Sequence record: NZ_CP118102.1
Direction: 5' to 3' (one strand)
DNA from: a plasmid
Length of the DNA stretch: 64,000 nucleotides
In this document: piece after piece, positions 1-64,000 of the stretch
How the letters are laid out: each line of letters starts with the position of its first letter
Numbering within the stretch: position 1 is the first letter of the stretch
Position numbers and translations under genes: made by a program
Notes under the pieces: generated by a model
Databases searched by the model: none
Seen by the model: only the letters and a program-made list of their open reading frames with translations
Told to the model about the DNA's origin: nothing

Positions 1-102
1 GATCAAAGCTGATACTTCACCCCTTTTAATTGTATGTATGTTAGTTAATATACTAATATACATATATACTAGTATCAATTATTTTCTTCTGAAAAGTACT
101 AT

Positions 103-768
103 TTAATTCTTAGGATTTATGGAAAGTTGACTCCAGGGAATTTTTACTGTAGAAACAGATTGATTATACTCGGTTTCCTGTTCTACTAGTTCGATGAGAG
201 ATCGGAGGATGGCAGCATCAAAAAGAAAAGATTCTTCCTCCATTATTTTAATTGCACTAACAGCACTTAATGGAGATTGGTATGGCCTGCCTCCAATGAT
301 CGTGGAAAATGTATCGCTTATAGCAGCTATCCGTCCACTTAAGGGGATCTGTTTACCCTTTAATCCTTTTAAGTATCCACTTCCATCAAAGCGTTCATGG
401 TGGTACTCAACTATATTATTAATCACTGATGGGAGTTCAAAGCTTTCTATTAGCTTAATTCCCTTTTGTACGTGTTCAGATAAACATGCCTTATCCTTGG
501 TCGAAAGGACTCCGTTTCCTTTTAAAATATCGTCCCCCATGGCGATCTTCCCTAAATCATGAATTAAAGAACCGGCATAGTATAGCATTGATTGTTTAGG
601 GTCATGGATCTGAGCGAGTTTATATGAATAATGAGCCATCAAGACAGAATGGTTAGCGGTTTGTTCATCTCTCAATTTTATACAGTAGAAAAGTGCATCA
701 ATGATCATCAAGTAGCTCTTTAAAGCCTGTTCATTCATCTTAGGCGATGGGTTCACTACGTTAACCAT
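103..768 (-). CDS. HD-GYP-like HD-domain phosphodiesterase (c-di-GMP turnover candidate)
   Basis: 221 aa. HD motif 'LIHDLGKIAM' and 'EYHHERFDGSGYLKGL', which resembles the HD-GYP signature (here GYL rather than GYP). Directly follows a GGDEF gene in the same orientation. Confidence 0.55.
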   Translation of the reverse strand: MVNVVNPSPKMNEQALKSYLMIIDALFYCIKLRDEQTANHSVLMAHYSYKLAQIHDPKQSMLYYAGSLIHDLGKIAMGDDILKGNGVLSTKDKACLSEHVQKGIKLIESFELPSVINNIVEYHHERFDGSGYLKGLKGKQIPLSGRIAAISDTFSTIIGGRPYQSPLSAVSAIKIMEEESFLFDAAILRSLIELVEQETEYNQSVSTVKIPWSQLSINPKN

Positions 769-1883
769 TAACTTACACCTACTTTTGGATTAATTTCACT
801 GACATCTCTTGATGCCAAGGCTTCATGATCTCCGTATTCGACTACTCTGTTTTTCCCTGTCTTTTTTGCAACATACATAGCGTCATCAGCTCGTTTGATT
901 AATTCGTCTGCAGATAGACCTTCAACAAATGTACTAAACCCTATACTTACAGTGATTGAGTAGATCCCCTCTTTCGTATCAAACGATGCCTCATTTTCCA
1001 CCCTAGAACGGATGGTTTCTGTTAGCTCGGAAATATTCAGATTCGACTCTATAATTAAAGCGACGAATTCTTCTCCCCCGTATCTTCCTCCAACACCTAC
1101 TCCTTCTAATTCCTCAATAAGGATTGATGAAACTTTCTTTAAAACAACATCACCTTTTTTATGTCCGAACGTATCATTTAACAGTTTGAAATTATCAATA
1201 TCTAGAAAAATTAAATGTGCATCAACTTTTTTGTCTACGCTTCTAGTGACAAATGTCGTGAACTGTTTACGATTGTATAGTCCGGTTAAGGGATCCTGTA
1301 TAGATGATTCATATGTATCACGAATTAATTGAATCAAGTAATCGACGATATACGAAATGATTACTGTGTAAGAAGAAATATATAGAAGAATGATAATTAT
1401 CTCTAAAGGTGGACTATTTCCTATAAACAAACCAAGGATTACGACTATCTTAGAGAGTATAAATAAGATAATTGAAGACTTTGCTTTGTTATGCATAGCT
1501 GCAGCTAGGTAATACCATGCAGCTGTCGCTAACACAATTGATAACATAGGCTGAATCGCAGGAAACGGAATCAGTAGACCAGTTAGTCCAATTGACCCAC
1601 ATCCTAGATAAACCACCGACCGCTCCCATCGCAGTACCGTGTTAGATAACTGGTAAAAGCTAAACAAGGTACAAATGAATAGTACGTCACCTAAGATTTG
1701 TGCTCTCAATGTCTGGTCATCAAATGCACCAAAAAGGGATAAAATATGATACACACTAGTTACAACTACAATAATGGTCAATTGAATATTGGTACTTGAG
1801 TTCTTACGTTTAGGCATTCTTCTAGTTAGATTCCACATTATATACAAAAGCGGAAGCATTATAACTGATTGTGAGAGTGACAC
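768..1883 (-). CDS. membrane-anchored GGDEF diguanylate cyclase
   Basis: 371 aa. The N-terminal ~200 aa has multiple hydrophobic helices. The C-terminal domain carries 'RYGGEEF', the GG[DE]EF active-site motif, and 'DIDNFKLLNDTFGHKKGD'. Confidence 0.7.
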   Translation of the reverse strand: MSLSQSVIMLPLLYIMWNLTRRMPKRKNSSTNIQLTIIVVVTSVYHILSLFGAFDDQTLRAQILGDVLFICTLFSFYQLSNTVLRWERSVVYLGCGSIGLTGLLIPFPAIQPMLSIVLATAAWYYLAAAMHNKAKSSIILFILSKIVVILGLFIGNSPPLEIIIILLYISSYTVIISYIVDYLIQLIRDTYESSIQDPLTGLYNRKQFTTFVTRSVDKKVDAHLIFLDIDNFKLLNDTFGHKKGDVVLKKVSSILIEELEGVGVGGRYGGEEFVALIIESNLNISELTETIRSRVENEASFDTKEGIYSITVSIGFSTFVEGLSADELIKRADDAMYVAKKTGKNRVVEYGDHEALASRDVSEINPKVGVS

Positions 1884-1953
1884 TTAATCCCTCCTAAATG
1901 AAAGAGTTTTAGGGAAGGGGGCTACCCTTCCCTGTATAACCATTTTTGAAATG

Positions 1954-4900
1954 TTAGAATGGAACCTGCGGACTAAAGTCATCTCGACTTGATAAATCGG
2001 CATGATAGAATACAACGTCTCCATCCTGTAAAGTAAATCTGTTACCAAAGGAGTCAAACTTAATTCGCTGAGATCCTTCTAATTGCCATTGATTCATTAA
2101 CGGCGCATTGATGTATTGCAAATGTGGTTTGTTTAGATCACCGTTACGAATGGTTTCGATATCAAAGTTCACGATGATATAGCCATTCTTAAAGAAAATT
2201 GGAGAATTATCATCGAGCCCTCCGTGTGTACGTCCATACTCAGCAATATCTGTCCCAACTTCTACCACATAAGGCTCTGCAGGTAAACTGTATTCCCCAT
2301 ACCAATTCTGAACAGCTGCATTCGCACGTTGGACATTCACAGAAGCTGGCAAGTTTGTTTTAGGACCTATAAAGGTACGTAGTTGCTCTGGAAGCAGCAG
2401 GAGATTATAGCCACCAACTGGAGTTTTTTGCTTGGTATCTTTACTTATAAACTGTTCCGTGTACTCCTGCTTCGTCATCGATCCGAGTTGCCCCGTTGTA
2501 TAGTAATTATCGAACTTAAAACTGGCCGTATCGATCATTTCTTCTGTAGGCACATTCCGAAGTCGATCATTCATAATGACATAGCGCTGTACCTTATCTT
2601 CTTCTGATCCAATCTTCACAAAATTACTCTCATTGGTTTTGTAATAAAGATCTACTGGAAAGCGATACTGACCATCTTTTGATACAAAGTGGAACGTCGG
2701 AGTAATTCGTATTCCATCTTCTTTGCCGAACATATTTCCTTTAGTTTTAAAGTCGAATTTGAAGTGATAACCGGTTTTCACAGCTACATTTTTATAACCC
2801 TCTGCAGGATGACTACCAGGAAGAATTGGCAAAGTATATTGCTCGGAGTTTCCACGAGGAGCACCATCTATGCCGTTCATTCCAACCCAATATGATAAAC
2901 CTGTAGGTAGTGTACTACCTATTTGCGTACGGAAAACGGACTCCCAATTGTAATCAGCTATATCAGTTACTTGAAAATCGTACAGCCGGCCAATCACTTC
3001 GATGGAAACTTCATCGACAGCTACGTGGTTCACTAAGTCAAGATTTGCATCATACTGATATGGTAACTCTGGAGGAGCGTTCTCAGCTATGTTCCTGAAA
3101 TACACCTGATAATCACCTTCATCAACCCATACTGGAAGGAAGAACTCTGTATCAAGCTGATTTACAGGAATATCAATCCAGGTATTCTTTGGATAAAATT
3201 GTGTTCGGCTACTGTTATAAACATCGAATGGAAACTGGACTTGTTTGGTTCTGAAATACTTTGCGTAATCACGATTACCGTAACCTGGATAATTCGTATG
3301 TTGTCCATTCGTCGGTATCCGAACTGTAAATGGTCGATCCAATATGAATGCAGCACGATTATAGTTCGGGTTCGTCTTCTGATTATGTTCGCGGTCATCC
3401 GTTACCGAGGAGTAGTTCACAACGGGCGTATGAACGGTTACGGTATTTATCCCGTATATCGGGAAATTCTTATTACTACCACCGTTAATATTACCTTCCA
3501 TGAGACCATAGTAAATTGTCCCAGAACTTGTTGTATTTGCTCGGTTAGTCTTACTACTACTGATAATGTTCCCAGGCTTATACAACACGTTTTCATTAAT
3601 TTGAGGCGGCTCAGGAATTGTACTCGGCGTTGGTCCGCTTTCATCAACACGGCTGCCACTCATGATAGTAGCTCCGTTAAATACAAGCGAGTCATTCGTC
3701 ACTTCTACCTTCTTAACACCTTCTTCAGCAACGCTCTGCAAGTTTTCACTTGGTGGTGATGGTGGACTCGAATAAGAGCTTCCACCGAAAGATCCTGGCG
3801 GTGCAATAATTGGATTTGGCGGTGATGGCGGATAGAAGGCGCCCGTTTGATCCACTGTAAATTCTGGTGGCTTATACCCCTGTGGGGTGATGCTTATCTG
3901 ATCACCTGGTAATGCGTAATTTTTGAGCTGCCCTTCATCAATTTTGTATACTTCTAAGTTATCAATCACCCAATATGAATAAGGCCGTTCAACTGTATAC
4001 TGTTGCACTACCGTTTCAGGAGTCTGTTGAGGATCCGGAATTGTTGTTGGTTCTCCATTCGGTCCAGGTGGACCTGGTTGACCAGGATCCCAGTGCAATG
4101 TCCAAGTCTTTTCTACATTAACTGTAAAAGTACATACCCCAGACATCTGGACGAAAGAATGTTGAGCAAGGTAGTTTCGAGCCAGGATATTTCCATATAA
4201 GCTCTCTGATGTTGGAATACCTTGTAACACGTCAAATTGTTCACTGCCTCGTTGATCAGCCAAGATTTTAGCTGTTACGACTGGATCCATGTATCGTCCA
4301 TCAATAGTAGTTCCAGGAGTTGGTGCTGTACAACTAGCTTCAGGAATTTCCGGATCAGGCGGCGGTGGATTCCCCTCTTTCTTATAGTAAAAGTTCACAT
4401 AGTAAATAGGGAAGGTAGCATCATACTTAAAGCCACTCGGATCTCCGGGCGTAATTTCTCCACCGCTTGGAGGTGCAACCGTACTTTTTTTATGGCCAAC
4501 GTATGTATATTCCTCGGTGCCTGGTGTGTGGGTGAATCTATAGTCTACGTTTTTCTCAAGCTTCTCTTCCCGATCCTGAAATCCATCTATGTTATTTAGT
4601 CTTTGCCCCGTCGTCGTCCAGTGTTGGACGATGGCTTTTCCTTCTTCTGGTTCAAGTTCAATCGTGAACAGTGTAGGAAAGAAATAACGCCAACCTTCTA
4701 CATTCTCTCCGAAAACTTGGCCGTTTTCAGTTTCTTCTTCAAGCCTCCTATCGACCTGCTTTACAGCTTCCAAAGTCCCATTCAACACGAAAACTTCCTT
4801 CTGCCCGACATTTGTTCCTTTGCCTACAACAGGCGTGTTTCTATAATTATTGTAATTCCTTGTTGAAGTGGCATCTTGATAGTATTGTTTGCGATTTACA

Positions 4901-5277
4901 GCCAATTCTCCCGTTCTCGAAGTTTCAAATGTCTCATCTGCAAGCTCCCAGTTAAAATCAAAAGGTTTAATTCTAATGTCTTTAATCTTACGGCTCGAAC
5001 CAAACGTAAATTCATATGTTCCACCATCTACAACTGCGACTGTATCTCCTGGTTTATGGCCGCCGCCAGTCCATTGCCCCGAATTGTTTTTCCAAACCTC
5101 GTAATATACCATCCCTACGAAGTAGTATAGATTCGGATTGTCCTCGTCCTGAAGAAGGCGATTTGAGCTAATTGGAAAAACTGCTGCCTCGGCCTTCCCT
5201 GGATGAAGTGTAAACACGACGAGAATAGAAGATAGAATAAGTACCGCACTGAGTAAGGAGCTCATCATCTTTTTCAT
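1954..5277 (-). CDS. large secreted surface/adhesin-like protein with short collagen-like G-X-Y tract
   Basis: 1107 aa. N-terminal signal peptide 'MKKMMSSLLSAVLILSSILVVFTLHPGKAEA'. Collagen-like triplets 'GQPGPPGPNGEP' and Pro-rich linkers 'PPSPPNPIIAPPGSFGG'. It is the last gene of the Tad-like operon. Confidence 0.45.
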   Translation of the reverse strand: MKKMMSSLLSAVLILSSILVVFTLHPGKAEAAVFPISSNRLLQDEDNPNLYYFVGMVYYEVWKNNSGQWTGGGHKPGDTVAVVDGGTYEFTFGSSRKIKDIRIKPFDFNWELADETFETSRTGELAVNRKQYYQDATSTRNYNNYRNTPVVGKGTNVGQKEVFVLNGTLEAVKQVDRRLEEETENGQVFGENVEGWRYFFPTLFTIELEPEEGKAIVQHWTTTGQRLNNIDGFQDREEKLEKNVDYRFTHTPGTEEYTYVGHKKSTVAPPSGGEITPGDPSGFKYDATFPIYYVNFYYKKEGNPPPPDPEIPEASCTAPTPGTTIDGRYMDPVVTAKILADQRGSEQFDVLQGIPTSESLYGNILARNYLAQHSFVQMSGVCTFTVNVEKTWTLHWDPGQPGPPGPNGEPTTIPDPQQTPETVVQQYTVERPYSYWVIDNLEVYKIDEGQLKNYALPGDQISITPQGYKPPEFTVDQTGAFYPPSPPNPIIAPPGSFGGSSYSSPPSPPSENLQSVAEEGVKKVEVTNDSLVFNGATIMSGSRVDESGPTPSTIPEPPQINENVLYKPGNIISSSKTNRANTTSSGTIYYGLMEGNINGGSNKNFPIYGINTVTVHTPVVNYSSVTDDREHNQKTNPNYNRAAFILDRPFTVRIPTNGQHTNYPGYGNRDYAKYFRTKQVQFPFDVYNSSRTQFYPKNTWIDIPVNQLDTEFFLPVWVDEGDYQVYFRNIAENAPPELPYQYDANLDLVNHVAVDEVSIEVIGRLYDFQVTDIADYNWESVFRTQIGSTLPTGLSYWVGMNGIDGAPRGNSEQYTLPILPGSHPAEGYKNVAVKTGYHFKFDFKTKGNMFGKEDGIRITPTFHFVSKDGQYRFPVDLYYKTNESNFVKIGSEEDKVQRYVIMNDRLRNVPTEEMIDTASFKFDNYYTTGQLGSMTKQEYTEQFISKDTKQKTPVGGYNLLLLPEQLRTFIGPKTNLPASVNVQRANAAVQNWYGEYSLPAEPYVVEVGTDIAEYGRTHGGLDDNSPIFFKNGYIIVNFDIETIRNGDLNKPHLQYINAPLMNQWQLEGSQRIKFDSFGNRFTLQDGDVVFYHADLSSRDDFSPQVPF

Positions 5278-5294
5278 TCGGCTCGTTGTGCTCC

Positions 5295-6242
5295 TTACTT
5301 GAATGGATTAACAATGACAACTGCATAATTCTCTAAGTCGCCATCTTCCAGCAAAATATAATCCGCCTGATTAATTTTGAAGTTTCTCCAACCCTCATAG
5401 CTTTCAATGTATTTTCCAGTTTGGAACTTATCTGACCGACTTACCACAGGATAATGATTCATGGCCGTTTTATCACCGTTATTAATAAAAGCCGCATCTA
5501 AAACTTGACGACCTTTCGCATAATCGTTCTTAACAAGGAATGAAACTGGATTTCCTCTTTGACTGCTTCTAATCTGAACCAAATCATCTCCTGTTACTTG
5601 GTTCTTAACAATATTTAAACTGTAGACTACTTGACTATTTCCCAACTGAATTGGAAGGTCACTTTCCTTAATGATCTTTACTCCTGAATATGCTTTATCA
5701 TTCAAGTTTGTAAATGCACTCTTTGTTTTCGTATACGCCTTGAACTCGCTCAATTTCGTAAGCTTGAATTCCTTATCGTCTGTGCTTCGGAAATCTTTCT
5801 CCCCGATCCAGACCCAGCGGCTGATTTTGTCCCATTCTACTTTTTGACCGAGTCCTTCACTTACGAGACGAATCGGAACAAACGTCCGGTTCTGCTTCAG
5901 GATGATTTTTGTACCATAGTCCTTTTTCTTTCCGTTGACTAAAGCTGTCGTTCGGCCAACTGTCATCTTCACCGTGTGATCCTTACTTGTAATACCTACA
6001 GTTTGAACCTTTCCTGTTTTGGAATAGCTAACTTTAGCTCCGAGTGATTCCGAAACGAAACGGATCGGCACCATCACGCTGCCTTGAGCATCTTGAAATG
6101 GTTTTGCATCTGGAAAACTCATTTTGTTGGTGTTAAGAAGAACTTCTACTTGTTGAGAACTAGCTAAAGCGGACCCGGAAGTGAATCCTAACATTCCAAA
6201 CGCTAGCACACCCGTCATGATAGTTAAAACTGTCTTTTTCAT
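5295..6242 (-). CDS. secreted protein with tandem copper-amine-oxidase N-terminal-like domains
   Basis: 315 aa with a signal peptide. Two repeats, 'VMVPIRFVSESLGAKVSY' and 'TFVPIRLVSEGLGQKVEWD', are typical of the Cu amine oxidase N-terminal (stalk) domain found in Bacillales cell-surface proteins. Confidence 0.5.
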   Translation of the reverse strand: MKKTVLTIMTGVLAFGMLGFTSGSALASSQQVEVLLNTNKMSFPDAKPFQDAQGSVMVPIRFVSESLGAKVSYSKTGKVQTVGITSKDHTVKMTVGRTTALVNGKKKDYGTKIILKQNRTFVPIRLVSEGLGQKVEWDKISRWVWIGEKDFRSTDDKEFKLTKLSEFKAYTKTKSAFTNLNDKAYSGVKIIKESDLPIQLGNSQVVYSLNIVKNQVTGDDLVQIRSSQRGNPVSFLVKNDYAKGRQVLDAAFINNGDKTAMNHYPVVSRSDKFQTGKYIESYEGWRNFKINQADYILLEDGDLENYAVVIVNPFK

Positions 6243-6410
6243 ATCTTTTACTCCTTATCTAAATTATTTAATTTCTTGTCCTTAATGAGCCTATAAAGGG
6301 TATGAGGAAACAATTGTTAGCGATGAGCTATCAATGGAGACAAAGATATAATAAATTTCAAATGCTCACTTCCCTTCAAGAAATGTCTTCATTATTATTG
6401 TATTAAATAT

Positions 6411-6424
6411 TGTGTTATAACACA
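6411..6424. promoter_or_regulatory. perfect 14-bp palindrome in promoter region of the adhesin operon
   Basis: 'TGTGTTATAACACA' lies 170 bp upstream of the 6242 start codon on the minus strand, within an AT-rich intergenic region. Confidence 0.4.
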
Positions 6425-6446
6425 ACACAATACAGACTTTTTATTA

Positions 6447-7457
6447 TTATTTATTGTTTTGATTTGTACACACCTTCGGGAAATATCCTTTCATTGCAGC
6501 TTCTTTTTCACTCGAAAACGCTTGTTCTATTCGATATCGAAAGCTACAAGATTCTCTGTAGTAATATTTCAATCCGGTTGAAGGATCCACTGCTGCATAA
6601 ATTACCGGCGCTTTAACCAACCTCCCTCCTCCAAACGCATAATTGTTGTAAAATTGATCACCTATTGGAATCCCCTGGATAAAGGCCATAATTCCGATAT
6701 CATCCACGGTATTGACCCAATCCTCTTGGGATATTGTAGGAAGTGTAAAAGTGTAGCTGATACCACTACGGGTCATAACTTCATTGTGTTTATTGATGAA
6801 ATAAGCTAGGTCTTTTTGAACATTGCTGACAATCCAACTTTTTCTTGCTTCTTCAAACTGAACCGTACTGTTCAGGATCTGAATATCTGTTTTGTTTTGT
6901 AATTCCCATTGGTACCCCTCTATCCATTTTCGGTCAGAAGCGTCAAATGCATAAACGTAACTATCCAGAGTAAAATTCAAACTGTTGCCCTGTGAATCTG
7001 TGTAAGCATATGGTTTTTTAGGACGCCACATATGTTTCATTTCAGTTGTTCCATCAGCATTTTTGTACTCGCTAAGGGTATACAACCAGTACCCATCATA
7101 ATCTAGCACGACTACAGCTGGTATGTAGGAAGCAAGGGTACTTTGTCCAACTGGATCATTCTGTACTTCAAAATTCAAATATAGTGTTTTAAAAAAAGTA
7201 TCGATTGCCTGTTCTTTGTTTGCTTTAAAGTATTTTGAAGACTGATAACCAGCTTCGTATTCTTGCATTTCATTGATGTTTAGCATAAATCCAGCATCTT
7301 GCGCTGCTGTCTTAAGAGCTGCATCATATTTGTCTTCTAGCTGCGCTACGAGCATAAGGTCATTTGTACGCAGATCCAAAACATAGTAGAAAGGGAAAAA
7401 GAAAAGGACAAAGACGATGGCCAGGTTAGTAATCCTCATTGAGTACCATCCCTCCAT
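6447..7457 (-). CDS. N-terminally membrane-anchored hypothetical protein (Tad-associated, minor-pilin-like)
   Basis: 336 aa with a single N-terminal transmembrane helix 'ITNLAIVFVLFFFPFYYVL'. Lies in the operon between the pilin-like genes and the adhesins. Confidence 0.3.
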   Translation of the reverse strand: MEGWYSMRITNLAIVFVLFFFPFYYVLDLRTNDLMLVAQLEDKYDAALKTAAQDAGFMLNINEMQEYEAGYQSSKYFKANKEQAIDTFFKTLYLNFEVQNDPVGQSTLASYIPAVVVLDYDGYWLYTLSEYKNADGTTEMKHMWRPKKPYAYTDSQGNSLNFTLDSYVYAFDASDRKWIEGYQWELQNKTDIQILNSTVQFEEARKSWIVSNVQKDLAYFINKHNEVMTRSGISYTFTLPTISQEDWVNTVDDIGIMAFIQGIPIGDQFYNNYAFGGGRLVKAPVIYAAVDPSTGLKYYYRESCSFRYRIEQAFSSEKEAAMKGYFPKVCTNQNNK

Positions 7458-7980
7458 AATTCATATAGATCTTTGGCACATCCCCGCTGTTACCTACCAA
7501 TATAAAATCTTGCATTATAGTTGACATCGTTCGATTTTTATTTTTGACAGAAACGGTAATAAAATCATTTAGTGCGAGCTTATATTTTCTTGAATCGTTG
7601 TCTGCAGGAATATTAGTTTCTGGAAAAAGAACCTTCATGATTTCTTCGGTATAATGACCTTCATAATATGTATCAAAAGAGTTTTGGAATGTTGCTGGAT
7701 TTGCTGGGTCTGAATAGACAGGATTATACTTTTTGTGCATGTGCTCTAACGTTACGTCGTACACATTCCCTGTCTCCCCAAGTTTCTTATTAAACTGCAG
7801 ATACATCTCAGGTGAGATATATCCTTTCGTTCTTACTGCGTCTACAAATTCGGTAACTGTCTGATGGACTACAGTTTGAATCTGGTTATCATGACGTACC
7901 GTGGACTGATACAATGGATACAACATCATTAATATCAGAGCAATAAATCCAGCTACAAGTTTAGAAAATATGTCCATCAA
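7426..7980 (-). CDS. N-terminally anchored hypothetical protein (pseudopilin-like)
   Basis: 184 aa. N-terminal transmembrane helix 'LVAGFIALILMMLYPLY'. Overlaps the downstream gene, which is consistent with an operon. Confidence 0.3.
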   Translation of the reverse strand: MMDIFSKLVAGFIALILMMLYPLYQSTVRHDNQIQTVVHQTVTEFVDAVRTKGYISPEMYLQFNKKLGETGNVYDVTLEHMHKKYNPVYSDPANPATFQNSFDTYYEGHYTEEIMKVLFPETNIPADNDSRKYKLALNDFITVSVKNKNRTMSTIMQDFILVGNSGDVPKIYMNYGGMVLNEDY

Positions 7981-7988
7981 TTCATCCC

Positions 7989-8411
7989 CTAGTTAAAAAT
8001 GATCTTTGTTAATTCGCCTTTAGTATTTCTCTCATACACAACGCTATATGATTTATTGGGATCGATGTGAGAAACATCGGTATTATCAATAGTCAAATTT
8101 TTAGTAAAAAGTATGTCTTCAACTTCAATGTCTGCGTTGATTTCTTGAATTCGAAAGATACTGTAAATGACTTGTGCTCCAGAATATAATTCCTCGCCAA
8201 CCTCTTGAATTGTACTGAATACGCGATGATCTTCATTGGCTCGGACCTGAGGCAAATTGTTTGTACTTTGTTCTTGCGAAACTAGTCCCCAGAGTGCAAA
8301 AGATGCTGCAGATATAAAGATTAATATTGCAGTTGCTAAAGAAATGGAAGTTTCGGTATTCTCATTCATGAACAAGATCTCCCTTAATTTTATGGGAGGG
8401 ATTCCCTTCAA
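7989..8411 (-). CDS. N-terminally anchored hypothetical protein (pseudopilin-like)
   Basis: 140 aa with one transmembrane helix 'ISLATAILIFISAASFALWGLV'. Confidence 0.3.
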   Translation of the reverse strand: MKGIPPIKLREILFMNENTETSISLATAILIFISAASFALWGLVSQEQSTNNLPQVRANEDHRVFSTIQEVGEELYSGAQVIYSIFRIQEINADIEVEDILFTKNLTIDNTDVSHIDPNKSYSVVYERNTKGELTKIIFN

Positions 8412-8442
8412 GAGCCTAGGAATCCCATGTAATATCTTTTAA

Positions 8443-8901
8443 TCATCCTTGAGTAAAAATGATTCCGCGTACGACATTGTTCTTATCGTAAACAACTTTA
8501 GAGTAGAACTTTCCGGATGGGTTGATATAGTTGCTGCTTGTTTGATCTTGTGCAGTGGTAATACTAATATTTTTTGTATCTCCTACGATTTCACCAGCAG
8601 CATTAAATGCATTTCCGTAAGTCATACTTCCACCTTTACCTGTAACTACTGTTAATCCAAATTGATCTTGGTTCATATACTGACGCACAGCATTCAATAC
8701 TTGGCTACCAGTCATGGACGAATTATCGTAGTTGTTGTACTCCGATTGTGATAATGTTTGTTGAATTCCTGTCATTTTTTCTTGGCCAGTTTTCGCTCCT
8801 GCTTGGAAGACACCGAAAAGTAAAACTACCAATGTAATTAGTGCGATTGTCAGCATTATACCTCCGGATAATCGCAATCCGGTATTTGTTGATTCTTCCA
8901 T
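8443..8901 (-). CDS. pilin-like protein (Flp/TadE-class candidate)
   Basis: 152 aa. The N-terminus 'GLRLSGGIMLTIALITLVVLLFGV' looks like a class-III-type signal/transmembrane segment followed by a Q/S/T-rich region. Sits immediately downstream of the TadB/C-like gene. Confidence 0.35.
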   Translation of the reverse strand: MEESTNTGLRLSGGIMLTIALITLVVLLFGVFQAGAKTGQEKMTGIQQTLSQSEYNNYDNSSMTGSQVLNAVRQYMNQDQFGLTVVTGKGGSMTYGNAFNAAGEIVGDTKNISITTAQDQTSSNYINPSGKFYSKVVYDKNNVVRGIIFTQG

Positions 8902-8919
8902 TTTCTCTCTTCCCTTCGG

Positions 8920-10962
8920 CTAAATATTCATTATTTGTTGCATCGTCTGATCCATTTGTCCAATGGATACATAAATCATAGGAAACAATAGGTATAAAAA
9001 GATCAGCAGATATGCAGGTGCCCAACCACAAATTCTTCCCCACACAACTTTTTTACTAATGAGTCGATTCATGCGATCAATCTTTTGTTCCCTATGAAAC
9101 TCTTGCTCCATTTCCAAATCATCAAAAGCCTCAATAAGTGGTATCTTTTCAAGTGCCAGCTGCAGTCGATTAACGATTCTCACAAATGAGATAAACGGTG
9201 CATCATCTTTAAGTTCTTCAAGTGCCCTTTCTGGACCACTGTCAAAGTTAGCGATGCACTTCCGTAGTGTGGGCTTAAATATTATGCTATATCTCTCCAT
9301 CCATTCGAGGATTGACTGCACATTCATTCGTTCAAATTGACTAAGAATAGAAATCACCACATGGAATTGATCTACTTCATTTTGAATTTCCATGATTCTC
9401 ATCTTTCTCTGGAATTGAGTCAACCATAGTGGAATGAAGAATCCGATACAGGCACCACCGATAGCAATGAGCAGCTCCCACCACCTAAAGTACTGATTGT
9501 TGAGAACTTCTATTTTCTCAATGATCCTGGTCACGGTATTATTTAAAGCAGCGCTTTCTGATGGAGCATCTGGCATTAATATTACCCTTTCTAAAACTGC
9601 TTCCCTGGTAAGAGTATCAGCCCCTTTCAAGTCACGAATTAGTGCATTATCAAAGTCTGTAAGTTCTTTTCCTCTTAATTTTTCTTCATCCGTCATGTAG
9701 CCCATCAAGTGTGATGCCTCTGTTGTTAGATTGGTATAAATTTGATGACTTGTATTCCAATGAAGAAAAAAGGAAAGCACGATGACCCCGATAAAGCAGG
9801 TCAAACTCACAACTATTCGTTGTATATAGAACCACTCAATCGTAAGTGGTGAGTTTGATTCTTTTAATAAAAGCGTTACTTCATAATGTTTTCTTGTTCT
9901 TTTAGAAGGTACAACACGGTCAATAATCCAACTTACACCAGGCCATTCATATACATGCTTCTCCCAATTTCGTCTAGATGTGGTCGTCATGTATCTTGAT
10001 TCCTCAATCTCACTAATCTTGCGGACAAGCAAATAGAAAATAATGCACGCTGAATAAATGATTATCCGCAAAATATAGCCAATATTTCCGGAGTAAAATT
10101 GATTCATAATCGGGAAGTAAGTTGTTGCCCAGGTTTCAATCGGAAAAGTGAGGAGAATCGGTAATAATGCGAACAAAGACAAGTTACTAAGCTTATAACT
10201 TAGACGTCTTCTTCTTAGGACATCATCCCTGATCTCTCGAACCAGCTTGCTTAGAGCATTAAGAAACATAGATCCCTTAGAAACCAAACGGTCACCGTAC
10301 TCCATTACTAAAAATGAGACACCAGCGAACATTTTTAAGTACCTATTAGGAACTACTGTATAGAAAGCTTCAAGGTCTTTCTTAGGATCTTTTGCAGTGA
10401 GTATCTCATGAATACGCTCCGCCTGAAGTTTCATATCATGAGGGGAACGTTGTGCCCCTTGGTAAATCGCTTCATCAACCAATTTCAATTCTTGATAGTC
10501 ATGACGAACTTCTTCAAGATAATTTACTAACTGTACAAGGAGCCGATCTTCAACACGCTTGACAAAAACATTAATGAGTAAAGTATTAAGAACGATAACA
10601 CCCATGATTGAAAAGAGGACCATTACAAGGTTTTTACTGAAGATAGCCATAAGCGCAATTACAAGAAAGGAAATGGCAAGAACCTTCAGTGTAATCCGCA
10701 TTGTCTCTCTTCTCAGTGTAAGCTCGTCATAAGGATTAATGGTTGCGAGACGAAACCGAACCTGTCTGATGAGTTTACCTAGAACAGGTAATTTCGATAA
10801 CTCAACGTAAGACTTCTGATAGAACACGAGAAGTCTCTTATTGCTCTCCTTCTTAGACCCAAATGTCGATGTCTTATTTTTTCGAACTGAGACATAGTGG
10901 TAAACGCTTGATAAGACTAAAGCTATCAAACAAATAATCAACAATATTTGGATGTTAATCAT
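8920..10962 (-). CDS. fused TadB/TadC-like polytopic inner-membrane platform protein
   Basis: 680 aa with at least 6 hydrophobic helices. Sits directly downstream of the CpaF-like ATPase with a 4-nt overlap, which is the canonical Tad platform position. Confidence 0.5.
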   Translation of the reverse strand: MINIQILLIICLIALVLSSVYHYVSVRKNKTSTFGSKKESNKRLLVFYQKSYVELSKLPVLGKLIRQVRFRLATINPYDELTLRRETMRITLKVLAISFLVIALMAIFSKNLVMVLFSIMGVIVLNTLLINVFVKRVEDRLLVQLVNYLEEVRHDYQELKLVDEAIYQGAQRSPHDMKLQAERIHEILTAKDPKKDLEAFYTVVPNRYLKMFAGVSFLVMEYGDRLVSKGSMFLNALSKLVREIRDDVLRRRRLSYKLSNLSLFALLPILLTFPIETWATTYFPIMNQFYSGNIGYILRIIIYSACIIFYLLVRKISEIEESRYMTTTSRRNWEKHVYEWPGVSWIIDRVVPSKRTRKHYEVTLLLKESNSPLTIEWFYIQRIVVSLTCFIGVIVLSFFLHWNTSHQIYTNLTTEASHLMGYMTDEEKLRGKELTDFDNALIRDLKGADTLTREAVLERVILMPDAPSESAALNNTVTRIIEKIEVLNNQYFRWWELLIAIGGACIGFFIPLWLTQFQRKMRIMEIQNEVDQFHVVISILSQFERMNVQSILEWMERYSIIFKPTLRKCIANFDSGPERALEELKDDAPFISFVRIVNRLQLALEKIPLIEAFDDLEMEQEFHREQKIDRMNRLISKKVVWGRICGWAPAYLLIFLYLLFPMIYVSIGQMDQTMQQIMNI

Positions 10963-12856
10963 AACTTACATGCCCCCAATGTTTGTTTAGGAAGGCTTTG
11001 AAATCACTTGCATCCTTAGGAGGCATAATCGCAAGCATTTGCTGTACTTTTTCCTTGGATAGAGGCTCACCAGCTACATATTTACCGTCCAGGTACTCTA
11101 CAATGTTACGATCTTTCCATACGCGTCCTGTTTTCCGCAGGAGTTCCTCTTTTTTAATTGCTATAAGTGCATCCATCTTGGACTCGAGAGTATCTCCGGA
11201 CTTGATCTCTAGAAGTTCTGAGTCATCATGCTCTTGATAAATACATTCAGTTATACGTTCAATATAACGGTGACCAGTGTTGCTTCTTTCAACATGGACA
11301 TCCAACTCAATGACTTTAGCCACCTGCTCTTCAGCAGTTTTTTGATCCGTAGCTGCTTGAGTGTTAATTAATGAATTTCGCAATGACCACATAAGGTCTC
11401 TAAAAGTTTTGGCATGGTGAGTAAAAACCGTAAATAAACTTGCGACTTGTCCCATCTTAATCATCCATGCAGCCACCTCATCAGTAGCGACTTCTCCTAA
11501 TAGATTGACGGTTCCATCTGTTTTCTTCTGCAAATCAAGGCCTTGTTGACCAGTTATATAGTCCGTTTCACGAAATGCGATTGTATTCCGCTGTGGATAC
11601 AGTTTCCGCAGGTTAAGTTCAAAAGCCATTTCTTGAATGCGTAAGTTATATACTGCTGGGATATACTTGACTGCTGCCATCATAAGAGACGTTTTACCAG
11701 AACCTTGTGGTCCAGTAATAGCAGTAATGCGAGCACCTTTCATTAGAAACTTCATCAACTCTCTAGGGAGCTCTGCATTTTCTGCTGTTTCATCTGATAT
11801 CAGATTTTCTAAAGACATGTTTGGAAGGTCAAATTTTCGAACCCAGAATGCCCAGCTTTCTGAAAAAGGCGGTCGGACTACAACAACCCGCGAACCATCT
11901 TTCAACTCATTTACTTTGAAACCTGTCTGTTCTGTCATTTGACTCGGATTGTCATATTTATAGATGTTGTTGACGATTCTCTTTAGCTCCAACTCAGAAT
12001 TAAAACTGAGAAAAGATAAATGAATTGATTTTCCTTTATAGAAAATCCATACACTTTCGTATCCGTGGTGTTTAATTTTTTTCATAGAGTTCATCAAATC
12101 CACTTCATCATCAAGCAGCTGCATTGAGCTAGGCACACCGGAAACCCCACCAGAAACGCCATCAACTCTCATGTTAAGGATGTCATCAATAACACCATAT
12201 CCTTTGTACTGTGAGTACACTCTCTGAACCACAACACTCAATCTATCCTGGAAATCCAGTTTAGTGTTCGCAAGTTCTGTCTTAAAGACCTTATTGATTT
12301 CTTCACTTGTGATAATGTAAGATTCTGTCGTTCCGTCTTCAATTTCTGATTTTAATTCATCGAGTTGATACTGACTTATCAGCTGCTCCAGTCCCTTAAA
12401 TCCGAACTTCTTTTTATATAAATGAAGAAGGATATCAAACTTATCTTGATCACTTAATTTTTTGGGATCATTAAATGGGATGATCCAGTTAATATTCTCT
12501 TCATTGATCCCATACTTCCGTTCAAGTAGATCGTATATGTATTGCTTGAGATATACTTTCTCTTGAATATCACCGGTATTCGCGTTTTTAAGGGCTTTTT
12601 CCAGTTCCACTACTATTGCTTTTCGTCGTTCATACTCTTCATCAGATAAACCTAAATCCAGTAAATTCGTATTGATAAAATCACTTATCGTCCTTTTTAC
12701 AAAGCCGAGTATCTGATCGATTTCATATCGTTTCCTGTCCATTTCATCTTTTTTAGATACTTGCTGGACGGGTTTGCGTCGTAATTTTAAAGTCAAAAAC
12801 AATATAAGACCGATCAAAATGAGGACGATAATCAGATAGTTTAAAGTCGTCCCCAT
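10955..12856 (-). CDS. CpaF/TadA-family secretion ATPase (VirB11 superfamily)
   Basis: 633 aa. Walker A 'ITGPQGSGKTS', Asp box 'IAFRETDY', His box 'FTVFTHHAKT', plus a long N-terminal domain. Confidence 0.7.
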   Translation of the reverse strand: MGTTLNYLIIVLILIGLILFLTLKLRRKPVQQVSKKDEMDRKRYEIDQILGFVKRTISDFINTNLLDLGLSDEEYERRKAIVVELEKALKNANTGDIQEKVYLKQYIYDLLERKYGINEENINWIIPFNDPKKLSDQDKFDILLHLYKKKFGFKGLEQLISQYQLDELKSEIEDGTTESYIITSEEINKVFKTELANTKLDFQDRLSVVVQRVYSQYKGYGVIDDILNMRVDGVSGGVSGVPSSMQLLDDEVDLMNSMKKIKHHGYESVWIFYKGKSIHLSFLSFNSELELKRIVNNIYKYDNPSQMTEQTGFKVNELKDGSRVVVVRPPFSESWAFWVRKFDLPNMSLENLISDETAENAELPRELMKFLMKGARITAITGPQGSGKTSLMMAAVKYIPAVYNLRIQEMAFELNLRKLYPQRNTIAFRETDYITGQQGLDLQKKTDGTVNLLGEVATDEVAAWMIKMGQVASLFTVFTHHAKTFRDLMWSLRNSLINTQAATDQKTAEEQVAKVIELDVHVERSNTGHRYIERITECIYQEHDDSELLEIKSGDTLESKMDALIAIKKEELLRKTGRVWKDRNIVEYLDGKYVAGEPLSKEKVQQMLAIMPPKDASDFKAFLNKHWGHVSYD

Positions 12857-13698
12857 TAAGACACTCCTTTCTCAATACTTTTAATCTTTGTGTTGACTCC
12901 TACTTCCGTAAGAATGAATTCCGCTGCTCTACGTACTTCCTGCATGAAGTAATAATTATCATGATTTCTTGTGATGTATCGATTTTTCATGAAGAATCCC
13001 TTTATATCTCCATCATTGTAGTGATCTCTGAAATTAGTATTGTAAGGAATTGAGAGAATTGGACCTTTGTAACGGTATTTATTGGCTATGTTTTTAATTT
13101 TGTATTTTGATTCAACGTCATACTGACCAACCATCAAAACGTGAGGCTTGTTATGCAGTTCCTCAGGCCAGTAGGTTTTACTTTCAAAGTACTTTTCTAA
13201 AACATTTATGTTCTGGTTAACACATACAACTATTAGATCCGAACTCTGAAGCATGGCTTTTCCTACTTCGCTATTCGTTCCACTATGAAGATCTAGCAGC
13301 ATGGCATCATAATAAGTGCTTGCCTTCTCATATATAATTTTCAATACATCCGTCGATTCTTCAAATTGTGTTTGGTTAGGTTTTCCACTATTCTTCAAGA
13401 AATCAAGGCGATCCCTTTCAATGAATAACGAGTTGTTCCTGATGGAATCATTTTGTAACTTGCCTGAACGGACAGCTCGCTCTAAAGCATCAATACCAAT
13501 TCCTGTGAAATCAAAAAATTCTGGATTAGATTGTTGCAAAGCCTTTCGGAAAGCCTGTTCTAAGGTGACGTCGGACCATTGAGGCTGCGAACAAAGAGTT
13601 CGGATCTGATATTCCATTCCAACCAGTGCTGCTATCGCAGCGGTATTACTTGTAACTCCTAAGCCATGCTGGTATCCCCAAAATACAATTTGCCCCAT
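12856..13698 (-). CDS. degenerate ParA/MinD-fold protein (CpaE-like pseudo-ATPase)
   Basis: 280 aa. The N-terminus 'IVFWGYQHGLGVTSNTAAIAALVG' aligns to the deviant Walker A region of MinD/ParA but lacks the KGGxGK lysines. Confidence 0.35.
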   Translation of the reverse strand: MGQIVFWGYQHGLGVTSNTAAIAALVGMEYQIRTLCSQPQWSDVTLEQAFRKALQQSNPEFFDFTGIGIDALERAVRSGKLQNDSIRNNSLFIERDRLDFLKNSGKPNQTQFEESTDVLKIIYEKASTYYDAMLLDLHSGTNSEVGKAMLQSSDLIVVCVNQNINVLEKYFESKTYWPEELHNKPHVLMVGQYDVESKYKIKNIANKYRYKGPILSIPYNTNFRDHYNDGDIKGFFMKNRYITRNHDNYYFMQEVRRAAEFILTEVGVNTKIKSIEKGVS

Positions 13699-13700
13699 CC

Positions 13701-14381
13701 TTAACCTCTCCTTTCAGTTTGCTTCCATAGATTTAAAGTTTCTTTTGGGCTCTGCTCAAGAATTCGTGATACGATTGACCTGATCACATCTTTGTATGGT
13801 CCTGAAATCCCCTTAAGTTTTACCGTACTGGAGAATTGATTATTGGTTTTTCTTGTTAAGTCACGCTCGTCCGGATAGTAAGTCAAAGTATCCTCCCAAT
13901 GGATAGGGTGTCTTTCTAAGAGATCATTAAGATAGGACTCGTTATGAGTACCATTGACCTCAAATAATACTTTAGTAAAAGGGTAGAGCTCAGAAATCAT
14001 CTTTTCTTGGAAGTATGATTGAAGGAGCTTTGCATTACTCTGCATAACCGGATTCTCAAATGAAGAGACCAAGTAGTACATGTCGGCTAACGGCCAATTT
14101 CTCAGGGCCTCTTCATTTTCTGCATCTATTAGTACGATATCGTACTCACCTTTTTTTAGATGCACTTCCAAATCACTGTAGCTTTTTAATCCTTCAGCAA
14201 CATCAAAGTGATCATACTCCTGAAGAGTAGTATTCATCTCCACTTTCGGATAGGCATGCATATATCTACTAGTTAATGTGCAGTCAGCTATCAAAACTCT
14301 CTTCACTTGTGATACTAGCTTGGCAATGTAAAACAACAGATCAGTTTTATCGTAATTTCCTACAAAGAGAATATGCTTCAT
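13701..14381 (-). CDS. degenerate ParA-like protein (CpaE-like)
   Basis: 226 aa. 'ILFVGNYDKTDLLFYIAKL' occupies the position of the ParA P-loop and 'DIVLIDAE' resembles Walker B. Operon context only. Confidence 0.3.
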   Translation of the reverse strand: MKHILFVGNYDKTDLLFYIAKLVSQVKRVLIADCTLTSRYMHAYPKVEMNTTLQEYDHFDVAEGLKSYSDLEVHLKKGEYDIVLIDAENEEALRNWPLADMYYLVSSFENPVMQSNAKLLQSYFQEKMISELYPFTKVLFEVNGTHNESYLNDLLERHPIHWEDTLTYYPDERDLTRKTNNQFSSTVKLKGISGPYKDVIRSIVSRILEQSPKETLNLWKQTERRG

Positions 14382-14390
14382 AACTGCCTC

Positions 14391-15374
14391 CTACTCTGTT
14401 ACCGTAGCATCAACTGGGACACTCACATTGTTATCTGTGAAAACAGCTTCTGAGTTTTGGGGAGTTTGCTGCTGATCGAGCAATGAATTCCCCGTAACTG
14501 TTGAGGTCTCAGCTACCTCTTCAGTTTCCTTCTTGGTTCCGTTCTTGCCGTTACTATAATCCTGTCTTTGCTTCTCAGTCATAGATTGCAAATCACTTTC
14601 AAGCTTCTGACGATATCTTCGTTCTAGCTCCGTTGTTGCAACATCTATAATATTGGGATCAGAATCGATCAAATCTAAGACCTTTTCATTAGCAGGGTAC
14701 GTAATAGCAGCCTCATTTTGCATGTGTGGATCCACATAGGTTAATGCGTAAATTGTGGCATCATTGATATAAGCGTCCACAATGGCACTAGACATTGTTA
14801 AGATTTCTTGCTCGTCCATCTCATACCAAATGGTTCCATTGGCTAAGTCTTTAACTTTTTTCTTGGATAGTACTATGTAGTCTTGGCCTGTTGGAAACTT
14901 AACGCGGACATCGACAAATTCATCCTTCTCCAGTTTGCTTGGAAGCTCGATAAGGCGAAACTCTTGGTTTCTCAAATCATCAGGTGTTATTCCATCTTCA
15001 TAAAGCATCGAGTCGGTGATAGGTGTATTCTTTTTCAAATTAATCTTTGTGTACTTTCCTACAATATCATTAGCATGCATAACGTTTTCTGGTACTGCTC
15101 TTTTCGGAACATTTATGGTTACAAGGTCCGATTCATGTAGAATATCACCAGCCTCGTAATCGTCTGCAGCTACCTGAACGGCTATTGTTTCTTCTTCTAA
15201 CTGCATTTGTGCAAAGTCACGTTGCTCCTCAAGAATGTTTCTTTCAGTTTCGTTTTTACCCTCGATGTGTTTGAAATAGAAGTAGCCGATTGTAACACAA
15301 ATCAGTAGTACAACAATTCCGCCGATGGAGCCGGCTAAAATCAATTGTTTTTGGCGAAATCTTATTTTTGACAT
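14391..15374 (-). CDS. CpaB/RcpC-like Flp pilus assembly protein
   Basis: 327 aa. One N-terminal transmembrane helix, then a SAF-like beta-rich domain and a C-terminal Q/T/E-rich tail. Positioned between the TadZ-like gene and the ATPases. Confidence 0.5.
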   Translation of the reverse strand: MSKIRFRQKQLILAGSIGGIVVLLICVTIGYFYFKHIEGKNETERNILEEQRDFAQMQLEEETIAVQVAADDYEAGDILHESDLVTINVPKRAVPENVMHANDIVGKYTKINLKKNTPITDSMLYEDGITPDDLRNQEFRLIELPSKLEKDEFVDVRVKFPTGQDYIVLSKKKVKDLANGTIWYEMDEQEILTMSSAIVDAYINDATIYALTYVDPHMQNEAAITYPANEKVLDLIDSDPNIIDVATTELERRYRQKLESDLQSMTEKQRQDYSNGKNGTKKETEEVAETSTVTGNSLLDQQQTPQNSEAVFTDNNVSVPVDATVTE

Positions 15375-15411
15375 GAATTTTCTCCCTTCATCTCATAACT
15401 GCCGTTCAAAA

Positions 15412-16797
15412 TTAGTCCTGAAAGAATGTCTGCATCTTCTTTTTAAGTAGTGAGAGTCGTTGATGTTGGTGCAGCTTCAATATTTCCTCTAATGTTGAGT
15501 TAACTACCTTATCCTTCTGATATGGATCTGTTTGAAACGGCAAAGAATGTATTTTCCTCTTTGGTAATTTTTTTCTTATATCATCAACCGTCTGTTTTGA
15601 AGCCATAGGAACGCACAATTTCCACCTGCTTTGATCAAGGTCAATTTGTTCCTCAAAGAAGTTCATAATGTCTTTCTGTTTCCATTCACTTCCTGACCCA
15701 ACGACGATGGATATATTTGCTCGTAAAAATTCTTCATAGCAATAACTTTCTTGATAGGCTCCCATATCAATAATGATGAAAGCGTAATTTCCTGAGTGAT
15801 AATGATAAAGTTTAAGATCCTTGACGGACTTAGCATATCTAACTCCGTCAATTGTAAATGTTGGATTTTTGAGTATTGTTGGATTATCTATACCTTCATA
15901 GGCAGCTTCAATTTCTACAAAATCGTTTGAATCGTTTGCTTCTATTAAAAGAACAGGATAATTTTCACTCGCTAGATAGTTAGCTAGCATAATGGCAGTA
16001 TGAGTACAACCGACACCACTTTTTACACCAGTTACTGCAATTACAGCTGTTCCAACAAACCTTTCTTTTTTACGCTTAACATTTTTTTGTAGTACAGGAG
16101 CAAAATCAAGTTCCTCTGTACGAATAACATCTAGATTTTTTTGCTTTTTTCCTTCGATAATCGCCTTTTTCTTCTCATCTATCTTTTCAAATAACTTGGC
16201 ACTTGTTTCAGAGATTTGACGACTAAATTCTTTTGCAGATTCACTAAATCGGGAAACTGGTTGATTGTCTAAAGAAGCATTCTCAAGAGATCCATCTTCC
16301 TTCTCAGTTGTTTCATCAGAGATTATTTCAACTTCAGTAGTGAATGTCTCTTCCTGGTATTCTTCCTTGCCTTCATCAAGTTTCTCACCAAAGCAATTCT
16401 CCTGAGGGTTCTTTAGTACAGGAACTCGAACGCTATGTCCTAAGGCTTCAAGGATTCTTACTTCAACAATTCCGGGTTCAAGATCCATATAATTAAGGCA
16501 AGTAATACCTTCATCCATTAAGCTTGAAATCAATTCATCATCTTCTCGATGGTAAATCAGCATAATTGTTGAACCAGGACGCTCAATTCGTATCTTCGCT
16601 ACGAGTCGCTTAAATGCATCGTCAGACCGTATAACATTCTCCATGAAGACAACAATATTTGATTCAATTGACTCCCACTGAGGAACAAAGAAATCTAAAG
16701 AATCAATTGTTCTGACTATTCTCCCAATATCACTAAGCTCATCAGCAAACCATTCTGCTTCATCCCTATCCGGGGTAGCTAAGAATATTCGATTCAT
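15412..16797 (-). CDS. TadZ/CpaE-like protein: atypical receiver domain fused to ParA/MinD-like ATPase domain
   Basis: 461 aa. The N-terminal ~120 aa is a receiver-like fold without an obvious phospho-acceptor context. The C-terminal 'IAVTGVKSGVGCTHTAIMLANYLA' is a deviant Walker A variant. First gene of the operon. Confidence 0.55.
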   Translation of the reverse strand: MNRIFLATPDRDEAEWFADELSDIGRIVRTIDSLDFFVPQWESIESNIVVFMENVIRSDDAFKRLVAKIRIERPGSTIMLIYHREDDELISSLMDEGITCLNYMDLEPGIVEVRILEALGHSVRVPVLKNPQENCFGEKLDEGKEEYQEETFTTEVEIISDETTEKEDGSLENASLDNQPVSRFSESAKEFSRQISETSAKLFEKIDEKKKAIIEGKKQKNLDVIRTEELDFAPVLQKNVKRKKERFVGTAVIAVTGVKSGVGCTHTAIMLANYLASENYPVLLIEANDSNDFVEIEAAYEGIDNPTILKNPTFTIDGVRYAKSVKDLKLYHYHSGNYAFIIIDMGAYQESYCYEEFLRANISIVVGSGSEWKQKDIMNFFEEQIDLDQSRWKLCVPMASKQTVDDIRKKLPKRKIHSLPFQTDPYQKDKVVNSTLEEILKLHQHQRLSLLKKKMQTFFQD

Positions 16798-16863
16798 TTA
16801 CAACCCCCTGTATTCCTGTATATATATCAATTTATTAATATACAAACATGAAATGAAAGCTTG

Positions 16864-17772
16864 TTAGCTAAGATTATAGTATTGCTTCTCCTCATTCTGA
16901 AATATGAAAAAGCTTGTTTTGAGATTTTTCTGATGGTTGTACAGATCATTATCAGTTAGAAACCAAACATAATCTGAAATACCTTCTTGCATGATAAGCT
17001 TTTGTGCTAAAGTGGCCTTCTCTTCAGTAGAGAGAAGTAAGATGAGTATGCCACCACCTTCAGTACTTTTAAGAAAGTTTTTGTAGAACTGAGCTTGATA
17101 TCTTAAGGTTTTCAACCATTTCTCGTCTTCGCGATGAACAACCAAGTAGAATGAAAGCATTTTCCCCTTTGGAGTTCGAAGTATATAACGAGCCATGGGT
17201 ATTTGTTGTTCTTCTTCAATTTTTAAAATAGGATGAAATTCAAAGTGTGTCATTTTGAAATTCTCTCGAAGTTGAATATACAACTCGTTAGTCACTGAAT
17301 ATTTCATTCGATATAGCATGGTCATAGGCCGTGTAGCCCTCGGATCTCTATTACCTAACACTAAGCCGTATCGATATTTCAATACATCAGCACCGCTAGC
17401 ACCTAACTCATAAAAACTCTGACGATTCTCACTCGGACTTGAATAAGTTTTCCATTGAATGCGCCGAATCATTCCATATTTCAACAGCTTACGAACTCTC
17501 TTTTTAACTGTTTCCTCTCTCTCTGCTTCAGGAAAGAAAATTCTTTGTAATTGAGATAGCGTAATCCAGCGGTGTACAAAAAGAAATCTTACAATTTCAA
17601 TATCCCTGTCTGTGATCCAACCATTTTTTATTTTTTCTTCGATGTAATAAAACTCATGTCTTGTTAGCTGATCCATCCCTGTAACGTACGCATATGGATC
17701 ATCCCAAATCGGTTTTGGTTGGAGTGTCGGTTCTTCCGCTGAATCTAACAACGGAGACACTTGAAATTCCAT
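16864..17772 (-). CDS. replication-relaxation family protein (wHTH)
   Basis: 302 aa. 'IVRFLFVHRWITLSQLQRIFFPE...VKKRVRKLLKYGMIRR' matches the winged-helix core of the replication-relaxation family found on Firmicutes conjugative plasmids. Confidence 0.5.
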   Translation of the reverse strand: MEFQVSPLLDSAEEPTLQPKPIWDDPYAYVTGMDQLTRHEFYYIEEKIKNGWITDRDIEIVRFLFVHRWITLSQLQRIFFPEAEREETVKKRVRKLLKYGMIRRIQWKTYSSPSENRQSFYELGASGADVLKYRYGLVLGNRDPRATRPMTMLYRMKYSVTNELYIQLRENFKMTHFEFHPILKIEEEQQIPMARYILRTPKGKMLSFYLVVHREDEKWLKTLRYQAQFYKNFLKSTEGGGILILLLSTEEKATLAQKLIMQEGISDYVWFLTDNDLYNHQKNLKTSFFIFQNEEKQYYNLS

Positions 17773-17784
17773 ATTACACTCCCC

Positions 17785-18633
17785 TTAATAAATTTCATGA
17801 GGAAATTTGCAAATTCTTGATTTAATACGCCTTCTCTCCACATCAATGTTTCTTATTTTCACACTCACTCGTTTTCCAATAAGTGAACCATGAGAGGGAA
17901 GCTTTGGTGGAAACCAAGCAAGAGTCTCAACGCCAGGTGTCAGCTTAACGAAAATCCCAACATTTTCAACGACACGTGTTATTTCCCCGGGATAAAAATT
18001 GCCCACGCCAAAATTCTCTCGGACACGATTCCATGGGTCTTCTAACAACTCTTTACGGGATACTCGTACTTGCTGTTTCTCCCTATCAATTTTCTTGATT
18101 TTAACAGTAAGCGTAGTGCCGAGTGGTACAAGGTTCTTAGCTGAATGCGTCCAATCATATTCATAATCTTGAATGGCTAGCACACATGAAACCCCTTTTA
18201 CTAAAACATACAAACGTTCCTCTTCCCATCCGGAAACTGTTCCTGTAACAACATGTCCTTCTTCAGCAGTCTCCCAAAATTCCTCCTGAAGTTCATCAAT
18301 TGCTTGCACACGAGAAAGCAAGACAATTCCCTTTTCTTCATCAAAGACCTGAAATTGTTCAGGGTCTAGCCCCATTTTCTGTACATCCAAAACCATAAAA
18401 TCAATTCGATGATCAATAAAACCTACAAGAGAACGGAATTTATGTTTATCAAATTGATCCTCATAAATTAACCCTTTAAGACCATTATTTAAATGAACAA
18501 GCACGCACTCCATTTTCTTGCCATGAGGTTCGTGTACCTCTACACCGCTCACTAAACCTTGGTGAATTTGTTTTCGACGTAAAGACGTCCTGTATTCCTG
18601 CATTGGATTTGATGAAAGTGATTGAAAACTCAC
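17785..18633 (-). CDS. S1-like RNA-binding domain protein
   Basis: 282 aa. The C-terminal 'GEITRVVENVGIFVKLTPGVETLAWFP...GKRVSVKIRNIDVERRRI' is an S1/OB-fold pattern. A weaker repeat occurs earlier in the protein. Confidence 0.4.
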   Translation of the reverse strand: MSFQSLSSNPMQEYRTSLRRKQIHQGLVSGVEVHEPHGKKMECVLVHLNNGLKGLIYEDQFDKHKFRSLVGFIDHRIDFMVLDVQKMGLDPEQFQVFDEEKGIVLLSRVQAIDELQEEFWETAEEGHVVTGTVSGWEEERLYVLVKGVSCVLAIQDYEYDWTHSAKNLVPLGTTLTVKIKKIDREKQQVRVSRKELLEDPWNRVRENFGVGNFYPGEITRVVENVGIFVKLTPGVETLAWFPPKLPSHGSLIGKRVSVKIRNIDVERRRIKSRICKFPHEIY

Positions 18634-19112
18634 GCTGATTCCTCCTTAACTTTTATGTAAAGTGCGTATTTACGATCTGTCACGAAACGAAAACCAACCA
18701 GATCCAAATCCCTACGTTTTCGATCAATTACTCTAATCGCTTTTCTTTTGAACATCTTATTAATAAATTCCTCTCCAAGCTCCGAGGACCATATTACTTT
18801 GTAATACCCTTTTGTTGGTAAATGTCCGGCTAAGTCAATGCTTATCTGAAGAGCTGAGTCACTAGCATTAATGTCATTATCTTTTTCGTTTAATTCTAAA
18901 TCTTGTGTAGCTGTTAAAATCATTTTGTTTTTACTAGACCATTCAATGAGTAAACTTGGATTTATTCTCTTTATAGCTGTAACGAATGCGTATATAGGCA
19001 CATACTCGTTCATGAGGAGACAGTTGTTATAAAAGTTCTCAAGCCTATCCACATTACAATCAGGATGGGTTAGCACAAACTCCAGTTCTTCAAGTAGATG
19101 TTTATCAATCAA
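18630..19112 (-). CDS. hypothetical protein
   Basis: 160 aa ORF with a 4-nt overlap onto the downstream gene. No recognisable motifs. Confidence 0.3.
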   Translation of the reverse strand: MIDKHLLEELEFVLTHPDCNVDRLENFYNNCLLMNEYVPIYAFVTAIKRINPSLLIEWSSKNKMILTATQDLELNEKDNDINASDSALQISIDLAGHLPTKGYYKVIWSSELGEEFINKMFKRKAIRVIDRKRRDLDLVGFRFVTDRKYALYIKVKEESA

Positions 19113-19216
19113 ACTATTGCTCCTCTCTAAATTTTCTCCTTTCCATGTATTATAATCAATTAGTTAGTTTATATATATATTAATATACAACTATATTTGA
19201 AAAAAATGAAGGGTTA

Positions 19217-19849
19217 TTATTTAACCCTTTTAAGTTGACCTCTTTTTATTGTTTTTGGCAGCAGCTCTGTTGTATCCAACTGCCTTATTTCTAAGTAAGC
19301 ATTACCAAACCGATCGGTAGTTCTCTCGATATAATATTCTTGATCCTCAAACAGTATATACGACTCATCATCGTAGTACTCTCCCTTTCGAATCTCATCT
19401 ATAGCAAATTTAAGTATCTCCTTCGAATGTAGAATACTTGCTGATATCTTAATTTCAGGATGATTGTATACACTTTCAGTTCCAGTCGTCATCAATTTGT
19501 ATGGTTGTTGAGTCAAAGGATTGTTCATAGTAACAATATTAACTTCATCATCATGAGATATTTTTATTTTTGCAAGATTATCTTGTGGAATCATTTCAAA
19601 ACTTAACAACGAACCATTAAAATACCAAGCATGGTTTATGTCAAAATCGAGGGTGTAAATCTTATCCAAGATACCATGAAACAATTCCTCATAATTATTT
19701 ATTGATTCTTCTATATATAGATCTGGGTAACCATAATGTTGGAGTCCGTATGTTCTAACATACTTGATGTTGCCATCTAAGTCAGTCGTCACAACTGGTT
19801 TTATTGAAGGATCAAAAAATTGATGCATATACATCGCATCCCTTCTCAA
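19217..19849 (-). CDS. hypothetical protein
   Basis: 210 aa ORF, compositionally coding. No recognisable motifs. Confidence 0.3.
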   Translation of the reverse strand: MRRDAMYMHQFFDPSIKPVVTTDLDGNIKYVRTYGLQHYGYPDLYIEESINNYEELFHGILDKIYTLDFDINHAWYFNGSLLSFEMIPQDNLAKIKISHDDEVNIVTMNNPLTQQPYKLMTTGTESVYNHPEIKISASILHSKEILKFAIDEIRKGEYYDDESYILFEDQEYYIERTTDRFGNAYLEIRQLDTTELLPKTIKRGQLKRVK

Positions 19850-20087
19850 AAGTTTCCGATATAGATTATTATATTACTCTTTTTCAATTCAACAAAATTT
19901 TTTAACCTCCCCCTGTAATTTTTCCTGCAAGTTGGGTAAAATGTACTAGAAAGTAATTAATGAAAACATATTTTAATGCTTTTAAATATGAGTTTTTATG
20001 ATATATATACGCTAATCGATATATGTTATTTACTTATATTGTGTGTTAATATATATGATAGTAACCTGAAAGGCTCGGTGAAATAAT

Positions 20088-20393
20088 ATGACCTTTTCTT
20101 TTGATTTATCGTCAGAGTTAAGAGATTACTTAGAAAAAATGATTACAAATCTGCCAAACGCTCCAAAACTCGTTATGCAATCCCTATCAAAAAAGGATTA
20201 TAACAAGGAAGATTTATCCCTAGAAAGCAGAGTACGTCGTGGTGAACTTAATTACGCAGTTATTTGGATTGAAGCTCTCGGCTTTGTACAATATAATACG
20301 AGTGGTCGCCAAAAACTCTACAGTCTCACACCACTTGGTATCAAAGTTTATGAAGAATTTAATGAATTGTTCCATACTTTGAATGAAGAATAA
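20088..20393 (+). CDS. small hypothetical protein (possible wHTH)
   Basis: 101 aa. An RBS-like 'gaaaggctcggtg' lies upstream. Convergent with the coupling-protein gene. Confidence 0.3.
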   Translation: MTFSFDLSSELRDYLEKMITNLPNAPKLVMQSLSKKDYNKEDLSLESRVRRGELNYAVIWIEALGFVQYNTSGRQKLYSLTPLGIKVYEEFNELFHTLNEE

Positions 20394-20411
20394 AAAGAGT
20401 AGCATGACGGA

Positions 20412-22862
20412 TTACTCCGTCGCGCTACTCTTTTTTTCCTTTCTGGAGATTTGTGCATCGTTCTTGATTTGCTGTGCTAACTTAAGTGCCTTATCATCTA
20501 TACTTGCCGGTTTGAAGGTTACCCCACTAGGAGATACAACACTCTCATTTACCTTCAGCTTCGATTTATCATCATCAATACTTCGAGCCAATGGTTCTGG
20601 GTCATCCCAAATCGAATTTCGGATTATCTCTGGCTCAGTGTCTTCAGTATGGAGTTCAGCCTCAACTTTAGTGGAATGAAGTTCTTTACTAAGTTGTGCG
20701 TTCCTTTTTATTCTTTCCAGTTGATCAATACTATTATCTTTTCTTTTCCCTCCTACATCCCCCCTATTTGGAGATTCCGTATTTAATATCTCCTGGTCTT
20801 CAATAATCTCATCATCTTTTAAAACTTCTTTAAGGGGAGTGAACAGGATCTTCGGCAGCGGATAGATAAGCCCTATTACCGGATCCAGTCTAACATTATT
20901 ATGTACTCCTCTGAATAGACATTCCGCGGGATCCCCAGTTTCAGGATTGTATCCTTTCAGACTAAGTATTTCTTTTGGCATCACAGTATACCTTTTTTCT
21001 TCTTTTATCTGAGTTTTGAAACCAGTAGCAGACATTTCATCAGTCCCACTACTTTGTCCAATTTTGTATTCTTCACCTATCATTTCTGAATAGTACTTAG
21101 CATCATTAGGATCCAAACCAGCCATTATGAATTTCTGAACAGCATTTTGTTTTACCATAGCTCCTAATCTTTTACTCACATCGTCTAATTGTTCATTCCC
21201 TTGATGAATCACATTAACAAACACTTCGAATTCTCTGGCCATTTCCATAAATGTTGAGAATTCTTCATCCGCAAACATTTCCACTTCATCGATAGTTAAT
21301 TGATGTGGGCGTACATTCCCATCCATATTTCTCCGGAATGTGCTCGCCCTTGCAAGGTTCAAAAATAAACGACCAGCAGTGTACGTTAAAGTTTGTAATG
21401 TACCGTAAGCTCCATTAAAAAGAATAATTTCGCCATTCTTCATAGCTTCATCAATGCTAAATGTTGATTTACCACAAAACATCTTTTGAATATATTTGTT
21501 AGACGTCAATTCAGAAAGGTAATCATACAAGTTAGAGTAAGTTTGCATCGCATGCTCCTGCATTTTAGGTGAACCCGCCATATTTCGTGTATATTCAATC
21601 AGCAACGGTACCTGACTTTCTTTTCCAAGAAGTGTAATTTGGTGCAACACTTCAACTCTAAATTCATCATTAATTGGTTGAATCAACTTATCTAACTCAT
21701 TGTAAGTGGCTTCGTTTCCGTAAACTAGTTTTAACGCTTTAACACCTACTCGAAAAAGCTGTGTAGATCGACTTTTAAAGTAAATTTGTGCATCTGGTCC
21801 AAGATAAGCATGAAACGCTGCTACATTCCTCTCGATCATTGGTTCAATATCTTCACTTTCAGGAACATAAAAAGGATTTAAACAATCAGAGTTCTCAACC
21901 AAAGGATCAAGTCTGTAATACTTCCTCCCAATTCGATCCAAAAAATTAGCCATTCGTTTTATCAAACTTCCCTTAGGATCAATAATCGTACTTCCAATGT
22001 AGTCATTCAACAAATCCTGAGTAATCAAGTTAGTTGCGAAAAGAGTTTTACCAGCTCCTGTTCCTGCAATGATTTGACCATGCTGTGCTCTATCTGATCG
22101 ATTAAGCTTCATGAGCTGACTTTGTCTTTCTCTAGTTGGATTCGTGTAAAACAGTTCCAATTCACATAACTCAGAGTAGTATCTTAAATGGCTTAAACAA
22201 CCTGGTGTATTTATATCTATATCCTCTAATTTAACTAGTCCATCTCTAATAAAAGTAGTATTCTCCTCCCCCTCTCCCTCTCCCTCGCTCTCACTAAAAG
22301 TCATTATTGTATTTTTTGACTTACTTTTGTTAGAAGTATTTATTCCCTCAGCTGCCACAGAGAGTTTATTAAAAATTGTAGAATTCGCCCGTATACGCAA
22401 TGTGTAATATAAAGTCAAGATGATTGTAGATACGAATAAAAGAATTGTAATTACAAATCCAATTTTATTGTCTGTAAAATAAATTATCAGTTGGCCTACT
22501 GCTAGCACACTAAGTGCATTCAAAAAAGTCTGAATTACAGGCTTTGCATAATGATTTCTATGTAATGCAGGACATGAATATATCGAGTGTCCTAAAAAGC
22601 AGACTAAAATAATAGGAACTGCTCTAAATACAATCGGATCATCTATTCCGAGTATTACGTCTTGATATTTTGTGACCAACCATAGAAAAATGATAATTAA
22701 TAAAACTAACAATAAAAAAGCTTGAGAATTCCAGATGGTATTCTTATTTACTGGATCAAGAGAAAATCTTCGAACAGCAATATACACATTCTTAAATATA
22801 AATGCTATCATATGACCGATGGCTGAAATTATTCCTCCGATAACCATTCCAATATATTTCAA
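20412..22862 (-). CDS. type IV secretion coupling protein (VirD4/TraG/TcpA-like T4CP)
   Basis: 816 aa. N-terminal transmembrane helices, Walker A 'IIAGTGAGKTLFATN' and Walker B 'LTIDEVEMFADEEF'. The acidic C-terminal tail is typical of T4CPs. Confidence 0.75.
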   Translation of the reverse strand: MKYIGMVIGGIISAIGHMIAFIFKNVYIAVRRFSLDPVNKNTIWNSQAFLLLVLLIIIFLWLVTKYQDVILGIDDPIVFRAVPIILVCFLGHSIYSCPALHRNHYAKPVIQTFLNALSVLAVGQLIIYFTDNKIGFVITILLFVSTIILTLYYTLRIRANSTIFNKLSVAAEGINTSNKSKSKNTIMTFSESEGEGEGEENTTFIRDGLVKLEDIDINTPGCLSHLRYYSELCELELFYTNPTRERQSQLMKLNRSDRAQHGQIIAGTGAGKTLFATNLITQDLLNDYIGSTIIDPKGSLIKRMANFLDRIGRKYYRLDPLVENSDCLNPFYVPESEDIEPMIERNVAAFHAYLGPDAQIYFKSRSTQLFRVGVKALKLVYGNEATYNELDKLIQPINDEFRVEVLHQITLLGKESQVPLLIEYTRNMAGSPKMQEHAMQTYSNLYDYLSELTSNKYIQKMFCGKSTFSIDEAMKNGEIILFNGAYGTLQTLTYTAGRLFLNLARASTFRRNMDGNVRPHQLTIDEVEMFADEEFSTFMEMAREFEVFVNVIHQGNEQLDDVSKRLGAMVKQNAVQKFIMAGLDPNDAKYYSEMIGEEYKIGQSSGTDEMSATGFKTQIKEEKRYTVMPKEILSLKGYNPETGDPAECLFRGVHNNVRLDPVIGLIYPLPKILFTPLKEVLKDDEIIEDQEILNTESPNRGDVGGKRKDNSIDQLERIKRNAQLSKELHSTKVEAELHTEDTEPEIIRNSIWDDPEPLARSIDDDKSKLKVNESVVSPSGVTFKPASIDDKALKLAQQIKNDAQISRKEKKSSATE

Positions 22863-22989
22863 AAAGCTGCACCTCTCATATTAGTATATTAGTTAATTAA
22901 TATATTACAATAAAATCCTCTAAAATCTACTACCTATTGAATATTTCTTACTGAACGAAACGGCAATTGAACAGACTTAGATTACAAAT

Positions 22990-23290
22990 ATACATTTCTC
23001 CCATGCACATGGAGCCCCCTCCATCTAACTTAAACGTCTCCCACACTCATGTAGACCCCCTCCCACACCGAAAATACCCCCTCCAATTATGTAGGAGATC
23101 GTCTCCCAGTCCAAAATTATACTCTTACACTTTAACTTGCAACAGTATTTATGGTATATGTATACATCTCTCATAGTATTAGTATCTATCTATCTTATTT
23201 GATATATATATCTCTCTTAGTATGTATATATATCTCTCTCAATGAATTGGAGATATATACATGTGCCTTGTTTGCTCTTCCCGATTCAAT
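22990..23290. repeat. iteron-like direct/inverted repeat cluster (candidate origin or operator region)
   Basis: Three spaced copies of 'CCCCCTCC' within 'catggagccccctccat / catgtagaccccctcccac / ataccccctccaat'. These are followed by three copies of 'TATATATCTCTC(T)' and an inverted copy 'GGAGATATATA'. Confidence 0.5.
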
Positions 23291-23390
23291 GGGAGTCGTA
23301 TATAATTCTATTAAGAGAACCGTATTACATCGGGTAGATACATCTCTCAATCATTTTGGAGAGGGTCTCCAATACGAAGGGAGGGTTATC

Positions 23391-24200
23391 ATGAACGAAA
23401 CTATGTTTGAAAAGGCCTATACAATTAAGGAATTTAGTGATGCTACAGGAGTTCCGCAAAATACTCTCCGTAACTGGGAGGAAAAATTGGGGGAAGCTTT
23501 TGTAGTCCCAAGGGATCCACACGAGAATCGTTACTATACTGAGAGGCATTTAGAATTAATCCGGCTAATTCAGAAATGGCGCGATTCCGAGTATGAGTTG
23601 AGCTTTACCCAGATAAAGCAGATGCTTCTCCATATGAATATGGCAGGGCCTAAAAATGAGATGTATTCAGCTCCAAGTGGGGAAGAAGGGGGCTCCAACT
23701 CACTTGTATCCCTCTCCCAACAGAATTCACAATCCTTACAGCTACAAGAGGTTCAACAACTTGTAGTTAATATGGAAGAGCGTATGCAGCAGTTTTTTGG
23801 TCACCTTGATCAAGTGCTGCAAACACACGCTGAAACTACCCACGCGTTCGTTAGGCAAGAAATTGAGACTCTAAAATCATCTCAATCTAGTAGAGACGAG
23901 AACTTAATTCAGAAAATAGAATCAAAATTCCATGACAAAATTCAAGAAGAACACAGAGAGTTTCTATCTAGCATCAATTCAATGAAAGATGAGTTTAGAT
24001 CTCAGGTTGAGACAACTACAGAAACAAACAAAAGACACTTAGATGACCTTATGGCAAACACTAAGAGCGAGTTCCAACAACAGTTAGAGGACAATATGAA
24101 GAACTGGGCAGTTATCTCCCGAGAAGATTTAGAAAGAGAAGAGAATGCACGTAAGAAAAAGAAAAAAGGATTCTTCGGGTTATTCGGTGGGGGAGAGTAA
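23391..24200 (+). CDS. MerR-family HTH protein with long coiled-coil C-terminal region
   Basis: The track ORF begins at 23151, but its first ~80 codons run through the repeat region. An RBS 'gaagggaggg' precedes the ATG at 23391 ('MNETMFEKAYTIKEFSDATGVPQNTLRNWEEKLG' is a MerR-type HTH). The C-terminus is Q/E/K-rich and heptad-like. Confidence 0.5.
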   Translation: MNETMFEKAYTIKEFSDATGVPQNTLRNWEEKLGEAFVVPRDPHENRYYTERHLELIRLIQKWRDSEYELSFTQIKQMLLHMNMAGPKNEMYSAPSGEEGGSNSLVSLSQQNSQSLQLQEVQQLVVNMEERMQQFFGHLDQVLQTHAETTHAFVRQEIETLKSSQSSRDENLIQKIESKFHDKIQEEHREFLSSINSMKDEFRSQVETTTETNKRHLDDLMANTKSEFQQQLEDNMKNWAVISREDLEREENARKKKKKGFFGLFGGGE

Positions 24201-24207
24201 CAAAAAA

Positions 24208-24234
24208 AGCGCTGCTTTACGCGGCGCTTTTTTT
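24208..24234. terminator. bidirectional intrinsic terminator between convergent genes
   Basis: 'aaaaaaAGCGCTGCtttaCGCGGCGCTttttttt': a GC-rich hairpin flanked by an A-run and a T-run. Confidence 0.6.
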
Positions 24235-24280
24235 GTTACTCTTTTCAGTAATAAGAAGGGAAGTACACTCAGATTAAATT

Positions 24281-24318
24281 AACGACGCGTAATGTTACGT
24301 AACGCATCGTTATTATTG
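24281..24318. repeat. palindromic repeat (GTTACGTAAC core), downstream copy of the tubRZ-flanking motif
   Basis: 'aacgacgcgtaatGTTACGTAACgcatcgttattatt'. The same motif family recurs at 26066-26241. Confidence 0.5.
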
Positions 24319-24355
24319 GATAACAACCCACCCCTATAAAGGGGGGGAGGGGAGC

Positions 24356-25687
24356 CTACAGTAAAAAGTCATCATCATCAGATGATTTAGTCTTTTTGCT
24401 TGTATCTCCAAATAAATCAAACTCACTATTTACCGGTTCCTTTGATGCTGCCACTTCATTTTTTGTGATTGTTTTGAATGCAGACAAATCCAATGTTGTC
24501 TTGTTCTTTCTCTCATTCTTTTTAATTTCTAACTCTTGCTCTTCGCGGTCAATTTCCTCCAACATTTTAACGATTCTATCAGGTAATTGGGAGCATACTA
24601 CACCAGTATAGAGAATTGCTTTATTGGTTTCATTTTCGCTGTGTTTTCCTCGACTAGTAGTTGTTCCCCAGATATTGTTTTCAATCAATCCGGAATGAGG
24701 TTTCTCAGCATTAGCAATAAAGCGGCCAAATCTTTCTTCCAGTGTTCTAAACTCTGAATCAGTTATAATCGGGTTCTTATGCTTAGGATGAATTACTGCA
24801 ACAAATCCATTTACTGCATCCAGTTCGTAGTCATAGTCATTGGCAGTAGGAGATTCTCTGAAGCTCTTTTCAATGATAGAAGTGAGGCTATTTACTTCAA
24901 GAGAGTCATTCTCATGAATATAGCATTTTCCCGACGAATAGTAGCCAGGAGTACTCAGTACATCAAGTAATTCATCTTCGTCAAAAGTCTTGCTAGAAGG
25001 GAGTGAAGTCATAAAAGATATCTCTGTGAGCAATGAAGCGAGAGTACTGTTACCATAGTCAGTCCATTCTAGTTTAGTTTCTGTGTTACTAAAAATCCCT
25101 TCTGTCATCGTGTATAGCTTTTCATTATCAATGATTGTAACTGATCCACAAGCGTTTTTCTTAATCAATTCATCAATATGTGATAAACCCCATCGAGCGT
25201 TCTTTTTGATACCACGTTTTTCCCATGATCCTGGTACTGAGACGATTGCGCCAAATGACGGTTTTCCGTTGAATGGCTTTCTTACTCTGCTTAAGTTACT
25301 TAAGATGATAGGAGCAGCTGCATTACCTGTGCCTCCACCCATACCTGCGATAACAAAAACAAAGTCAGCATCTACAACATCGGGATTGCTTAAAAGAGAG
25401 AGGACCATTTCACGGTTATCTTTAATAGCAGCTTGGCCACGCTCTATATCCTTGACTGCTCCATTGTAACCCTCTAATTTGATAATATTCTGGACAACTT
25501 TGAGGTCCGAAAGGTCTGATTCAGAGGTGTTTAGAGCGTAAACTGTATGTCCTAACCGGGCTAGTTCGTCACCTTGACGTCCACCGAATTGTCCGCAAGC
25601 TATAAAACAAAACTTAAGTTTTTTCTGGTTACCATCAGTCCGACGCATAAAGCCCTCAAGTGTGATAAATCCAAGATTCATTTCCAT
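24356..25687 (-). CDS. tubZ: tubulin/FtsZ-superfamily GTPase (TubZ-like plasmid-partition protein)
   Basis: 443 aa. Glycine-rich N-terminal nucleotide loop 'FIACGQFGGRQGDELARLG' and tubulin signature-like 'AGMGGGTGNAAAPII' (GGGTG[ST]G family). An acidic C-terminal tail. Preceded by a 100-aa gene in the same operon. Confidence 0.55.
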   Translation of the reverse strand: MEMNLGFITLEGFMRRTDGNQKKLKFCFIACGQFGGRQGDELARLGHTVYALNTSESDLSDLKVVQNIIKLEGYNGAVKDIERGQAAIKDNREMVLSLLSNPDVVDADFVFVIAGMGGGTGNAAAPIILSNLSRVRKPFNGKPSFGAIVSVPGSWEKRGIKKNARWGLSHIDELIKKNACGSVTIIDNEKLYTMTEGIFSNTETKLEWTDYGNSTLASLLTEISFMTSLPSSKTFDEDELLDVLSTPGYYSSGKCYIHENDSLEVNSLTSIIEKSFRESPTANDYDYELDAVNGFVAVIHPKHKNPIITDSEFRTLEERFGRFIANAEKPHSGLIENNIWGTTTSRGKHSENETNKAILYTGVVCSQLPDRIVKMLEEIDREEQELEIKKNERKNKTTLDLSAFKTITKNEVAASKEPVNSEFDLFGDTSKKTKSSDDDDFLL

Positions 25688-25709
25688 TAGTTTTACCTCC
25701 TATTATTGT

Positions 25710-26012
25710 TTAAGCCTTACTATCACGTAAGTAAAGAGCTAATTGTTTTCCTCTTATTTCGTCTGGAATATACTTCTTCTGTCTCCGATCGAGTGGGGAG
25801 GGGTCTACATTAACAAAACCATTGGTCTCTAATAGAAGAAGAGCCTTCTCTACTAAATAACGATCCCCAATTTTACTAACCAGAAGTGTCCAGGTAACTC
25901 CTCCTTCAGAACGGTGATTCCAAATCTCAGCAAATACGCTGATCATTTCTTGTGGAATTCTACGAGCTATAAAGTCTAATACTTCTGGAGGGTATTCAAC
26001 GTGACCATTCAA
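25710..26012 (-). CDS. small DNA-binding protein, TubR-like candidate (centromere-binding adaptor)
   Basis: 100 aa, immediately upstream of and co-oriented with the TubZ-like gene. wHTH-like 'TWTLLVSKIGDRYLVEKALLLLETNGFV'. An array of palindromic repeats lies upstream. Confidence 0.35.
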   Translation of the reverse strand: MNGHVEYPPEVLDFIARRIPQEMISVFAEIWNHRSEGGVTWTLLVSKIGDRYLVEKALLLLETNGFVNVDPSPLDRRQKKYIPDEIRGKQLALYLRDSKA

Positions 26013-26059
26013 TTCTCAATCACTCCCTTTCACATAAGATATTACGATTTGAAATAAAC

Positions 26060-26245
26060 TAAAACACACGACGCCTTACGACGCACTAAATATGATTTAA
26101 CAAAAATAATTAACGTTACTTAACGCAGCGTCATTTTATGTAATTTGACACTTTAGCCTTAGAATCCTGCATATTATCTACAATTTTAATAATTTAAAAT
26201 CCAGAATTTCACGTTGCGTAACGTGTCGTTATTATTATTCCGCAG
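26060..26245. repeat. array of 3-4 imperfect palindromic repeats (candidate tubC-like centromere/operator)
   Basis: 'acacgacgccttacgacgcac', 'aACGTTACTTAACGCAGCGTCATTTTA', 'cACGTTGCGTAACGTGTCGTTATTATTATT'. The core ACGTT.C.TAACG is near-palindromic. A fourth copy lies at 24285-24318 on the other side of the operon. Confidence 0.5.
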
Positions 26246-26651
26246 GATATTGTTTCCTGTCAAGTTCTTGGAGCCTTAATTTCATTTTTTTTAGTGCTTC
26301 TATGATTAGTTGGAACTAAATCCAGTTCAAAATTTTGGTCTTATTAAGTTCAAACGAAGCTTTTTGAGTAGAGTAATATATTTAGAAAGTTTGCAATTAC
26401 GCTGTTGCTTCCCATTAATAAATTTGGTTACCGTTTATCTTTATAGGAATTTGTTCATCCATTGACTCCTTATTTGTCCATTCATTGATCTTTTTATCTA
26501 TCTGCCTAATTGTTTTTTAATTTCATGATACAAAGCCAATGATTTTGTTATACTTCCTTGTATGGCGTGGGTTCTTAATCATAAAGAATTCCCGACTAAT
26601 ACCCTAAAAGAGGGTGTATCAACCTAAGCCCACTCATGGGTAGCAAAGGAG

Positions 26652-27653
26652 ATGAATGAATTGGCTGACCAAGTGAAGTTTGAACGGATTGATCCAAGTG
26701 AAGAGGGAGGCAAAAAACGAAAGAAGGGAGTTAGCGACTACTCCATAGGCGAAGCGATAGATCTCCTAACAGAGAGGGAGTGGCGTCTATTGATAGACCT
26801 CTACAAGTGTAGATGTATCCCACAAACAGAAGTCGTAGACACGTACTTTATTGATTCACCAGAAATGCATTATGAGGAATATGTAACTGCAGGTAAGGTA
26901 GAAAAAAACAAACTGGAAGAAAAAAATAGGAACAGAGCAGTCTTGAAAGCACGCCGGACATTTAAGCGGTTAAAGGATCGCGGTCTAGTAGAAAGTACTT
27001 CCATCATTCCAGATGCTATTGATTTACCAAGCAAACGAAGGGGGAGAGTTACAGGAGAAACATGGTATTACCTATCTAACAGAGGACTGAGGATAGTTGA
27101 GAAACGATTAGAAATACCTGATGATTCTAAGTTGTCTAAAGTTGAAGTAGACATGGAACGAGCGAAAAAAGACCATTATTGGGAACTCGGAAAGATATAT
27201 CTCGATTTAAGATATCAGTGGATGGCGAGATTTAATGATTTAAGACAATTCATTGATTGGGATTGGTATCCCTCTGAAATAGTGTGGGGAGACAATAGGG
27301 TAAAAGAGGTACGCCCCGATGCAATATTGCGAATTGGAGAACAGCTCTTTTGTATTGAGTTAGATCGATCTACTGAACCAATTCAGAGATCCCCTTTCTA
27401 CACGGAACAGGTTTCCATACAAAAGAAGCTGGAACGGTATAGAGATGTTATAAAAGCTTCTACGAATCCAATAATTCGAAATTCAATCATTGCTTTTGTA
27501 ATTCCAGATGCTGTTTATCGGACAAGGCTTCAAAATATAGGTAATGCTGCCGATAAAGTTTTTGGCAAAAAACATCGAGTGCTGATTGGTCGGAAAATAG
27601 AAGATATTCTTATTGCTTATTCCGATCTTGCAGGCACATCCCACTACAATTAG
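26652..27653 (+). CDS. replication-relaxation family protein (second paralog)
   Basis: 333 aa. 'LTEREWRLLIDLYKCRCIPQTEVVDTYF ... FKRLKDRGLVES' is a wHTH with the same architecture as the 16864-17772 product. Confidence 0.45.
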   Translation: MNELADQVKFERIDPSEEGGKKRKKGVSDYSIGEAIDLLTEREWRLLIDLYKCRCIPQTEVVDTYFIDSPEMHYEEYVTAGKVEKNKLEEKNRNRAVLKARRTFKRLKDRGLVESTSIIPDAIDLPSKRRGRVTGETWYYLSNRGLRIVEKRLEIPDDSKLSKVEVDMERAKKDHYWELGKIYLDLRYQWMARFNDLRQFIDWDWYPSEIVWGDNRVKEVRPDAILRIGEQLFCIELDRSTEPIQRSPFYTEQVSIQKKLERYRDVIKASTNPIIRNSIIAFVIPDAVYRTRLQNIGNAADKVFGKKHRVLIGRKIEDILIAYSDLAGTSHYN

Positions 27654-27780
27654 AGCGGGAGACCTTTACAATTTGTGCTGAAACCCACTCTAATTGTTGT
27701 ATATTAATATATATACTTGTGTGTTATTATGTTAGTTAGTTAATTGATATATATGTATATATGAAATTGGGGGTGAGTAT

Positions 27781-28164
27781 TTGAGCAAGAACAAAAAAGT
27801 TGTTTTGGTAAGTGTAGGAGCATTACTGCTTCTAATTGCTTCGGTTATTTTTTTTCGGAGCCCCACAAAAGAATTGCAGCCTGAGCCAAGCCCATCACTT
27901 GTACATACAGAAGAAAGCCAAGAATCTCATGGTATCTCTTCAGAGGAATACAGCGATTCTCACGACAGAGTGGCTAAGGTAATCGATGACGCAACAAACG
28001 CAATAGCGGAACGAGCTCCTGGTTGGTGGGACAAAATCGAATCATGGTGGGATTGGTTCCTCGGGTTTAAAACGCATCATGCCATTATTTTAGCTATAGT
28101 TGCATTGTTCATTATTGGTGTCGTCTTCAATCCGAAAAACCGTGATCAGTCTCGAAATCGATAG
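27781..28164 (+). CDS. small membrane protein (conjugation operon leader gene)
   Basis: 127 aa with an N-terminal transmembrane helix and a second C-terminal transmembrane helix. TTG start preceded by 'gggggtgag'. Confidence 0.3.
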   Translation: MSKNKKVVLVSVGALLLLIASVIFFRSPTKELQPEPSPSLVHTEESQESHGISSEEYSDSHDRVAKVIDDATNAIAERAPGWWDKIESWWDWFLGFKTHHAIILAIVALFIIGVVFNPKNRDQSRNR

Positions 28165-28177
28165 GGGGTGATAATCT

Positions 28178-29302
28178 TTGGGACTATTCAGAAAAAGCAA
28201 AATAATAGATACAGATGAACCAGTAGCAACTACGGATTCTGTAAAGAAGACAGCTGAGAGGTTGAAGTCTGACAAGGCAATAAAGGAACGAGCTCCAAAA
28301 TCAAGGACTGGAATGAAATTACTTAGAACGTGCGTTTGGATATTCGTCGGTTTTATCCTCATCAAAGGGTGCATGTCATTTGTTCAAGGTACACGTGTGG
28401 TAAACCAGACCATCATTAATGGAGAAACCGCTCCTGTAATTGAAGAAAGAGTTAAAGGATTCGCCGCGGATTATGCTTCAGAATACTTCACCTGGAATAT
28501 GAATAACTTCTCTGAGCGTTCAACACGATTGGCTGCTTTTGTGTCGGGCATTGATTCAGATGCAGGAATAAAATCTCTAGACGTTAAAGGATCAAGTCGT
28601 GTCCTGACAACAGAAGTATTTGATGCAAAACAACTAAACGAAAATCAAGTGGAAGTAACAGTGATGGTAAGAAGAGAAGTTGAAATTCCTACTGAACCAT
28701 CAAGCACAACACCTACGAATAATATTGAGAGTACTGAAAGAGCAGTATCAATAAACAAAGTCTACATGGTTGTACCAGTGACTGTAGCAGAAGAGGGGTT
28801 GGTAATCCGGTCGTATCCTCGGTTTGTTACCGAATTACCAAAAGGGGAAGCAACAACTACCTCGATAGGCCCATCAGTCTCCGACACAAATACGCTTGCT
28901 TTAGCGAAAGAATTAACCGGCAGCTTCCTTAGTGCTTGGTACGAAGGAAATGCTAGTCAGTTGCGTTATTTCTACTCAATTGCGGATGATGCTCCAAAAT
29001 CTCTGATCAAATCTTCATTCGTATTTGACCGAGTTGAAAGCCTCAATATGTACCGTATCGAAGATCAAAGTGAAACAATGAGAATTCAAGCGACAGTCAT
29101 CTTAAAAAGCGACATTGGCGAGTCATTTACTAACGCATGGTCACTCGACGTAACTGAGAAAGATGGCCGATTATATGTTCTTAAATCCTCCCAGGAAACC
29201 GAAAAAAATGATTCTGCCGTAGAGGAACAATTGACTGAAGAGCCACAACCGAATGTAGAAGAAACAACTCAGGTGCTGCCTGAGCCCAATAATGCAAATT
29301 AA
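28178..29302 (+). CDS. ConB/TcpC-like conjugative transfer membrane protein
   Basis: 374 aa. Basic N-terminus, a single transmembrane helix 'CVWIFVGFILIKGCM', then an extracytoplasmic domain. The position and gene order match ICEBs1 conB and pCW3 tcpC. Confidence 0.4.
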   Translation: MGLFRKSKIIDTDEPVATTDSVKKTAERLKSDKAIKERAPKSRTGMKLLRTCVWIFVGFILIKGCMSFVQGTRVVNQTIINGETAPVIEERVKGFAADYASEYFTWNMNNFSERSTRLAAFVSGIDSDAGIKSLDVKGSSRVLTTEVFDAKQLNENQVEVTVMVRREVEIPTEPSSTTPTNNIESTERAVSINKVYMVVPVTVAEEGLVIRSYPRFVTELPKGEATTTSIGPSVSDTNTLALAKELTGSFLSAWYEGNASQLRYFYSIADDAPKSLIKSSFVFDRVESLNMYRIEDQSETMRIQATVILKSDIGESFTNAWSLDVTEKDGRLYVLKSSQETEKNDSAVEEQLTEEPQPNVEETTQVLPEPNNAN

Positions 29303-29320
29303 TGAAAGGATGTTAACTAA

Positions 29321-29626
29321 ATGAAGATGTTTAAAAAGGATTTAATGATCCGTACTACATTAATGTCAAGTGCTCTTATGCTGATAGCTACTCCTGCTTT
29401 TGCAAGTGGTCCAGGAGTAAAGTTAGGTGATTGGCTTGAAACTAATATTGGTGGAGTTGTACCAGGAATCCTGATTGCTATCGGTGTTTATCATCTAATC
29501 AAACGCGATTGGATGAAACTAATCAGTTTTGTTGCAATTGCACTTGTAGTAGCTATCCTGATGAACTGGTCTGATGTACAAAAGCTAGCTAAGTACTTCT
29601 TTGACCAAATCTTCGGAGGCATCTAA
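29321..29626 (+). CDS. small membrane protein (ConC/TcpD-like position)
   Basis: 101 aa with a signal/transmembrane segment plus a second transmembrane helix. Confidence 0.3.
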   Translation: MKMFKKDLMIRTTLMSSALMLIATPAFASGPGVKLGDWLETNIGGVVPGILIAIGVYHLIKRDWMKLISFVAIALVVAILMNWSDVQKLAKYFFDQIFGGI

Positions 29627-30031
29627 ATGAGTGATAGACAATCAGAATCCCCACGAGTAACCGTATCTAATTACTCAAAGATATGGACCTGGGATTGGGT
29701 TATTTACGCTTTTGAAGGCAAGAAGTTACCGGTGCCTGCGAATGTTCGAGCTATCGGCACATTCTTCGCTTGTCTAGTATTTTGGTCGATTTTCGGTAAA
29801 ATATTATTTTTCCTGCCAGATGCTTATATTTATGTAGTCCTCCCATTTGTCTCTGCCTGGTTAATCATGAAACAAAAACTTGATGGGAAAGCGCCACATA
29901 AATGGCTACTTTCAATGATATTTCACTGGATAAGACCAAAACATCTTCGAAGATATCGACCGATTCAACACAATAAGCGATATACCTACGGCAGCAAAGT
30001 GGTTTATCGTACTCACCGGGAGCGTGCTTAA
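29627..30031 (+). CDS. small membrane protein (ConD/TcpE-like position)
   Basis: 134 aa with two transmembrane helices. Directly precedes the VirB4-like ATPase. Confidence 0.3.
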   Translation: MSDRQSESPRVTVSNYSKIWTWDWVIYAFEGKKLPVPANVRAIGTFFACLVFWSIFGKILFFLPDAYIYVVLPFVSAWLIMKQKLDGKAPHKWLLSMIFHWIRPKHLRRYRPIQHNKRYTYGSKVVYRTHRERA

Positions 30032-30067
30032 TACGCGCTCCTCTTTTTTAATAAGGAGGGTAGAACT

Positions 30068-32710
30068 ATGGGTGTGGAAGTGACTAAGCGACCAAATAAA
30101 ATAAACGTTGAGTTCCCTATTGCTTACTTTGAAGGAAACTTAATATTTAATCATAACAAGCAGGTGTGGGCCGTATATGAGCTAGATCCTTTCATATATG
30201 ACCATCAGAGTGACCAACAAAAAATAGATCGTCTGATTGCCCAAACCTCTTTCCTAAGCATGTTAACGGACCAATTCCAAATCCTATGGTTACCTAAAGC
30301 CCATGACATTGCTAAGCACCATGAAAAGCTTAGACAACGAAATACTGGACCGCTTAAAAGTTGGGGGAACAGGTATATCTCCGGAATGGAAGATTATCTA
30401 GGCGAAGCATACAACACATCGGATGGATCCAATAATGCGGAATATCGTCCCTATGTTGTTGTATACATCCCCAAGAGTGATGATAAGGATCTGGTAGAAC
30501 AAATAGAGAACGTATATACCGAAATGAAGAAAATGATTCTTCATCCTAAACGTTTTATTGAACATATTTCAGGTCTTAATGAACCAGAAATTTTCGAACA
30601 TGAATACCAGGCTTATATGGTAAAGGAGCGGCAAATATACGATCGTATTTCCCGCAGAATCAAAGTAAAACGAGGAACTCCTGCAACAACAGAGTGGCTA
30701 ATCAAGCGTAACTTCTGGTGGGGGATATCGGATCCAGTTCTCCGTTCGACGAAAGACAAACCATGGACTCCAAAGAAAAGAAAAGGAAACCGCGGCGGTC
30801 TTGATACATTCTTATATGACTCAAGACAAATTATCACTTTGACTGAGGCTGAAATTGATGGATCGCATCCTCGTAGATTGCAGATTAATCAGCCCCATGA
30901 AGGCCAGGACGATTACATCTACCATACGTATCTTACCGTTTCTGAACTTCCAGATAATATGGATATGCCGGGAAGTGAGTGGCTTTACAGTGCAGCTACA
31001 TTGCCATTTCCAGTTCAAATGAGCATTAAAGTGGAAGTGATAGAAGCACCTGAAGCAATTAAGAAACTAGCAAAGAAAAAAACTGACATCGACAACCAGG
31101 TAAAGAACGTGCATGAAGCTGGTGCAACCGTACCTCTTGAACTTGCTGAAAAGCAAGAAAGGGCATTACTGCTCGAAGACGAGTATAAGAAAAGAAAGAA
31201 CCAAACCTTCATTACACATATTACCTTTGGGCTGTACCATACGGATATTAATCTCTTAAAAAGTAATGCCAAGATATTGCAGGATCATTTCAGAGATTTC
31301 GGAAACATACATGTTGAATTACCTGCAGGTGATCAATGGTTACTCTTTAATGATTTTATCCCTGGATCCCCCCGCTATGTTTCAGACTATATTCAAAGAA
31401 TCCCTCCTGAAACATTGGCTTCCGGAATGTTTGGGGCAACTCAACAGTTAGGAGATAACATTGGGGTCTATATAGGCACAACGGGGTCATTACAACAACC
31501 TGTATTTGTTGATCTTAGGCACGCTAGCCAAATCAATAGATCACCGTCTTTTACCATAAGCGGAACACTCGGAGGCGGTAAATCCGTCCTGCTAAACTTG
31601 TTAGGATATATTAACGCAGTATGCGGAGGAAAAACTCTAATATTCGACCCTAAGGGTGAACGTTCTCATTGGCCGGATATGCTGCCTGAGCTAAAAGGAC
31701 AAATTCAAGTGGCTACCTTATCTGCTTCTCATGAGGATCAAGGGAAGCTGGATCCTTTTGTGATGCTACAAAATATTGAAGATGCTAAAGAAGCAGCGAT
31801 GGACATTTTATCATACTTAGCATCTGTACAGAGTGATCGGGTAGAGTACAGTTACATATCTCAAGCGGTCACAAGAGTAGCTTCCGAACCGAAACCTTAC
31901 TTAAAAAAATGTATTGATGTCCTGCGACAAATGGGTGAGACTAGACAACCGGCTGCTGTGGTAGCTGAAGTACTCGACAGTTTCAGTAACTTATCATTTG
32001 CCAAGTTACTTTTTGGTAACGGGGAACAAAAAACAATTGACTTAAACTATGCGATGAACATTTTACAGGTTCAGAATCTTAAAATGCCTCCTGTAGAAAA
32101 GCCTCCCGGGAACTACTCCTTGGTTGAGAAAATGTCTGTAGCCACGATGTATTCAATTGGTCGATTCATGGATACCTTCATTTATTTTGATCGCTCGGTC
32201 TTTACACTTGCCGAAATGGATGAGGCATGGGCGATCCTGCGAACTCAAATCGGGAAGGAAATGGCCGATCGTGTAATTCGTACGGGGCGCTCTCTAAATG
32301 GCGGACTTGGAATTGCGACTCAAAACCCTACAGATGTAGCTGGTGACCTTGCTGGTAACATTGGAATGAAGTTTGCGTTTAGGGACTCAGACACAGCCAA
32401 GATCAAAAGTACGCTTTCCTACTTTGGATTGGAGCACACTCAAGAAAATATTGATCTAATTAAGAATCTTGATAATGGGCAATGTCTCATGCAGGATATT
32501 TACGGCCGAAATGGTGTACTTACAGTAGATGTTGTATTTCAACGTCTCTTTGATTGTTTTGATACTAGACCACCTGAAGAGGATAGTTCAGAAACAAGAG
32601 AGGAAACAGAGTATACAATACTTGAGAAATTCCAAGAACACTATGAGCAGTATGCTGCTGCAGGTGATGTAGGAGGGGAGCTTGATGGAGAAGACCCCGA
32701 CCATGATTAA
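30068..32710 (+). CDS. VirB4/ConE/TcpF-like conjugation ATPase
   Basis: 880 aa. Walker A 'ISGTLGGGKSVLLN' and Walker B 'FTLAEMDEAW'. An acidic C-terminus. Confidence 0.75.
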   Translation: MGVEVTKRPNKINVEFPIAYFEGNLIFNHNKQVWAVYELDPFIYDHQSDQQKIDRLIAQTSFLSMLTDQFQILWLPKAHDIAKHHEKLRQRNTGPLKSWGNRYISGMEDYLGEAYNTSDGSNNAEYRPYVVVYIPKSDDKDLVEQIENVYTEMKKMILHPKRFIEHISGLNEPEIFEHEYQAYMVKERQIYDRISRRIKVKRGTPATTEWLIKRNFWWGISDPVLRSTKDKPWTPKKRKGNRGGLDTFLYDSRQIITLTEAEIDGSHPRRLQINQPHEGQDDYIYHTYLTVSELPDNMDMPGSEWLYSAATLPFPVQMSIKVEVIEAPEAIKKLAKKKTDIDNQVKNVHEAGATVPLELAEKQERALLLEDEYKKRKNQTFITHITFGLYHTDINLLKSNAKILQDHFRDFGNIHVELPAGDQWLLFNDFIPGSPRYVSDYIQRIPPETLASGMFGATQQLGDNIGVYIGTTGSLQQPVFVDLRHASQINRSPSFTISGTLGGGKSVLLNLLGYINAVCGGKTLIFDPKGERSHWPDMLPELKGQIQVATLSASHEDQGKLDPFVMLQNIEDAKEAAMDILSYLASVQSDRVEYSYISQAVTRVASEPKPYLKKCIDVLRQMGETRQPAAVVAEVLDSFSNLSFAKLLFGNGEQKTIDLNYAMNILQVQNLKMPPVEKPPGNYSLVEKMSVATMYSIGRFMDTFIYFDRSVFTLAEMDEAWAILRTQIGKEMADRVIRTGRSLNGGLGIATQNPTDVAGDLAGNIGMKFAFRDSDTAKIKSTLSYFGLEHTQENIDLIKNLDNGQCLMQDIYGRNGVLTVDVVFQRLFDCFDTRPPEEDSSETREETEYTILEKFQEHYEQYAAAGDVGGELDGEDPDHD

Positions 32711-35534
32711 GCGAGGAGTGAAAATAAGGAAGTCTCTTGTATTGCTAGGTGTAATAGTATCATTTCTCCTAGTCTTGATACTTCCTACAGTAGTAGAAGC
32801 ATCCTCCATCGATGAAATGATTCCTTCTGACAACAACAAAGAAGGGATATATAACAAGTATGGAGCAACCAACTATTCATTTCAAACACTGATCCCAGAG
32901 CGATCATTCTGGCAAATAGGTCAGAAAGCTTCGGACGGTATAATCAGGGTTTATGATCATGTACTAAGTTTCTTTTTTCTTGTCCTAGTTCAAATCACTC
33001 GTTTATTCACCTTTTTATCTCATCAAGCATTTACATTTTCCTTTATGGATCAATTAATCGATGCTGCTGAGGATATTATTCAAAGTGTCGCAGGGGTGAA
33101 TAACGGTCTCTTAGGTAACGGTCTATGGGGGAGTCTCTTGGGGATTTTTGCTTCCATTACCGTTCTTTATATCTTGTTTAATATGCTTCGAGGAAGATAC
33201 ATGGATGGATATCAATCCGCATTAGGCTTCGTAATGGCTCTTGTCATATGTCTCGGTTTTATTTCAAACGCAGGCACCATTATTAAGTCTTTTAATGGGA
33301 TCGGCAACGAGGTGGGGGGGATGATGTACTCCATGCTCGCCAAAACAACTGGTCTTAATACTGATCCTAACAATGGTGTAGGAACGATCTCAGAACAAGT
33401 ATGGAATGAGCTAGTAGTTCGACCCTACACCATGCTCCAGTTTGATGATCCAGACGTTCAAAAAAAAGACCCTCAACTTTTTAACGAAGTTCTTTCAACA
33501 GCACCATTTTCAGATGAACGAGAAGCAGTTTTACAGAAGGCACTAAGTAAGTACCCCGACATTGGGCGAGAAAGACCATATGAACAGATGCTAATACTTG
33601 TGTGTTACTATGCATTCTCCATTTTTACACTTGGGTTATTTATCTTCTGGGCTGTCCTTTCTATATTCTATCGTTTGAAACTGCTAATTCATGCAGCTGT
33701 TATGGCCGTAACGTTACTTGCAACGCTTCTTCCAGGTAAAGAAGCTGGGTTCAACTCTATGAAGCAACAATTCATCAAATTAATAGGTCTTTGTGTAATG
33801 ACCGCCTTTGTCATGTTTTTCTTAAGTCTATCCCTAGTATTTGGACATCTATCCTTTGATGTTGTCTATTCAGCAGGAGCAGGCTGGTTTACCGCAATGA
33901 TAGTAGAGGCAATTGTAGTTGTTGTTATATTCAAATATCGTAACGAGATTGGACAAGTTTTCAGCAAAGCAGCCGGTCATATTCCAATGCCGGAACGTGC
34001 CAAATCCACTGTTGTAGATACATTACAGCGTGGTGCAACGAGAACCTTGTATCACAGTACTGCTGGTAAAATCAGTAGCATGTTTAACCGAAAAGAGCAT
34101 GAAGGAGTTCCTAGTACATTTACTCCGTCTTCTCTCAGTACTGCCGGCACCAACATTAACGATGCTACTACAGCAAGTATGGTCCTGCGTTACCAGCGAG
34201 AGAAACAAGCTGCCGAACAAATTTCTAATGAATCTGGAGCAGAGGCACAATATTCTCCTTTTGTTCAGAAAGTAAATGAGAATCTTCGGAATGGCAGTAA
34301 AAATCCTTTCCGTGGGTTGGACAAAGAATGGAAAGAAGAGAAGAACAGATTGTCGTCTGTCAAAACTGATGGTGGAGATATGCGTAACGCGATTCTTATG
34401 CAGGGCGTAAATGAGAACATGAATGATCAAGAGGTTGCATCAACATTGTATTCAAATGAGAATGCAATCCGAGAAGCAAGTTCCTTCATGGTGAATCGAC
34501 CAAAACAGGCTATAAACCAACTCGACAGGGCCAAAACACTCAATCGGAATCGTAAACTCGAAACTGCAGTGGATGATTTTGTTATGGTCCAATTGTTCCA
34601 AAGGTACAAAACGGAATATAAGCAAGCTGTTGATACCTCCATCGAGACGGGTGAACCAATCAGACACTCTGACTTTGTAAAGAAAATGGATGGTCGATTT
34701 AAGGAAGCAGGGCTCAGCAACACCAACAAAGTAAACACTACGATGCTATCAAGAAAAAGTAGGATTGCCGTTGCTACTCATTTCCAATCGATGCCTGAGT
34801 ATGGAGCACAGAAGGAGCGGCTACTAAAAGCTAATGACTCATTCCGAAGGGTAGCCGTACAAAATGGTGGAATATCTGAAGTACCTAAAATTCAGCTAAA
34901 TCCTTTACAGAATCCTGCTACTATTATGAAAAATATGCCTCCTCTACCAACGGCTCAGTTCGGATCTAGAGGAAATAAGTATAGTGCAGGAAGCTTTAAT
35001 ACTACTAAATCTGTACCATCATCAATATTGTCGGCTCCTGCAGTACCTGCAGCTCTTGCAGCTCCTGTAACTTTACCATCCGTTCCTGATCCTAAGAAGA
35101 CTATGAACAATGTTAAGGGTAAGAATATCGCAACTCAATTTAACGTTCCTATGTCTGTTACAGCAACTCCTGTGACCGATCCTAAACTAACCATTAACAA
35201 TGTTAAATTTAGTAATCCGGATCTTAAGAACAAGATTGAAGCTTCACGTGCCAATCTCAAAAACAGCATCACTACGGATGACCTTCAAGACATGCGGCTT
35301 GAAATTGATACTAATGCAAAAACCGAAGTGGTCATGAATTTGAGGAATAAGGTAACTGGTGAAGTAACAGGTGGACTAGATGATATGAAAGCGTCCCTTG
35401 AAATCATGAAAAAGGCCCGCGGTCAGCTGCATCGCGCTGAAGTTTCTTCTGCCAATCGTAACATTGAGAAAACAGTGGCAAATAAAGCGCAAAGCGGTAG
35501 AAAACAAACCAGGGTCCTAAAACAGCTTGAGTAG
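32682..35534 (+). CDS. VirB6/ConG/TcpH-like polytopic channel protein
   Basis: 950 aa. About 8 transmembrane helices in the first 430 aa, then a long hydrophilic C-terminal region. Overlaps the ATPase gene, which is consistent with an operon. Confidence 0.5.
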   Translation: MMEKTPTMIKRGVKIRKSLVLLGVIVSFLLVLILPTVVEASSIDEMIPSDNNKEGIYNKYGATNYSFQTLIPERSFWQIGQKASDGIIRVYDHVLSFFFLVLVQITRLFTFLSHQAFTFSFMDQLIDAAEDIIQSVAGVNNGLLGNGLWGSLLGIFASITVLYILFNMLRGRYMDGYQSALGFVMALVICLGFISNAGTIIKSFNGIGNEVGGMMYSMLAKTTGLNTDPNNGVGTISEQVWNELVVRPYTMLQFDDPDVQKKDPQLFNEVLSTAPFSDEREAVLQKALSKYPDIGRERPYEQMLILVCYYAFSIFTLGLFIFWAVLSIFYRLKLLIHAAVMAVTLLATLLPGKEAGFNSMKQQFIKLIGLCVMTAFVMFFLSLSLVFGHLSFDVVYSAGAGWFTAMIVEAIVVVVIFKYRNEIGQVFSKAAGHIPMPERAKSTVVDTLQRGATRTLYHSTAGKISSMFNRKEHEGVPSTFTPSSLSTAGTNINDATTASMVLRYQREKQAAEQISNESGAEAQYSPFVQKVNENLRNGSKNPFRGLDKEWKEEKNRLSSVKTDGGDMRNAILMQGVNENMNDQEVASTLYSNENAIREASSFMVNRPKQAINQLDRAKTLNRNRKLETAVDDFVMVQLFQRYKTEYKQAVDTSIETGEPIRHSDFVKKMDGRFKEAGLSNTNKVNTTMLSRKSRIAVATHFQSMPEYGAQKERLLKANDSFRRVAVQNGGISEVPKIQLNPLQNPATIMKNMPPLPTAQFGSRGNKYSAGSFNTTKSVPSSILSAPAVPAALAAPVTLPSVPDPKKTMNNVKGKNIATQFNVPMSVTATPVTDPKLTINNVKFSNPDLKNKIEASRANLKNSITTDDLQDMRLEIDTNAKTEVVMNLRNKVTGEVTGGLDDMKASLEIMKKARGQLHRAEVSSANRNIEKTVANKAQSGRKQTRVLKQLE

Positions 35535-35551
35535 TAAGGGGGCGTACTATT

Positions 35552-37402
35552 TTGCTAGACAAGAAAGCTATTATTGGTGAAGCATTGCAAGGTGGTTTGA
35601 ATAAGGAAAACCTTAAGCAACGAATCAAAAATGAAGCGATAAAGCGACTGCTCAATAAAGTATCAACATCGTTATTGAAAAACCCTGTGTTTTGGATCGT
35701 AACTGCAGTGCTGGCTGGAATCTTCATGTTCTTCTTTCTGATCGCAGCGCTAGTTTCATCTACAACCGTCGTTGCTTCTTCTGCATTTGTATCTGAAAGG
35801 GTGTTACCTCCTCAAATTTACTATCGTGATCTGGATAAGATCATAACCAGTGAGTTTGGGGAGCGAACTGACCCTGTTTTTGGAACGAAAGCTTTCCATA
35901 AAGGAATTGATTTCGGTATACCCGTGGGCACTCCAATCATCAGCTCATTCGATGGCGTTGTAACAACCGTGAGTTATCCGTCTACAAACTCAACGGAAAG
36001 TAATTCAAATGCCGGTATATATGTCTCGGTTAAAAGTTCTGATCCTGAGCTTTCATCCACCACAAGATACCTTCATTTGAGTGAAGCATTCGTCGAGCCA
36101 GGTCAATTGGTTCGTCGAGGGGAAATCATTGGACTATCGGGGAACACTGGTAAGTCTACAGGTCCTCATCTTCATTATGAGTGGATTCCTGAAGGGGAAG
36201 AGCCAGTTGACCCTACTCCTTTCATAATGCTCATGTCTAAGGCAACGGATACTGCTAGTAAAGAAGCTTTTAAGTATTTCGATAAGGTGAAATTTTCTAA
36301 AGAAGATGGAGATTATGATTATTTTTCAAATAAGATGCTCTATTTAAGCGGAGTCTATATGGAATCTGCTGCACCTCCATTTAGCAATATGGGAACTGTA
36401 ACGACACGAAATGTTCAGACTGGCGCGTCCAGCTCAACAACTGGGGAGGGAACTGAAACTTCAGAAGACGTACCTGAAGTTTCAGTTCCACCAAATCTAG
36501 GTTCACTAACTCATCCCTTCTTTATTGAGTATGCTGCCGCTGCCATGGAAGAAGAACGCAGAAGCGGGGTACCTGCAAGTGTCACTCTTGCACAAGCTGC
36601 GCTCGAATCAGGGTATGGTCAACGAAGCGTATGTAATAACGTTTTTGGTATCAAAGCATCCAAAGGGTGGAAAGGTCCTACTTGTTCATCTCCAACTAAA
36701 GAAGAATATGGTGGTAACATTGTCACGATCGTTGGTACGTTCCGTGCCTACTCTAGTGTAGAGCAATCATTTGCAGATCATTCAGCTTTTCTTTTAGAAA
36801 ACCCTCGCTATCGTTTTGCTTTAGCCCAGGATAATCCCTATGCCTTCGCAAATGAATTACAACGGGCAGGATATGCTACAGATAGCCAATATGCAAATAA
36901 GCTTAAGAGTATTATGAGAAGTCAGAATCTCGTCTCCCTCGATGCCAACGGAGGAATTGATCCTGCAACTGGACAGCCTTTCAATGATGTACCATTCGGT
37001 AGTGGGGGAGGAAGTGTAGGAAGCGGTGGAAGCGGTGGAAGCAGCAGAGGGAGTGTAAATACTGATGGTACTGTAACTCTCGTATTCGGCATCCAGCAAT
37101 TTTATGGTAACTATGCAAAGCAGGTATACCGATCAACGTCAACTGTTACAGACTCCAAAACCGGTAAAACACAAACTAGTCAAACGGTTACTAAATCCGA
37201 TCTAATCGATCCGACTTTTAATAAACCAATCATTAATTCAGTTAATTATAATAACGTGGTGAACAATGGAGGTTACGGGGAGACTGAAGGACCTAATCTA
37301 TTTGTTAAGGACCTTCCTGCAGCTATTGCAGTAACTCTTTCCAGTGGTACCGATGAGGAACTTTATATCTCTAACGTTCAGTACGTAAGGGGGACATACT
37401 AA
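35552..37402 (+). CDS. bifunctional cell-wall hydrolase (M23 peptidase + FlgJ-like glucosaminidase), CwlT/TcpG-like
   Basis: 616 aa with an N-terminal transmembrane helix. M23 motifs 'HKGIDFGIPVGTPI' and 'GNTGKSTGPHLHYE'. Glucosaminidase motif 'VTLAQAALESGYGQ'. A Gly-rich linker 'GSGGGSVGSGGSGGS'. Confidence 0.8.
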   Translation: MLDKKAIIGEALQGGLNKENLKQRIKNEAIKRLLNKVSTSLLKNPVFWIVTAVLAGIFMFFFLIAALVSSTTVVASSAFVSERVLPPQIYYRDLDKIITSEFGERTDPVFGTKAFHKGIDFGIPVGTPIISSFDGVVTTVSYPSTNSTESNSNAGIYVSVKSSDPELSSTTRYLHLSEAFVEPGQLVRRGEIIGLSGNTGKSTGPHLHYEWIPEGEEPVDPTPFIMLMSKATDTASKEAFKYFDKVKFSKEDGDYDYFSNKMLYLSGVYMESAAPPFSNMGTVTTRNVQTGASSSTTGEGTETSEDVPEVSVPPNLGSLTHPFFIEYAAAAMEEERRSGVPASVTLAQAALESGYGQRSVCNNVFGIKASKGWKGPTCSSPTKEEYGGNIVTIVGTFRAYSSVEQSFADHSAFLLENPRYRFALAQDNPYAFANELQRAGYATDSQYANKLKSIMRSQNLVSLDANGGIDPATGQPFNDVPFGSGGGSVGSGGSGGSSRGSVNTDGTVTLVFGIQQFYGNYAKQVYRSTSTVTDSKTGKTQTSQTVTKSDLIDPTFNKPIINSVNYNNVVNNGGYGETEGPNLFVKDLPAAIAVTLSSGTDEELYISNVQYVRGTY

Positions 37403-37800
37403 TGAATGTACAATTAGTTGAACAGTTACAGACCGAAACATACTTTATGCTTAATTTAGAAATCACTTTCACCGGCTTAAAAGAATGGTTTCATATGGCT
37501 GGAATGCAATGCGATGATGTATCCCTTTTTCAAAGTATCCTGATGCCAGAAAAGATATCACCGGAGAAGCAAGTTGAATTTGCACAGTTGATACTGTATC
37601 GACATGAGGATGTCTTCTTCCAGATGCATCGAGGATTATCTGCCGAAGAGCCGCTTCATCAGTTACTCATACAATTGCTGAACGTTAGAACTCTTCATGG
37701 TGAGGAGACTGCTATCCTTGATCTATGGGAAAAATTGAACCTTGATCGCAAAGAAACGGATCCAAAGTACCGTTCTATTTACGAGTTGTTTAGCAATTAG
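37402..37800 (+). CDS. hypothetical protein
   Basis: 132 aa with a start codon that overlaps the stop of the hydrolase gene. Confidence 0.35.
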   Translation: MNVQLVEQLQTETYFMLNLEITFTGLKEWFHMAGMQCDDVSLFQSILMPEKISPEKQVEFAQLILYRHEDVFFQMHRGLSAEEPLHQLLIQLLNVRTLHGEETAILDLWEKLNLDRKETDPKYRSIYELFSN

Positions 37801-38055
37801 TATTCTATTTTCCTGCAAAAAGTTTATTTAACCGCTTGGGGAAGCATAACAATTAATACTGGGGTAATAGATGGGTCGATTGAAGGCCTTTCTATTGCCC
37901 CTTTTCCATAATTAGACTATAATCATTGTATTACTATTAAATGAATTATTTTTCTTTGCTGCTATATTTCAGCGAAGAGAGGAGCATGTTGTTCATATTC
38001 GACAACGATAAATAATTGCCTTGATGCAAAAGGATGGAGCAGGCCCTATTCAGGT

Positions 38056-38517
38056 GTGCTTTTATTTTTGCGTTCAGGGCTTATTTATTTTCATCTATCT
38101 CAGAGAAAAGGGGGTAATAAAGACGTGGATTACCGTAAGGAAAATTGGTCCTACGAGTTAGAGTGTTTCCGGAAAGCGGTGAATGGGGGCGTTGACGGCT
38201 TCATCATTGAAATTGCCGATCATTACTTAAATGATCGCCTTGACAATGAAGAGTACGAGGATCGTACATATACTCAAATCGATATCGCCGTAGCCATTTT
38301 TAACGGAAAAATAATTGAAGGATATTCAAGTGAAGATAATCGGATAAGGGAATCTCGCTCCATGGGACTAGTTACCCCTAGCCGTTTAGTTCTCGGCAAA
38401 GATCTTCAGGGAAATTGGTTCATTATTGTAGTTGGATTGCTCACAAGCAAGCATTTCAAGGTGGTTACTTGTTACCCTCCTGGAAAACGCCATCTTCCGT
38501 ATATCGAGAATTTTTAA
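38056..38517 (+). CDS. hypothetical protein, toxin-like (DUF4258-like C-terminus?)
   Basis: 153 aa. The C-terminal 'FKVVTCYPPGKRH' resembles small RelE-like/DUF4258 toxins. Followed at 60 nt by a zinc-finger gene. Confidence 0.25.
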   Translation: MLLFLRSGLIYFHLSQRKGGNKDVDYRKENWSYELECFRKAVNGGVDGFIIEIADHYLNDRLDNEEYEDRTYTQIDIAVAIFNGKIIEGYSSEDNRIRESRSMGLVTPSRLVLGKDLQGNWFIIVVGLLTSKHFKVVTCYPPGKRHLPYIENF

Positions 38518-38576
38518 TGAGCTGAAATTTTTTGGAGAAACGGAGTTCCGTGATACAATAAGGTTAGAAGGAGGCG

Positions 38577-38858
38577 TTGTGCATGACGACTCATTGTGAC
38601 CGTTGCAAAGGGGAGTACGTAAATATGATAACCACCAAAACCCAAGTATTTGAAGGTGGCACTTTAATTGTTTCCGATGTTCCTGCAAGAAAATGCGAAT
38701 GTGAGGTACTAACGCAAATTCCTGATGGAGTTATTATGGAAGGTTATAAGATGCTGCTCGAAAAGAATGGAATTGTTGGTGATGTGACGGTATCGTTGGC
38801 TAAGCTCAAAGAGCATTTCACGCCAATGGATTTTATTAGACCGCATATCAGTACTTAA
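38577..38858 (+). CDS. YgiT/MqsA-type zinc-finger protein (antitoxin-like)
   Basis: 93 aa. 'HCDRCKG...ARKCECEV' gives two CxxC pairs in the spacing of the YgiT-type zinc finger. Confidence 0.4.
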   Translation: MCMTTHCDRCKGEYVNMITTKTQVFEGGTLIVSDVPARKCECEVLTQIPDGVIMEGYKMLLEKNGIVGDVTVSLAKLKEHFTPMDFIRPHIST

Positions 38859-39083
38859 CCAGGAGTTATAAAAAGAGAAGTCCCAAGTAGAGTTTTACGT
38901 TAAAAAACGTGATTCTTGTTGGGGCTTTTTTTATTTTCTATGGACTATAAAAAACTATTGGAAGGACTGATCCTTTTGCCACATAAAAACACGGATAAGA
39001 CGAAAGTTCTGCTACTCATGAGTTATATTATCGGTCTTTGTCTGATAATTGATCACTTAGTTTTCGGGTAACGATCCAAAAAA

Positions 39084-39293
39084 ATGGGGGGAATAGATAT
39101 GAATAATTGCGAGCGCAGGTTTGATGGAGGACTGTTAGTCGTGACAAACATTGGAGATGAGGATGTTCAATTCATGAAGAAGATTGAGCAATACACCCAA
39201 CTCCTCAATCAACTTAAGGTATACGGCACCGTAGAAGTGACTTTGGCTGATCTGACACGAAGACTCAACGCAAAGTTAACTTCGATTGCGTAA
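39084..39293 (+). CDS. small hypothetical protein
   Basis: 69 aa with an RBS 'ggggggaatag'. Followed by the terminator at 39318-39343. Confidence 0.3.
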   Translation: MGGIDMNNCERRFDGGLLVVTNIGDEDVQFMKKIEQYTQLLNQLKVYGTVEVTLADLTRRLNAKLTSIA

Positions 39294-39317
39294 CGCAAAA
39301 TAAGGATGGCCATAAAG

Positions 39318-39343
39318 AGAGCGACATGAGCGCTCTTTTTTTT
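39318..39343 (+). terminator. intrinsic terminator
   Basis: 'AGAGCGacatgagCGCTCTtttttttt'. Confidence 0.55.
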
Positions 39344-39626
39344 GTGCCCTAAGGAGGCAATAAAAATGATAAAAAAGGTTTCGATTCAGCTTAACCGGAG
39401 CCTAATTTGTGGTGGGGTAGCGATCGTTGATAAGAATGGTAGCGACGCTTGCATCTTCTTTGATGTTGTGAAATCCAATCCCATGAAAGTGATTGTTGGC
39501 AATCGTGGGAAGGAAGTACCTGAAAACGAGGCAGATGTCTATGAGCACACACTTCTAGAGCTCTTTGCAAAGCATAATGTGCCCCTGCAGCTAGGTACTT
39601 ACCTTGTTCAAACCCATGCGCTATAG
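39342..39626 (+). CDS. hypothetical protein (first gene of a 3-gene operon)
   Basis: 94 aa with an RBS 'aaggagg'. Confidence 0.35.
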   Translation: MCPKEAIKMIKKVSIQLNRSLICGGVAIVDKNGSDACIFFDVVKSNPMKVIVGNRGKEVPENEADVYEHTLLELFAKHNVPLQLGTYLVQTHAL

Positions 39627-39641
39627 AGAGGAGTAATATAT

Positions 39642-39983
39642 ATGCGAAAATTCAGTCGTAAACCCATCTGCCTGCTTATGAATCTTGGTGGCTTTGAAAC
39701 ACGTATCGATGAGCTCATAAATAAGGCATCCCGCATTGGAGAGATTGTTTATTCTCTCACAGGTGAAGGTATTGTTCCTTTTTCCACTCGAGGAATAGTT
39801 CCTGTGAATGTGATGACCTTATCTCCTGGTGAACTTCATGTATGGTCTTCACTGATCAATGAGCAGCTGCAAGAGCAGGGTATGAGTGTTGAGAACGTCG
39901 TCATCCTAGCTGCAGGACGTAAATATTGTGGAGTACTTCCATTAGGCACTATCGTCTATGAAGGCTTCAGGATAGGAGCGTGA
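39642..39983 (+). CDS. hypothetical protein
   Basis: 113 aa with an RBS 'agaggag'. Tightly packed with its neighbouring genes. Confidence 0.35.
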   Translation: MRKFSRKPICLLMNLGGFETRIDELINKASRIGEIVYSLTGEGIVPFSTRGIVPVNVMTLSPGELHVWSSLINEQLQEQGMSVENVVILAAGRKYCGVLPLGTIVYEGFRIGA

Positions 39984-39986
39984 GTT

Positions 39987-40550
39987 ATGCAGCTGCTAAG
40001 TATTGCATTTAAGTGGCATGCTGAAGCACCTATCGATGCTGTTCTCCCCATTTTAAAGCTTGCAGGATTCACGCCAAGTAAGAAAAATATTTGGTACCGT
40101 TCCGTCGGTTTACACAAGCTTGAAATTGAGGCGCGTGTGCGAATGAATAATCCAGAGAGGTCTTATTTCTGGATTCGGTGGGTAAGCGCTAAGGGAGTCG
40201 TAGATAAGGGTCCATTGGAACGTCTGTTGAATGATTGGTTTTTTACACTCAACAGCCACGTCAACATAACGGTCAACTGGCTTCAGGTCAAAGTAGATAC
40301 CAATGACTTTAAGCCTCCGTTATCTGGCTACAAGGAAAATGTCCCTACAATTTGGGTCAAGGCGGAAAAGCAGATCCGATTATCTTTCTATCCAATCCTA
40401 GGTCACTATCATTTTGAGGCTAGGAACAGCGATATTCGGCTACCCATTCCACATAATCGTTTTTCACTATGGATCGATGAGCTTAAGCATAATTTGCTTG
40501 GACATCAGCGTCCAGATGATCAAATCACTTTTGACCTGAACGTAGGATAA
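39987..40550 (+). CDS. hypothetical protein
   Basis: 187 aa. Starts 4 nt after the upstream stop codon. Confidence 0.35.
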   Translation: MQLLSIAFKWHAEAPIDAVLPILKLAGFTPSKKNIWYRSVGLHKLEIEARVRMNNPERSYFWIRWVSAKGVVDKGPLERLLNDWFFTLNSHVNITVNWLQVKVDTNDFKPPLSGYKENVPTIWVKAEKQIRLSFYPILGHYHFEARNSDIRLPIPHNRFSLWIDELKHNLLGHQRPDDQITFDLNVG

Positions 40551-40765
40551 AGAGAAGCATTTTGGGAACGCTTAGCTGCGTTACCCGCCGGAGGCAATAA
40601 ATAAAAACTCAATTAATGTGAGGAGGGAGCCCCTCTGCCGCAACAATGGTGAGGGCTCTTGTCCTCAGTTGCGGTAAGGGCAGATATATATGAATAACAA
40701 AGTAAACCTTATGAGACTTCAACGGATTTATAACCGCAGGAAGCAGCTAAAAAAGTATACCGTCA

Positions 40766-41521
40766 TTGGAAAACTTTTGTCACGCTAATAAGGGAGGAGT
40801 AATAGAAATGTCGTATTCGGTCTTAAACCAATCCGCTGTTAAAGAAGCCAGAAGCGTCTATTTTCATAGTTGTGACGTAAGTCGGCTCTCAGTTAAGGAT
40901 TTACTGATAGTTATCCTTGAGCCGATCGTGAAAAGCCGATCCATCTCTGCTGTAGTAGATGATATCCTGCAGAATGGGCTGCCATATCTCGGAACCTTAT
41001 CCGAGTTTGAATTATCGGTTCTTTTCGATCTGAACGAGAAACAGAGTTTCCAGTTGATGTCGATCTTTGAGTTGGCAAAGCGCATGAATACTTCTGTTGC
41101 TACTGAAGAGGTCATCATTCGATCTCCTGTAGACGCGAGATATGCCGTTCAAGATCTTAAATATTTGGATCGTGAACATTTCGTTACCCTTTATCTTAAC
41201 ACTAAGAACCGAGTGATTGGTCGTGAGACGGTATCTATCGGATCTTTGAATGCAACTTTAGTACATCCAAGAGAAGTATTTAAAGGGGCAATTCGAAAAG
41301 GTGCAGCGAGTGTTATTTTCGCTCATAACCATCCAAGTGGTAATCCTGAACCTAGCATAGAGGACATCAGCCTTACTGAAAGAATGGTGGAAGCCGGCGT
41401 AATCATAGGTATTGATGTACTGGACCATATAATCATTGGTGGAGATAAATATTACAGCATGAAGGAGAAAGGCAGACTTCCTATTCTTAAAGAAGCAAGT
41501 AATAAAGGAAGTATTGTTTGA
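40766..41521 (+). CDS. radC: RadC-family JAB/MPN domain protein
   Basis: 251 aa. 'VIFAHNHPSGNPEPSIEDISLT' is the RadC HxHPSG metalloprotease-like motif. Confidence 0.8.
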   Translation: MENFCHANKGGVIEMSYSVLNQSAVKEARSVYFHSCDVSRLSVKDLLIVILEPIVKSRSISAVVDDILQNGLPYLGTLSEFELSVLFDLNEKQSFQLMSIFELAKRMNTSVATEEVIIRSPVDARYAVQDLKYLDREHFVTLYLNTKNRVIGRETVSIGSLNATLVHPREVFKGAIRKGAASVIFAHNHPSGNPEPSIEDISLTERMVEAGVIIGIDVLDHIIIGGDKYYSMKEKGRLPILKEASNKGSIV

Positions 41522-41652
41522 TGGAAGAGTCTTAAGAGATCCCGATTTAAGGCGGATTAGCTCATTGCTTACATAAAAAGGGCAGAGCGATGAAGCTCCT
41601 CCCTTTTTTCCATCATAAATAAATTAAATACACTAATTGGAGGATATAAAAA

Positions 41653-42033
41653 ATGAGTATACTCGAAAATGCAAAAGTGATTGATACGTATTCCCGTGCC
41701 AATGCGTTAGCTGATGGATTTCTAGTTGATGTAAGCCATCTTGCTAAAGAGGTCGGTATAAAGTATCCAGTTCATATGAAACGAAATGTGTGGGATTCAA
41801 TGATTGTTCCTGATCAAACCGCTATTATTAACGGCGAGAGCGAAAAAGGGAGACTTTGGGATTGCTTGTGGATGTTTCGCATAGCAATCTCGAGCCAAAG
41901 TGGATCGATCGTACATTTTAAATTCATAGCCACTTTTGATGGAGCTGATAGATATGTATCAGTTAAAGCAATTTGTGGTCCCGGGGATAACCTCGAACCG
42001 GTGATTACTATTCTTTTTCCTGATGAGGATTAA
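41653..42033 (+). CDS. hypothetical protein
   Basis: 126 aa with an RBS 'ggaggat'. Confidence 0.35.
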   Translation: MSILENAKVIDTYSRANALADGFLVDVSHLAKEVGIKYPVHMKRNVWDSMIVPDQTAIINGESEKGRLWDCLWMFRIAISSQSGSIVHFKFIATFDGADRYVSVKAICGPGDNLEPVITILFPDED

Positions 42034-42293
42034 GTGATACCACACTAAAGAGGCATAACGATGAATTCGAGGCAGATAATTCATGTCATTGGTGAGACCC
42101 TGCCTCCCCTTTAATCTATAAGGTGATTTATCATCTGAAATATTAATCACTTGATATAGATAGATTTATAGTGGAACCTGGGGAAGAACTACCTTTGCTA
42201 TGTAAAGACGAGGGGTACATTAAATTACGACCCCGTAACACTGGCAGATTCTAATAAAAATCAACCGATAAATGGTATACTACCTATGAAAGG

Positions 42294-43469
42294 ATGGTTG
42301 TTGTGGATAATAGAGAGAATGAAAATCTTGATGATTTGATAGGAGATTCTAGATACATTCCCTTTTTACATCGTACGAGGGAATCTAACACGTCTCTGAC
42401 TGTGAAATGGATAGTTAACTTCTTGGCAAGTGTAGTTCAAATGGTTAACATCCCTTTTTTCTTTTTCCTTCTTTTAATTGCAGTTGAACAAGTCGGCCAA
42501 CAATTAAACTCTTCATTCACTATACCTTACAAGATTTTTTTTGCTCTTGGTCTTTTAATATTATTAGTTCTTGGTGAATATTTAGTACAGAGGACTCGAA
42601 AGAACATGGTTAGTCCCAGTGTTAACCTAATATGGTTTATGAACTTTAAGGGGCCTCTAAACAACCACTTTTATTCAGCAGAAAAGTCCCAAGAGTATAG
42701 TGCAAGTTTAGGTGACTTTGTGAAATATCAAGCTGACGAGTACATAAGCCAAGGGATTAAAGAGACAGAGCACAAGCTGATTCGTATGACTGAAGTCGTG
42801 CAGCAACTGAGCAATTTAGGATCCTTCCCTAATGAGACATTTGAATCCTTGAAACGTGTTATTGATATGATTGGGGACATGATGCTGAACCCAGCGAGCC
42901 CGAGAAATTCTTACTATGTTGTTTTAGACCGTATTCTAGCTGAAATAGCAAGTACGAAACCGATACAGCCTTATATCAAGCAGGGATCGATTATGTTGCT
43001 AGACGATACTAGGCACTTATCAATAGCTGGTGGTTTCCATCTGCATAATAATTCTATTCAAAACCGTAAGATCCCGTATGGTGAAAAGTTTGCTGGTAAG
43101 GTTGTAGCCGGTGGCGATGTAATTTGGGTGGATGATGTAAATAATATAGAAGCTCAAGCGCTTTACGGTTTTAAGAGTGATCAAAATCGACCATACACAG
43201 GAATTATGGGATACCCTATGCGAGAGACTGGTTTAGATAGCTATCAGCCAGTTGGTGTAATTGTGCTGCATCTTTCAGAGGATATAAGCAAACTCTTAGA
43301 AGAGGAGAGAAAAGTAGTTTCCAAAACGCTTGAAGTCTATTCCCAAGCAATAATAACTACTATAAAACTTAATAAGTATTATATACAGAGAATGATTCAA
43401 TATGGTATAGTTGGTTTAGAAGAGATTACCACTAGTTTAGAAGGAGGCGACACGAATGATGACAATTAA
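42294..43469 (+). CDS. membrane protein with C-terminal GAF-like domain
   Basis: 391 aa. Two transmembrane helices at aa 40-100. The C-terminal 'GKVVAGGDVIWVDDV...GYPM...GVIVLH' is GAF-like. Confidence 0.3.
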   Translation: MVVVDNRENENLDDLIGDSRYIPFLHRTRESNTSLTVKWIVNFLASVVQMVNIPFFFFLLLIAVEQVGQQLNSSFTIPYKIFFALGLLILLVLGEYLVQRTRKNMVSPSVNLIWFMNFKGPLNNHFYSAEKSQEYSASLGDFVKYQADEYISQGIKETEHKLIRMTEVVQQLSNLGSFPNETFESLKRVIDMIGDMMLNPASPRNSYYVVLDRILAEIASTKPIQPYIKQGSIMLLDDTRHLSIAGGFHLHNNSIQNRKIPYGEKFAGKVVAGGDVIWVDDVNNIEAQALYGFKSDQNRPYTGIMGYPMRETGLDSYQPVGVIVLHLSEDISKLLEEERKVVSKTLEVYSQAIITTIKLNKYYIQRMIQYGIVGLEEITTSLEGGDTNDDN

Positions 43470-44042
43470 ATGGCCTGTTCAGGAGGAGAAAAAGAAAGAT
43501 TCTGTAATTACTCGATATCCTGCAGATGCACGTGTCGAACCTAGTAGGGATATAAACAAACTTGTTAAAGAAATTCTCTCCGGTGATAAACCTAAGAGAA
43601 AACAAATTTGGAAATTTTAAAAAAATATCAGAACGGTTGTCGATTATCGGCAGCCGTTTTTTTGATAGATTAATAGTATAAAACCCTTCAGGCCGGACAT
43701 GCTGATAGATAACGCATTTCGGCTGGAGGTATTGGATATGGGTAAATGGTTTAAAAAACAAAAAAGCGTTATTACAAAGATACCTGTTGGAGAAAGAGTT
43801 GGCCCGACTAAAGAGCTACAAGAGATCATGAAGAAGGCTGAGAAAATCTTAGGTAAAAAGATTAATGGAGATAAGAATAGGCGGTGATTGGAACATGCAA
43901 AATGGAAGAGTTATACCCTTCACTAAGGAGCCTAAAAGGGTGAGGTTCTTAACCCAGCAAGAGATCACGAGAGCAAATCAGACGAAGAGAGAAGATGTTT
44001 TGAGAAAGTTAGATGAGAAAGACAACAACGTAAAATATAATG

Positions 44043-44085
44043 AAAAAAAACACTAAAGGTGTACGGGAACGTACACTTTTTTTGT
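44043..44085 (+). terminator. terminator-like hairpin, copy A of a 43-bp direct repeat
   Basis: 'ctaaagGTGTACGggaaCGTACACtttttttgtgtctcctttt'. Nearly identical to 49544-49589. Confidence 0.55.
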
Positions 44086-44469
44086 GTCTCCTTTTCGGCC
44101 TAAATGTGTAATAAGTCGACGATTTGAACTGTTAGTAACGAGAGGAATTTCCATTGGAACTTTAGTAACTTATTGGAATTCATCTAAAAAAGTATTAAAA
44201 TAAATCTATTGTCCTAAGTGGCGAGATTAGAGATAACATTTTTTTAAAAAAACTACTTCATTTTACTCCATTTGAACTCCAGCTAATTTGAAAGTGCTAC
44301 TTTTGTCCTTAAATAAAGAACGCTATATTCTCGAAATATGAATCCGGAAAGTGCTAAATTACCATTACCAACTGATGATGTTACCGAAAATAAAAAAACA
44401 TAAACTAAGATAGTATTAAAATATCAAACTAGATATTACAAGCAGTCTACTCTACTAGGAGGTATTGTT

Positions 44470-46244
44470 TTGAAACTTATAAGTCTAGAGATAGAGAATT
44501 TTCGAAACTTTGGTGAAGTGAAAATAAGTTTAACAAATCAAAATGTTATTTTTGGGATGAATGATGTAGGAAAAACCAATTTCATGTTCGCATTAAGATT
44601 CTTGCTAGATAAAGAAATTAGAAAGAATGGCTTTATGATTTCCGATTACTATAAGAATAACATTGAGGAAATTATTAGGATTACATTAGGAGTAGACTTG
44701 TCAGATCGAGAAAATAATGATGATTCAAAACATATTATATCAAAAGTTGGCGGAGCTCGGTCTAGCGATGAATTAGATAAGTTTTATTTTCAAATTGAGG
44801 GTGTTTATGATAAGAGTGAAGAGATTGGAATACCGAAAATGTACTGGGGAAACAATCTAGAAAAACTCATAGAGATTGGTCATAATGGATATTTTAGTAT
44901 CATCGACAATTTATTCAAAGTTGTATATGTCGATCCTGTCATTGATTTAGAAAAAACTTTTTCGAAAAATCGAACTAGATTGTTTAATCAAGCAAAACTG
45001 GATGATTCGGATATAGAAATTTCAAATCAAATTAAGGAATTAGCTAATTTACTGAACACCAAAATAAGTAGTATGAGCTTAATTCAATCTTTTCAAACGA
45101 CTATTACTGAAGAATATAAAAAGTTGAAGAACGAGCATATAAACATTGAAATGAAGTCAGAATTATCTATAAGCGGGTATTTTAGCAATCTAATACCATA
45201 TATTAAAAGAGACAATGATGATAATATTTATCCAACTTCAGGTGATGGTAGAAAAAAAATATTAGCATATTCTATATTAAATCACTTAATACAGTTACAA
45301 GAAGGAAATAAAATAATAATTTATTTAATTGAAGAACCAGAAAATAGCCTACATAGATCTATGCAAATAGCACTCTCTAAGCAATTATTCAATTCAAAAG
45401 TATATAATTATTTTTTCTTATCAACACATTCATCGGAATTACTGTATGAAATGGATAATGCCTCTTTGATAAGGGTGTATTCGCAAAGTGGTACTCTTTG
45501 TGAATCTTATATTTATCATGTTGACGAGGAATATAAAAACGTAAAAAGGAACTAAATCGTTCTTTGGCAACAGCTTTATTTGCAGATAAAGTATTACTTG
45601 TAGAAGGACCCTCGGAGAAAGTGTTATTTGAAAAAATATTAGAGGAAGTACATCCTACTTATGAGTTAGATGGGGGATTTTTATTAGATGTTAGTGGAAT
45701 TAAGTTTAAGCCATACGTAGAGGTATTGCGTGGATTAAATATTACCGTTTTTGTTAAAACGGATAATGATCTAAAGTCTAAAAGAAATCAACCCAAGATA
45801 TTTGATTTAATAGGTATCCAGAGGTGCTTGAACCTTCTGGAGGCTACTGAAGAAGAGAAAGACCCCATAGAACCGATTGAAATTGATTACTACACAGAAA
45901 ACGAGGATGGAAAAAAAGTTTTTAAACAAAAAGGAAAAGACCAACTGATTAAAACGAAGAAACTCGAACTTTTCAAACAATATAAATCTGAAATTCAGTT
46001 AATGAAAGATAACGGTATATACCTATCAAAAATTGATTTAGAACATGACCTGTATGAAGCCATCGGTGGGACAATGGAGACAGCATTAGGTTCTGATCCG
46101 ATAAAATATCTACAGGATCATAAACTAATTAATATGATAGAACTAACAAATCATCTATCGAAAGATGATTGTATCAATATTATCAAACACCCCTTATTTG
46201 AAGCCTTAAGAAAGTTGGTGTCAGATGAGATCGAGATTGGTTGA
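44470..46244 (+). pseudogene. gajA: Gabija GajA (OLD-family ATPase + Toprim nuclease) interrupted by a frameshift in an A-tract
   Basis: ORF 44470-45555 is the ABC-type ATPase half ('IFGMNDVGKTNFMFALRFLLDKEIRKNGF', Walker B 'IIYLIEEPENSLH'). ORF 45564-46244 is the Toprim half ('KVLLVEGPSEKVLFEKIL', 'KTDNDLKS'). Reading through 'aaaaacgtaaaaagg' (45535-45550) in the +1 frame gives a continuous 'EYKNVKRKELNRSLATALFADKVLLVEG'. Confidence 0.7.
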
Positions 46245-47754
46245 TCAGGAAGCTAGAGATAAAATACTAGAAGATGATAACAGTATTCTAGTATCGGCAA
46301 GCGCTGGTTCTGGTAAAACTACAATTATGGTACAGAAAATGGGCATAGAATTAAGTAAAATAACTGACCATAAAACAATTGCTGCTATTACTTTTACCGT
46401 TAAGGCAACAGAGGAAATAAAAAGGAAAGCTCAACAATCTATAAAGAAACCATTTGTAGTTATGACAAACGATTCATTTATCGAAAATGAAATAACAAGA
46501 CCATTTCTTAAAGATGCATTTGGATCTGAATACTCAGAGGATTATTCTGTTGAATATGGAAACAGATATAAGTTTACTGTTGCTTCAGAAGGTCTTATGC
46601 AAATCAAACAGAGAAAGATTTTGGGAACTTTTTTTGACAACAAAAAAAATTTTAAATTTAAACTTGCCCTTGCAATAATAAGTAAATCTGTAGCTGCACA
46701 GGAATATATTAAATCAAAATATGCAACTATTTTTATAGACGAATATCAAGATTCAGATCAAGATATGCATCGGTTTTTCATGTACTTAAAAAACGAGCTG
46801 AAAATAAAAATCTTTATAGTCGGAGATGCGAAACAGGCCATCTATATGTGGCGTGGAGCAATGAGTAATATCTTTGAACTCCTTAGCAAAGAAAGATTTA
46901 GTTGTTATGAGCTCGTGACAAACTTCAGATGTCATAAAGACATTGAAAACTACGCTAATATCTTTCATAACCCACAATACTTTAACATACAAAAAGATAC
47001 CGTTCATAATGTTATTCTGAAAAATTATCAATCTAGATATATTAATGAGTTCCCAGAGTCATTTACACAATTGATTGATGATGATTTTATTGATCTAAAT
47101 AAAGAAATAGCCATAATCTCAAATATTAATAGAGACGCAAAAAAAATCGCAGAGTTGTTAAATGAAAAAGGGTTCGATTTCGTTTTTGTTCCTAAAACTC
47201 CAATTGATGAAGGATTACCTAATGGATTTCTATTGAAAGAGTTGGCTATGTTTACTAAAAACACTGCTTATACAATTTATGATTTCATGGAAAAAGTAGG
47301 GGGTGAAGAACGAAGCCAGAGAAGAGTAGAGATAAATAAAATCATTGGTGACTTAAAGAACAAAGATAATTTAATTAAAAGTAAAATAGGAGAAATAATA
47401 AACAACCTAGGTGTTTTTTTAGGACTTTCGATTGGTATTGATGAGGTAACAAAGTTTTATGAAAGTGTAAGCGACCCACAGTTTGACATGGCCTTTCAAA
47501 TGAGGGATAAGAAACACAAAGTTATGACAGTATTTGGGTCAAAAGGGCTTGAATTTGATCAAGTAATTAGTTTCACTCGTTATTATGAAATCTATAACAA
47601 TACAAATATGCAAAATCATTATGTCTGTGTAACAAGAGCAAAGGAGAAATTTGTAATGTTTGTAGATGATGTAAATTATCATAAACATGTATTAAGCTCA
47701 GCAACGAAACACGGACTGACCAATGCAGAGAAGTTGTTTAAATACATCGAATAA
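46225..47754 (+). CDS. gajB: Gabija GajB (UvrD/PcrA-like superfamily 1 helicase)
   Basis: 509 aa. Motif I 'ILVSASAGSGKTT' and motif II 'IFIDEYQDSDQ'. Overlaps the gajA 3' end by 20 nt. Confidence 0.8.
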   Translation: MRSRLVDQEARDKILEDDNSILVSASAGSGKTTIMVQKMGIELSKITDHKTIAAITFTVKATEEIKRKAQQSIKKPFVVMTNDSFIENEITRPFLKDAFGSEYSEDYSVEYGNRYKFTVASEGLMQIKQRKILGTFFDNKKNFKFKLALAIISKSVAAQEYIKSKYATIFIDEYQDSDQDMHRFFMYLKNELKIKIFIVGDAKQAIYMWRGAMSNIFELLSKERFSCYELVTNFRCHKDIENYANIFHNPQYFNIQKDTVHNVILKNYQSRYINEFPESFTQLIDDDFIDLNKEIAIISNINRDAKKIAELLNEKGFDFVFVPKTPIDEGLPNGFLLKELAMFTKNTAYTIYDFMEKVGGEERSQRRVEINKIIGDLKNKDNLIKSKIGEIINNLGVFLGLSIGIDEVTKFYESVSDPQFDMAFQMRDKKHKVMTVFGSKGLEFDQVISFTRYYEIYNNTNMQNHYVCVTRAKEKFVMFVDDVNYHKHVLSSATKHGLTNAEKLFKYIE

Positions 47755-47977
47755 CACTTTAGTGAAACCACTTCTAATTTTATGACTCAAAAAAGAAAAA
47801 TCGTACAATGTGTTCCGATCAAGTCAAACCATAGAATTAACAGTCTGCATATATGTCCTGGATTATTTAATACAATGAATAGTTTTGATATTTAAGGAGT
47901 AGAGGTATCTTTACTCCACTTCTGCCTCTCGAACAAACAATATAGTAATGATCAGCATAGGAAAAGAGGATTGACGT

Positions 47978-49303
47978 ATGGACTTAGGTATGTACGAAAA
48001 AGATTTAATAAATATACGTTTGATTCTAGAACAAACTGAACAGATTGATCACCAAACTATAATTGAGAAATATAGAAATTACTCCCGTAAAGGTGCAATT
48101 ACATGTCCTTTTTGTGGAGAAAAATTAAAATTAAGGGCAGGAGAGATTAGAGATATACACTTCAGTCACCCAGTCGGCAAAACATGTATGAAAGCAAAAG
48201 CATACGATACATACCAAAGACAAACTTTTAGAGAAAATGAAAAACACTCCGTTATGAAGGAAATCATTTATACAGAACTTAAGGGACAAGAGCGATTTAA
48301 AAATGACCTTAAAGTTGAGTATGGTTACTTGGAAAAGGCAGAAGAAAAATGGAACATATATCCAGATATATATTTAAAGAAGGGAGATCGGGAGTTTGCG
48401 CTAAATATTATAACTAACATACAACAAATAGGAGATGAAAAAGTAGTAAATAATATTCACCGTAGAAATAGTTATTTTAAAAATAAAGGGTTAGAGATTA
48501 TATGGTTTATTGAAGAAAGAGAACTAGCAGATGATTTTGTTAATCGGGTGCTTCATCTATGGGAAGCAGAATATAATCTAGCTATGAAAACACGAGAGGA
48601 CCATATTTGGGATGAACATATTAGAGAACTTTCACTAAAATATCCCGAATATAAACTACCTGAAGTTTTCGGTTATAAATCTCAGAATGAAGCATTGCCG
48701 TTAGAGGTGCATAGTCTTTATTATATACGCTCCTTACAAGAGGGAATGGAGTTTACTGTACATCGCCTTATATTAGATAACAAAATAGCTCCTTTTCGAG
48801 CTTTTGCCTTAACAAAAAGCTACCCTTTGAAACTATCTTATGCCTTGAGCATCGACACAGAGATTTCTCTTAGTGATAAAGAACAAGAAAACTTAAATAG
48901 AAAGGAATTTGAAGAAGAGTTTATAGATAAAATCAATAATCAGATCACCAATGATAATTATGTCGGATATTCAGATTTATCAGAGTTTTCTTTCTCTTCT
49001 GTAAATTTTAATCCGTATGAACGTACAGTTATATCAGACGAAGCAACTCGTAAAATAATTCAAGAAGATGAATTAGAAAACAAAAGAGAATCACATAATC
49101 CGGATTACTACCTTAAACAAATTATAAATTTTACTATAACTGATGAAGAAGCAAGACATTTTTACGAAGGATTAGCAAGCCGACATGTAGATTTAGCTAC
49201 TCATAATTTACGATTAGATAATATTTGTAATGCTATAGAGTCTTTTAGTTCTTTTTGTAATAATGAAGCGAGAGTGTGGTTGGATAAGATCCTACGTTTG
49301 TAG
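47978..49303 (+). CDS. CoiA-like family protein
   Basis: 441 aa. 'ITCPFCGEKLKLRAGEIRDIHFSHPVGKTC' matches the CoiA N-terminal Zn-finger/'HFAH' signature (CPxCxxxLxL...HFxH). Confidence 0.5.
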   Translation: MDLGMYEKDLINIRLILEQTEQIDHQTIIEKYRNYSRKGAITCPFCGEKLKLRAGEIRDIHFSHPVGKTCMKAKAYDTYQRQTFRENEKHSVMKEIIYTELKGQERFKNDLKVEYGYLEKAEEKWNIYPDIYLKKGDREFALNIITNIQQIGDEKVVNNIHRRNSYFKNKGLEIIWFIEERELADDFVNRVLHLWEAEYNLAMKTREDHIWDEHIRELSLKYPEYKLPEVFGYKSQNEALPLEVHSLYYIRSLQEGMEFTVHRLILDNKIAPFRAFALTKSYPLKLSYALSIDTEISLSDKEQENLNRKEFEEEFIDKINNQITNDNYVGYSDLSEFSFSSVNFNPYERTVISDEATRKIIQEDELENKRESHNPDYYLKQIINFTITDEEARHFYEGLASRHVDLATHNLRLDNICNAIESFSSFCNNEARVWLDKILRL

Positions 49304-49537
49304 CCTCGAACTTTTTGTGAGGCTACATTTACATCACTGTATTTTTTGGGCTAGGATCCATGCAAAAAGACGGAAAAGTATCAATATGTAATCGTTTCTA
49401 TTGCATCTTTACTTTCAGCTTTTCGTTACTATATAATTAGCATATTGTTTAGTAACATTCTTATTTTTCTTGCCGTCAATTTCGGCGAGAATAGGTCATG
49501 CAGCTTCTGCTGTTCTATAAACATTTGTACTTTTTAA

Positions 49538-49589
49538 GGAGACGCTAAAGTGTACGGGAGACGTACGCTTTTTTTGCGTCTCTTTTTTT
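49538..49589 (+). terminator. terminator-like hairpin, copy B of the 43-bp direct repeat
   Basis: 'GGAGACGCtaaagtGTACGggagaCGTACgctttttttGCGTCTCttttttt'. A nested hairpin plus a T-run. Confidence 0.55.
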
Positions 49590-49851
49590 GTGCAAAAAAG
49601 GAGGAATGAAGATTATGATCTGTGCTGCTCCCACAACTGATCAGTTCTACTGGGTGTTTCGCGAATAATGAGTTAGAGCGATACATCGTGCTATCAGATG
49701 AGGAATTGGGAAGCTCTCATTCACTGCGCTGGGAGATGATAAACGAAGGATTCCATGTATTATGGGACTCTTCCCGTAGTCGTAAACAAGCAATCCGGTA
49801 TATGGAGCTTTACTATCCTATCCCGATTATAAAAAGTTTGAAGCCGTTCCT

Positions 49852-50292
49852 GTGCCAGTGACTTTTAGGGAAGCATGCGACTTTGTAAACAAGCATCATC
49901 CTGCCCCGCAGGGTATGAAGTTTGCACTCGGTCTCAGTAATGGAAGGGAATTAATTGGAGTCTTGATAGCCGGTCGGCCTGTGTCTCGCTTAAGAGATAA
50001 CGGAAAGACAATTGAAGTTACCCGCTTATGCGTCCACAGTGCTTATAAAAATGCATGCAGTAAGTTATATGCATCGGCTGCACGTATAGCAAAAAAGATG
50101 GGCTATCAAATGCTCATTACCTATACGTTGGAGGAGGAAGATGGAGGCTCACTTCGAGGGGTAGGATTTCAATTTATTGGAGTGACTCCAGGAGGAAGCT
50201 GGCATAGCAAATCCCGCAGCCGGCAAGACCGACATCCAATGGGACCAAAAAGGGCTTGGAGCCTGAATCTATCGTCGAGCCAGGAGGAATAA
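49852..50292 (+). CDS. XF1762-family-like small protein (GNAT-like fold?), function unknown
   Basis: 146 aa. 'HHPAPQGMKFALG...GVLIAGRPVSRLRDNGKTIEVTRLCV...ACSKLYASAARIAKKMGYQMLITYTL' recalls the conserved core of XF1762-type proteins. Confidence 0.3.
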   Translation: MPVTFREACDFVNKHHPAPQGMKFALGLSNGRELIGVLIAGRPVSRLRDNGKTIEVTRLCVHSAYKNACSKLYASAARIAKKMGYQMLITYTLEEEDGGSLRGVGFQFIGVTPGGSWHSKSRSRQDRHPMGPKRAWSLNLSSSQEE

Positions 50293-51200
50293 AGAAACAA
50301 GGAGTGTTTGTTGTGAATCGTATTGCATTGATTACAGAGTCATCTACCCGGCAAGATAGTCCAATGCCTGCTTATCGATTCTACCAAGGATCCCGCAGCC
50401 GTTGGGTAAACAACATCATTCGTTACATGGAGGTACGTAATTTTTCGGAGGACAACATCTTCTTTCTTAGTGTATTTGGGCAGCGGATCATTGGGTACCA
50501 GGAGATTATTGACCCGTACCCTGTTCGAAAATGGCACCCACGAAAGGATGAATGTACTGCTTTTGCAGAAAAGGTATTGGCTTTTATTCAACAAATTCAC
50601 CCGCTTCCCTTCGTAGAAATCCATACCGGTAAGACCATATCAGACCCCTTAAAACGTCTGTTTGACGAAAAGGGAATCGAATACCGAGTATACGGTGACG
50701 GAGTTCCTCTTGGAGCAAAGCCTACATGGTACGCGGAGTTAATTGAGAACGAGCTTACCCAAATCCGACTGAAAGAGATTGAAAGAGAAAAGATGGTCGT
50801 ATCTTCGTTAATTCAATTCCAGTCGCCACAAGAGGCAAGCCATTTAATCGATCAATTCGAAAATAAGGCACACCTATACGGAGTTGAAGCCAACATAGAA
50901 GAGCTTAAAAAATTACTTGGCAGCTACCGCCAAAAGAAAAAGGACGCGAAAAAGGCATATGAAGCATTCAACAACGTAATGGAGAAAGAAGATATTGCAG
51001 GGGAATTTAATAAGTTCCTGCTGAATGTTCAATCCCTTGCTGAACTTCATGGACATGCTCATTTTGAAGAAATAAAGAGCAGATTCGGTCAGAGTGTAGC
51101 AAAGCTTAGGTTGTACTTGATCAAGCATAACTACGCTTTAATGGCCGAATACAGCATCTTTGCTGCACTGCAGCGTATGCAAATAGCGCTTCTTAAATGA
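50256..51200 (+). CDS. hypothetical protein
   Basis: 314 aa ORF. The true start is possibly the ATG at ~50358 ('MPAYRFYQGSRSRW'). Coiled-coil-like C-terminus. Confidence 0.3.
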   Translation: MEPESIVEPGGIKKQGVFVVNRIALITESSTRQDSPMPAYRFYQGSRSRWVNNIIRYMEVRNFSEDNIFFLSVFGQRIIGYQEIIDPYPVRKWHPRKDECTAFAEKVLAFIQQIHPLPFVEIHTGKTISDPLKRLFDEKGIEYRVYGDGVPLGAKPTWYAELIENELTQIRLKEIEREKMVVSSLIQFQSPQEASHLIDQFENKAHLYGVEANIEELKKLLGSYRQKKKDAKKAYEAFNNVMEKEDIAGEFNKFLLNVQSLAELHGHAHFEEIKSRFGQSVAKLRLYLIKHNYALMAEYSIFAALQRMQIALLK

Positions 51201-51230
51201 TGAGTAAATAAAAAAGACATAGGAACGAGA

Positions 51231-51995
51231 GTGATAGATGTGATCAAGTGTACTTCTGATATTTCTCTAACAGAGCTGAACTGCGAGTGTGAGGGGGCAA
51301 AAGACTGCCCAATATGTAACGAAAAAGGTTCTGTTACGGTTTTGGACTTTTCAGAAGCCTCTCTGTATTGGCATGAAATGCTCGAGAATTTCGTTTATCG
51401 CCTAGAAGCTGATTATCAGTATTCTAACTTTGTCACGGATATTTATCGCATCCAGGATAAGTTGTTTGTAACTTATTTAGGCGGGGAATTTAAAGAATCG
51501 CAATCTTTCTGGTTTGATATTCAATTTCTCAATACATTAGAGCTGAATCTGAATGATCCATTACAGCTTGAGACGGTTACTCTTGATGGAATTCATGATT
51601 GGTCCACTGAGGTTTACAACACCATTATGTCTGCCGATTACAAGGGAACACTTGCTGGATCTGGGATACTAGATTGTAACGAGAAAGAGGAGAAAAACAC
51701 AGAGATATATATAGATTTAAGTACTCAAGTCATAATTTCAGTAAAGATGTTTCAGGATCTTATTCAGGAGGTCACTCCTTATATGGGTCCTACTGCAGTT
51801 GAACGAGCTGCTGCAGACTTTCAACTTTGGACGAATACTCCCTATTCTGAATATGTTAGGCGTTCTGAAGCAGGAGAAGATGCTCATGAAATTCTTGGAG
51901 AAGATTTTGCTGGTTCAACCTTGTATTTCGAGACAGCTGTTATTGAGCCGTCACCGAATACAGATGAAAAAGAGTACTTAGTAATTAAGGAGTAA
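51231..51995 (+). CDS. hypothetical protein with N-terminal Cys cluster
   Basis: 254 aa. 'LNCECEGAKDCPICNEKG' gives a possible zinc ribbon. Confidence 0.3.
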   Translation: MIDVIKCTSDISLTELNCECEGAKDCPICNEKGSVTVLDFSEASLYWHEMLENFVYRLEADYQYSNFVTDIYRIQDKLFVTYLGGEFKESQSFWFDIQFLNTLELNLNDPLQLETVTLDGIHDWSTEVYNTIMSADYKGTLAGSGILDCNEKEEKNTEIYIDLSTQVIISVKMFQDLIQEVTPYMGPTAVERAAADFQLWTNTPYSEYVRRSEAGEDAHEILGEDFAGSTLYFETAVIEPSPNTDEKEYLVIKE

Positions 51996-52223
51996 AAGAA
52001 ATGACAAATAAAAGTAGGCTACTCCATACTCTCTAAACTCAGGTGTGAATGAAGGAACGGATTTATTTCCGTTATGCGGTTCATTGTAACCCCCTTCTGC
52101 GAGCTCCCTATTGGGATAAGTAGCACTTACGTTTCTCTAATCGAGGATCCGTAAGAGGACAGATAGAGTCCTGCCTATTTCCGAATCGATAAAACCGATT
52201 TCGGATAATAGGAGAGATGGAAG

Positions 52224-53051
52224 ATGGCACTGAAAAACAATGTTGTACAGACGGGTCTACGATACTTCGGAGGTAAGGCAAAACTTGCGCATTCAATTAT
52301 TCCTTACCTACCTGACCATCATTGCTGGGTTGATTTATTCGGCGGGGCTGCCAATATGACGATTGCCCGTGAGCCCAGTAAAGTTGAGGTGTTTAATGAT
52401 AAAGACGGAGATCTTATCAATTTTTATATGATGCTGCGGCAGCAAAAGGAGCAACTGATAGAAGACCTAGCCTCTTTGCCAACGAGCCGTTTTTTATATG
52501 AGACCTGGCTTCGTGAAGAAATGCCGGAGGACCCATATGAACGCGCTGTTCGATACTTCTATCTGCTCAGACAAAGCATCATTCCTATGCCTAATCAACC
52601 GAGCGGCTGGCGTGCTGGAAGAGTAAAGAACTGCGCTTCAGATTACCAGTCATCGATACTCAAGTTGGACTCTTTTGAGAAACGCTTCCGCAATGTCATG
52701 ATTGAATGCTTAGACTACCGAGAAATCATAAAACGTTATGATGGACCAGAGGTGTTCTTTTTTATTGATCCTCCTTATGTTGGCCGTGAGAATTGCTACA
52801 AAGGTGGTTTCCGGCAAGAGGATCATGTGGAACTAGCTGAGATGCTTAAGCATATAGAGGGGAAGTGCCTTGTTACCTATTATGGTGACCCGCTTGTGCT
52901 TGAGCTTTATAAAGATTGGAATTACGTGACCTTAGAAGCGAAGGTTGGTTCTGTTGTGAAAGCATCAGAAGGCCAAAAACGTAGGACAGAAACCGAGTAT
53001 CTGTTTATGAACTATTCACCTACTATGTCAGGACAGATTTCATTCTTCTAA
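52224..53051 (+). CDS. dam: Dam-family N6-adenine DNA methyltransferase
   Basis: 275 aa. The N-terminal 'LRYFGGKAKLAHSIIPYLPDHHCWVDLFGGAANM' is the AdoMet motif and 'FFFIDPPYVGRE' is the DPPY catalytic motif (D12 class). Confidence 0.8.
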   Translation: MALKNNVVQTGLRYFGGKAKLAHSIIPYLPDHHCWVDLFGGAANMTIAREPSKVEVFNDKDGDLINFYMMLRQQKEQLIEDLASLPTSRFLYETWLREEMPEDPYERAVRYFYLLRQSIIPMPNQPSGWRAGRVKNCASDYQSSILKLDSFEKRFRNVMIECLDYREIIKRYDGPEVFFFIDPPYVGRENCYKGGFRQEDHVELAEMLKHIEGKCLVTYYGDPLVLELYKDWNYVTLEAKVGSVVKASEGQKRRTETEYLFMNYSPTMSGQISFF

Positions 53052-53092
53052 TAAAGAGCAGCATTATAGCAGTATATTCTAAATGCTTTACA

Positions 53093-53134
53093 CCCTCTGC
53101 ACAGGGAAACATTAATCCTCCCTGTGCAGAAGGG
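53093..53134 (+). promoter_or_regulatory. 15-bp stem-loop between the two methyltransferase genes whose 3' arm overlaps the RBS
   Basis: 'CCCTCTGCACAGGGAaacattaatccTCCCTGTGCAGAAGGGaggagcaggagg', then GTG at 53156. Confidence 0.4.
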
Positions 53135-53155
53135 AGGAGCAGGAGGAATAACATA

Positions 53156-54772
53156 GTGGTATTTGCAATCAAACCTGAAGTTAAGACGGAACATACGGTA
53201 GCTCATCTATTTGGCGGAGCAGGCGGCGGCTCTCTTGGTTTCGCTCAGGCACGAGCAGAATATATGGGATACGTCGGACGTTTTCGAACACTCTGCAGCA
53301 TTGATGCTGACCCGGTTGTTTGTCAAAACTATGAGCTAATTACAGGTGGTAAGGCCGTATGTATGGATTTGTTTTCAAGAGAACAGTACATAGATTTTCA
53401 CGGAGATGAACCGCCGAATCATTGGCATGAGGCCACGCCTGGTGATCTATGGGACGCATTTGGTTGGGAAGTACCTGATGTAATTTTTACATCTCCTCCA
53501 TGCAAGGGTTTTTCGGGTCTGCTGCCTGAAAAATCAGCAAAAACAAAGAAGTACCAGGCTCTCAACATGCTAACAATCCGTGGTCTAGAAATAGCGCTTA
53601 AAGCTTGTCTCGAGTACGGTGGACATCTTCCAGCGCTCATCTTGCTTGAGAATGTGCCTCGCATTATGACCAGAGGAAAGCAGATTCTTGATCGAATCAA
53701 AAAGCTATTGCAGTCATTTGGCTATATTACCAGCGATAATACTCACGATTGTGGGGAGTTAGGTGGTCTGGCGGAACGGAGAAAGAGATATCTCTTAATC
53801 TCCAGACAAGAAAAGCGTGTGAAAAATTTTGTCTATCAGCCTCCACGCAGGCCATTAAAAACAATTGGAGATGTTATCAAAGATTTACCATTTCCAGGTG
53901 ATACAGTCGCAGCAGGACCGCTTCACCGGCTTCCTAAACTTGAGTGGAAGACATGGATGCGTCTTGCGCCGATTCCTGCCGGCGGAGATTGGAGAGATTT
54001 AAATAAGCTCGATTGGTGGAACTATCGAGTTCAACACGAGCCTAGACGAGGGGCTTGGGCAGTTGAAGATTGGAACAGTGTTTCTAGAACAATCACAGGA
54101 GGAGCTGGGCCTGGCAGGAGCAATGGAGCTTCAGCCGTATCTGATCCTCGAATGGGTTTAAACGAAGGAAGTACGCATCGTTCCATTTACCGTATGTCTC
54201 AATGGGATGAGGCTTCCCAAACGGTGACAGGCGCTGTAGGGCCGAATAATGGAGCTATTTGCGTAAATGATCCTCGTCTTAAAGAACGGAAGGGGAGACA
54301 CCCTGGGGTGTATCAAGTTGTTAGACATGATGAGCCTTCCCCATGTGTGACCGGAACCCGGTTCGGCAGCGGTGCCTTGGCTTTCTCTGACCCAAGGAAT
54401 GCTGCACCTTCCAATGTTCTAAACGGTACAGAGGATGGAACATTTCCTGCAGATCAGGATCGAGGCGTGTACCTCATCATTGCTGAAGACGGTACTTGGC
54501 ATCGTCCACTTACGACTTACGAATTAGCGATGTTGCAATCTTTCCCTGCTCATTTGCCTAATGGTATGCCTTTCCAGCTTGTTGGCTGCAGTGATGCAAA
54601 GGCTCGGGAGTATATAGGAAATGCGGTACCTCCGGAAGCAGCTAAAGCAATGGGGACAACCTTCCTTGTTGCTTTGATGGCGGCTTCTGTAGATGCCGGC
54701 TTTACGCTGAGCTATGAGGCTGTTTGGGTTCGTAATGAATCAGAACAGCAGTCAGAAGCAATCTTACATTAA
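53156..54772 (+). CDS. DNA cytosine-5 methyltransferase with enlarged, internally repeated variable (TRD) region
   Basis: 538 aa. Motif I 'HLFGGAGGGSLGF', motif IV 'TSPPCKGFSG', motif VI 'LLENVP' and motif X 'YIGNAVPP'. The region between ~aa 300 and 430 holds three tandem modules: 'ITGGAGPGRSNGASAVSDPR', 'VTGAVGPNNGAICVNDPR' and 'VTGTRFGSGALAFSDPR'. Confidence 0.8.
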   Translation: MVFAIKPEVKTEHTVAHLFGGAGGGSLGFAQARAEYMGYVGRFRTLCSIDADPVVCQNYELITGGKAVCMDLFSREQYIDFHGDEPPNHWHEATPGDLWDAFGWEVPDVIFTSPPCKGFSGLLPEKSAKTKKYQALNMLTIRGLEIALKACLEYGGHLPALILLENVPRIMTRGKQILDRIKKLLQSFGYITSDNTHDCGELGGLAERRKRYLLISRQEKRVKNFVYQPPRRPLKTIGDVIKDLPFPGDTVAAGPLHRLPKLEWKTWMRLAPIPAGGDWRDLNKLDWWNYRVQHEPRRGAWAVEDWNSVSRTITGGAGPGRSNGASAVSDPRMGLNEGSTHRSIYRMSQWDEASQTVTGAVGPNNGAICVNDPRLKERKGRHPGVYQVVRHDEPSPCVTGTRFGSGALAFSDPRNAAPSNVLNGTEDGTFPADQDRGVYLIIAEDGTWHRPLTTYELAMLQSFPAHLPNGMPFQLVGCSDAKAREYIGNAVPPEAAKAMGTTFLVALMAASVDAGFTLSYEAVWVRNESEQQSEAILH

Positions 54773-54964
54773 AGAAATCTGTACTTGAGTTTATATAAAT
54801 AGCAGGAGCTGCCAAAAAGGCAGCTTTTTTGCTCTATAAAGAAACTCTCCTATCAGATGCTTCAATAGAAAGTCAAAATATGAAGGTGTCTATCTTCCGA
54901 GATAGTTTCCTTTCAAGATATGTTAAGTATAATGTTTAATATACATAGATGATGGAGGCTTTTC

Positions 54965-55678
54965 ATGAAATTTCTTATAAGACTAGGGATATGGGTTTTG
55001 TTTTATTCCTTTTGGAATAATAGACTTTTTTTATGGGCTCGAAAACATAAATGGTTTAAGGAGGATCATGGCACCTTCGATAAGTTGGCTGTTTTATTAA
55101 CAATGTTTGGCGTTGGTTTTGCTGTTTATCAATACATCTTCTCAGTGAAACCGATCTTTGATAAAGAAAATGAATTAGCAACTGCAAAGGTAGAAATTAA
55201 CGAGCTATCAAACGAAATTAAAGAAAAGAATTCTGAAGCACTCAGACTCCAAAATGATATAAAAAACAGCACGACGCTTTCTGAGGAATTAAAAAGTGAC
55301 GTAACTAACCTTCAGAAGGAAAAAGAACAGTTATCTGCTCAAGTGGAACGGTCCAAACTAGAGATAAGTGAGTTACAGAGCAATATAGCAGATACCCGTG
55401 ATAATGCATTAGAAGCTTACTTATATAAACATGTGAGCGAAATTATGAATGATTTATTGTTAGAGAATCTATATGACAAAAATACTTTATCAAAAAGTCA
55501 TTCATTGCTTTATGTAGAAGAAGCACTCGATAAGGCTTCTATTGAAAATGTGGAGAAGGAGGCATTAAATATAATTAAAGAATATGCGGAAACCACTATG
55601 CCAGAGGATTCATACGAAACAACAGATATTTACGGAGCCCTAATTTACTATGCTGAAAAAAATACGAATATGCCTTAG
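54965..55678 (+). CDS. membrane-anchored coiled-coil protein
   Basis: 237 aa with two N-terminal transmembrane helices, then a heptad-rich segment ('NELSNEIKEKNSEALRLQNDIKN...'). Confidence 0.3.
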   Translation: MKFLIRLGIWVLFYSFWNNRLFLWARKHKWFKEDHGTFDKLAVLLTMFGVGFAVYQYIFSVKPIFDKENELATAKVEINELSNEIKEKNSEALRLQNDIKNSTTLSEELKSDVTNLQKEKEQLSAQVERSKLEISELQSNIADTRDNALEAYLYKHVSEIMNDLLLENLYDKNTLSKSHSLLYVEEALDKASIENVEKEALNIIKEYAETTMPEDSYETTDIYGALIYYAEKNTNMP

Positions 55679-55730
55679 TATCATACGGTCGAGTGTTTCT
55701 TGTACTCAGCACATGGGACTTTGGTCAAAG

Positions 55731-55905
55731 GAACAATTACGAGCCTTCATTAAAGAGAATAATGAGGTCACGGCCAAAATGACGCCAAACACCCGCAACA
55801 GCAAAAGCAAAAAGATAGTCGTCAGTGAGTATGGCGAGCAAGAGATTACCATGCCTAGGGATCGGATGAGCGAATTCGAGCCCATTGTCGTGCAGAACTG
55901 GGCCA
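55731..55905 (+). pseudogene. remnant of an IS256-family (Mutator-type) transposase N-terminal region
   Basis: 'NSKSKKIVVSEYGEQEITMPRDRMSEFEPIVVQNW' matches the conserved IS256 transposase segment (…GYSKKT..S.YGE.E..VPRDR.GEFEP..V…). The DDE domain is absent. Confidence 0.5.
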
Positions 55906-56098
55906 GATGCTACTCCAACTGTCTGTCTTTTTTCCAGAACGGGTGGGCAATCATTTACGTTAAGTCGCCAAATCCCCCTCGGGGGATTTCCTTGTCATTC
56001 TTGACAGACCCATACTTTAAACTATCTGCATACCCAATAAAACATATTTAAAAAATAGAAAGAAGCAGCCAGTTACGACAGCTTCTTTCTATTTTTAG

Positions 56099-56347
56099 CT
56101 ACTGCTTAATATTTTTTAACTGCTTTTGTAAATCAAAATCCTCTGGCTTAGGAAGGTAAGCCCACTTCTCTCCATTTTGAATCCATTCTTTTAGATAACC
56201 CTCGTAGGTATATCCTTGATCATCATCGTGAAAACCAAACTCAAATCCACAACATGGGCAAACGATAAATGTTTTATATCCATATTCATCGATAGGGGGT
56301 TCTTCCAATTCGTTGTATCCACATACAAGACAAATAAAAGTTTTCAT
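56099..56347 (-). CDS. small zinc-ribbon protein, candidate immunity protein for the adjacent Rhs toxin
   Basis: 82 aa. 'CLVCGY...CPCCGFEF' gives two Cys pairs. Begins 19 nt downstream of the Rhs stop in the same orientation. Confidence 0.35.
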   Translation of the reverse strand: MKTFICLVCGYNELEEPPIDEYGYKTFIVCPCCGFEFGFHDDDQGYTYEGYLKEWIQNGEKWAYLPKPEDFDLQKQLKNIKQ

Positions 56348-56365
56348 ATTAATCTCCTGATTTTA

Positions 56366-59300
56366 TTATTGATTTCTCCAATACTTCATCCCAGCTTTAG
56401 GTTTGTAATATGTTCTTATGTGACCTTTTCTATCTAATACTCCGAATTCATTTGTTTTTGGATTGTAATAGAGTCGATCTCCATTTGCTCTTGATTTCTT
56501 TAATACGTTCCGGCCATTTTTTGCTTTGAAGAATTTGTTAGCTTTTGTTGAGTATGCCCCTAAACTAAGTTTTTTAGCACCAAATTCATTCAAGTGGTGT
56601 TTATGAGCATTAGCAAATTTCATATTTCTAAAATTATAGTTCTTAGATTTAGATTTAGAAACTCTTCGAGCTGTGTAAGTAGCCTGTTTCGCTAATTTTT
56701 TTGGAGCTTGTTTCTTTAAATAATACTTCACTCCAATTTTAACTAATATAAATGTTACTTGAATTATAGAAAAGGGATTATCGCCATCATGGTCAACCAA
56801 ATTCACTGGATTATTATCACTATATGAATATTTATTCTGGTTAATTGGTGAAGCACTATCTCCAGAATGTGAATCCATAGTTAGGAACACAGCTAGATCT
56901 GGATCATAATATCTCGCTGATAACAGATATAAACCAGTTTCATCATCATAGCGATATCCTGCGTAACGATAAGGGTTAACATCAGCAAGTTCACCACTTT
57001 GGGATATTATATTTCCCCAAGCATCGTAATCATAAGAAGCAACTATGTTTCCTGAATTATCAGTTAAACTGACTACGTCCCCGTGACCATTTAAGTGATA
57101 GTAATATGTTTGTCCTTCAAATATAAATGCAACTGGTACGTCACTTTCATCCCATATATATTCAATTACTATATTCCCGGATTCATCAGTTTCGTAGATA
57201 ACTTTATCATCTTGGTAGAAATAGTTGCGTTTTTTATTTTTCGTCTCAGTACTGATACGTTTTCCATTATTATCATATCTAGCACTAAATATAGTAACAT
57301 TATCAGTGTCCTTAATTTCCGTTAACTGATCAAAAACGTTATAAACATATACGTTTTGATTATCTTTAACTAAGTTACCATTCCGATCATACTCAAAAGC
57401 GGTACCATTAAATGTACTAATTTGATTAACTTTATTAAAAGTTAACTCATTGGTGGTAACATCGGAACCCTTTGTTACTTTTTTAGTATCTCGATTACCC
57501 GTGAAATCATACGAATACTCAATTTTAGTACCATCAGTCAACGTTTCTGAAATCAACTGACTAAGGTTGTTATACTCGTATTCAACAGTTCCAGTGGAAG
57601 CAGTTACTGACTTAATCAGATTATTTTGGTCATAGGTATAATTGTATTCGTTGATGGCTGTTCCATCAGAACGATAATTTGCATAACCAGTTAAATTTTT
57701 AGCTTTATCATATTCAGTTTTTGTTGTTGCCCCATTACCTAGAGTAATATTTTTGAGGTCATCAGCGGTGTCATAACCATAGCTAATAATTTTAGTATTA
57801 TTGAAATACAGATCTGTGAGTCTATCAAACTCATCGTAATTATAGTTAATTACGGAGTCAATAGCATTAACAGAGTACGTTAGAGACTTAACTTCCCCAT
57901 TTTCAAAATATAGATATTTTTTTGAACTTCCTCTATCTATTTCTGAATCAATAGAACCACTATCCGTGTACTTAATAACTTTTTCGTCATCGTTAATGGT
58001 TTCCAAATTTCCATTCGGATCATATGTGTATGAGTAGAGAACATTGTCATTTTCTTTGGTGGCAACCAATTGATTCAATTCGTTATAAACATAGGTAAAA
58101 ATCCTGCCATTCGGAGTCTTAGTTTCAATAAGATTACCATTAGAATCATATTTATTATTTGTAGTGTTGCCCAAGGCATCTGTAGACGATAAGATCTGCC
58201 CAGTTCCATTGTAAGTATTTACCTCAACACTACCATTTGGATATGTTGTTCTTAAAAGGTTACGATTATTATCGTAGTCATACGTAGTAACCTGTTTGTT
58301 TGCATCAGTAACTTTTACAAGTTCATTTTGTTGATTATATTCATAATAACTCGTATTTCCCTTACCATCAGTTTTGCTTAATTCATTCCCTTGTTTATCT
58401 GTTACCGATATTGTAATATTTCCATTCCCATCGGTTGTAGTTAATACTTCATTCCCAACTGCATTGTAAGAGTATGAATCCATAGATCCATCGGGTTTAT
58501 CAACAGTTTTTAAGTTTCCATATTGATCATAGGTATGCTTTGTTACCTGACCTTTTGAATCAGTAATGGTATCAACTTTACCCTTATCATTATAAGCATA
58601 GGTTATAACATTCCCACTTGGATCTGTTTCTGTAGAAACAAAATTTAAAGAATTATACGTGTATTTTGTTGTTCGATTTTCTTCATCAGTCTTCTCAAGA
58701 ACATTACCGTATGAATCATATTTTTGAATATATTTCTTGCCGGTAGAATCAATAAATATCTCTGGATTATAGTTTGTATCATATTCAACCTGTTCTTCTG
58801 TTCCGTCTGCATAAACAATTGATGTAGGGGTATAATTGCTATCCATGTGATACTCAGTTACATTACCTAGAGCATCCGCAACATAAGAGGTTCTTCCAGC
58901 AAATTGATAGCTTTTTCCCGGTCGTTCTAAACCATCTACACCAGAAACGTCTGTCGATGGCTCCTGAACTTTAGCAACATATTCATTCTCATAAGTAAAG
59001 TCTGTCCTGCGGTTATTAGGATCAATAACTGTAGTAAGGTAACCTTCTGGGCTGTAACCATATTTTGTTCGGTTATAAGTTCCGTCAGTAGAATACTGAT
59101 CCACCGAAACAAGTCTTTTATTAATATCGTAATTGTAATCTGTTTTTTGTCCTTCTAACATCGCATAGTCAACTAAACCACTCGTTGTATAAGTGAATAC
59201 TAGTTCTCTACCCGTAGCATCGACTATACCAGTTAACTTTCCATCTGTTGAATATTTGTATTCAAGTTTATTTCCATATAGATCCTGTTCATAGCTTATT

Positions 59301-61237
59301 CTTGCAGTCACTACACTAAGTTCGTTATCTATATTTACAGTATCAAAATGAGTAATATATCCATTTTTATCAGTAATGGTATATCCTGTTGTTCCTTTGT
59401 TTTGATCCGTTACTTTTGTTAACGTTAGGTATTTACCTGGTGGAGAAATATACTTCTTTGTAGATTGGTCATATTTGAAATAATGAGATGTTCCATCAGG
59501 TTCTGTATAAAGAACATTCCCTGTTTTATAAGCATCATAGATGCTTTCGTACCCGTTATAAACCCATCCATATCCAAAAGGTGTTAATTCTACTGATTTA
59601 GAATTATATGTTCTACCAAATACTAGAGCAGTATCCCCCCGTGAATCTAGATTATAATCTGTATACTGAATAACGTTATTACCAGTGCCCAAGTTGACGT
59701 TGCTAGTTCCTTCTCCCAAACTAATGCCATCAAAAGTCCAATAATCTTCCAATCCTAGACGACTTGCTGAAGTGTAGGTCACACTAAGAAGAGGAGTATT
59801 TTTTGTGTTAGCGGTATCATCACCGGAAATAAATTTTTTATAGGTATTTGTGGTTTCAGATGAACTTTTGAGTAAAAAACCTAAATTCGAATCGGGATTA
59901 TTAATCCACTTTTCCATCATGTACGGTGTGAGAGACCACTTATAATTGACATCCAAAGATGTAAGAGTATCTACATATGCAGTAGAAACTTGGGAGGCAT
60001 TAAAATCTCCGCCTTGAGAATTCCACTGTGTCCCGGCATCAGAGTACATCCATGAAGCTGAATATTCTGTCCATGGTGTGCTTATTGAATGCAAGGTTAC
60101 ATTCATACCAGTGTCATTAGATACTGAAGCCAACCATAAATTTAAATCAGCTGTTAAAACATTTGCTCCTTGAGGAATTGAACTAGTATCAAATCTAATT
60201 AATGAACGAATAATATTATCTTGGGTAGCGTCTTTGTATAAACCTACCCCTAAGGTTGTTTCTGTTGGTGCTGTCTGTTTTGGGAATGCACTTCGAATGT
60301 TTGTATCAGAAAGTGCATATTGGGGCTGATATTTAACTATTGTAGGATCTAAAGTTACTGGATAGACCCTCTTGTCACTGAGCAACCATTCCTGATTGGG
60401 GATCAGGTCTATATACAACTGATTATTTTCAGATCTCAAATCGTACTTAATATCATATGATATAGCTTCTTCTGGTATAGTAGATATTTCTTCGTTCTCT
60501 TTGTATCCATTAGGTTTAAACGAATCATACATAATAGGTGCTTCAATATAATACTTTATATCACCTGACTCTTTATCTAATAAAAGGATTGAGCCATTCT
60601 CTCGTTGCTTGTATGTTAAATTACCTAAATCTAATGAGAAGGTATAGATAACCGGTGTTTCCAGGTTAGCAGGTTTATCTTTTAAAATTATCTCCTCTTT
60701 AATACGATCGTTACCCAAGGAATATTTTAGATCCGCATTCTCAAAAACTTCTGGATAGATTACAGTATTGTTGGAAACTTCCGCATCTATGGCAGTTTCT
60801 ATTTCGGAGTAAGTAGTATTAGTAACCAATTCCTCCTTCATTGGAGTTAAATTTATCTCATAGTTATTTTCTGAAATTTCAAGTAGGTTGTCTTCGGAAG
60901 TGTGTTGTTTATCTAGCTTTACATGAAAAGAGTGGGCGTTATTGTAAATAGATGTATTATTCTCTTTAAGAGTTGGTTTCCATTTCTCTATGTTTTCATC
61001 AAAGTAATGGATCGGTGTTGGAGAGATATCCGTTGTTAATGTACCATTGCTGTTTAGGTATGTTTTTGAATATTCACTTCGTTTTCCTATTAATTCCTGC
61101 CTTTCATTTTTGATATTTACGACATCAGATGTCTTGTTATCTTTAACTTCTGCTATCGCTTTTGGATTAATTGCTGTTGAGGTCAATAATGAACCTGCCA
61201 TTACAAGAATAATGGACTTTTGAAATAACCTATTCAT
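56366..61237 (-). CDS. secreted Rhs/YD-repeat polymorphic toxin (WapA-like) with variable basic C-terminal toxin domain
   Basis: 1623 aa with signal peptide 'MNRLFQKSIILVMAGSLLTSTAINPKAIA'. Dozens of YD repeats ('YTYDANGN', 'YEYDALGN', 'YDYDNNRN' and so on). Rhs core boundary 'RYAGYRYDDETGLYLLSARYYDPDLAVFLTMD'. The last ~170 aa are a distinct Lys/Arg-rich domain. Confidence 0.85.
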   Translation of the reverse strand: MNRLFQKSIILVMAGSLLTSTAINPKAIAEVKDNKTSDVVNIKNERQELIGKRSEYSKTYLNSNGTLTTDISPTPIHYFDENIEKWKPTLKENNTSIYNNAHSFHVKLDKQHTSEDNLLEISENNYEINLTPMKEELVTNTTYSEIETAIDAEVSNNTVIYPEVFENADLKYSLGNDRIKEEIILKDKPANLETPVIYTFSLDLGNLTYKQRENGSILLLDKESGDIKYYIEAPIMYDSFKPNGYKENEEISTIPEEAISYDIKYDLRSENNQLYIDLIPNQEWLLSDKRVYPVTLDPTIVKYQPQYALSDTNIRSAFPKQTAPTETTLGVGLYKDATQDNIIRSLIRFDTSSIPQGANVLTADLNLWLASVSNDTGMNVTLHSISTPWTEYSASWMYSDAGTQWNSQGGDFNASQVSTAYVDTLTSLDVNYKWSLTPYMMEKWINNPDSNLGFLLKSSSETTNTYKKFISGDDTANTKNTPLLSVTYTSASRLGLEDYWTFDGISLGEGTSNVNLGTGNNVIQYTDYNLDSRGDTALVFGRTYNSKSVELTPFGYGWVYNGYESIYDAYKTGNVLYTEPDGTSHYFKYDQSTKKYISPPGKYLTLTKVTDQNKGTTGYTITDKNGYITHFDTVNIDNELSVVTARISYEQDLYGNKLEYKYSTDGKLTGIVDATGRELVFTYTTSGLVDYAMLEGQKTDYNYDINKRLVSVDQYSTDGTYNRTKYGYSPEGYLTTVIDPNNRRTDFTYENEYVAKVQEPSTDVSGVDGLERPGKSYQFAGRTSYVADALGNVTEYHMDSNYTPTSIVYADGTEEQVEYDTNYNPEIFIDSTGKKYIQKYDSYGNVLEKTDEENRTTKYTYNSLNFVSTETDPSGNVITYAYNDKGKVDTITDSKGQVTKHTYDQYGNLKTVDKPDGSMDSYSYNAVGNEVLTTTDGNGNITISVTDKQGNELSKTDGKGNTSYYEYNQQNELVKVTDANKQVTTYDYDNNRNLLRTTYPNGSVEVNTYNGTGQILSSTDALGNTTNNKYDSNGNLIETKTPNGRIFTYVYNELNQLVATKENDNVLYSYTYDPNGNLETINDDEKVIKYTDSGSIDSEIDRGSSKKYLYFENGEVKSLTYSVNAIDSVINYNYDEFDRLTDLYFNNTKIISYGYDTADDLKNITLGNGATTKTEYDKAKNLTGYANYRSDGTAINEYNYTYDQNNLIKSVTASTGTVEYEYNNLSQLISETLTDGTKIEYSYDFTGNRDTKKVTKGSDVTTNELTFNKVNQISTFNGTAFEYDRNGNLVKDNQNVYVYNVFDQLTEIKDTDNVTIFSARYDNNGKRISTETKNKKRNYFYQDDKVIYETDESGNIVIEYIWDESDVPVAFIFEGQTYYYHLNGHGDVVSLTDNSGNIVASYDYDAWGNIISQSGELADVNPYRYAGYRYDDETGLYLLSARYYDPDLAVFLTMDSHSGDSASPINQNKYSYSDNNPVNLVDHDGDNPFSIIQVTFILVKIGVKYYLKKQAPKKLAKQATYTARRVSKSKSKNYNFRNMKFANAHKHHLNEFGAKKLSLGAYSTKANKFFKAKNGRNVLKKSRANGDRLYYNPKTNEFGVLDRKGHIRTYYKPKAGMKYWRNQ

Positions 61238-61706
61238 TTTTCATCTCCTAATTAAAATTATCTCTTCTTCAGAAATATACCAATGAAAGTTATAACTATC
61301 TGAGAAGAAATTGGTAAGCAAAAATCATTATTACAAAAACAAATTTCGATAGCAATGAACAAAAAATACCAAGTGGAAGCTTAACAAAAATCAACCGAAT
61401 TACCACCGCTATTATCTTGCTATTCAAATAGTAATGCACCAATTGCATAGTGTAGGTCATCGTGAGAAACCCAGTAAATATATCCCAAATTATGAAGAGT
61501 CGTGTTTACAACACTTTTGTCCCACTTTATAATAATGTTATTAAGATTTTTGTATTTTTCTTTGCCGCTAATTTTCGGTAAAGACGGTGAACGCTTCTTT
61601 TAAGCTAATAAATATTGGATTGAAATAGGAAGGCTATAAAGCATACGCACTATACGTATGTCTTTGTACGCCTTCTTTTTTTATGTCCAAATAGGAGGAG
61701 ATAGAG

Positions 61707-61994
61707 ATGAGCAATTTGCAAACCGTCATTGAAGACGACGGAATGAAGATGCTTAGAGTATACAGAGCTGGGCAATTGATACTCTGTTTACCTGAAGTAA
61801 ATCGAATTGCGACATTAGAAAATCAGATTAATACGGAAACTTTCGATACGATCGAGGAAGTAGTGGCGTTTATCGGAAGTAGAGAGCAGTGTTGTAGCAG
61901 ATCTTACTCACTGCATCTGATCTTGAGAGCATATGAGTTCGTTAACGAACACTACATCAAGCTTTATTACTACATTCATTCTTCGGGATGTTAG
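61707..61994 (+). CDS. small hypothetical protein
   Basis: 95 aa with an RBS 'ataggaggag'. Overlaps the start of the downstream PP-loop gene. Confidence 0.3.
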   Translation: MSNLQTVIEDDGMKMLRVYRAGQLILCLPEVNRIATLENQINTETFDTIEEVVAFIGSREQCCSRSYSLHLILRAYEFVNEHYIKLYYYIHSSGC

Positions 61995-63883
61995 CAGAGG
62001 GGGATATAAACATGGAAACTTATGAATTAGTCGAAAACACAACAAAGATTGGGATTCAAAATCGGCTGAAGGACTATAACTCTGTGATCTTAGATACCTG
62101 GGATTACCTTGAAGCTGTTGGTTTTTCATTTCATGGGGTCGTTCGAGACTGGACTGCAATTTTTGAGAAGGGTGTATACTTTGCAATCCATCATTTCGTT
62201 AAAGATCGACCCGATTTGGATTGTTTAGCACCGGATAGCGGCTTTTCATGGAAGGATTTATTTCAAGGCGATTCTGTCTCAGGAGCGCTTTTTTTGTTTC
62301 TGGAAAAATCAGGATTTAATTTATGGATGCCTGAACAGGCAGCTATAGACGCTTTGGTTGCTACTACAGTGACGGATGACTCTTACATGTTTGGCAGAAA
62401 CAATTATCCTTCCATGAGTGATTGGAGCTACACGAGTCCAAAGCACAAATTCCAGGTCTACGGATTCCATCGATCCTGCGCTGTACTTATTGAAATTTAC
62501 GCGCTCAATATTCCTCCTTATGGTGCGAGTAAAGACCAGCTACCGTTTCCAGAGGATCGCTGCCAGCCATCTTTCGATATATTTGATCTGGCAACCGGCG
62601 CTTCGCAAAAGCGTACACAGCGAGCGATCGCGGGGGAAACTTTGGATTTCCTTGAGAAAGTAGATGATGAACTATTAGCTGTAACAAGAGCCAAGATCAA
62701 GAAGATCTATGATGAGCACTCTATCATCGGATTATTAAATTCCGGTGGTGTTGATTCAAGGCTTACGCTGCAGCTGATGATAGAGCATGCAATAAAGAAC
62801 CCCGATCCGTCTAAAGGAATCATGGTCATATCAGCTGATACGTTAGTGGAGAACCCAGGCGTTAAACAAATTATTCATGAGCTTCGAGATGCTTTAGGCA
62901 GGGCTTTTCCATGGATTGAGTATCACATCGTTGAACCACGAGAGGATAATACCCTGCTCGTATGCATCATCGGTAAGGGATACCAAGCCCCTTCCGTCTC
63001 CTTCAAATACTGTGTTCGTCGTCTTAAGATTGAGCCGGCGAGAGAGTTCCTTGAGGCAATGTTTTTGGCTGAAGGAGCTGAAGACACGGTGCTGGTGCTT
63101 GGTTCGAGAGACAATGAGAGTGTAATGAGAAAACGCAGCCTTTCGAAGCATTTTGGTGAAGACTTTTATGGGCATCATCCTGTAGGCAATATTCGTACAG
63201 CCTCACCTATTCGAGATTGGACGAAGCAGGAAGTCGTCACGTATTTAGCGTTCAACCGGGGACCATGGAAGAAGGGAGCTCGTAATACAGAGCTTCTAGC
63301 CTTTTATGGCAATGCAGCCGGCAGTGAGTGTCCTCTTGGTGCTGCCGTTGTTAATGACAATGAAGCCATGATGCAGTGCGGTAAGTCGGCAAGAATGGGC
63401 TGTTACCTGTGCACCATATCTCAAGACAAGAGTATGGGAAATCTGATCTCCACTCATCCGGAGTACGAAAAATATTACAAATTCCGTAGAATCCTTAAAG
63501 CGATCGGTCAGGATATTCGATATGGAGGTATCACTGGGGTTCAAAGGATAGGTAAGTCTAAAATCGGAAGTGGTATCGGAGATCTAACGATAGATTGTCG
63601 AACACATCTCCTGCAGACGATGGCCAGACTCGATATTGAGTGGCGCAAGAGTGAGATTATCACCGCGTACCAAATGGTATTAGAACGAGAAATGGTTGAG
63701 GGATTCCCAGTAACGGAGAGGTTCCGTGATGCAATATTTCAGTTGATCGCTGTATCTGGTTCTATGAAGAATTTCTTTGGTCACTCTGTATTCGATCCAT
63801 ACGGAACAGGAGTTGACCAAGTTACAGAGGAAGACAACGAAGCTATAAAGAGAATACTTGAAAAGAGAAGAAATATGATCTGA
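61988..63883 (+). CDS. PP-loop ATP-pyrophosphatase of the PAPS-reductase/DndC-like family with N-terminal extension
   Basis: 631 aa. PP-loop 'IIGLLNSGGVDSRLT', 'VLVLGSRDNESVMRKR' and Cys cluster 'ECPLGAAV...CGKSARMGCYLCT', which resembles the DndC Fe-S region. The ~230-aa N-terminal domain has no similarity I recognise. Confidence 0.5.
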   Translation: MLAEGDINMETYELVENTTKIGIQNRLKDYNSVILDTWDYLEAVGFSFHGVVRDWTAIFEKGVYFAIHHFVKDRPDLDCLAPDSGFSWKDLFQGDSVSGALFLFLEKSGFNLWMPEQAAIDALVATTVTDDSYMFGRNNYPSMSDWSYTSPKHKFQVYGFHRSCAVLIEIYALNIPPYGASKDQLPFPEDRCQPSFDIFDLATGASQKRTQRAIAGETLDFLEKVDDELLAVTRAKIKKIYDEHSIIGLLNSGGVDSRLTLQLMIEHAIKNPDPSKGIMVISADTLVENPGVKQIIHELRDALGRAFPWIEYHIVEPREDNTLLVCIIGKGYQAPSVSFKYCVRRLKIEPAREFLEAMFLAEGAEDTVLVLGSRDNESVMRKRSLSKHFGEDFYGHHPVGNIRTASPIRDWTKQEVVTYLAFNRGPWKKGARNTELLAFYGNAAGSECPLGAAVVNDNEAMMQCGKSARMGCYLCTISQDKSMGNLISTHPEYEKYYKFRRILKAIGQDIRYGGITGVQRIGKSKIGSGIGDLTIDCRTHLLQTMARLDIEWRKSEIITAYQMVLEREMVEGFPVTERFRDAIFQLIAVSGSMKNFFGHSVFDPYGTGVDQVTEEDNEAIKRILEKRRNMI

Positions 63884-64000
63884 TGGGTACATGTATGTGT
63901 CTATCGCTTGTTCAGCGTCCTGGCGGACGGTAATAAAAACACCTCCGCCTTGCGCGGAGGAGCATGGAGGTAAAAATATGTCCCAACAATCAGTTATGTC

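Follow-up and report, generated by a model that had tools for sequence, protein, structure and literature searches.

The locus on the P. urinalis plasmid

The DNA analysed here, referred to throughout as the window, is a stretch of 64 000 nucleotides from sequence record NZ_CP118102.1 and represents a portion of a ∼190–205 kb Paenibacillus urinalis plasmid with conjugation-type genes. Two further records, NZ_CP118110.1 and NZ_CP118105.1, matched the window at 100%. The genes of the window include those for a VirB4-like ATPase, a coupling protein, a cell-wall hydrolase, RadC, Dam and Dcm. Amid these lies a block of low-GC DNA (27–32%, against 38–47% in the flanks), hereafter the cargo, which holds the gajA and gajB genes of a Gabija system and a gene for a CoiA-like protein. 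The features of the locus are listed below; promoter and terminator calls are consensus and fold predictions.

43865–44056, plus strand: small ORF (63 aa, from the ORF list), last of the upstream gene set; its stop codon (44054–44056) lies within repeat copy A
44050–44095, plus strand: repeat copy A, a two-tier hairpin followed by a T-run, with an A8 run upstream (dG −19.8, z −3.9)
44470–45555, plus strand: gajA 5′ fragment, ATPase domain, 361 aa (PADLOC GajA PDLC00081, E 1.7e-160, positions 1–360 of 574; Pfam AAA_15)
45543–45547, plus strand: A5 homopolymer with a 1-nt deletion (A6 in nine of ten sister sequences)
45564–46244, plus strand: gajA 3′ fragment, OLD-type Toprim nuclease domain, 226 aa (PADLOC GajA PDLC00081, positions 366–573, E 5.6e-71; Pfam OLD-like_TOPRIM)
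46225–47754, plus strand: gajB, UvrD-like helicase, 509 aa (PADLOC GajB PDLC00122, E 1.3e-182; Pfam UvrD-helicase)
47978–49303, plus strand: CoiA-like protein, 441 aa; zinc finger (C43, C46, H64, C70), PD-(D/E)XK-type core (E86, D130, E139) and a variable C-terminal helical region
49299–49327, plus strand: hairpin, from its fold, directly after the stop codon of the CoiA-like gene
49383–49541, plus strand: backbone leader with a promoter-like site at 49408–49437 (TTTACT-18-TATAAT) and a conserved 9-bp hairpin (CTTGCCG...CGGCGAG)
49542–49587, plus strand: repeat copy B, a two-tier terminator hairpin ending the leader (dG −26.9, z −5.9)
49852–50292, plus strand: XF1762-family (Mom-like) gene (NCBIfam XF1762_fam, E 3e-48; Mom-like in PHROGs; Pfam)

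The XF1762/Mom-like gene is the first backbone gene to the right of the cargo and is followed by a DUF6884 gene and the Dam and Dcm methyltransferase genes. A prophage origin was rejected, as no DNA match was found in the phage collection, the CoiA-like protein was unmatched there, and the surroundings are those of a plasmid carrying conjugation-type genes.

The Gabija genes

Both gajA and gajB, which had been assigned in an earlier sequence-only reading of this DNA, are present, but gajA does not form one gene in the window; the 1-nt deletion places the ATPase and Toprim domains in two frames with a stop codon between them, and no single polypeptide carrying both is encoded. An intact gajA of 591 aa is found in the sister plasmid CP118110, and most sister plasmids are likewise intact. 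As the deletion splits gajA, the sequence indicates that Gabija is probably inactive in this isolate. The gajB gene adjoins gajA in the same operon, its start overlapping the end of gajA by 20 nt, and its product is 76–77% identical to Paenibacillus GajB proteins. The presence of Gabija, an already known system, adds little here, and the gajA frameshifts suggest that it may be costly on this plasmid. A broken gajA and gajB on contig L028 were discounted as a sign of recurrent Gabija decay, homopolymer deletions occurring throughout that contig.

The CoiA-like protein belongs to the CoiA superfamily

The product of the third gene had been called CoiA-like, and membership of the CoiA superfamily was borne out, the homology being remote. 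Residues 34–70 matched Pfam CoiA_N (PF25164) with 28.0 bits (cutoff 26.3), and the four zinc-finger residues C43, C46, H64 and C70 were invariant among 27 homologues. Alignment to competence CoiA by hhalign covered residues 30–193, with a probability of 99.2% and an E-value of 8e-20. PF06054 gave no significant match in the protein itself and only weak matches in 7 of the 27 homologues (best E 0.01). In the profile–profile alignment P129-D130 (the P-D of strand 2) and the glutamate of helix 1 align with those of CoiA; the canonical E-x-Q of β3, however, aligns with N143-x-I145, and the invariant E139 lies four residues earlier. The fold is nuclease-like, but with the E-x-Q replaced, nuclease activity is uncertain.

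No matches to the protein were found in PHROGs, PADLOC (E ≤ 0.01, PD-lambda models included) or NCBIfam, and sequence comparison revealed no relatives among solved structures. The family is sporadic, with 205 representatives among 1.84 billion proteins.

The CoiA-like gene and gajAB are separate modules

It had been suggested that the CoiA-like protein could be a third Gabija component or, alternatively, an independent and uncharacterised defence gene. The genomic contexts speak against the former and agree with the latter. The closest relatives of gajAB (GajB identity 76% and 70%) are two-gene modules with no CoiA-like gene at the locus. DNA homology to gajAB (78.6% in P. roseipurpureus and 73.7% in Paenibacillus sp. 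MMS18-CY102) is confined to 44469–47740, that is from the start of gajA to shortly before the stop of gajB, and thus ends before the 223-nt spacer that separates gajB from the CoiA-like gene and contains predicted promoter-like sites. In P. roseipurpureus a homologue of the CoiA-like protein is encoded 2.5 Mb away from gajAB. Outside the P. urinalis plasmids, 10 of the 11 homologue contexts examined had no Gabija genes in view. The gajAB operon and the CoiA-like gene are thus independent modules stacked side by side.

The exception is the ERIC III plasmid of P. larvae, where 2.2 kb separate the CoiA-like gene from Gabija genes of another subtype (GajA PDLC00072, GajB PDLC00127). This proximity, together with the adjacency of the two modules in the window, is what favours a functional partnership with Gabija, either as a third component or as a synergistic neighbour. 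In P. larvae, however, the genes occur in the opposite order with an IS3 element between them, and with the nearest gajAB operons and ten other homologue contexts lacking the pairing, such a partnership appears highly improbable; a loose functional link may nevertheless exist, given the 2.2 kb distance.

A check of neighbouring genes had also been proposed. Among the 11 contexts outside the P. urinalis plasmids, Gabija genes were in view only in P. larvae; the homologues lay in variable or defence-rich regions, and their neighbours differed from place to place. In Exiguobacterium and two Paenibacillus species the CoiA-like gene keeps a fixed place next to groEL or spoVR, which are core genes, at the edge of a variable region, and the variable regions bordered by the homologues contain many defence genes (SIR2, TIR, PLD, type I R-M, pAgo, HEPN and Gabija). 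Homologues are therefore associated with defence islands, contrary to the outcome that would have spoken against a defence gene. The sites recorded for the family are the position after groEL in Exiguobacterium, that after spoVR in Paenibacillus, and large plasmids, with Gabija as a neighbour on two plasmids.

These surroundings would fit a part in defence, with the protein acting as a structure-specific DNA binder or a nuclease. Alternatively, the protein may serve no immune purpose and be a nuclease for recombination or repair in mobile elements and genomic hotspots, processing, for example, branches or D-loops, as is suggested by the remote yet clear homology to competence CoiA, a D-loop resolvase (Hardy et al., bioRxiv 10.1101/2024.02.06.579203). 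The repair-type neighbours of some homologues (SRAP, ATP-dependent DNA ligase and Pol IV) and the fixed sites at the borders of variable regions point in the same direction. The abundance of defence genes in those regions, the sporadic distribution and the loss of the canonical catalytic E-x-Q argue against it, and we regard a purely repair-related function as rather unlikely. Our tentative proposal, which we would not put as high as an even chance, is that the CoiA-like proteins constitute an unrecognised Bacillales family of stand-alone immune or hotspot nucleases, derived from CoiA with a remodelled active site, which would sense or cut the branched DNA of invaders, possibly together with Gabija. 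The family is small and uncharacterised, is absent from PADLOC and lies repeatedly beside defence islands; should the gene confer protection from phages or plasmids, a nuclease of recombination in competence would thereby be tied to immunity.

Two related hairpins at the locus

The cargo had been described as bracketed by a near-identical direct repeat of ∼43 bp. The repeat is real and terminator-like, and each of its named elements, TGTACGGGA(G)ACGTAC, a T7 run and G(T/C)GTCTC, was found; the coordinates of the two copies were corrected to 44050–44095 and 49542–49587. Copies A and B are identical at ∼41 of 47 positions in a gapped alignment with two 1-nt indels, an additional G in A and an additional loop base in B (74% ungapped; 34 of 38 by BLAST). 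A degenerate pattern spanning both copies matched two sites in the window, just these copies, and was matched in none of 100 shuffled sequences.

Both copies scored as intrinsic terminators, and each is far more stably folded than its shuffled controls (z = −3.9 and −5.9). All six differences between the copies fit the fold. They include a compensatory pair (ACAC:GUGU to ACGC:GCGU) and one A-U to G-U change, the insertion of one stem base, a loop insertion and, in the 3′ arm of the extended outer stem, a U/C difference at a site that is paired with G in copy B and unpaired in the minimum free energy fold of copy A. Copy A sits at the left edge of the cargo, exactly where GC content drops, and with its upstream A8 run is potentially a bidirectional terminator. 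The ribosome-binding site of the gene that follows, AAGGAGG, comes 14 nt after copy B. Searches of Rfam with the hairpins and the leader gave only sub-threshold matches (GibS, 39 bits against a gathering score of 115; VrrA, 29 against 50).

Two copies of the repeat were found in the ∼184 kb examined of the 190-kb plasmid. Among 185 579 species genomes there was a single match, in P. provencensis, and metagenome and viral contigs gave no matches. These counts rule out a REP-like or otherwise dispersed terminator; the repeat is not common across a species, as it would have to be were it a general terminator, but is private to one plasmid family.

An empty site and a cargo slot

A related plasmid of P. 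provencensis represents the empty site, with one hairpin, of type B, and neither Gabija nor the CoiA-like gene. It is 98.6% identical to the window up to 42039 and 97.4% identical from 49383. Upstream of the empty site it carries a homologue of the small ORF, with 76% nucleotide identity over 43891–44020 and ∼53% amino acid identity. The leader (49383–49541) is 93.5–97% identical in this cargo-free plasmid. The leader core and copy B are also present in P. lautus pAZOPL1 and in a plasmid of P. sp. Cedars, where the slot is filled with different cargo, either a 316-aa gene or a 380-aa gene on the reverse strand. The P. urinalis slot holds ∼5.3 kb of cargo at 30% GC. Copy B is conserved in four plasmids, and as it is present with other cargo or with none, it belongs to the backbone.

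Empty-site homology begins at 49383, and the right edge of the cargo is thus at ∼49382, ∼55 nt past the hairpin at 49299–49327. The description of the cargo as bracketed was correct for copy A, which abuts it, and not for copy B; because the last 160 nt before copy B (49383–49541) are backbone, only copy A lies at a cargo boundary. Similarly, the statement that only gajA, gajB and the CoiA-like gene lie between the copies holds for the genes, but ∼240 nt of non-coding DNA follow the CoiA-like gene. The left flank (42040–44056) differs from that of all three related plasmids. No empty site with a P. urinalis-type left flank was found, and all sufficiently long contigs with an identical GAF-like protein carried Gabija.

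A short resemblance was noted at both junctions, GTGTAATA / AATATGTAATCG compared with GTGTAATATGTAATCG at the empty site; it is very short.

No evidence for a mobile cassette

The hairpins had been proposed as the ends of a mobile module, with the Gabija and CoiA-like block moving from terminator to terminator by recombination between the repeats. Two similar hairpins in direct orientation do flank a low-GC block, and the plasmid has no further copies. Copy B with its 160-bp leader, however, occurs both at the empty site and where other cargo fills the slot, and the cargo edge is therefore at 49383 and not at copy B. A search for the repeat flanking different cargo elsewhere had been proposed; the P. 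lautus and Cedars plasmids retain copy B, and copy A was found nowhere outside P. urinalis-type plasmids. At least 22 contigs with an identical CoiA-like protein all showed one and the same context, no second instance of a bracketed block was found, and relatives of gajAB and of the CoiA-like gene elsewhere had no A/B-type hairpin. Neither the block nor the DNA next to it contains a recombinase gene, 44057–49382 lacks a transposase gene, and repeats at the cargo ends did not exceed chance (inverted, p 0.93; direct, p 0.25). Movement of the block by way of the hairpins is accordingly given very little credence, and no evidence that A and B serve as recombination sites was seen.

Two further candidates were rejected. 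A transposon or insertion sequence does not agree with the lack of end repeats beyond chance, of a target duplication and of a transposase. A site-specific cassette, whether integron attC-like or dif-module-like, does not agree with a right boundary 160 bp short of copy B, a single context and the lack of a recombinase.

A probable swap-prone slot between putative terminators

The explanation that we consider probable is that the locus is a swap-prone slot, in which gajAB and the CoiA-like gene reside as separate modules of foreign DNA, copy B is a backbone terminator and copy A is a paralogue of it, neither being a recombination site. Related plasmids carry different DNA between the conserved small ORF and an equally preserved promoter–leader–terminator unit, behind which lie the XF1762/Mom-like gene and the orphan methyltransferase genes. 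The slot of P. urinalis holds a classical gajAB operon and a stand-alone CoiA-superfamily gene, with its zinc finger and predicted PD-(D/E)XK fold. Copy B would act as the intrinsic terminator of a leader of ∼150 nt whether or not cargo is present, and copy A is a lineage-specific paralogue of the B hairpin, situated where the small ORF upstream has its stop codon. As judged from their folds, A and B most likely act as transcription terminators, and in vivo they would shield both the cargo and the operon behind it from read-through.

Copy A would have arisen through duplication of a B-type hairpin. With just two paralogous copies, one on either side of the cargo, coincidence is hard to accept, and the insertion is therefore likely to be causally connected with the way copy A arose. 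With the left flank diverged from all three related plasmids, copy A may have arrived with that flank, arrived with the cargo or arisen in place. One specific version is that copy A is a scar, the B-type hairpin having been duplicated when the cargo, or the whole of 42040–49382, was acquired, for example by recombination between diverged plasmids, and then kept as an insulator. Copy A is closer to copy B of P. provencensis (38 of 41) than to copy B of its own plasmid (34 of 38), is confined to the lineage that carries this cargo, and coincides with the drop in GC, all of which favours a scar. Nonetheless, no intermediate forms were found, the 160-bp leader was not duplicated, the scar model specifies no mechanism, and with the small-ORF flank diverged (76%) copy A could be the native terminator of that flank. 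A scar thus seems possible, though we think it the less probable outcome.

With an empty site and three fillings, the slot of the swap-prone reading offers a clean place to study the swapping of defence genes in a family of large Paenibacillus plasmids. The promoter–leader–terminator unit before the Mom-like and methylase genes is, in addition, a candidate regulatory RNA of genes resembling anti-defence genes.

Comparison with known systems

The Gabija genes correspond to the system of the Bacillus cereus VD045 type, with the same OLD-family ATPase–Toprim protein followed by an overlapping UvrD-like helicase gene, and with GajA PDLC00081 and GajB PDLC00122 as the top PADLOC models, matched near full-length. 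They differ in that gajA in the window is frameshifted between its two domains and that the system is plasmid-borne, amid orphan methyltransferase, Mom-like and RadC genes.

Competence CoiA of the Bacillota (Pfam CoiA_N and CoiA_nuc) resembles the CoiA-like protein in having a Cys/His zinc finger at the N-terminus and, after it, a PD-(D/E)XK core, which in the CoiA-like protein is predicted. The CoiA-like protein, at 441 aa, is longer, and its C-terminal half is different and variable. Whereas competence CoiA is encoded by a chromosomal competence-regulon gene that is broadly distributed in Bacillota, the CoiA-like gene is carried here by a plasmid, has a sporadic distribution and is found in variable regions rather than in a competence locus. 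A precedent for a CoiA-type domain in immunity is PD-lambda-4B, a validated defence protein from an E. coli screen whose N-terminus resembles the CoiA zinc-finger region (Vassallo et al., 2022; PMC9519451). PD-lambda-4 is, however, a two-gene system in which the resemblance to CoiA is limited to the first ∼66 residues, and no PD-lambda model matched the CoiA-like protein.

Finally, clusters of anti-defence genes have been reported in the leading regions of plasmids (Samuel and Burstein, 2024; PMC11541004), and the backbone genes around the slot are alike (orphan Dam and Dcm methylases, Mom-like, RadC and PAPS-reductase-like). The likeness of the slot to a leading region would be only an analogy, and the cargo in the window is a defence system rather than an anti-defence gene.

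Repeat copies A and B and the backbone leader

Positions 41000-53000 of the window were 100% identical to the Paenibacillus urinalis plasmids NZ_CP118110.1 (190 kb) and NZ_CP118105.1 (206 kb). The window carries conjugation-type genes (a VirB4-like ATPase, a type IV coupling protein and an M23/glucosaminidase wall hydrolase), followed further along by RadC, DUF6573, a GAF-like protein and then the cassette of Gabija and CoiA-like genes; to the right of the cassette, an XF1762/Mom-like gene is followed by DUF6884 and by Dam and Dcm methylase genes. No match to phage DNA was obtained for the window. The GC content of the 44.1-49.3 kb block was 27-32%, compared with 38-47% in both flanks. At 40683, upstream of radC, the window and the two plasmid records differ by a single unit of an (AT)n repeat. 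A 1623-aa RHS/YD-repeat gene occupies 56366-61237 (minus strand), and positions 57500-59200 within it, probably a diversifying toxin region, held 25 of the 30 single-base differences found in 21 kb against a near-identical sister sequence (L023).

The direct repeat described in the sequence-only reading is real, and a repeat search of the window placed its two copies as follows:

44050-44095, copy A
49542-49587, copy B

The copies were identical at 41 of 47 positions by gapped count, with an extra G in A and an extra loop base in B, and both were called terminator-like by prediction. Both contain a two-tier hairpin with an outer stem ACRC/GYGU, longer in copy B (GGAGACGC/GCGUCUCU), and an inner stem AAAG(G)UGUACG/CGUACRCUUU. 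Fold energies were far under those of shuffled controls (z -3.9 for A and -5.9 for B) and the six differences between the copies fit the fold, including one compensatory pair and one change from A-U to G-U. A degenerate pattern of the two copies matched two sites only in the 64 kb, gave matches in 0 of 100 shuffles and was not matched in metagenome and viral contigs. With two copies and no third in ~184 kb of plasmid examined, and one match in 185,579 species genomes, the repeat did not behave as a common, widespread terminator. A 15-nt stretch inside gajB (47131-47145, AGAGACGCAAAAAAA) matches part of the 3' half of copy B (49569-49583) exactly in inverted orientation; with an E value of 0.014 in a small local database, this match is probably due to chance.

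The sole genome match was a 253-kb P. provencensis contig, which shares 98.6% identity with the window as far as 42039 and 97.4% from 49383 on. Between the matching flanks this contig holds 3.4 kb of other genes, neither Gabija nor CoiA-like genes being found there, and a single hairpin, of type B, follows the same 160 bp that separates the CoiA-like gene from copy B in the window. The P. lautus plasmid pAZOPL1 and a plasmid of P. sp. Cedars have their backbone gene order in common with the window and retain the core of the leader as well as copy B; the slot is filled by an unrelated gene of 316 aa or by one of 380 aa on the reverse strand. Judged from these alignments, copy B belongs to the plasmid backbone, and the cargo has its right edge at ~49382. 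Looked for around different cargo, the repeat was recovered in related plasmids as copy B, but copy A was not present in the three other plasmids, where a different sequence follows the small ORF (43865-44056, plus strand). In the window, copy A spans the stop codon of this ORF and sits where GC drops. Copy A matched the P. provencensis copy B at 38 of 41 positions and copy B of its own plasmid at 34 of 38 (the core, by BLAST), which suggests that it may descend from a B-type hairpin.

The entire segment from the DUF6573 gene to the leader differed among plasmids (window 42040-49382; P. provencensis 2871-6286; pAZOPL1 ~2400-6990; Cedars ~1740-6990). In three plasmids it contains a set of ~160-, 380- and 375-aa function-unassigned proteins, one with a Phage_ABA_S domain; P. 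urinalis has the GAF-like protein in place of this set, and the small ORF alone is shared.

The leader unit was located directly upstream of the XF1762/Mom-like gene:

49383-49595, window
6287-6501, P. provencensis contig
~6990-7139, pAZOPL1 and Cedars plasmids

A promoter-like site (TTTACT-18-TATAAT), a 9-bp hairpin that is conserved, a further hairpin in which bases have changed and pairing is kept, and the two-tier terminator B make up the unit; B lies 14 nt ahead of the ribosome-binding site (AAGGAGG) of the gene that follows. The unit was kept in 4/4 Paenibacillus plasmids, the effective lineages behind the structure being two only, and no Rfam family matched it. The ~150-nt structured leader may act as a small RNA or as a transcription attenuator. 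In P. provencensis (6455-7201), a single long ORF extends the XF1762/Mom-like gene at its N-terminus, and the 230-aa annotation in Cedars has this extension too; in the window (49608-49861) an extra T (GTGTTTCGCG vs GTGTTCGCG) breaks the extended frame, giving a 146-aa gene and an upstream ORF fragment.

The proposal that the block moves as a terminator-bounded module received no support, as copy B is present at the cassette-free site of P. provencensis and no recombinase gene, terminal repeats or target duplication were found. The left flank (42040-44056) is a diverged allele, which makes it plausible that related plasmids exchanged a larger segment. In the best supported reading, the slot bounded by the small ORF and the leader would be a cargo hotspot of the plasmid family. 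There the P. urinalis lineage appears to have stacked a gajAB operon of Paenibacillus type and a gene of the CoiA-like family, with A and B as predicted intrinsic terminators. Copy A would block read-through from upstream genes into the cargo, and copy B would end the leader, plus any cargo read-through, ahead of the Mom-like/methylase operon.

The Gabija genes and the gajA frameshift

The cargo genes lie alone between the two copies, as first read, but gajA is not intact and ~240 nt of non-coding sequence follow the CoiA-like gene:

44470-45555, gajA 5' ORF, GajA model positions 1-360 of 574
45564-46244, gajA 3' ORF, same model, positions 366-573 of 574
46225-47754, GajB ORF
47978-49303, CoiA-like gene

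Together the two gajA ORFs cover one GajA model end to end. They are split by a 1-nt deletion in an A-run, which is A5 in the window (45543-45547) and A6 in both plasmid records. A Logan assembly of SRR23080378 was identical to the window over 21 kb, A5 included, while A6 and an intact 591-aa GajA were found in seven other contigs. CP118105 has an independent gajA frameshift, a 1-nt insertion converting A6 to A7 near 45630 (~45630-45636). Of the 49 homopolymers of at least 6 nt in the 18 kb compared, 5 fall in gajA, and the chance of two random homopolymer indels both hitting gajA was p ~0.01. This distribution hints at selected loss, which could be recurrent loss of a costly defence gene, but the indels may also be homopolymer sequencing errors.

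The nearest GajB relatives were from P. roseipurpureus (76%) and Paenibacillus sp. MMS18-CY102 (70%), both in plain two-gene operons, and DNA homology to these operons extended only from 44469, the gajA start, to 47740, short of the gajB stop. In P. roseipurpureus (CP130319.1, 1331-8530) two tandem Gabija-like pairs lie between TniQ genes and adjoin Tn7-like genes (TnsA-like, TniB); the second pair is the nearest relative of the window gajAB.

Genomic neighbourhoods of the CoiA-like gene

The two-gene structure of the nearest gajAB operons, with homology ending before the gajB stop, and the contexts of the CoiA-like homologues contradict the suggestion that this gene is a third Gabija component. 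In P. roseipurpureus gajAB and the CoiA-like homologue are 2.5 Mb apart.

Neighbours of CoiA-like homologues
P. abyssi: SIR2, TIR, AAA_13, PLD, Tn7-like genes
P. roseipurpureus: CTD1/MComp1/SMC_N, PLD, AAA_11/12 helicase
P. ihuae: between spoVR and a DUF4011-type helicase
P. donghaensis: between spoVR and TnpB
P. glucanolyticus: PDDEXK_4
Paenibacillus sp. p3-SID867: integrase, TIR, SRAP
P. lautus pAZOPL1: HEPN ApeA-like protein, SRAP
P. amylolyticus plasmid: SEC-C protein, DNA ligase
Exiguobacterium sp. AT1b and E. aurantiacum (7001-8296): right after groES-groEL, at the edge of an island
P. larvae ERIC III plasmid NZ_CP019656.1 (7932-15072): IS3 transposase and a Gabija pair of another subtype, within 7 kb

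In both Exiguobacterium genomes the CoiA-like gene keeps the same fixed position, with a conserved 94-aa gene 3' of it. Next comes a defence island of variable content, which holds HNH, a Schlafen-type helicase and pAgo in one of the two species and type I R-M in the second. The P. larvae plasmid represents a second, independent co-location, its Gabija pair (717-aa GajA and 578-aa GajB) lying 2.2 kb from the CoiA-like gene, past the IS3 element.

The homologues thus frequent variable, defence-rich regions, and given such varied neighbours the gene behaves as an independent module, not a fixed third Gabija gene. The other possibility raised in the sequence-only reading, that of an independent uncharacterised gene, stands.

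The CoiA-like family and comparison with known systems

Gabija itself is already known; what is modestly new is the CoiA-derived family, along with the plasmid hotspot and its conserved leader. Pfam detected the CoiA N-terminal zinc finger alone in the CoiA-like protein, and no match was found in PADLOC, PHROGs or NCBIfam. A word-seeded search returned 33 clusters, every named source being Paenibacillus, and a family profile widened the range to Exiguobacterium, Planococcus and Psychrobacillus. An exhaustive HMMER search yielded 205 representatives among 1.84 billion proteins, with canonical CoiA proteins (CoiA_N + CoiA_nuc) as its low-scoring tail. The AlphaFold2 model (pLDDT 79.7) gave Foldseek matches, each weak, to the nuclease-type folds Bax1, Hjc and R.BspD6I.

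Competence CoiA is a D-loop resolvase with a zinc finger and a PD-(D/E)XK core (Hardy et al., bioRxiv 10.1101/2024.02.06.579203). A CoiA-like N-terminus also occurs in PD-lambda-4B, whose role in E. coli defence has been validated (PMC9519451). By hhalign the family aligned with canonical CoiA over residues 30-193 (99.2% probability, E 8e-20). Invariant residues of the family include C43, C46, H64, C70, E86, K102, P129-D130 and E139, and the zinc finger, first-helix Glu and P-D motif are common to both proteins. The strand-3 E-x-Q of canonical CoiA is opposite N143-x-I145 in the CoiA-like protein, whose invariant E139 lies four residues earlier, which points to an altered active site of uncertain activity.

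What the first reader, a model, noticed from the sequence alone, without database searches (positions are those of the whole stretch)
44470..47754. Gabija defence system with GajA split by an A-tract frameshift
The two ORFs 44470-45555 and 45564-46244 together reconstitute a full-length GajA (OLD-family ATPase + Toprim), and GajB (UvrD-like) follows with an overlapping start. The break sits exactly in 'aaaaacgtaaaaagg'. A +1 shift restores the conserved junction '...KELNRSLATALFADKVLLVEGPSE'. This could be a homopolymer sequencing error, a genuinely inactivated system (for example decay after autoimmunity), or a phase-variable switch.
Basis: partly seen in the sequence, partly recalled or inferred. 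Interest (0 to 1): 0.6.

Follow-up and report, generated by a model that had tools for sequence, protein, structure and literature searches.

The report
Gabija operon with frameshifted gajA
This is an ordinary two-gene Gabija anti-phage system on a Paenibacillus urinalis conjugative megaplasmid. In this one strain it has lost a single A from an A6 run, which cuts the GajA nuclease in two and most likely switches the system off.

Summary
ORF 44470-45555 is the ABC-ATPase part of GajA. ORF 45564-46244 (frame open from 45537) is its Toprim nuclease part. gajB (46225-47754) follows with a 20-nt overlap.

The two GajA pieces match one PADLOC GajA profile end to end (positions 1-360 and 358-573 of 574). 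Joined, they align colinearly with the solved Bacillus cereus GajA, and all catalytic residues are kept.

The break is a 1-bp deletion in GTA AAA AAG GAA: A6 has become A5 at 45543-45547. The intact 591-aa allele is otherwise identical over 3.5 kb. It occurs in plasmid CP118110 and on at least 24 contigs (8 shown, from 8 different samples).

The A5 allele is limited to the window's strain. It is reproduced in contigs assembled independently from two SRA runs, so an assembly artefact is unlikely.

It is not a conserved recoding site: relatives are uninterrupted and the downstream hairpin is not conserved. It does not look like a phase-variation locus either: the tract is short, homopolymers are not enriched, and it is OFF in one lineage only.

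The best reading is a very recent, genuine loss-of-function mutation in a known system. Interest is low.

The parts
44457..44462 (+). Shine-Dalgarno AGGAGG, 7 nt upstream of the gajA TTG start
   Evidence: Sequence read directly.
44470..45555 (+). gajA 5' fragment, 361 aa: complete ABC-ATPase with dimerisation insert. It ends ...NVK-RN-stop after the frameshift.
   Evidence: PADLOC GajA PDLC00081 positions 1-360/574, E 1.7e-160. Pfam AAA_15 and DUF2813. Identical to GenBank WDH85425.1.
45543..45547 (+). Mutated homopolymer: A5 here, A6 in the intact allele (GTA AAA AAG GAA = V358 K359 K360 E361). This is the 1-bp deletion that causes the frameshift.
   Evidence: It is the only difference from CP118110 in 3.5 kb. 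A6 is present in L003-L014. Relatives are uninterrupted at this site.
45537..46244 (+). gajA 3' fragment: Toprim nuclease domain. The frame is open from 45537 and the first possible start is TTG 45564, 9 nt after the upstream stop. Catalytic E379 and D432/D434 are retained.
   Evidence: PADLOC PDLC00081 positions 358-573/574, E 1.3e-74. Pfam OLD-like_TOPRIM. Residue check.
46225..47754 (+). gajB: intact UvrD-like SF1 helicase, 509 aa. Its ATG overlaps the end of gajA by 20 nt.
   Evidence: PADLOC GajB PDLC00122 E 1.3e-182. Pfam UvrD-helicase. The same 20-nt overlap occurs in L019-L021.
44055..44080 (+). Terminator-like hairpin closing the upstream unit. It marks the left edge of the low-GC island that carries Gabija.
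49547..49571 (+). Terminator-like hairpin similar in sequence to the one at 44055. It marks the right edge of the low-GC island. No terminator-like site lies between the gajB stop (47754) and this point on the + strand except a weak one inside the CoiA-like gene.

Best explanation
The locus is a canonical Gabija system (GajA, an OLD-family ATPase-Toprim nuclease, plus GajB, a UvrD-like helicase). It lies in a low-GC cargo island of a Paenibacillus urinalis conjugative megaplasmid.

In this strain a genuine 1-bp deletion shortened an A6 run to A5, in the codons for V358-K359-K360. These lie in the linker between the ATPase and Toprim domains. Translation from the gajA start therefore stops after 361 residues.

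Shown: the truncated product keeps the whole ATPase and dimerisation region but has no nuclease.

Inferred:
- The Toprim part can be made only by re-initiation at TTG 45564, if at all. An isolated Toprim fragment of B. cereus GajA has no nuclease activity in vitro.
- The system is therefore most likely non-functional.
- At most, a trace of wild-type protein could arise from occasional -1 slippage on A-AAA-AGG.
- The mutation is very recent, because no other change has accumulated in gajA or gajB.
For: - Gabija identity and colinearity of the two halves.
- A single-base difference from the intact allele over 3.5 kb.
- The intact, otherwise identical 591-aa protein is on at least 24 contigs; the 8 places shown come from 8 different samples.
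- The A5 allele is reproduced in Logan contigs from two separate SRA runs. L001 comes from a 90.7-kb contig and is 13086/13086 identical to the window, including its A8 and T8 runs. L002 also has A5.
- Against the two sister plasmids, the window's only homopolymer indel in 64 kb (404 runs of 5 or more) is this one. It sits alongside 8 shared SNPs (differences from both sister plasmids), so the window is a distinct lineage rather than a noisy assembly.
- Catalytic residues K35, H320, E379, D432, D434 and the equivalents of B. cereus D511 and K541 are all retained, and gajB is intact.
- GajA-CTR (residues 348-578) alone has no endonuclease activity: PMC8136825.
- The GajA-GajA and GajA-GajB interfaces lie in the ATPase part: PMC10781630.
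Against: - I could not see raw reads or run metadata.
- A sister public assembly (CP118105) clearly contains homopolymer errors, so the submitting pipeline is not error-free.
- Loss of function is inferred. Trans-complementation of the two fragments has not been tested.
Confidence: 0.75

Rival explanations
1. Sequencing or assembly artefact: the strain really has A6 and an intact gajA, and one A was lost in base-calling or polishing.
For: - The change is a 1-base homopolymer contraction, the classic long-read error.
- The sister assembly CP118105 has 5 private 1-bp indels and no private SNP over 64 kb. One of them is a different gajA frameshift (A6 to A7 at 45631).
- Logan contigs from SRR23401453 and SRR23401455 show contractions of runs of 7 or more bases.
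Against: - A5 is present in two independently assembled read sets. One gives a 90.7-kb contig identical to the window over 13 kb, with all longer runs in agreement.
- The noisy runs miscall only runs of 7 or more bases. In L005, which comes from a noisy run, this A6 site and the other A6 runs in the operon show no difference from the intact allele.
- The window has no other homopolymer discrepancy in 64 kb.
Confidence: 0.12
2. Phase-variable (contingency) switch: slipped-strand mispairing at the A run reversibly turns Gabija on and off.
For: - The frameshift lies in a homopolymer.
- A second public assembly is frameshifted in another A run 88 nt downstream.
- The operon is AT-rich, with ten runs of 6 or more bases.
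Against: - The tract is only 6 bases, below the lengths that give high switching rates (established knowledge).
- Longer A8 runs in the same operon are unchanged in reliable assemblies.
- The homopolymer count is no higher than in codon-order shuffles: 6 versus 6.3 for gajA and 5 versus 7.6 for gajB.
- At least 24 contigs are ON at this site and only one lineage is OFF.
- The second event is in an assembly with error-like indels in several unrelated genes.
Confidence: 0.04
3. The split allele is still functional or hypomorphic. Either -1 ribosomal slippage on A-AAA-AGG regenerates exact wild-type GajA, or the ATPase and Toprim fragments work as two chains, as AriA and AriB do in PARIS.
For: - A -1 slip of tRNA-Lys from AAA (45544-46) to AAA (45543-45) re-reads AAG GAA and gives the exact wild-type sequence.
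- A hairpin starts 9 nt downstream: -13.4 kcal/mol, z -2.25.
- TTG 45564 lies 9 nt after the stop, so re-initiation is conceivable.
- The N-terminal fragment also matches the full AriA profile at E 7.7e-19.
Against: - The requirement for a frameshift is not conserved. All relatives and all other P. urinalis contigs are uninterrupted.
- The hairpin's outer stem is not kept in relatives, and the consensus fold is only -5.4 kcal/mol.
- A-AAA-AGG is not a canonical X-XXY-YYZ heptamer.
- The Toprim-only GajA fragment is inactive in vitro (PMC8136825).
- The split is one mutation old, so there has been no selection for two-chain function.
Confidence: 0.07

Closest known systems
Bacillus cereus VD045 Gabija (GajA/GajB; PDB 8jq9, 8sm3, 8tk0, 8u7i)
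   Same: - The repaired GajA aligns over residues 1-586 with chain residues 1-575, E 6.7e-186.
- It has the same ATPase-dimerisation-Toprim layout and the same catalytic residues (K35, H320, E379, D432/D434).
- GajB follows immediately.
   Different: - Here gajA is interrupted by a 1-bp deletion, so the nuclease domain is not joined to the ATPase.
- There is a 13-residue insertion in the Toprim region.
- The system is plasmid-borne in Paenibacillus.
Intact P. urinalis allele WP_205055012.1 (plasmid CP118110, strain 2022CK-00829)
   Same: It is identical in DNA over 3.5 kb apart from the one A, and lies in the same plasmid context.
   Different: It has A6 instead of A5, giving a single 591-aa GajA.
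PARIS (AriA ATPase plus AriB Toprim as separate proteins)
   Same: - The ATPase and Toprim domains lie on two open reading frames.
- The N-terminal fragment matches the whole AriA profile (E 7.7e-19).
   Different: - The best matches by far are GajA models, and a GajB helicase follows.
- The split is a one-step mutation in a single strain, not an evolved two-gene arrangement.

Membership tests
Gabija (GajA/GajB) | [quoted passage not shown] | tested here: met
   The two fragments cover PADLOC GajA PDLC00081 positions 1-360 and 358-573 of 574. Pfam finds AAA_15/DUF2813 and OLD-like_TOPRIM.
Gabija (GajA/GajB) | GajA is encoded as one uninterrupted polypeptide | tested here: not met
   There is a stop at 45553-45555 after 361 codons, and the Toprim part is in another frame. 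The intact allele of the same plasmid family meets this feature.
Gabija (GajA/GajB) | Conserved ATP-binding and nuclease residues (B. cereus K35, H320, E379, D432/D434, D511, K541) | tested here: met
   Alignment to 8jq9 and residue check. All are present.
Gabija (GajA/GajB) | Adjacent downstream UvrD-like SF1 helicase GajB in the same operon | tested here: met
   PADLOC GajB E 1.3e-182 and Pfam UvrD-helicase. The 20-nt overlap with gajA is as in relatives.
Gabija (GajA/GajB) | 4:4 GajAB complex and protection against phage | not testable with these tools
   This needs biochemistry and phage assays. The literature basis is PMC10781630.
Phase-variable contingency locus | Long hypermutable repeat, with ON/OFF length variants recurring at the same tract among or within isolates | tested here: not met
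   The tract is A6/A5. One lineage is OFF and at least 24 contigs are ON. Homopolymers are not enriched.
Programmed -1 ribosomal frameshift | The frameshift requirement and the stimulatory structure are conserved in relatives | tested here: not met
   Relatives have uninterrupted ORFs. The downstream hairpin is not conserved.

The most novel reading that the evidence does not exclude
Loss-of-function frameshifts may arise repeatedly in Gabija on this megaplasmid because the active system is costly, through autoimmunity or conflict with the plasmid or a prophage.

Two credible independent events are seen among near-identical plasmids: gajA A6 to A5 in the window's strain, and a gajB 1-bp deletion at 47368 in SRR23290105.

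The truncated GajA keeps every GajA-GajA and GajA-GajB interface, so it could assemble a nuclease-less GajAB complex.
Probability: 0.1. Interest if true: 0.4.

Novelty: already known. Interest (0 to 1): 0.15.

Why it matters
The practical value is mainly in annotation:
- The two CDSs deposited as 'ATP-dependent nuclease' and 'ATP-dependent endonuclease' are one disrupted gajA.
- This strain should be scored as Gabija-defective when defence repertoires are counted.
- It also provides a natural isogenic pair (A5 versus A6 plasmids) for testing the cost and benefit of Gabija in Paenibacillus.

It does not reveal a new mechanism.

Tried and rejected
- Programmed -1 frameshifting. The single-sequence hairpin downstream of the slip site looked marginally stable. 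It is not conserved in four relatives, and no relative needs a frameshift. Rejected.
- Contingency-locus architecture. Homopolymer counts in gajA and gajB are no higher than in codon-order shuffles. Rejected.
- Recurrent frameshifts as evidence of selection. Of four further split alleles found by cluster look-up, the one in CP118105 and those in SRR23401453 lie in sequences full of homopolymer indels in unrelated genes, so they are probably errors. Only the gajB deletion in SRR23290105 looks credible. With three trustworthy private mutations in the region, enrichment in Gabija is not significant (about p 0.24 by length).
- A scan of genome contigs with the repaired protein returned only two loci, one of them irrelevant. 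It was of no use for a family-wide survey.
- Literature searches for the strains and accessions found nothing about them. One paper only mentions an unrelated gene of strain PUW25.
- The CoiA-like gene downstream as a third Gabija component. It is absent next to Gabija in three relatives and has no PADLOC hit. Rejected as a conserved partner.

Full report
**1. What is in the sequence**

ORF listing shows three ORFs on the + strand:
- 44470-45555: 361 aa, TTG start, 7 nt downstream of AGGAGG at 44457-44462.
- 45564-46244: 226 aa.
- 46225-47754: 509 aa.

The first two are in different frames. Frame 1 ends at TAA 45553-45555, and frame 3 is open from 45537.

PADLOC places the first ORF on GajA model PDLC00081 positions 1-360 of 574 (E 1.7e-160). 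The second, translated from 45537, falls on positions 358-573 of the same model (E 1.3e-74). The third is GajB (PDLC00122, E 1.3e-182). Pfam agrees: AAA_15/DUF2813, OLD-like_TOPRIM and UvrD-helicase.

Joining the frames in the A run gives a 591-aa protein. It aligns without a break across the junction to the solved B. cereus VD045 GajA (8jq9 and others; residues 1-586 versus 1-575, E 6.7e-186). K35, H320, E379, D432, D434 and the equivalents of D511 and K541 are all present. The observation and the Gabija call are therefore correct.

**2. The exact lesion**

The window comes from a Paenibacillus urinalis plasmid. The 361-aa and 226-aa products are GenBank WDH85425.1 and WDH85426.1, on a 227-kb record.

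Two sister plasmids from blood isolates match the region at 99.9% identity or better. CP118110 (strain 2022CK-00829) carries an intact 591-aa gene. Alignment shows one difference in 3.5 kb: GTAAAAAAGG (A6) there and GTAAAAAGG (A5, 45543-45547) here. So one A is missing from the codons GTA AAA AAG GAA (V358 K359 K360 E361).

For a ribosome it would be a -1 shift.

**3. Real or artefact**

Exact-sequence look-ups found the same 361+226 arrangement in contigs assembled independently from two SRA runs:
- L001, from a 90.7-kb contig of SRR23080378, is identical to the window at all 13,086 positions. This includes the A8 and T8 runs.
- L002 (SRR23401455) also has A5. It shows a T8 to T7 contraction elsewhere.
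- The sister run SRR23401453 (L005) has four contractions, all in runs of 7 or more bases. L005 shows no difference from the intact allele at this site or at the other A6 runs in the operon.

Over the full 64 kb, the window differs from both sister plasmids by:
- 8 shared SNPs;
- an (AT)n change;
- a 9-bp indel;
- a C indel at 4800, where the window has the intact ORF;
- this one homopolymer indel, among 404 runs of 5 or more bases.

That is the profile of a distinct lineage with a clean assembly.

CP118105 (strain 2022CK-00833) is different. It has five private 1-bp indels, four of them in runs of 5 or more bases, and no private SNP. At least three of these (A6 to A7 at 45631 in gajA, 27847 and 63070) disrupt genes. 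That is the signature of residual long-read errors. Its different gajA split (398+205 aa) should not be counted as biology.

I could not inspect reads or run metadata, so I leave about 0.12 for an artefact in the window itself.

**4. Population picture**

The intact 591-aa protein, identical in sequence, is on at least 24 contigs. The 8 places shown come from 8 different samples, and every locus retrieved has A6. The A5 allele is confined to the window's lineage.

One other credible loss-of-function event exists. A 74-kb contig from SRR23290105 has intact gajA but a 1-bp deletion at 47368 that truncates GajB at codon 382. One further contig has a gajB missense change, L312F.

Three trustworthy private mutations in about 5-10 kb all fall in Gabija, but the numbers are too small to claim selection.

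**5. Alternatives tested**

*Conserved recoding.* The nearest relatives (78-84% identity) are P. favisporus, a Logan contig and Saccharibacillus. All have uninterrupted genes with V-K-K-E-L-N at this site, and codons GTA AAA AAA, GTC AAA AAG and GTA AAA AAA. Among the 120 best homologues, full-length proteins of about 570-600 aa predominate; the shorter entries are few, and the window's own 361-aa fragment is the only N-terminal-only one. A hairpin 9 nt downstream of the slip site is marginal in the single sequence (-13.4 kcal/mol, z -2.25), and its outer stem is not conserved (consensus -5.4 kcal/mol). An evolved programmed frameshift is rejected.

*Residual leakiness.* This remains conceivable. 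A -1 slip of tRNA-Lys on A-AAA-AGG would recreate exactly the wild-type protein. This is inference only.

*Phase variation.* The tract is short. The longer A8 runs in the operon are stable in reliable assemblies. Runs of 6 or more bases are not enriched relative to codon-order shuffles (6 versus 6.3 ± 2.3 in gajA; 5 versus 7.6 ± 2.3 in gajB). Not supported.

**6. Consequence (inferred)**

The 361-aa product retains the whole ATPase and the dimerisation insert. According to the GajAB structures, these carry the GajA-GajA interfaces and the GajB-docking residues K94 and R97 (PMC10781630). The nuclease domain is lost from this chain.

A Toprim fragment could be made only by re-initiation at TTG 45564. 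For B. cereus GajA, the isolated Toprim fragment (residues 348-578) has no endonuclease activity (PMC8136825).

The most likely state is therefore a nuclease-dead Gabija, possibly with a nuclease-less GajA(N)-GajB assembly. The absence of any second change in gajA or gajB shows that the event is very recent.

**7. Context**

The operon sits in a low-GC island: about 29-33% GC from roughly 44000 to 49400, against 38-45% in the flanks. The operon itself is 30.5% GC and the window 38.3%.

The island is bracketed by two similar terminator-like hairpins, at 44055-44080 and 49547-49571.

It also holds a CoiA-like gene (47978-49303). This gene has no PADLOC hit and is not next to Gabija in three relatives.

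The surrounding plasmid encodes conjugation functions (T4SS ATPases, TcpE, a coupling protein, relaxases) and RadC. It also carries apparently orphan Dam-like and Dcm-like methyltransferases and a DndC-like protein.

**8. Verdict**

This is a known defence system with a strain-specific, probably genuine, single-base loss-of-function mutation. It is useful for annotation and as a natural isogenic control, but it is not novel.

Noticed in passing
window 44000-49400 (hairpins at 44055-44080 and 49547-49571): Gabija and a CoiA-like gene (47978-49303) form a low-GC island (about 30% versus about 40%). It is bracketed by two terminator-like hairpins that resemble each other over about 40 nt (CTAAAG(G)TGTACGGGA(A/G)ACGTAC(A/G)CTTTTTTTG(T/C)GTCTC). 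This may be a footprint of cassette insertion.
   Followed up: partly
window 45631-45636, corresponding to NZ_CP118105.1 (L004, L017, L018): The public plasmid CP118105 has a different gajA frameshift (A6 to A7, giving 398+205 aa). It also has four more private 1-bp indels that disrupt unrelated genes and no private SNP over 64 kb. These look like residual homopolymer errors in that record.
   Followed up: yes
window 47368 (L006, SRR23290105 contig of 74 kb): An independent 1-bp deletion (GATAATTT to GATATTT) truncates GajB at codon 382 in another sample whose gajA is intact. This is a second credible loss-of-function allele of the same operon.
   Followed up: partly
window 47160 (L008, SRR35133373): A single SNP gives GajB L312F. 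It is the only difference from the intact allele in that 9.8-kb locus.
   Followed up: no
window 4800 (ORF 1954-5277, minus strand): The window has an intact 1107-aa DUF5704-type ORF. Both sister plasmids carry an extra C (CTTCCTG versus CTTCTG) that splits it into two annotated CDSs.
   Followed up: partly
window 40683, upstream of or within the radC start (40766-41521): The (AT)n dinucleotide repeat differs by one unit between the window and the sister plasmids. Predicted RadC length varies between 251 and 237 aa among gene calls.
   Followed up: no
window 59950-61057 (ORF 56366-61237, minus strand, 1623 aa, DNRLRE-domain protein): Four SNPs and a 9-bp in-frame indel cluster within about 1.1 kb of this very large protein, relative to the sister plasmids. 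This is the most variable spot in the window.
   Followed up: no
window 52224-53051, 53156-54772, 61988-63883: Dam-like and Dcm-like methyltransferases and a DndC/PAPS-reductase-like protein lie here, with no restriction or Dnd partner recognised among the neighbouring ORFs scanned. This is typical plasmid anti-restriction cargo.
   Followed up: partly
L003 4242-4320 (intact allele; window equivalent 45541-45620): The intact allele carries A-AAA-AAG in register (the dnaX-type slippery heptamer), with GAGGA 12 nt upstream. A -1 slip there would give an ATPase-only product much like the window's truncated protein. The heptamer is explained by V-K-K codons in AT-rich DNA, and the downstream hairpin is not conserved.
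   Followed up: partly
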